Shown here: piece by piece, positions 1-22,634 of the stretch
Numbering within the stretch: the stretch's first letter is position 1
How the letters are laid out: every line of letters starts with the position of its first letter
Assembly (NCBI GenBank): GCA_039208735.1
Contig: JBCCQY010000153.1
Location: forward strand, 1-22,634
Origin: Myxococcota bacterium
GTDB lineage: Bacteria > Myxococcota_A > UBA796 > GCA-2862545
Length of the DNA stretch: 22,634 nt
Direction: 5' to 3'
Notes under the pieces: generated by a model
Seen by the model: only the letters and a program-made list of their open reading frames with translations
The model's database searches: none
What the model was told of the DNA's origin: nothing
Position numbers and translations under genes: made by a program

Positions 1-51
1 CACGTCCGGATCTGTGGGGGGCCGTCGGAGTGACCCGGCGGTCTACCCGAC
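1..51 (+). mobile_element. Group II intron 3' end: 3' half of domain V plus complete domain VI; the rest of the intron lies upstream of the window
   Basis: 1-12 CACGTCCGGATC matches the 3' strand of D5, including the AC bulge. D6 folds as GGGGGG(16-21)+CCGTCGG(22-28) paired with CCGGCGG(35-41)+TCT[A45 bulged]CCC(42-48). It ends ...CTACCCGAC with the terminal AY at 50-51. Confidence 0.88.
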
Positions 52-648
52 CACGACCTCGACCTCCAGCGCCACCTGCTCACCATCGAACCCGGGATCA
101 CCAAGAACAAGCGTGGACGCGTGATCCCGGTGAGCGGTCACCTCATCGAACAGCTCTCCGGCTGGCCAAGGGATACCGCCTGGCTGATCCCGTCGCCAGC
201 CAGGGGTCGGGACAGGACCCGGCAGCCGCGGCCCCGCGAGGTGGCCCTGGCGTGGCAGGACGCTGGGGTCCCGGAGCGGGTGTGGCGTGGAGCGCCGCAT
301 CATGCCTTCCGCAAGGGCTTCAAGTCGGGTCTCCTTCGTGCCGGAGCGCCACCCGACGCCGTCGACCACCTGCAGGGGCATGTGATCTCGGGCAGTCGGG
401 GGCGCTACATCGACCCCATGGTGGCCTACGACTTGGTGGAGGTGGTGGGGAAAGTCCCGGCAGTCTTACCCAACAAGAAGTCTCGCTTCTCTATCACTCC
501 ACCGTTGAGCCCCTGCACGACTTCCTGTACATCCGAGGCCTCCGCAAAGACGGAACCCGAGTCAATCACCCCGAACGCGAATGTGCCCTCGCCACCAACG
601 ACACGTAGGTCATCAAACCACTCCTCTTCATTGGCGACCAACGAGTGA
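52..648 (+). CDS. Tyrosine recombinase/integrase, C-terminal catalytic part (3' exon after the group II intron)
   Basis: Frame 1 from 52 reads HDLDLQRHLLTIEPGITKNKRGRVIPV...HAFRKGF...LQGH...RGRY, giving the catalytic K (103-105), HxxR (301-312), H (379-381) and Y (406-408). The first catalytic Arg is absent, and the in-frame TGA at 31-33 lies within the intron. Recombinase-like sequence ends near 465; the frame runs on to 648. Confidence 0.85.
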   Translation, partial: HDLDLQRHLLTIEPGITKNKRGRVIPVSGHLIEQLSGWPRDTAWLIPSPARGRDRTRQPRPREVALAWQDAGVPERVWRGAPHHAFRKGFKSGLLRAGAPPDAVDHLQGHVISGSRGRYIDPMVAYDLVEVVGKVPAVLPNKKSRFSITPPLSPCTTSCTSEASAKTEPESITPNANVPSPPTTRRSSNHSSSLATNE

Positions 649-848
649 AGCTCTGCGAGCGAGACTTCGACGGCGCCGATTTCTGTCGCGACGTCCAGTT
701 CATTCACGCGTAGCCCGTAGCCCGTAGCAAGGAGCACGTGGACCGTGGCAGAAGTATCCAGGCCGTAGTGGCGCTCCAACCGGTTCAGAAGGTCCGCCAG
801 ACACGAACGGCGACTGTCGGAGTTTGCGCGGGGAAAGCGAGCAAGCAT
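426..848 (-). CDS. Putative cognate immunity protein of the upstream polymorphic toxin (140 aa)
   Basis: ATG lies 2 nt after the toxin stop (TAG-AC-ATG on the minus strand). It is a small acidic protein in the classic toxin-immunity position. No family recognised. Confidence 0.7.
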   Translation of the reverse strand: MLARFPRANSDSRRSCLADLLNRLERHYGLDTSATVHVLLATGYGLRVNELDVATEIGAVEVSLAELHSLVANEEEWFDDLRVVGGEGTFAFGVIDSGSVFAEASDVQEVVQGLNGGVIEKRDFLLGKTAGTFPTTSTKS

Positions 849-850
849 GT

Positions 851-1201
851 CTAATCCAGTGGTTCAACAGGTTCGGGTAGTCCGCGGTGCATGCCTCCTT
901 TCGGAGCCAACTTCTCGTTCGCCGGAGTGTACTTATGCTGATGAGGGTTGGTATGGTCATCCGGAAAACCATGATCTCCGAAGTCGATGTCTCGCGTTGG
1001 CTGAAGGTTTCCGTTCGAACCAACCTCCCAAGTTCGTGCCTGCGGGGTCCCGTCCCTCCCAACCCCGAGCGGAGTATGCGGAAGATTCGTGTCGGGTACG
1101 GGGTCGCCGTGCTTCGTGCGCGGGAGGCGGCGAGAGGGGTCTCCTCCCCGGCCAACACCAGGTGCTACATCGAACTTCCCAAGGACCTTGTCGCCACACC
1201 C
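851..1201 (-). other. C-terminal toxin domain, Ntox24-like predicted RNase (116 aa after HN)
   Basis: LPRTKHGDPVPDTNLPHTPLG...QARTW...PTRDIDFGDHGFPDDHTNPHQH resembles the Ntox24 pattern PHTxLG...RDIDFxDHGxP...NPHQH as recalled; not searched. Confidence 0.75.
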
Positions 1202-4200
1202 ATTGTGGACCAGGACACCATCACCATCGCCAGCCGGCGCACGAACATAGTAGTTGTGGGAGCCCTCGACCTCAAAGTTGAAGACCTCGAAGTCGCCCTC
1301 GCGCCGGTTCATCGACGCGACGCGCGCCTCACCGCCACCCACCGTCCGAAGAACAGTCCCCACTTCGAGATCTGCCATGGCCACGTAGTCGCCGACCTCA
1401 GGGACCCAGAACGGATGCTCGGGTGTGCCGGTGATGGTCTCGGAGCCGCCGGGTCTCGTGACCACGAGGTCGATGACCACGTCGGACTGACGCACGTGCG
1501 TCTCGTAGACACGGCCAAGCACGTCGCCGGTAGAGCGAACCTCGATGAGCCCATCGCCATCGGCGTCAGCGGTCTCGAACACGCGGCCCTGGAACGCGAA
1601 CCGCTCCCCGGCCTCCACCGCGCCGAGCTTCCAGTGACCAGCCTGGTCGGCCTCACCGATCACCAGCACCCAGTCGTCGGTGCCTGGCACCCGGGTCGCC
1701 GCCTCCGCCGTCCACGTCGCATCGGCTTCGGTAAGTTCCTCGACCGTCGCTTCGCCGCGGTCCTCGACCCCATCGTCGGTCCAGCGAAGGAGCCGACCGT
1801 CGTCGAACCACATGTCCCCGACCTCGAGCTCGGCCCCGAGTGCCTCGGACCAGTCCCCGGTCCGCGCATCGTAGACCTGGACCACCTCGTCGGCCGCCGG
1901 AAACTCGGGCTCCACGCCACACGCTGCCAGCGCCACCATCGCCGGCATCGCCCACTTCGGCGTCCATGCCGTCACCCGGTCGCAGACCCCGCGCGGAGCC
2001 CACGCGCCGCGCTCCTCGACCGGCGCATCCTCCACCTCGACCCAGAGCTCCGCAACCCCATTCGTGGAGGCGGCGGCCGCACCGTCTCTCGTTTCATTCA
2101 ACTCGCTATCTGATTTTGGTAACCGTGCCCTTCCGAATGGCGAGTTCGCCAAAACGATGCCCCCAGGATCAATATCTCGAATTGGACTGGCCCAATCTTG
2201 GATTTTTGGTTCTCGTATTGCTGAATTGGCTACCCACGTCGCATCCACATTGCCAAGCTCGGCCACGGTCACTTCGCCGCGGTCTTCGATTCCAAGGTTC
2301 GTCCAGCGCCAAAGGTGTCCGTGGTCCACCCATGTGGCTCCGACCTCCAGCTCGGCCCCGACTGACTCCTCCCAGTGATCGGATGGCCCGTCGTAAATCT
2401 CAATCACCTGGTTTTCGCCTGGCGGTTTCGGGGCCGTGTCGCACGCTGCCAGCGCGACCATCCCCGGCAGGGCCCATCTCGGTGCCCATGCTCTGATGAG
2501 TTCGCACACGCCGCGATGATTAGGAGGGCCACCCGCATCTGCAGCGGAACTTTCTATCTCCACCCAAGGTTCCTTTTCGACGGCTCCAGCATCTTCGACC
2601 TTTGATGCAATGACTCGACTTCCGATTCGGACGTCACGAATGCTGACACTGCCGCTCGGCGTAGCCACGCGTACGGACTCCACGAAGCACTTGCAGCCGG
2701 AGCGTTTCAACGCACTGCGCGCGGATTCGATGGCATCGAGCGCTTTTCCGGCGGATTTGATACCCTTCTTCGATGTTTTGAGAGCCACCGCGACGTAGCC
2801 ACCGGCCACTCCCGCTGTGAACACGTCGGCCCCAACACTGATGATGCCAACTGTGTAGTCGAAGGTGGTGTACTCCTCTCCAGTGATCACGTTCCTTCCC
2901 GCAATCAGATTCGCAGCCTCTTTGAAGCTGGACAGGAAGGGAATCGGAACTAAGTCAATCCCCGAATCAAGAACGTTCAACCCGACCTGACTTGCAATTC
3001 GGCCAATTTGGCTGGCCTTTGGTTGACCAGGATTCGGAGACAGTCCCTTGGACTGCGGGTCGAGACTTGGACCCAGAAGGCCCCTTTCGGCGTCTTGCAC
3101 GTTCGAATCGACAGGCGAGGATGCCATCGCGAGTCGCATCCGAGTCAGTGTTGTGCCCGGTGCTCGCTTCTGCTTTTCGGTTGGGCCACCTTCTTGACCC
3201 GTACCGTTCTGGGGAGCTGCTGGAGCGGCTTCGGAAGCCTGCTCGCCGACTTCGCCTTCACCTTCGTCGCCCGCGTCGCTCTGGCCTGGAGCCTCCGAGT
3301 CTTCTCCTTCAAAGGCTGCAGAGACATAGACTCTGCCACCTTCCTCTTCGATTTCCTCACCGTCGTCATTGTCGTTCTTGGACTCAGTCTTTCCGGACCC
3401 CTCTTCACCCTTGCTCCGTTTTCCACCCAGCCCAAAGCCCTGATTTGCGGCCTTGTCGTTGACGTCCCAAAGCGGATCGTCGTTAGACCGCCCTCGGACG
3501 TAGACTTTGAAGCACTCCGTGCTACAAGTGACGAAGTAAGAGCCCTTCTCGTCTCGAGCCAATTGGCCGTTTCGATCTTGAAAACGTACGGGATTGTTGA
3601 ATCCGTATCGGTATAAATCGGTGCTGCCACCTTCGAAGCCAATCGGGTCAGGCGTTGTAAAGCGTCCGAGCAGTTGGTCGTACACCCGGACGCCGGCGTG
3701 GCTCAGTCCTGTCGCGATGTTGGTCTGCATTTGGTGGAAACCGAGTTCAGGCCCTTGCAGCGAACCCCCATCGCGGTCAAGTCCCCATGCGTTCAAAGGA
3801 CGCCAGCTGATGGAACCGTTTGGGGCAATCAGGATGGGATTGCCCTCGACTCCTATCACAACCGACGTTATCTCACTGTTTTGGCCCACTTGTGCAACGA
3901 CATCGTCCCCGACGAAGATGTTGTCCTCAATCGCACCACCGGGATGCTCGGTCTCGAGTACATGGCCGTCTCCTCCAGGGAGATAGTACGTTGTCTGGCC
4001 ATTCTCGGTCTTCGCGACCCGAACGCCATCTGCCCCATAGACCGATGTTTCGTTGTTTCCGGGAACCCCGGTGAGTTCATGGTGCAGGTTGTAGATGAGG
4101 GTGAGACCCGCAGACGAGATCTCCTGGCGTCCAAATTCATCCCAAGCCACTTGGATCGTACCCAATCCCGTCCGATTGACGGTGGAAACTCGGTCCGAAT

Positions 4201-7200
4201 TGCCGAAGCCAAAGGAAGTCATGGATTGAGCGCTTCCATGGTTCTCGGTCATCGAAACGCGATTTCCAGAGCTATCGTAGGTGTACCGGAACACATCCGC
4301 ATCTGGCGCCACTGTGGAGGGCCCGCAATCTGAGAAGTGGTTGGCGTGGCACTCGAATGTCACGAAGCCCCGCTCGTTGTATTCATAGAACGCGTCCTTC
4401 ACCGGGGGTGCACCCGCATGGATTGTGCGGTCGATCGATGTCAGATACCCGAGTGCGTCGAATGTGTAGTTCTCGGTCAGCTCCTGACGGGCGCCTGCTG
4501 GACCTATCTCGAGTTCACGATGACGGAGTCGGTGCGTTGCGGCGTCGTACCCGTGCTCGATGCGAACGCTGGAGAGGAGGCCTGGCGCCAACTCGATGTT
4601 TCGCGCGCGACCGTCTGCGTCGTAGCCTTGAGGTACGTCGTAAATCAGCTGATCGATGGAGGCGTTCGTGGCGTGGGTCAGTCGAATCTGAGAAAGCCTG
4701 TTGCTGCCTGGCTCGTAGGTATAGTTGGCGATATTACCGGAAGGGTATTCAACCGACTTCAACCGCCCGTTCTTGAAGTGGGCGAAGGTGGCGCCCAGGG
4801 TCTTGCCCGGCAGATCGACCGCCCTGGCCTCGAGGTCACCCAAGTCTCCGTAACTCCAACGTAAGCTGGATTTCAGCACGCCATCCTCGGATCGATCGGC
4901 CTTTGTGACGCGGCCTAGTGAGTCGTACGTGATGAAATCCGATTCCAGCGTGGTCGTGACCGTGGGGCGGGATTTCACCACGCTTTGCATTCGGTGGTAC
5001 CGTTCGAGGGTGTAAGCTGTCCGGATGGGCGTCGCTCCGCCCTCTAGCATTTCAGTCACAACCGGAAACGTGGCGTCATAGGTGTATTGACGCGTGGTGA
5101 TGTCTTGCATTGCAACGGAAGTCAACAATCCAAGGCCATCTCCAGCGTAGGTATAGTGGGTCCTTTGTTGGTTTCCGTCGGTCAGTATCGCTAGGCGTCC
5201 GCCAAGGGTGTAGTCACGTTCAAGAACTTCGCTGGGACAGGTTGTTGGGTCTTGGCGACACGTTGCGAGGCTTGAAGGGGCAACCCAGTCACTTGAACGC
5301 CATAACCGAGGACTGCCTGGTTGATAGTCCATGGTCCGGATTCGGAGTACTTGTCCGGGAGTCGAAGCGGCGCGTTCGTCCTCGGCGGATTTGCGGCCGA
5401 AGGAATCGAAGTGCGAAACGGTGAGTGTATTGGGCGATTCGATGAGGTGCACGCGCCCCATCCCGTCGGTATAGCGTCGCTCAAAGTTTCCAAGTGGCGA
5501 GATGACGGTAACCGTCTCGCTGTTCAACGGCAGACCGGTGATCGGACTCGTTACCCCTCGTTCGTAAATGATGTTGGTCCAGGATGGGCCACCCGGAGGC
5601 AGCACGGCCGACACCCGACCCATGAAATCGTGGCGTTGGCAACTGACCAAACCGTCTTCGTCCACCTCTCGAGTGACTCGACCACCTCGGTCGTACCCCG
5701 TAGCCGTGGTCGTCAGCACCGAGCCGTTTGCTGCGCGAACGGTGGTGGCTGTAGGCCAGCCTAGGTTGTTGAGAGTAAATTCCTCACGGACCCCCAAACC
5801 GTCTTCGATGGCGGTGAGGCGATGCCCAGCATTGTATTCGGCCTTGGTCGTAACGAGGGCATTGTTGGCTACAGGATCGTAGCCTTCTAGCAGTTCGGTG
5901 ATGCGATCAAAGTGATCGTACCGGTACTTTGTGACATCGCCTGCCTGCTCGATCCAATCCAGGCGTCCAAGGTCATCATAGGCACGTCGGGAGACTCGAC
6001 GCTTGGTGCTCGGGTTGTTTCCCAGCGTCTCGTCGAGAGGCCGTCCGAGCGCGTCGTAGGTGAACCCATGGGTCACGCCATCCGGATCACGAGTTTCGGT
6101 GAGGTATCCTCGCGCATCATAGGTCGACGTCCAGACCGCTTGAGATTCGCTTCCAAACTGACGGGTTTCGCGGATGGCCCGGTCGAACAGATCATATTCA
6201 ATCGTTCGAACCGCTAAGGCCCCATCGTAGGTCCTTTCGAGACGACTGGGACGCCCTTGGTCATCGTACTGGTGCCGAAGCTCCGTGCCGTCTGGCATCG
6301 TGACTTTCCAAGGCTGTCCCCACGCAAGTTGCCAGTGGATTAGCTCGTTGTTGTTTCCATCCGTTTCGATGACCCTGCGGTTGGGGTAAGGTCCAGCCAT
6401 GTATTCGCGAGTCAGCGACACTTCGCTTCGTACAAGTCCTCCGCTAGGTGCATATTCTTCGTGCCGGATCGACTCGAGACGACCCTGGCCATCGTAAGTC
6501 GTAAGCGTCTCGGTGCCATCAGGCGCCCGGACGCGCCCCTCTTGGTCGTTAAGGTTATAGAAGTAGTGGGTCTCGAGGGTTGTAGATTCTTCTGTTCCGT
6601 CACATTGAGTGACCCGAATCGAGGCATCCTCTTTCTTCGCCAGTCGCCCGTACCCATCGTAGGTCAGGTAGGTGTTCTCGCCTGAAGCATCGATCAGTTG
6701 TTTGACCCGCTTGTACCGATCGAACCGCTCAGACCGTTGAAACACCCAGGCATTCGTGTCAGGGTTCCAGCTCTCGACCTCCTTTGCCAGAGTACTAATT
6801 GATGTCCGCTGCTGCCGAGACATCGACCCGTTCACTTCCCGAGTGATGGTCCAGGTCAAACCCCGTGTGGTTTGGATTTCGGAGCCATCGGGGCGGACCA
6901 GTTTGGTCCTGCGGTCGAGGTCATCGTATTCGTAGGACCAGCTTGGAGGGGCGTTGTTCGACGGGTCGTGCCAGTCCGTTCGAACATCGAGTCGACCCTC
7001 GCTGTCAAACGAGGCGGTTCGAATCGAGTGCACGCCGGAGTTTGTGGCACATGCAAATGTCGTGTCGAGGCGATTGGACCACGGGCAAGTCATGGGATCC
7101 GAACAGACCGGCTGCCACTCGCAGATCTCTTCCTTGGTGACGCGACCCCAACTGTCGCGGAACGTCTTTACCAACGCGTAGACGCCGGTGTCGTGCTCCC

Positions 7201-10200
7201 ACAGTAGGACCTCGTCGGGGGCATCGATTGGCAGTCCGTCATTGTCGAAGTGTCGGACTCCCCGATCAATCGACAGCACCCCTGTGGGCGTTTGTGCGCC
7301 ATCAACCTCGCGAACGACTCGGCGCAGGCCGTCGTAGCTATAGCTCTTGGTCAAGCCCGCATCATCGATCGTCGAGACGACCCGGCAATGGTCGTCGTAC
7401 GAGGTGATGACCTCGGAATCCCCCCTTGTGTTTCGCGTCACGCCGCAGTGTCCGTATTCCAAAGCAAGGAGTTCACCTTGAGGTGGCTCCATGGTTTCGA
7501 GCTGTCCACGTGCCGTATAGCTGCGTTTGAACTCCCTAAGCGAGCTGACCGTACCATCTGGCAACACGGTGTCTTCGCTGGGGACCTCGGAAGATAGGGT
7601 CCACTTCGAACCCTGATAGGGGTAGAGACCGGCATTGTGGTACACAACGCGCCGTTCGATGTTCCGCACGGTCCCAGGTACGGGTACATCACTCTCTGTG
7701 ACTGACTCGAGGCGGTATCCATCGAACCCACCACCAGGGGGATAGTAGGTATAGTCGATCATCCGACTGTCTTCGCGCGTGGTCACGTCTCGGTAGTACC
7801 GAACGACGTCAAGACGACGAACGTCCTGCCAGTCCGCTTCGGTGACATAAAAGCGATAGTCGGTGATTGGAACCGGTGTGACGTTGACAGCACCAAGGCC
7901 GAAATCCATGGAATCGTCGGGCGGAACAAAGGTCGATGAACCGCCACCGCCAGGTGGCTCGATGGCATTGTCGAACTGCTCCAGTTCATCTCGGGCAACC
8001 TTCTCGAGCCAATCGATGTGGGCTTCGAAGCGGCCCTGGGCCTCCACGGTTGAGAGGATCGAAGCGGGAGGCACCTGGTCGTAGCGTCGTCGCAATCGCT
8101 TCACCGCGTGCCCGAACGACTCCAAACGTGCAGTTTGAGCCGGATCAAGAGAGTTGAGGGAGGTCCGGATGAGTTCAAGGCGGCGCCCACTCCGGACCTG
8201 ATCTCTGGTCGAGTTACGAATATCCAGTCGTTCGGCCGTGATGCCGTTCTGTAGATGGTTGTCGAAGGTTGTGCCAGGTTCATCTTCAGGTGCGGCGGTA
8301 TTGCCACTGCCATTGTGTTCACCGGCCCATTCGAGGCAGGTGGCAATGAACTCAAGACGGTTTGCGGAAACGGAAGCCGCATCATCGGGGGATTCGAAAG
8401 TACAGATACGTCGAATGCCTACCTTATAAGGAGAAGCAATGTCACCCGGGAAGCCTGCGACAAGACCCGATGAGCCATGAAGGTACACCTTAATCCGCTT
8501 CAGCGAACCATCTTGGCGATACAGTTCATCGGTTTGCTTGCGCCCCTTGAGCGCCAGTGACGTATTGAATGTCTGCACTTCAACTGCACCAGAAGGTCGC
8601 TGCGTAGCGATTCTGCCCCAACCTAGAAACTCACCGAAGCCGTAGTTCCCTTCAGCGTACTCGAAATTGAAGTGGCCATCAGACCGAGTGACGGACAGCA
8701 AGACCGGCAAGCTTACGGGTCCATTGTCTTCAGCGTGCGCCGCCGATCGGCCCCATGTCAGCGCCATCGTGCCCCCGGAGGGCACCTTTACGGACGTGAG
8801 CCAACCCTGGCTCTCGGTACGCTGATTGCGGCGCCAAACCAGGTCGGTGTTGACTGGCCATGGGGTGTTCGTGTTGCCTGTGTCGGGTCCAATGTCGGAA
8901 ACGTAGTTGGGCCCCCTGAAGCCATCTGCGAATCCATCTCCATTGAGATCCACCATGCCCGAGACCATTCCCGAAACTGGCAATGGACCAATCCAATCGA
9001 GGGGGACTTCCTCGCCAAGGTTGGCCGCTGGAGGACACCAGAACCCCATGTTGCGGCCTTGATGCGGCAAGACGATGATTGGGTCTGCGATTGTGGTACC
9101 TCTGCACCGATTCAGCGATTCCATCCATCCGTCACCGTCGATGTCAGTCAAGCCAAAATGGTTGAGCGGGACCAGATAGGAGGCGTCGTAAGTGACTTGC
9201 TGGCCTGCGCCAGGTTGTCCCGTTGGGATGGTGTATTCCCAGGGGGCCGTGTTGTACAAGCTCGTGGTCGTGGAGTCACCACCTGTGTTATAGGGTGTGG
9301 ACTCAAACGCGCCATTGCCCCTTCCGAGGTAGATACCTTCCGTTCGACCACAGGCAGGTGCCGCGTCCCAAAACTTGGTGCCATCGCGCTGCAGCCAATC
9401 CACGTTCACGATTCGGTCGGCCAGTCCGTCTCCGTTGACGTCAGCATGCGACGTGTAGCGCCACAACCAAGACGAGGACGTGATCTCGAGAAGGGGGCCC
9501 GCTGGTCCGTCTGGGTCCGGATAGTAGCCAGGTGGGGATTGTGCACTTTGTCCCAGCTCGTTCTTGGGAATTCGCGCTTCGGTTCCCATTCCAGGAGCCA
9601 TGCAGTCTGTGCCGTTTCCAAACACGCCCGAATCGATCACGGGATCATTGAGACTCCACGGCTGGGTGGTGTCGAAGAAGTCGGGCCCCGAGAGAAGTGC
9701 GCCCGTGTTGGGGTACCAAGTTTCTTGGTCGACCAAGTCGGGCGCGCCATCTCCATTGATGTCTGCCAGCTGACGGTTACCAATCACGAAGTTCGTAACG
9801 AGCGCCGGCTCAACGAAGCCTTCAGGCGTGCCGAGCTGGATGATCAACGGCCCGATGAGGTCGGCATAGCCGTCTTGGTTGAGATCCGCGATGTGGAGTT
9901 CCCGCGGCTTCATTGGTCCCATAAAGTTCATGAGCGCCGTGGAGAAGGCAGACGAGTAAACGAAGCGAGGCGTGCCATCTGCGAGTGGTCGGTTGAGGAA
10001 TATGCGATGGTCTGGACTGTTGGGAGACCCCCACTCATTGAAGACAATAAGGTCGGGAAGTGCGTCGCCATCGATGTCTTGCGTGAGCGTCGACGTCGAT
10101 GCCTGATCGTTGTGTTCGCTTGTGAACAGTTCGCTGGTGACTCCAGGCGGCGACAAGTCCATCGGCGCTGTCATGGTTTCATCCAAGACCTGAAGGGGAG

Positions 10201-11305
10201 CTTCTGAGGCGAACGTCGCTGTTCCTGTGTAGCTCGAGTCGTGGTACCCGTACTCGCGCAGAACCAGGTCATTGCCATCGAACAGTCCGGAATCGTCCAG
10301 GCCCTTCTGTACTACGCGCTGCAACACAGATTGCCGCGTCGGCCCCAATTCGGTGTACTCGAGCATGTAGTGATAGACGGCTCGGTCAACACCGTTCACA
10401 CGAGTTGAAACTCGGACGCCGCGGAGCCGGGAGTCGAGGGGCCTGCACTCCTGGTTCGAACAATCCATGCGTTCGTCGCTTCGTCCTTCGTAGGAGAAGT
10501 CAATCCGGAAGTCATTTGACCCTGAGATGTTGTAGCGAATCTGCGTAATCCTAGGCATATGCGAAGAGGCCTGATCGTAGTTGTACTCGATGGAGTTTCC
10601 GAACTCGTCGGCCTCCGTTTTGAGGTACCATCGAACGGATTCGCAAGGGACCTCTGTTCCTACGACCCCATTCGTGTCACATATTGAGCTGCTGTGGTTG
10701 CCATAGCGCTTGGTGATTCCGTCACGAGTTGCGGTCCACGCAAGGCCATTGTTTTCGTTGACGAAGATCCAGCCATCTTGATGGAGAGGCAGATAGTGAA
10801 TGACTCCGCCTGGCTGAACGGCGTTGTCTTGCTGGAGGCGTTTGCCATCAAGGCGATAGGTGTCACTTTGGTCCCATCCAGGCGACCCGCCGAGAGGGCC
10901 ATGACGGCCAATCATTGAAGAGGCCTGAAGACTCCAACCTGCACCAAGAGGCCCGTTCTTGATGCTGGGCTCATAGTGGAAGCTGACGGAGGGCGTCATG
11001 CCATCTGGACTTTCGAGCACTGGGAGGGTCAGTGATAGCGACAACGCGCGCGCAGCATCCCCCTCGGAGGGGCTAATCTGCTGTGCAACAAACTGGTCGG
11101 CGTCAACAGCATCTACTCCGGCCGCCCAAGCCTGTGTCGCAGAGAGCAGGACCACCAAAGCTATGGAAATGTTATATCGAGCCAACCATCTTGAGGTTGT
11201 GACAAGTGTTCGAGGCACGCTCCGGACCGGAGTCGTCCTAGCATACACCAATCTTCCCAGAAACAAAACTTTGCGCGAACGAATCCACTCACTCACCGAG
11301 CGCAC
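851..11305 (-). CDS. Giant RHS/YD polymorphic toxin (3,484 aa): SpvB-like, FG-GAP/VCBS, TcdB-midN-like, YD repeats, RHS core, PT-TG-like, Hint, Ntox24-like toxin
   Basis: Signal-like ISIALVVLLSATQAWA. SpvB-like LTLPV..PDGMTPSVSFHY..NGPLGAGWSL. Six DxxxDG repeats. GWLTSVKVPSGG...EFLGWG. Many YDxxGR repeats. RHS core RVYDQLLGRFTTPDPIG...YRYGFNNPVRFQDRNG. Hint CF...TPEHPF...VHN. Confidence 0.93.
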   Translation of the reverse strand: MRSVSEWIRSRKVLFLGRLVYARTTPVRSVPRTLVTTSRWLARYNISIALVVLLSATQAWAAGVDAVDADQFVAQQISPSEGDAARALSLSLTLPVLESPDGMTPSVSFHYEPSIKNGPLGAGWSLQASSMIGRHGPLGGSPGWDQSDTYRLDGKRLQQDNAVQPGGVIHYLPLHQDGWIFVNENNGLAWTATRDGITKRYGNHSSSICDTNGVVGTEVPCESVRWYLKTEADEFGNSIEYNYDQASSHMPRITQIRYNISGSNDFRIDFSYEGRSDERMDCSNQECRPLDSRLRGVRVSTRVNGVDRAVYHYMLEYTELGPTRQSVLQRVVQKGLDDSGLFDGNDLVLREYGYHDSSYTGTATFASEAPLQVLDETMTAPMDLSPPGVTSELFTSEHNDQASTSTLTQDIDGDALPDLIVFNEWGSPNSPDHRIFLNRPLADGTPRFVYSSAFSTALMNFMGPMKPRELHIADLNQDGYADLIGPLIIQLGTPEGFVEPALVTNFVIGNRQLADINGDGAPDLVDQETWYPNTGALLSGPDFFDTTQPWSLNDPVIDSGVFGNGTDCMAPGMGTEARIPKNELGQSAQSPPGYYPDPDGPAGPLLEITSSSWLWRYTSHADVNGDGLADRIVNVDWLQRDGTKFWDAAPACGRTEGIYLGRGNGAFESTPYNTGGDSTTTSLYNTAPWEYTIPTGQPGAGQQVTYDASYLVPLNHFGLTDIDGDGWMESLNRCRGTTIADPIIVLPHQGRNMGFWCPPAANLGEEVPLDWIGPLPVSGMVSGMVDLNGDGFADGFRGPNYVSDIGPDTGNTNTPWPVNTDLVWRRNQRTESQGWLTSVKVPSGGTMALTWGRSAAHAEDNGPVSLPVLLSVTRSDGHFNFEYAEGNYGFGEFLGWGRIATQRPSGAVEVQTFNTSLALKGRKQTDELYRQDGSLKRIKVYLHGSSGLVAGFPGDIASPYKVGIRRICTFESPDDAASVSANRLEFIATCLEWAGEHNGSGNTAAPEDEPGTTFDNHLQNGITAERLDIRNSTRDQVRSGRRLELIRTSLNSLDPAQTARLESFGHAVKRLRRRYDQVPPASILSTVEAQGRFEAHIDWLEKVARDELEQFDNAIEPPGGGGSSTFVPPDDSMDFGLGAVNVTPVPITDYRFYVTEADWQDVRRLDVVRYYRDVTTREDSRMIDYTYYPPGGGFDGYRLESVTESDVPVPGTVRNIERRVVYHNAGLYPYQGSKWTLSSEVPSEDTVLPDGTVSSLREFKRSYTARGQLETMEPPQGELLALEYGHCGVTRNTRGDSEVITSYDDHCRVVSTIDDAGLTKSYSYDGLRRVVREVDGAQTPTGVLSIDRGVRHFDNDGLPIDAPDEVLLWEHDTGVYALVKTFRDSWGRVTKEEICEWQPVCSDPMTCPWSNRLDTTFACATNSGVHSIRTASFDSEGRLDVRTDWHDPSNNAPPSWSYEYDDLDRRTKLVRPDGSEIQTTRGLTWTITREVNGSMSRQQRTSISTLAKEVESWNPDTNAWVFQRSERFDRYKRVKQLIDASGENTYLTYDGYGRLAKKEDASIRVTQCDGTEESTTLETHYFYNLNDQEGRVRAPDGTETLTTYDGQGRLESIRHEEYAPSGGLVRSEVSLTREYMAGPYPNRRVIETDGNNNELIHWQLAWGQPWKVTMPDGTELRHQYDDQGRPSRLERTYDGALAVRTIEYDLFDRAIRETRQFGSESQAVWTSTYDARGYLTETRDPDGVTHGFTYDALGRPLDETLGNNPSTKRRVSRRAYDDLGRLDWIEQAGDVTKYRYDHFDRITELLEGYDPVANNALVTTKAEYNAGHRLTAIEDGLGVREEFTLNNLGWPTATTVRAANGSVLTTTATGYDRGGRVTREVDEDGLVSCQRHDFMGRVSAVLPPGGPSWTNIIYERGVTSPITGLPLNSETVTVISPLGNFERRYTDGMGRVHLIESPNTLTVSHFDSFGRKSAEDERAASTPGQVLRIRTMDYQPGSPRLWRSSDWVAPSSLATCRQDPTTCPSEVLERDYTLGGRLAILTDGNQQRTHYTYAGDGLGLLTSVAMQDITTRQYTYDATFPVVTEMLEGGATPIRTAYTLERYHRMQSVVKSRPTVTTTLESDFITYDSLGRVTKADRSEDGVLKSSLRWSYGDLGDLEARAVDLPGKTLGATFAHFKNGRLKSVEYPSGNIANYTYEPGSNRLSQIRLTHATNASIDQLIYDVPQGYDADGRARNIELAPGLLSSVRIEHGYDAATHRLRHRELEIGPAGARQELTENYTFDALGYLTSIDRTIHAGAPPVKDAFYEYNERGFVTFECHANHFSDCGPSTVAPDADVFRYTYDSSGNRVSMTENHGSAQSMTSFGFGNSDRVSTVNRTGLGTIQVAWDEFGRQEISSAGLTLIYNLHHELTGVPGNNETSVYGADGVRVAKTENGQTTYYLPGGDGHVLETEHPGGAIEDNIFVGDDVVAQVGQNSEITSVVIGVEGNPILIAPNGSISWRPLNAWGLDRDGGSLQGPELGFHQMQTNIATGLSHAGVRVYDQLLGRFTTPDPIGFEGGSTDLYRYGFNNPVRFQDRNGQLARDEKGSYFVTCSTECFKVYVRGRSNDDPLWDVNDKAANQGFGLGGKRSKGEEGSGKTESKNDNDDGEEIEEEGGRVYVSAAFEGEDSEAPGQSDAGDEGEGEVGEQASEAAPAAPQNGTGQEGGPTEKQKRAPGTTLTRMRLAMASSPVDSNVQDAERGLLGPSLDPQSKGLSPNPGQPKASQIGRIASQVGLNVLDSGIDLVPIPFLSSFKEAANLIAGRNVITGEEYTTFDYTVGIISVGADVFTAGVAGGYVAVALKTSKKGIKSAGKALDAIESARSALKRSGCKCFVESVRVATPSGSVSIRDVRIGSRVIASKVEDAGAVEKEPWVEIESSAADAGGPPNHRGVCELIRAWAPRWALPGMVALAACDTAPKPPGENQVIEIYDGPSDHWEESVGAELEVGATWVDHGHLWRWTNLGIEDRGEVTVAELGNVDATWVANSAIREPKIQDWASPIRDIDPGGIVLANSPFGRARLPKSDSELNETRDGAAAASTNGVAELWVEVEDAPVEERGAWAPRGVCDRVTAWTPKWAMPAMVALAACGVEPEFPAADEVVQVYDARTGDWSEALGAELEVGDMWFDDGRLLRWTDDGVEDRGEATVEELTEADATWTAEAATRVPGTDDWVLVIGEADQAGHWKLGAVEAGERFAFQGRVFETADADGDGLIEVRSTGDVLGRVYETHVRQSDVVIDLVVTRPGGSETITGTPEHPFWVPEVGDYVAMADLEVGTVLRTVGGGEARVASMNRREGDFEVFNFEVEGSHNYYVRAPAGDGDGVLVHNGCGDKVLGKFDVAPGVGRGGDPSRRLPRTKHGDPVPDTNLPHTPLGVGRDGTPQARTWEVGSNGNLQPTRDIDFGDHGFPDDHTNPHQHKYTPANEKLAPKGGMHRGLPEPVEPLD
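1670..2044 (-). repeat. 125-aa module, copy 2 (inside Hint)
   Basis: WVEVED...RGVC...WAMPAMVALAAC...GAELEVG...EDRGE...DATW...DW aligns without gaps to copy 1; 63/125 identical by hand count. Confidence 0.92.
2192..2566 (-). repeat. 125-aa module, copy 1 (inside Hint)
   Basis: WVEIES...RGVC...WALPGMVALAAC...GAELEVG...EDRGE...DATW...DW. Confidence 0.92.
2780..2990 (-). other. Pre-toxin TG-like segment with hydrophobic helix
   Basis: IDLVPIPFLSSFKEAANLIAGRNVITGEEYTTFDYTVGIISVGADVFTAGVAGGYVAVAL resembles PT-TG (G.D.ITGE.L); boundaries approximate. Confidence 0.65.
8920..10080 (-). repeat. FG-GAP/VCBS Ca-binding repeats (beta-propeller) in the toxin
   Basis: DIDGDALPDL, DLNQDGYADL, DINGDGAPDL, DVNGDGLADR, DIDGDGWME, DLNGDGFADG. 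Confidence 0.85.
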
Positions 11306-11307
11306 AA

Positions 11308-11314
11308 CTCCTCC
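11308..11314 (-). promoter_or_regulatory. Shine-Dalgarno of the toxin gene
   Basis: GGAGGAG on the minus strand just upstream of GTG 11305 (alternative in-frame GTG at 11296). Confidence 0.6.
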
Positions 11315-11371
11315 AATTCTATTGTTTGTGTGTGGATGCGATGCTTACCACTTCGGCAAGTTTACTGCCAT

Positions 11372-11383
11372 TGTGAATTCACA
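11372..11383. promoter_or_regulatory. Perfect 12-bp palindrome, candidate operator upstream of the toxin
   Basis: TGTGAATTCACA in an AT-richer intergenic stretch, about 67 bp upstream of the toxin start. Confidence 0.35.
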
Positions 11384-11704
11384 TTGCGTACCTCAACAGG
11401 CCAAGTTCTGGTTGCCGTAAGCAATCTCGTTCGTTGAAACCTCATTGGGGCGCTCCTTCAGCTGTTGACTGCCCTAAGCAGCGGACTCCTCCGCTGAGCC
11501 TCAGCCAGGCGCCTTAGGCAAGAGTCATGCCGGCGAATTCTTCTGTTTTCCCCATTGAAGGTTTTGACATTCGTCGGATCAGGGCTCCAGGCCCAGGTCT
11601 AGGACGGCGTTCAGGGGTGACGACAGTCGTCAGCCGACGTTCGTCAGGCTGGAGACTCCTCGGCGTCGTGCTGTCAACCCCCAACCCCTCATCAAGGCGT
11701 GACA

Positions 11705-11742
11705 CTAACGTGCGGACTGGACCAGAAGTTTGGAGCTTGACA
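11705..11742 (+). mobile_element. Probable IS3-family right terminal inverted repeat (isolated end)
   Basis: CTAACGTGCGGACTGGACCAGAAGTTTGGAGCTTGACA resembles IS3-family right ends (CTAAC...TGGACCA...CA). It abuts exactly the point where the neighbouring orfB remnant breaks off. Confidence 0.55.
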
Positions 11743-12290
11743 GTAGGCCCAGTCGTGATTTGGGCGACTCGGGCGTTCTTGGGCGAGGCCGAGACCGCGT
11801 CAGCCGCTTGCGAGGGCGCCGACGTGGCATTTGAAGGCCGGCTTAGCACCGAAGCCGGTGCGCCCCGGCCTGGGCTCATGGCGTAGGGATCCGTCGGTAG
11901 CCAAACCTCGGATAGGCCTTCGCCAGTTCCCGCATTCGCTTCAACACCGGCTCGTCCTGCCTCGCCAGCACCGACACGTAGTGCACGACGCTCTCGCAAT
12001 GGCCAGCACCGCACGCCTCGCCGTTCCGAGAGGCCTCGCTCGCAAGCAAAGGCCACCGCTCGGCGCCGAGCAGGCACGCCCACCACTTTTCTTGGCCGTG
12101 ATCTCGTCGAGCACGTCGATCTCCAGCGAACGCTCCGCCAGGAGTCGCTTCAGCCGTGCATTCTCGCGCTCGAGCTTCAGCAACCGTCGCGTGTCGTCCG
12201 GTGTCATCGTGCCGAACCGCTTCCGCCACTCGTACGCAGCTTGCGCACTGCAATTGCATCTTCGCCATTCTGGCACCGAGCTGGCGTCCC
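11743..12290 (-). pseudogene. Degenerate IS3-family transposase (orfA plus 5' orfB) with several frameshifts, a stop and truncation before the DDE core
   Basis: orfA reads YEWRKRFGTMTPDDTRRLLKLERENARLKRLLAERSLEIDVLDE. orfB pieces in shifting frames read VGVPARRRAVAFACERGLSERR / DEPVLKRMRELAKAYPRFGYRRI / HRL.C*AGLQMPRRRPRKR..SRPRP / NHDWAY. Confidence 0.88.
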
Positions 12291-12364
12291 GGAGGGGGGG
12301 GGCTCTCGAAGAAGTCCTCTCCCCTCCAGGTCGTGCAACCTACGTCTTGGTCGCCAAATCGCTG

Positions 12365-12928
12365 CTAGGGATTCGTTCGGCCTCTAACTAGAAATCCTCG
12401 TTCATCACCGAACGGGCCCACTTCGGCCCTGGCTTCGCAGTTGGTCGAAAACGCCACATCCGTTTGGCAATTGAAGACCGCTTCGACTTCGACCGAGCTC
12501 TTCGCGGGAATCGCTACGGTAGCCAGGAAGTCCCTCGGCTCGTCGGCGGGGCGGGACCGGAAGCCCACGGGCGATCCGATGTCGTCGAGCGCATCACACC
12601 GCACGACCGAGATCGATCCATCTTCGTCGGTGTTGTTCACGAACTCGATCGTCCCGGCAGTCAGATTTGCGCAGTTCTGTTCGTTGAACACGAACTCGCA
12701 GCAGGTCGAGTTGTCAATCACGATCTCGATGGGCTCGACATCGACCTTGCCGGTGTCGCCCTGATTCCGGCACAGCACACCACCGCACGACTCGTCGTCG
12801 CAGTCGATCAGTCCGTCGCCGTCGTTGTCGATTTCATCGTCGCAGATTTCGGGGTCGGGCCGGTCCATCGGCTCAACGGTCACACAACCCACGAGTCCCC
12901 AAAGCAAAACAAGCATTCGTGTCCTCAC
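12365..12928 (-). CDS. Lipoprotein with a Cys/Asp-rich putative metal-binding (MopE-like) motif
   Basis: Lipobox MRTRMLVLLWGLVGC. Motif EICDDEIDNDGDGLIDCDDESC. GTGA overlap with the upstream stop. Confidence 0.8.
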   Translation of the reverse strand: MRTRMLVLLWGLVGCVTVEPMDRPDPEICDDEIDNDGDGLIDCDDESCGGVLCRNQGDTGKVDVEPIEIVIDNSTCCEFVFNEQNCANLTAGTIEFVNNTDEDGSISVVRCDALDDIGSPVGFRSRPADEPRDFLATVAIPAKSSVEVEAVFNCQTDVAFSTNCEARAEVGPFGDERGFLVRGRTNP

Positions 12929-13626
12929 GTCGGGAACACGGATACCCGATTGCTAGGCCTACCCGCAAGCAGACGCATGGACCACAACGTGATCTCGAAT
13001 CGTCGGTGACCCAGCTTCGCCCAACGTGTCGTGGGGTCTTGAGCGAGATCGACACGCTGCAATCGCTTGAGTTCGTCGTTCGCGAATCGGGCTTCGATCT
13101 CTGCGTGCGGCACCGCGAACGGCGGGCCGTCCATGATGCCAGGGTCGTAGTCGATCGACGTGAGCCACAGCGTCGCGCCCGGCGCAAGCCGACGCAACTG
13201 TTCGACGTAGTCTCCGCGCTGCTCGGGCAACACCGCCACGATCGCCGCTCGGTCCCAAACCCGCGTGAACGGCCCCACGTCTTCGGGCAACGCCAGGAAA
13301 TCTGCGCACCACACCTCGATGCGCTCCGCCGTGTGCACCTCGAATCCGTCGCGTTGCTCGACCCGGGGCTCGAGGTCGTGCTCCGCGAACAGATCATCGA
13401 TCGCCTGCCGCACGATCTCCACGCCGGTCACGGTGTGCCCTTGGTCAGCCAGCCACGGCACGTCCCAGCTCTTGCCGCACAAGGGAACCAACACCCGATG
13501 TGGCCCATCGTCGAGGAACCGCTCGCCATCGTTCAGCAGGACGGGGTGAACCTCGGAACGATGGAAGCCCAACCGACCGGCGGCCCAGCGCTCTCCCCAA
13601 AACGACTGGCTATCGAATTCGCTCAC
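12925..13626 (-). CDS. tpm: Thiopurine S-methyltransferase family SAM-dependent methyltransferase
   Basis: FWGERWAAGRLGFH, RVLVPLCGKSWDVPWLADQGHTVTGVEI, WDRAAIVA, GPPFAV. GTGA overlaps on both sides. Confidence 0.92.
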   Translation of the reverse strand: MSEFDSQSFWGERWAAGRLGFHRSEVHPVLLNDGERFLDDGPHRVLVPLCGKSWDVPWLADQGHTVTGVEIVRQAIDDLFAEHDLEPRVEQRDGFEVHTAERIEVWCADFLALPEDVGPFTRVWDRAAIVAVLPEQRGDYVEQLRRLAPGATLWLTSIDYDPGIMDGPPFAVPHAEIEARFANDELKRLQRVDLAQDPTTRWAKLGHRRFEITLWSMRLLAGRPSNRVSVFPT

Positions 13627-15560
13627 ACCTGTTCCGCGACGGCGTAGAAGTAGTAGAGAAGCATCGCACCACCCGCTGCGCCCAAAAAGACGCCCATGAC
13701 GACGGCCGCGATCAACGACACGGGGACCCCTCCCGAGGTGGGCCGCCCAGCGTCGGGAAACTCACCATGGTCGGACCCCAAGATGACGTCGTCGGCCGTG
13801 GTCAGGGGTACCACGGTCGGGGACGGAGCTCCGCTCTGAAACATCGGAGCCGGCGGAGCCGAGTCTTGCGTGCCCGGTGTGGAAGCCTCGTCGGCGATGA
13901 GCGATTCCAGCCCCGGTGGCACCGGGAACGCAGGCGGCGTGACCGGCGGGCTTTGCTCCGTCTCCTTGAGTCGACCGACCACGGTTTCAGACCGGACCCC
14001 GTCGCTTTCGGTGAACGAGGGCAACGATGGCGCCGGAATGTAGGGCTGAGGCCGCCCGGCGCCCGCCTGGGAAACCTCGGGAGCGTCGTAATGAGCCGGC
14101 GCAGGAGGGTCTTCGACCGGCGCTTCGGCATAGGTGGGCTCGGCGGCAAAGGGCTCGGCGGGTTCAGCGGGGTCGGTCTCGGCCAGCGGATCGACGTCGG
14201 GTCGGTTGGGCGCCGTCGACGGGCTCGGTTCGGGCGGGCTCGGCTCGTCTCGCACCACCAGCGTCGGCGTATCTTCGTCGACGGGCTCCTCGACAAGCTG
14301 TTCGGCCATCTGGGCCAACCGGTACCGTCGCGCCACCCCATCGTCCCACTGCTGACGAATCAACTGTGGAATCCGATTCGGGTTGACCACGATGGGCTGC
14401 AGTTCGCGGGGTGGGGCGAGAGAAGGGGTCTTTTCGAACAGCGCGAGCGTCTCGGCGTCGGACCACGGCATTGGCCCCTGATCGGAAAACGCAGCGACTT
14501 CGACGACCTCTGCATCCGGAACGTTCTGCCGCTCCCCCAACACCGGGGGCCGGGTCGGAGCCGGCGGAAGTGGCGTGGGCGCTTTGCGCGGACCCGATGA
14601 GCGAGGCGGAGGGACGGGCGGGGTCTCTGAGATCGACCACAACGAAGGCGTTTCCGTGGTCACGGTCCGACCGGCGAAGGAACCTTCAAGGGAGACGCGC
14701 GGAACGGCGGGCACCCGCGCCCTCGCAAACTCGGTGAGCGGAGGGGTATCGATGCTGTCAGAAATGAGATCGCATCGTGCTGCGACCTGCGCCATGGTCG
14801 GCCGCTCTCCCTTTCGCGCCGCGGTCATGGCCCGAAGCAGAGCCACCCCGCGCTCCGTGCCAATGCGGTCTCGCAGCGTCTCAAGGTGGTGGGTCGTGGC
14901 CGTTCGCAGCGCATTCGGATCGACCATGAGCCCGTGCAGAGCGTCAGCGTCTTGCCCCTCGAACATCGCGGTCTGGCCCATGGCCTGCACCAGCAACGCG
15001 GCCAGCGCGAACACCTCGGATTCGATGCCTTCTTCTTGGGCCAGCAGACGTTCGGGCGAAGGCGCCTGTCCAAGTCCCACGTTGCCCCGGCCGGCCCCGA
15101 TGCCCAGCAGCTTCACGACGCCGTACCGATCGACCCACACCACCGATGGCTCGAGCGCTTCATGGCGCAGGCGTAGCGGGTTGCCCGTGGCCCGATCGAT
15201 CCCCGCATGGATCGCTTCCAACGCACCGGCGACCTGTGCCCCAACTTCGAACGCGGCCCGGGAGGGCACGGGACGCTCTTGGATGAGGTGAGCCAGGCTT
15301 CGCCCCTCGACCTCGTCGGTCACCCAAACCGCGCAACCGTCGACGACGAACACATCGCGCACTCGAGGGACCGCGGGATGAGCTACCCGCGCCAGCCCTC
15401 GGCCCTGGGCAAGCAACCCCTCCAAATCGGGGGCCTCCGATCCCACTACCACCTGAAACGACACCCGATGGGTCGACCCCGAGGTGCGGGTCATCTGACC
15501 TGAATACACCTCGACGCTGGGCAATCGGTCGAGACACCGTTCGATGCTGTAGGTCGGCAT
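13623..15560 (-). CDS. Hanks-type kinase-fold pseudokinase with Pro/acidic linker and C-terminal TM anchor
   Basis: Kinase-fold landmarks LARVAHPAVPRVRDVF, EVEGRSL, VFALAALL and ERPTMAQV are present but the catalytic motifs are replaced. TM segment VPVSLIAAVVMGVFLGAAGGAMLLYYFY. Confidence 0.8.
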   Translation of the reverse strand: MPTYSIERCLDRLPSVEVYSGQMTRTSGSTHRVSFQVVVGSEAPDLEGLLAQGRGLARVAHPAVPRVRDVFVVDGCAVWVTDEVEGRSLAHLIQERPVPSRAAFEVGAQVAGALEAIHAGIDRATGNPLRLRHEALEPSVVWVDRYGVVKLLGIGAGRGNVGLGQAPSPERLLAQEEGIESEVFALAALLVQAMGQTAMFEGQDADALHGLMVDPNALRTATTHHLETLRDRIGTERGVALLRAMTAARKGERPTMAQVAARCDLISDSIDTPPLTEFARARVPAVPRVSLEGSFAGRTVTTETPSLWSISETPPVPPPRSSGPRKAPTPLPPAPTRPPVLGERQNVPDAEVVEVAAFSDQGPMPWSDAETLALFEKTPSLAPPRELQPIVVNPNRIPQLIRQQWDDGVARRYRLAQMAEQLVEEPVDEDTPTLVVRDEPSPPEPSPSTAPNRPDVDPLAETDPAEPAEPFAAEPTYAEAPVEDPPAPAHYDAPEVSQAGAGRPQPYIPAPSLPSFTESDGVRSETVVGRLKETEQSPPVTPPAFPVPPGLESLIADEASTPGTQDSAPPAPMFQSGAPSPTVVPLTTADDVILGSDHGEFPDAGRPTSGGVPVSLIAAVVMGVFLGAAGGAMLLYYFYAVAEQV

Positions 15561-15640
15561 GGCTCGCTATTAGCCGCCCCGGGCTCGGTTCGGCCAGGTC
15601 GGGATCGAGTCCAAAGCACTTGGGTCGCGACCCGCGTGGC

Positions 15641-16201
15641 TCACGGACCGCTCGGAACGCCCTCTTCTTCGTCCAGATCGTCGAGCTGGGGCTCACTGTC
15701 CCCCTGCATCAAATAGTAGGCAACAAACGCCAGTAGTCCAACGACCAAGAGCGCATCAGCCACATTCCAGATGGGGTAGACATAGGTGCCAAATTGCTCG
15801 ATCAGGGCGGAACGACCGGGCTCCCAGCCCCAGAACACCTTGATCATGTCGACCACCTCACCCTGGCGAACGCGGTCGAGGAAGTTCCCGATCATGCCGC
15901 CGAACACCATGCCGAGGAGCACCGACTCGACGCGGGCGGTCTCCGGGAGTCTTCGGGCGAAGTCGATCACGATCACCGCAAAGACGACCGTGAAAATCAT
16001 GAAGAGGCTCATCTGCCCCTCCATCATGCTGAACGCCGCCCCGGTGTTCCTCACATGGATGATCGACAGGAAGTTCTCGATGAGGACGATCTCGTCGCGC
16101 CCTCCCAGTTCCAGCGATGCGGTGACCCACGCCTTGGTCAGCTGATCGAGCGCAATGCCCACGATCGCGGTCACGGTGAAGAGCAGGGTCCGAGGCGACA
16201 T
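15641..16201 (-). CDS. lspA: Lipoprotein signal peptidase (signal peptidase II)
   Basis: DQLTK, NTGAAFS, GNFLDR, VVDMI and WNVAD motifs. Start moved to ATG 16201, which has GGAG 5 nt upstream. Confidence 0.95.
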   Translation of the reverse strand: MSPRTLLFTVTAIVGIALDQLTKAWVTASLELGGRDEIVLIENFLSIIHVRNTGAAFSMMEGQMSLFMIFTVVFAVIVIDFARRLPETARVESVLLGMVFGGMIGNFLDRVRQGEVVDMIKVFWGWEPGRSALIEQFGTYVYPIWNVADALLVVGLLAFVAYYLMQGDSEPQLDDLDEEEGVPSGP

Positions 16202-16266
16202 CGAGGCTCCGAGGAGGTTGGCCGGCCAAGGAACCCACCGGCTGTGCGCCTCCCCTAACCTTGCGC

Positions 16267-17505
16267 TCAATCGCGGAAAGGATCCGAAAACCGGGGGTCG
16301 ACCAGGAGGGAGTCATCGGTGAGCGTCTCGAGGAACGCGACGAGGGCAGCCTTCTCATTGTTCGTCAGGTTGAGTCGCTGAGGCTCACCGCCGTCCCGCA
16401 GGCGGCCGTCAAGGTTTGGATGATCCTGGACGCCATTGTCGTAGTGCTCGATGACCTCGGCGAGCGTCTCCAGACGGCCGTCGTGCATGTAGGGCCCGGT
16501 CAGCGCGATGTTCCGCAGCGACGGCGACTTGAACTTTCCGTGGTCCTGGGGATTGCCCGTCACCTCACCGAGCCCCGGGTCCGTGGTGGTGGCATCGAGC
16601 CCGTTGTTTCGCGCCTGGTCCATGAAGAAGATGGCATCGTTGTTGCGGCCCCCACCCTGGTTCGCGGCATGGCAGATCGCGCAGTTTCCCCGACGACTGA
16701 AGAACAGCCGCTTGCCGAGGTTTTCCTCGGCCGTGAGGTTGGGGAAGTCGTCATCGACGTCGCCCGTCTGGGCAAATCCCTGATCGAAGGGCGTGGAATA
16801 CGACACGATCGAACGCACGAACTGGGCCAAGGCCCGAGAAATGCGATCGGTGGTCACCGCATCATCTCCGAACGCGTCGGCGAAGAGGCGCGGATAGTAC
16901 TCAAGAGCCTCGACGCGATCGACGAGTTCCCCAAGCGTCAGGCCCATCTCGACGGCGTCCTGGATGGGCAACAGCACCTGGACCTCAAACGACTCCGCCC
17001 GCTCGTCCCAGAAGGCGGCTTCGTTGTCATAGAGCATGGAGTTGGCCAGCCCCATGCTGTTGCGTCCCGTCAGACCGCCCTCGAAGCCTTCCGAAAACGC
17101 ATTCGGGTCGCTGAACCCCTCCGACTGCAGGTGGCAGCTCGCACATGCCACCGTTCGATTGGAGGAGAGGTTGACGTCGTAGAAGAGCACCCGCCCCAAT
17201 GTCACCCCAAGGTCGGTGGTGGGGTTGTCCGCGGGAGTGTTGTCGAAGGCCGCCACCACCTGGGCGCTGAAATGCGCAGGCCACGTCACGCTGTAGTCGT
17301 AGGCCGGACTCGGCAAATCCAGCACGTCGGTCACGGCGGCGGGGTAGTCGTCGACCGGATCGCCGGTTTTAGGGTCCGCCAGATCGGGGTCATCTGAGTC
17401 GTCGCCATCGACGTCGGAACCGTTGCGCTCTCTCGGCTCGTCGAGATCGTTCGAAGGGGCGTCACACGCTGCCAGCATCACGATCGGAAAGACGAAACTA
17501 CGCAT
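16267..17505 (-). CDS. Di-heme cytochrome c peroxidase/MauG-family lipoprotein
   Basis: Lipobox MRSFVFPIVMLAAC. Heme motifs CASCH and CAICH. FWDERA and FKSPSLRNIALTGPYMHDG. GGAGG RBS. Confidence 0.92.
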   Translation of the reverse strand: MRSFVFPIVMLAACDAPSNDLDEPRERNGSDVDGDDSDDPDLADPKTGDPVDDYPAAVTDVLDLPSPAYDYSVTWPAHFSAQVVAAFDNTPADNPTTDLGVTLGRVLFYDVNLSSNRTVACASCHLQSEGFSDPNAFSEGFEGGLTGRNSMGLANSMLYDNEAAFWDERAESFEVQVLLPIQDAVEMGLTLGELVDRVEALEYYPRLFADAFGDDAVTTDRISRALAQFVRSIVSYSTPFDQGFAQTGDVDDDFPNLTAEENLGKRLFFSRRGNCAICHAANQGGGRNNDAIFFMDQARNNGLDATTTDPGLGEVTGNPQDHGKFKSPSLRNIALTGPYMHDGRLETLAEVIEHYDNGVQDHPNLDGRLRDGGEPQRLNLTNNEKAALVAFLETLTDDSLLVDPRFSDPFRD

Positions 17506-17616
17506 CGGGAACCTCCGGGTCTACGAACATCGTGACGCTCGCAGAGGTGCACCACCGTGGCCGTTGCGTGAGCCATCGTCAGGCATCGTCAGAACGCAGA
17601 CTCGCGACGCCACAAA

Positions 17617-19821
17617 CTACGGAGCGACCGACCAGATGGCCGGGGCCATGGCGACCGAGGGCCCACCATCGACCGACGCAGCGAGCGGGCCAGTGGCGAA
17701 TCGACCGGCAAAGGTGGCAACGACAGGAACCGAGACCTCGATGACCTCACCCGGCTGGAACGGCGCAGTTCGGACTACGACTTCGTCGGCGAAACTGCGC
17801 ACGGTGGCCCGCGGAGGCGCCGAGACCGAAGGCACACGGACACCAGCCGGCAGCGGCTGGCGAACCTCGACCGAGGCCCCGGAAGGCGCCGCGATGGCCA
17901 CCCGCCATTCCCCGGCTCGGCCCACCTCGAGTCCGCGCAATTCGACATCCAAATCGACGCCAGGGATGCGGTCATTCGAGCGCCACGGCACATAGCTTCG
18001 GCGCGTGGCCACGACGACGACGCCCGGCGCAGGGGGCTCGGCGCCGATCGACAGGGTGGTGCCCGGCGACTCGGGGGTCAGCTCGAACCTTGCCGGCACG
18101 CGCGGTTGGGTCGGATCAAGTCTGGCGGAGCCAACCGTCTGGTCTCCACGCCGCAATGTCAACGCCACAGGGCCCTCTTGCGGAGGAAGCGCGCGGGCGA
18201 TCGCATCAAGGGCGACCCCGTTGGCCGCTCCTGCCCCGAACCCCTGGTCGGCCCGCCACATCCCAAGCAGGCTTGAAACCAGTTCACCGCCGAGATCGTC
18301 ATCGGCATCAAGCGCCAAGACCGCCCACGCGACGGCCTCCGCCGGAGAGGGTACGCCTCCCTGGGCGTTGTGGACCCCCTCCGGGAGCTTCACCAACCCC
18401 TCTTCGACCGCCTCGCGAATGCGCGTTTGGAGCGGCGGACGAGCATCTTCGGGAACGAGGTCCGCGGCGAGCACCACCGACGCGGTAAACGGGTCCTCGA
18501 TCGAACCAAGGCCCCGTTCGATGGCACCAGAGGCCCGCAGTCGGGCTCCGCGCTCATCCGTCGGCAACACTCGAGCCGCCACCGCGGTCTGAACCAACAC
18601 TTGCTGCAGCGTTGACCGCTCTGTACGCGACCACGTGCCATCCGTGCGCTGGGCATTCACGACCTGCCGAACCAGCCGAGGCTTCAACGCATCGACCAAT
18701 TCATCGCCCTGCACCTTGTCAAGCGCGGTGAGCAAGTCCGCCGCGAATCCATGGGACGGCGCCTGGGCCATTTGGGCAATCCGCTGCCACGCCTGCACGC
18801 GGAGCTGCTTTTGTCGAGCTTCATCGAAGGGGACCCCGGAGGCCTCGGCAAACCGGACCACGTGCGCGGACAAGGCAAACCCGTAGGCCGGATCGACGGG
18901 TCGGGCCCCGGCGGCCAAGCGTTCCACTTCGGCCTCGAGCACCGACCAGGGACCCCCAAACACCACCACGTCAATGCGCTCGGTCGTCGGGTCGGCCCCC
19001 GGAGGCGCGGTGAGGATGAACGGCGTAGGCGACAATCGACGCGACTGCGTCTGGACGACCGGCCGCCCTGTCGGCAACACGGTCAAGGTGCGTTCGGCGG
19101 CGTCGGCGTAGGGTCCGGCCTCGACCTCGGCGCGCAAGGTGGCCGATCCCGCGCCCCGCGCCACCAGTCGGATGCGTCGCACATCAGAGCCCCCCGCCGT
19201 CAACGCGACATCGGCCGTGCCAGACCCTGAAAGGGCCCCGTCCGAGGTGATGTCGACCGTGGCACGATGGGGTTCTGAAGTGCCATTGACGACCTGAACC
19301 GGCAGATCGATCCGATCCCCGGTGAAGAGTCGATCCGGCACGACGGGGTCCACATAGACGGGAAGCCGGGTTTGAAATCGATGGGTTGTTCCCGCCTGTT
19401 GGCCTTGGCGATCATGGGCCAAGGCCAACACCCGGAAGCCTGACAGCTGGTCCGGCACCCGTACATCGACCTCGGCGACTCCGTCGTCGCCCGTTTCGAC
19501 CAAGGGACGCCACAGAAAGGCTTCGGGAAACCAAGCTCGCGCCGGCGGCTCAGCCTGGCCTCCTTTCGCTCCATCGGCTGGGGGCGCAGACGCAGCTGGC
19601 GGACGGCGCGGAGCAAGCTTGTTGCTGATCGAAGAGGTGCTTTGGCCTAGTCCCCCTCCGCCTCCCAGCGGCTGAAGCGCCTCCAGATCTTCCTCAATCT
19701 CAGCCTCATTCGCCGCAGGCAGCGCCGCCATGTCGTACAACACTGCCTCGTCGGGCGCGGCGACCTGCGCCAGTTCGGGCGCTGAGTTCGAGCATCCGGT
19801 GGCAATGAGGAGCCAGCGCAT
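17617..19821 (-). CDS. Alpha-2-macroglobulin family protein, C-terminal half (734 aa; possible lipoprotein; no thioester)
   Basis: ATG 19821 overlaps the upstream TGA (TGATG) and has a GGAG RBS. RAWFPEAFLWRP...VRVPDQLSGFRVLALA, PDRLFTGDRIDLPVQVVN, helical QRTDGTW region, QPLPAG. Confidence 0.85.
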   Translation of the reverse strand: MRWLLIATGCSNSAPELAQVAAPDEAVLYDMAALPAANEAEIEEDLEALQPLGGGGGLGQSTSSISNKLAPRRPPAASAPPADGAKGGQAEPPARAWFPEAFLWRPLVETGDDGVAEVDVRVPDQLSGFRVLALAHDRQGQQAGTTHRFQTRLPVYVDPVVPDRLFTGDRIDLPVQVVNGTSEPHRATVDITSDGALSGSGTADVALTAGGSDVRRIRLVARGAGSATLRAEVEAGPYADAAERTLTVLPTGRPVVQTQSRRLSPTPFILTAPPGADPTTERIDVVVFGGPWSVLEAEVERLAAGARPVDPAYGFALSAHVVRFAEASGVPFDEARQKQLRVQAWQRIAQMAQAPSHGFAADLLTALDKVQGDELVDALKPRLVRQVVNAQRTDGTWSRTERSTLQQVLVQTAVAARVLPTDERGARLRASGAIERGLGSIEDPFTASVVLAADLVPEDARPPLQTRIREAVEEGLVKLPEGVHNAQGGVPSPAEAVAWAVLALDADDDLGGELVSSLLGMWRADQGFGAGAANGVALDAIARALPPQEGPVALTLRRGDQTVGSARLDPTQPRVPARFELTPESPGTTLSIGAEPPAPGVVVVATRRSYVPWRSNDRIPGVDLDVELRGLEVGRAGEWRVAIAAPSGASVEVRQPLPAGVRVPSVSAPPRATVRSFADEVVVRTAPFQPGEVIEVSVPVVATFAGRFATGPLAASVDGGPSVAMAPAIWSVAP

Positions 19822-22634
19822 CAGGGTCTCCCTTCGGTGTCGACGTAGGCAACCCAATTGACGACGTCCTCCGGCAGCCGGGTACCGTCGGAAGCGACTT
19901 GGCGAGGATCCACCTGACGCAACAGGACCTCGGGCAGGACGGCCAAGGTGAGAGGCCGGCCATAGCCATCCACGGCGGGGTCTCCTGCGGTCGCCAGCTC
20001 CTCGAGCGCCCGCGCCCAAAAGCGCACCATGCGTTCCGCAGTGAGCAGCTCATCGACGGGAGCGTCATCTTCCCAGGCCCGAACCAAATCCGTCGCTTTC
20101 TCGAGCGCCCGGTAAAAGCCAAACGTCATCGGGGTGTCGACGTCCGCCCGGAAATCCTGTCGGGTGGTCACAGGACGGTCGCCGGCCGGGTCGTTGGGCA
20201 AGGTCGCCACCCGGAGCACCGTCGCCATGGCCGCGTGCTCCCCTTCAACCTGACCCAGCGCCAACGCCACGGGGTCGAACAGCCCGAACGCTGGCGACGA
20301 CACTTCGGCCCGCACGGTCACCCGGCCGAGGTCCTGTGGTCCGGGCAGCGGAGCCAGCGTGGCCAAGGTTTCGTCCACCCCGGAAAGGCCCACCGCCGCC
20401 GCACGCGGGGCCCCCGAAGCCATTGTACGCACGCGCACCTTCGCGGTTTCACCGGGCCGATAGGTGGTGCGATCGGAATCGACGGCCACCTCAAGGGGGT
20501 TTTCGGACCGCACAAAGATGACCGTGCGAGCGCCGGCGAATTGGGTCTCCAAGAACCCGGTCACCTCCGCGGGGACCGTAAACCGCGCCCGATTGTCCGT
20601 GACCCGCGCTTTGCCGACCTCATGGGACCCTTGGCGCAGGTGGAGCCATGAAGGCAGTTCGCCAACGAAATCGGGACCCCGGAGGATCTCGACCGTGACT
20701 TCTTCGCCAGGGACCACGAGCGAGGGCGTGGCTCGCAAGCGCACATTGGGCAGCGTGCCCACCGGCAGTACCAAACGTCCCTCCCCGAGGGGGTTGGCCC
20801 CCGGGGTATCGGGGTCCGTGGCGGTTACCGACAGCGCGTATGCGGTCCGTGTGGTGGCCTGGGGCGGCGGACCATCATGGGTGCTCGGCACCTGAAGCAC
20901 CGCCGTCACGATACCCATGGCGTCCGTGCGCGCAGACTCGAGTAGATCCACGTCGTCGAGCGCCCGCCACAGACAACGTCGCGTCGAACGCGAAAGACCA
21001 GCCCGGTCCAACGGTTCTACGGCCGTGTCGACGTCGCTCCGGCCCGTGCGAACCGCCCAGTGGACCCGCGCCACCGAAGCCCCCGATTGACCACGACCGA
21101 ACGGGAAACAGCCTCGGGCCCGCAGGGCGGCGCGTTCAAATGCGGCCTGGGGCGAATTGCCGTAGGCCGGCTCGTGAAGCAGCCGAAGCCAGGGATGTTG
21201 GCTATCTGGCACCCGCCAATCGAGGGACAGGGTGCGAATGGGTCCTCGAGGCAACGCGAGTCGAGCCACCGCGCGGCCCACACAGTCGCCCAACGCGGTG
21301 GGCGGCGCCATCACCTCGGTGACGCGACCCCGCCGATCGGCGCGAAGGGCCACGGGAACGTTGGTGTCGCCCACCGTGTGCACCCCGCAGGCTGCGATGG
21401 CGGGAAACGCCTCGTCGAGCGCCCGGCGCAGAGCCAGATCCGGAACATCTCCGCCCCCAATCGAGATCCCATCGAGGCGAGGCGGATTTGGGGTGAGCGG
21501 CCGCTGTCGCACGGGCGGTGCGGGATCGACGACGGTGATGGGGTCGCCAGGGTCGATCTGCATGGCGATGACCCCGCTCGCATCGGCAACCGCCGTTCGA
21601 GGTTCGGTTGTCTCGGGGTCGTGGGGCTGCCGCACCGCGACGCGCGCACCGGGCAATGGTTGTCCGTCGGGCGTCGCTACCCTGATGTATACGCGGTTGT
21701 TGAAGCCCCCCACCACCCCATCCCCGAGTTCCGTCACCGCATCAAGCCGCAGCGATTCGGGCGACAGCACAGTGCGGGTGCGACCCCGGGCGGTTTCGCC
21801 CGCCGGCTCGGTGACGGCAACGTCAAGCGCCAGCCCCGTTCGGGCCATCAGGTCCACCGGTACGATGCCGTAGTCCACGGCAAAACGTCCATCGGCATCA
21901 GTGCGCAAGGGACGTTCATCCTCCCAGTCCACCGGCATCGGCCATTGACCCTCGGTCCGTGAGAGCCGAGCGCGGACCGTCGCATTCGCAACGGGGGCCC
22001 CAGAGGTGTAGGTGGCCCGGCCCGCAAACTCCAACCGATCGCCCCGACCAACCCAGGGCGTCGACGAATCCACGGTCACCCCGAGCCGGGGGAGGGAGAA
22101 CCGGCGCACCTCGAAAGTGGCGGTTTGTTCATCGTCACCGGATTGCCAATGCACCGACCACGTGCCCGTCTCTGCCGCTTCATCGAGCGGGAAGGTGCTG
22201 TCAGCGATGCCCCACGGTCCCGTGGCATCCTTTTCGACCATCATTTCGAGGCCACGCGGCGACGTCACGGTCCACTTTCCAGGACGTTCCTCAAGCGGCC
22301 GACGATCCGTTCGAGCGAGGACCGCCGCCCGAAACGCGACGACCTGCCCTGGCTTGTAGAGCGGCCGGTCCGTCATCAAATGGAGCAGAGCCGGGGTGTA
22401 GAGCGGCACCTCGAGATCGAGGGTTCGGGATTCGAAACGGGTGTCTACGTCGACGCGGAGGATGTAGTCGCCGTCTTGCAGCTCGGGGAGCGCGACCTCG
22501 GCAATGCGGTCACTGCCGTACCGCCGAAAGGTCCACCGGGGGACCTCCGCCATGGTGACCCCGGCCGCGTCGAGCAACGTCGCCGCCACCCGAACCCCGC
22601 GACGCAATTCCGCCGAGTAGGTGTCGGCAAATCG
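19821..22634 (-). CDS. Alpha-2-macroglobulin family protein, N-terminal half (MG2/MG3/bait-region domains), 5'-partial
   Basis: TDRPLYKPGQVVAFR, FEVRRFSLPRL, ATYTSGAPV, SDRTTYRPGETAKV...VGLSGVDETL. The frame stays open from 22607 to the window end (RFADTYSAEL). Confidence 0.85.
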   Translation of the reverse strand, partial: RFADTYSAELRRGVRVAATLLDAAGVTMAEVPRWTFRRYGSDRIAEVALPELQDGDYILRVDVDTRFESRTLDLEVPLYTPALLHLMTDRPLYKPGQVVAFRAAVLARTDRRPLEERPGKWTVTSPRGLEMMVEKDATGPWGIADSTFPLDEAAETGTWSVHWQSGDDEQTATFEVRRFSLPRLGVTVDSSTPWVGRGDRLEFAGRATYTSGAPVANATVRARLSRTEGQWPMPVDWEDERPLRTDADGRFAVDYGIVPVDLMARTGLALDVAVTEPAGETARGRTRTVLSPESLRLDAVTELGDGVVGGFNNRVYIRVATPDGQPLPGARVAVRQPHDPETTEPRTAVADASGVIAMQIDPGDPITVVDPAPPVRQRPLTPNPPRLDGISIGGGDVPDLALRRALDEAFPAIAACGVHTVGDTNVPVALRADRRGRVTEVMAPPTALGDCVGRAVARLALPRGPIRTLSLDWRVPDSQHPWLRLLHEPAYGNSPQAAFERAALRARGCFPFGRGQSGASVARVHWAVRTGRSDVDTAVEPLDRAGLSRSTRRCLWRALDDVDLLESARTDAMGIVTAVLQVPSTHDGPPPQATTRTAYALSVTATDPDTPGANPLGEGRLVLPVGTLPNVRLRATPSLVVPGEEVTVEILRGPDFVGELPSWLHLRQGSHEVGKARVTDNRARFTVPAEVTGFLETQFAGARTVIFVRSENPLEVAVDSDRTTYRPGETAKVRVRTMASGAPRAAAVGLSGVDETLATLAPLPGPQDLGRVTVRAEVSSPAFGLFDPVALALGQVEGEHAAMATVLRVATLPNDPAGDRPVTTRQDFRADVDTPMTFGFYRALEKATDLVRAWEDDAPVDELLTAERMVRFWARALEELATAGDPAVDGYGRPLTLAVLPEVLLRQVDPRQVASDGTRLPEDVVNWVAYVDTEGRP

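Follow-up and report, generated by a model that had tools for sequence, protein, structure and literature searches.

An interrupted and enlarged Hint domain in an RHS toxin of the Myxococcota, possibly the fused form of a split pre-toxin Hint

Hint-type cleavage without a nucleophile at the +1 position is known. The pre-toxin HINT domain is proposed to act as a releasing peptidase (PMC3482391). Pre-toxin HINT (PF07591) and BIL domains, for example that of C. thermocellum (2lwy), have Cys1, TxxH, block F, and His-Asn in common with the domain described here and likewise lie just before a toxin and its immunity gene; they are compact (~137 aa), whereas the domain studied here has 496 aa, with a ~360-aa interruption after residue 30. 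Some of its relatives, unlike PT-HINT/BIL proteins, have a signal peptide at the N terminus and no N-part, and in one relative the N-part is encoded by a separate RHS gene. Homing (maxi) inteins carry an endonuclease between blocks B and F and Cys, Ser, or Thr at +1; here, no endonuclease family was found, the insert precedes block B, and the +1 residue is Gly. Natural atypically split inteins (VidaL and PolB16) have an IntN of 15 to 37 aa (PMC13014065). They break near the N terminus at a comparable position, and complementation of fragments is predicted for our case, which differs in its toxin context, its likely exported halves, a beta domain before the C-part, and the fusion of the halves in the analyzed gene.

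SitA toxins comprise six escort-domain families and are transferred in a TraAB-dependent manner by outer membrane exchange. These myxobacterial toxins have a lipoprotein signal, a conserved N-region, a variable C-terminal toxin, and an immunity gene and lie on mobile DNA, and their escort domains measure ~375 aa; the word "intein" does not occur in the paper (PMC8546572). Compared by description, the proteins reported here have a ~125-aa core plus a Hint C-part where SitA has its ~375-aa escort domain. Orphan toxin-immunity cassettes replace the 3′ ends of Rhs and CDI genes behind a common homology box (PMC3482391; 10.64898/2026.07.13.738213), and ordinary Rhs-CT exchange is covered in the latter source. 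In our case, by comparison, the homology box has an abrupt start within the Hint domain, and in genome G021 an integrase-resolvase-VapE element, bounded by repeats on either side, is attached to the cassette. We found no description of the insert or of a split pre-toxin Hint in the literature searched, and the supplements of PMC3482391 may list such architectures; the terms sought do not occur in 10.1101/2023.06.07.544157.

The window, that is, the whole stretch of 22,634 nucleotides that was analyzed, is an entire contig (C153) of a 9.4-Mb bin with 64% GC. Close homologues carry the source labels Myxococcales or Myxococcota, and the one sequencing run that carries DNA of the window (X1) is a marine metagenome; no RNA run was listed as carrying it. 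The RHS/YD-repeat toxin gene (851 to 11305; this and all features below lie on the minus strand unless noted) encodes 3,484 aa with SpvB-N, FG-GAP, RHS repeats, a weak PT-TG match, Hint, and toxin regions, and a hydrophobic signal-like stretch, judged by eye, lies near aa 46 to 61. The C-terminal domain in toxin position (854 to 1201; 116 aa) is present on other RHS proteins too and had no match in Pfam or NCBIfam; its His-rich end is, we presume, reminiscent of small RNase-type toxins. The adjoining 140-aa gene (426 to 848) is likely the immunity gene, judging from its position and shared ending. Its final codons lie inside the R site (424 to 458), a conserved cassette end of ~35 bp that is the reverse complement of an integrase 3′ end. 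The convergent tyrosine integrase itself (52 to 459, plus strand) is cut by the contig start, and the 3′ part present shares 82 to 91% identity with the integrases that neighbor other Hint cassettes.

The Hint domain spans 496 aa from Cys2873 (nucleotide [nt] 2689) to the HN pair that ends at aa 3368 (nt 1202). Its N-part (2600 to 2689; residues 1 to 30, with Cys1 being aa 2873) scores 36 bits against the HintN HMM of the family, and its C-part (1202 to 1513) comprises TPEH of block B at aa 3294 (nt 1426; Hint residues 422 to 425), block F, and the terminal His-Asn at residues 495 and 496, with Gly at +1. Pfam placed Hint_2 at residues 1 to 29 and positions 35 to 136 of the PT-HINT profile at residues 394 to 496, TIGR01443 was above its cutoff on the C-part, and Pfam showed no endonuclease family. 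The insert, about residues 31 to 392 (~360 aa), lies upstream of block B. An earlier sequence-only reading of this DNA had described Cys2873 as far removed from TPEH and HN3368 by an insertion before block B without an endonuclease motif, and the positions and the Pfam results confirm it on each of these counts.

The same reading had reported two ungapped 125-aa copies within the insert, and these were recovered: the best ungapped self-diagonal of the Hint domain pairs residues 42 to 166 with residues 216 to 340 at a period of 174 aa (63/125 identical; 241/375 at the DNA level), while the best of 2,000 shuffles reached 22/125. Copy 1 (2192 to 2566) holds a linker, a signal-like helix (C62 to C83), and the first beta repeat only, and its GC3 of 0.62 is as in the RHS body. 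Copy 2 (1670 to 2044) holds a linker, a signal-like helix (C236 to C257; nt 1919 to 1984), and the first beta repeat. Between the copies are a leftover second Hint N-part (2144 to 2188; residues 168 to 182, corresponding to Hint positions 15 to 29) and the L site (2058 to 2077), the left cassette boundary at AAAST codons, where DNA similarity to other cassettes begins and GC3 climbs to 0.86. A core domain of two internal all-beta repeats (1520 to 1903; residues 263 to 390) overlaps copy 2 and takes in the 52-aa tail that follows it. The 125-aa repeat is not the unit of the family, which measures about 175 to 190 aa including this tail, and the 49-aa linker and the 52-aa tail are not homologous.

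A search with the 496-aa domain returned 48 matches, mostly covering about 59% of it or less, with an N-part, one insert, a C-part, and a variable toxin; going by these layouts, the family norm is a single insert and not two. A typical insert consists of a linker, a signal-peptide-like helix flanked by two Cys residues with a lipobox-like end, and the ~125-aa core. An exhaustive search for the core family gave 114 representatives, 109 of which hold the core by HMM. Among the 91 representatives whose sequence leaves space for a C-part, 85 have it directly after the core; six have a core without a following C-part, and 35/109 have no N-part. Copy number varies, with no insert before a near-identical C-part in P0046, the second Hint of P0022, and G088; the second core repeat only in P0041, G013, and G079; one copy in most relatives; and a doubled insert in the analyzed gene and P0051. 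The core is patchily distributed (6/61 relatives, 7/401 genomes of the phylum, and, with a broader profile, 10/154 genomes of the order). Viral contigs yielded no core relative and one generic Hint, three plasmid records had the Hint C-part only, and a metagenome scan gave at least one locus.

Modeled alone, the core folds into two small beta units (pLDDT 88, pTM 0.81), each a repeat of the other (HHalign 94.6%, E = 6.6e-8). Searches with it returned only EF-hand-like loop matches in Pfam (E of ~0.05; 5/24 rows), a best E value of 0.21 against PDB sequences, nothing at E ≤0.001 in Foldseek, and no usable match in Atlas, where P0043 gave generic PT-HINT clusters only. The best VIA-wide hit, among rows covering mainly residues 1 to 57, was an intein (Z of 3.8, rmsd of 3.1, 47 residues aligned), and none reached a Z of 5. 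The sequence-only reading would have lost ground had the module been an already described domain, but no match of weight to one appeared in these five resources; such failed matches do not establish a new fold. Short motifs in the two units weakly resemble the Hint helix-strand motif (HHalign probabilities of 48% and 18%), and the second repeat weakly resembles the Hint N-part (48%, 17 columns). We considered reading the whole insert as a nested dead Hint and did not adopt this, the likeness being short and at motif level. By analogy, the beta core may be a docking or escort domain.

The sequence-only reading expected block A to fold with the C-terminal Hint strands, and the predicted pairing agrees. 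A two-chain model of residues 1 to 35 on residues 263 to 496 scored 0.89, compared with 0.00 for the best of three controls; runs agreed in at least 93% of contacts, and the partner pLDDT was at least 84. The docking mark, which is roughly applicable here, was reached by 116/157 solved and 2/215 mismatched pairs, and the pass may be driven by likeness to solved inteins. Residues 1 to 30 are thus predicted to pair with residues 393 to 496, with the core looped out. A single-chain model of the Hint domain (aa 2873 to 3368) took residues 163 to 182, not 1 to 30, as N strands with the C-part, and residues 1 to 95 had low confidence. It aligned to 2lwy over 124 residues (Z of 17.2, rmsd of 1.8). 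This choice of strands is not independent, because the alignment placed the N-parts of relatives at residues 163 to 182. The Hint fold is predicted for the C-part plus an internal N-like strand, and the true N-part is predicted to dock.

Relatives without an N-part point to a different organization of the same parts. The 109 core-bearing representatives comprise 35 signal-type proteins without an N-part (33 after removal of two visible miscalls), 24 with an N-part, 15 partial fused forms, and 35 fragments or unclear cases. Signal-type proteins consist of a basic-hydrophobic signal, linker, core, Hint C-part, and toxin. Their median peak hydrophobicity was 2.48 in 38 hand-picked proteins, compared with 1.78 in 28 fused linkers. 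A lipobox-like Cys occurs in 18/38 of them (a pattern count, with the N-terminal signal judged by pattern and hydrophobicity), and a lipobox-like pattern occurs in 25/29 fused linkers, in two at an earlier Cys. An NCBIfam scan of four signal-type proteins found intein_Cterm in three and nothing else. The +1 residue varies among signal-type proteins (a pattern count in which some residues may be misplaced), which argues for cleavage and not splicing. In a tree of 38 signal-type and 27 fused rows (65 in all, fragments and unclear rows being left out), the label changes 3 times, compared with 20.9 after shuffling, and signal-type proteins are present on either side of the midpoint. This quick tree is unrooted and confounded by mosaic recombination.

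The analyzed gene is one reading frame and so is not itself split, whereas a split layout was found in G159. On contig C3 of that genome, a 2,939-codon RHS frame with a signal-like N terminus ends ~70 aa past an intact N-part with Cys1 (HMM E = 3e-7; Pfam Hint_2 at 2839 to 2877), and a signal-type gene begins 45 bp downstream, with three in-frame stops and a stretch resembling a ribosome binding site between them. The tail of this RHS frame contains a W-x-E-V motif, as does the linker of the analyzed gene. Upstream context was available for this one signal-type gene, the other locus (G243) beginning at a contig end. No second split locus was found in five named genomes, in a set of 225 (0/225), or in further searches, and runs X1 to X3 had no reads covering the G159 stretch. 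The G159 layout could also have arisen through breakage of a fused gene, or the two genes could be neighbors by chance.

We consider it somewhat more probable than its negation that, in the RHS polymorphic toxin encoded by the analyzed gene, the front of a signal-peptide toxin protein interrupts the Hint domain after residue 30 and that the gene represents the fused form of a two-protein split pre-toxin Hint. In the split relatives, the RHS carrier would have a Hint N-part at its end and would complete the cutter by binding the C-part of an exported partner, the halves meeting after export. Cleavage at Asn496 would free the 116-aa toxin, and no splicing is expected, because the +1 residue is Gly. 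The core, like the escort domains of SitA, would assist in docking or in entry into the target. Fused relatives retain the hydrophobic helix and Cys, and their signal is probably weakened and vestigial. The sequence-only reading had proposed an unusual Hint subfamily with an accessory domain. The subfamily is real and the extra domain is undescribed, but the view of the latter as a plain inserted accessory is not supported, since the insert matches the N terminus of separate signal-peptide proteins without an N-part. Nor did anything observed support gating of cleavage; the beta domain may have a binding role. A broader reading, which we consider plausible though a little short of even, is that the split pre-toxin Hint of the Myxococcota works as a molecular coupling. 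The ~30-residue N-part would form the end of an exported RHS carrier and the C-part would be borne by interchangeable lipoprotein toxins, and their docking would at once load the toxin and arm its release; in one marine family the halves would have fused, with an integrase element swapping toxins at the seam.

The signal-type relatives might instead be self-sufficient, SitA-like lipoprotein toxins, with the second core repeat taking the place of the N-part; RHS genes would have captured them whole by recombination at Hint, leaving the insert as baggage with no split enzyme. The second repeat does resemble the N-part and occupies its expected place, signal-type proteins show the deeper diversity in the quick tree, and orphan C-part cassettes occur in G171 and G182, with no RHS gene in the 20-kb regions read. 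SitA toxins, too, are modular lipoproteins on mobile DNA (PMC8546572). The core, however, folds confidently alone, the N-part docks with the core present in the two-chain model, and P0041, G013, and G079 combine N-part, second repeat, and C-part, so the repeat coexists with an N-part. Together with the intact Cys1-bearing N-part that ends the G159 RHS frame, these observations make this alternative rather unlikely.

A quite improbable alternative is that the fused chain is a polyprotein whose internal helix and Cys still serve as a lipoprotein signal; cleavage by the cell would yield two products, an anchored RHS-N-part and a lipidated core-C-part-toxin, which then associate. Both Cys residues are retained in both copies of the analyzed gene, and one frame in G087 (contig C612) has an N-part, a Cys-helix-RRRR stretch, and then a full hydrophobic signal with Cys. 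Its Cys-helix-Arg order recalls the MYXO-CTERM tag, described as a Cys motif, TM helix, and Arg cluster in PMC11980579, and it scores 16.4 bits against that model, below the cutoff of 20. Against this reading, the two helices of the analyzed gene are short, contain Pro, and have hydrophobicities of 1.3 and 2.0; no sorting-signal match was found in either of its copies or in the G159 tail; and a single helix placed behind an RHS body that is exported would be wrongly oriented.

The doubling itself is likely a recombination scar from the swapping of toxin cassettes. At the DNA level, copy 2 shares 87, 83, and 84% identity with cassettes of contig C3 and G002, compared with 66% with copy 1. GC3 ranges from 0.54 to 0.64 across the N-part, copy 1, and the RHS body, falls to 0.43 in the linker, and reaches 0.86 once the AAAST codons begin. 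Residues 168 to 182 score as Hint positions 15 to 29 (9.7 bits; best of 1,000 shuffles, 6.1) and not as a tail, and residues 163 onward align to Hint residue 10 or 11 onward in the alignment-biased single-chain model; Cys1 occurs only in the N-part at residues 1 to 30 and not in the leftover one. The copy identities, the GC3 step, and the score of the leftover N-part show the doubling to be a chimera of two diverged cassettes. An older RHS gene with tandem insert-bearing Hints would have lost, in frame, the first tail, the first C-part, and the first 14 residues of the second N-part. G002 has such a gene (contig C165), with two complete insert-bearing Hints in one frame, and the observed layout would result if a deletion in a gene of this kind began where the first beta repeat ends and reached position 14 of the second N-part. 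Afterward, a toxin-immunity cassette carried by a small integrase element would have taken the place of the region from the L site onward.

In line with the sequence-only reading, the doubling might be a functional feature, the module having been duplicated in tandem and retained for the better gating of cleavage or receptor binding that a pair would provide. We judge this very unlikely. Both copies are open, copy 1 keeps most consensus residues (60 bits, compared with 87), and another duplication exists in P0051. Copy 1, on the other hand, has no second repeat, and relatives with near-identical C-parts carry 0, ~0.5, 1, or ~1.5 to 2 copies, insert-free and half-insert forms among them. The P0051 duplication is differently broken, its breakpoints differing from those here; its second copy starts with element-side flank and would fit a deletion across such an integrase element. 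Tandem duplication in place was rejected on the greater closeness of copy 2 to other loci than to copy 1, the GC3 step, and the leftover N-part.

X1 unitigs tile positions 1276 to 3400 with 0 differences, none being shown over 992 to 1193, and one of them (2016 to 2345; 330 bp, 0 differences) spans copy 1, the linker, and the start of copy 2; this independent unitig bridges the junction, although X1 is possibly the source sample and hence not independent biology. An assembly artifact of the metagenome bin is extremely improbable, for although the cassette is repeated in the genome (C3, C107, C7, and C192), the contig breaks nearby, and the unitigs leave open which toxin comes after copy 2, that unitig crosses the junction and the closest other match to copy 1 in the genome is 62% identical.

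Among 11 L sites in related sequences, the onset of DNA similarity at the AAAST codons is sharp (column identity of 0.27 to 0.73 before them and mostly 0.9 to 1.0 in the first 19 bases after), and the site is not more conserved than the ~15 codons that follow it. Past the likely immunity gene, ten cassettes end in the ~35-bp stretch that is the integrase 3′ end. The integrase had 25 matches in 154 genomes; at ≥70% identity, five of six adjoin a Hint cassette, the sixth lying at a contig start, and none of the 19 weaker matches has a Hint cassette within 1.5 kb. Contig C8 of G021 has, in order, RHS, N-part, L, cassette 1 (EndoU toxin), integrase, resolvase, VapE, L′, and cassette 2 (Ntox10); L and L′ share a base found at no other L site. 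This is the layout expected if a circle carrying the 3′ part of the gene integrates and pushes the old toxin downstream. The complete element with repeats at both ends was seen in G021 only, the analyzed contig ending inside the integrase and holding the left side. VapE, flank, L, and insert recur at a metagenome locus (L003), and close VapE relatives occur in 2/154 genomes, the second without a Hint. Site-specific replacement and replacement by homology over the ~900-bp insert would give the same gene order, and we regard them as about equally probable. Recombination between the R and L sites (common core CCRCCRCCTCCAC) found no support, since 0/14 R-left matches run into the right arm of L.

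Pre-toxin Hints have so far been treated as one-piece releasing proteases. If the split reading is true, division into carrier and toxin would let a single delivery scaffold be paired, at the protein level, with many toxins and would provide a safety catch, with cleavage only once the halves meet. It would also add new split Hints with a short IntN that function outside the cytoplasm, together with a small beta domain of unrecognized fold. The duplication by itself is of modest importance. The G021 element suggests a concrete route by which RHS genes switch toxins and leave orphan cassettes behind.

The 3′ end of the tyrosine integrase (window 424-458) was also the end of unrelated convergent genes, in the window and on source-genome (G000) contigs C3, C5, C7, C107 (twice), and C212. 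The same final 10 codons occurred in all of these genes, which comprised immunity-type genes and, as judged by eye, a SEL1-like gene. Across these loci, the shared end frequently persisted without the integrase. In genome G021 (contig C8, L028:8567-16300), a 6.1-kb integrase-resolvase-VapE element was flanked by two L sites, the left cassette boundaries, with a Hint-toxin-immunity cassette on either side.

The source genome carried another full RHS-Hint on C3 (140374-140475 and 142090-142950), where a 36-aa spacer similar to that of the window preceded the L site, and an integrase remnant was interrupted by a reverse-transcriptase-like sequence that we take, from its motif, to be of the group II intron type. 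On C64 (26171-28234), a non-RHS protein contained an ordinary short Hint directly after a signal-like segment.

Upstream of the window RHS gene, a short IS3-type transposase remnant (11876-12391; by eye) marked the edge of a lower-GC island (54-60% over 2500-11500 versus 63-70% beyond 13000). The reverse strand of 17617-22634 carried two adjacent alpha-2-macroglobulin-like genes (by eye), followed by cytochrome c peroxidase-like, signal peptidase II, kinase-like, and thiopurine methyltransferase-like genes.

Orphan Hint C-part-toxin cassettes formed arrays at G171:C12 and G182:C82 (L116 and L117). In both cases the array adjoined the same metallophosphoesterase-like gene, and the 20 kb read contained no RHS gene. 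The core was present without the Hint C-part in proteins P0123 and P0126, the former starting with what is presumably a SEC-C-like motif. In G013:C1 (L030:7260-9950), an IS66-like element (by eye) split the insert between its signal-like helix and core.

In a fused Hint in G087:C612 (L128:16-1050), an intact lipoprotein-type signal came after a MYXO-CTERM-like segment, and there was also a below-cutoff match to NF058595 (invert_tail). In G159:C3 (L065:3-10022), an RHS gene with a terminal Hint N-part was followed by a signal-peptide gene encoding the core, Hint C-part, and toxin, and this gene pair is a candidate naturally split Hint.
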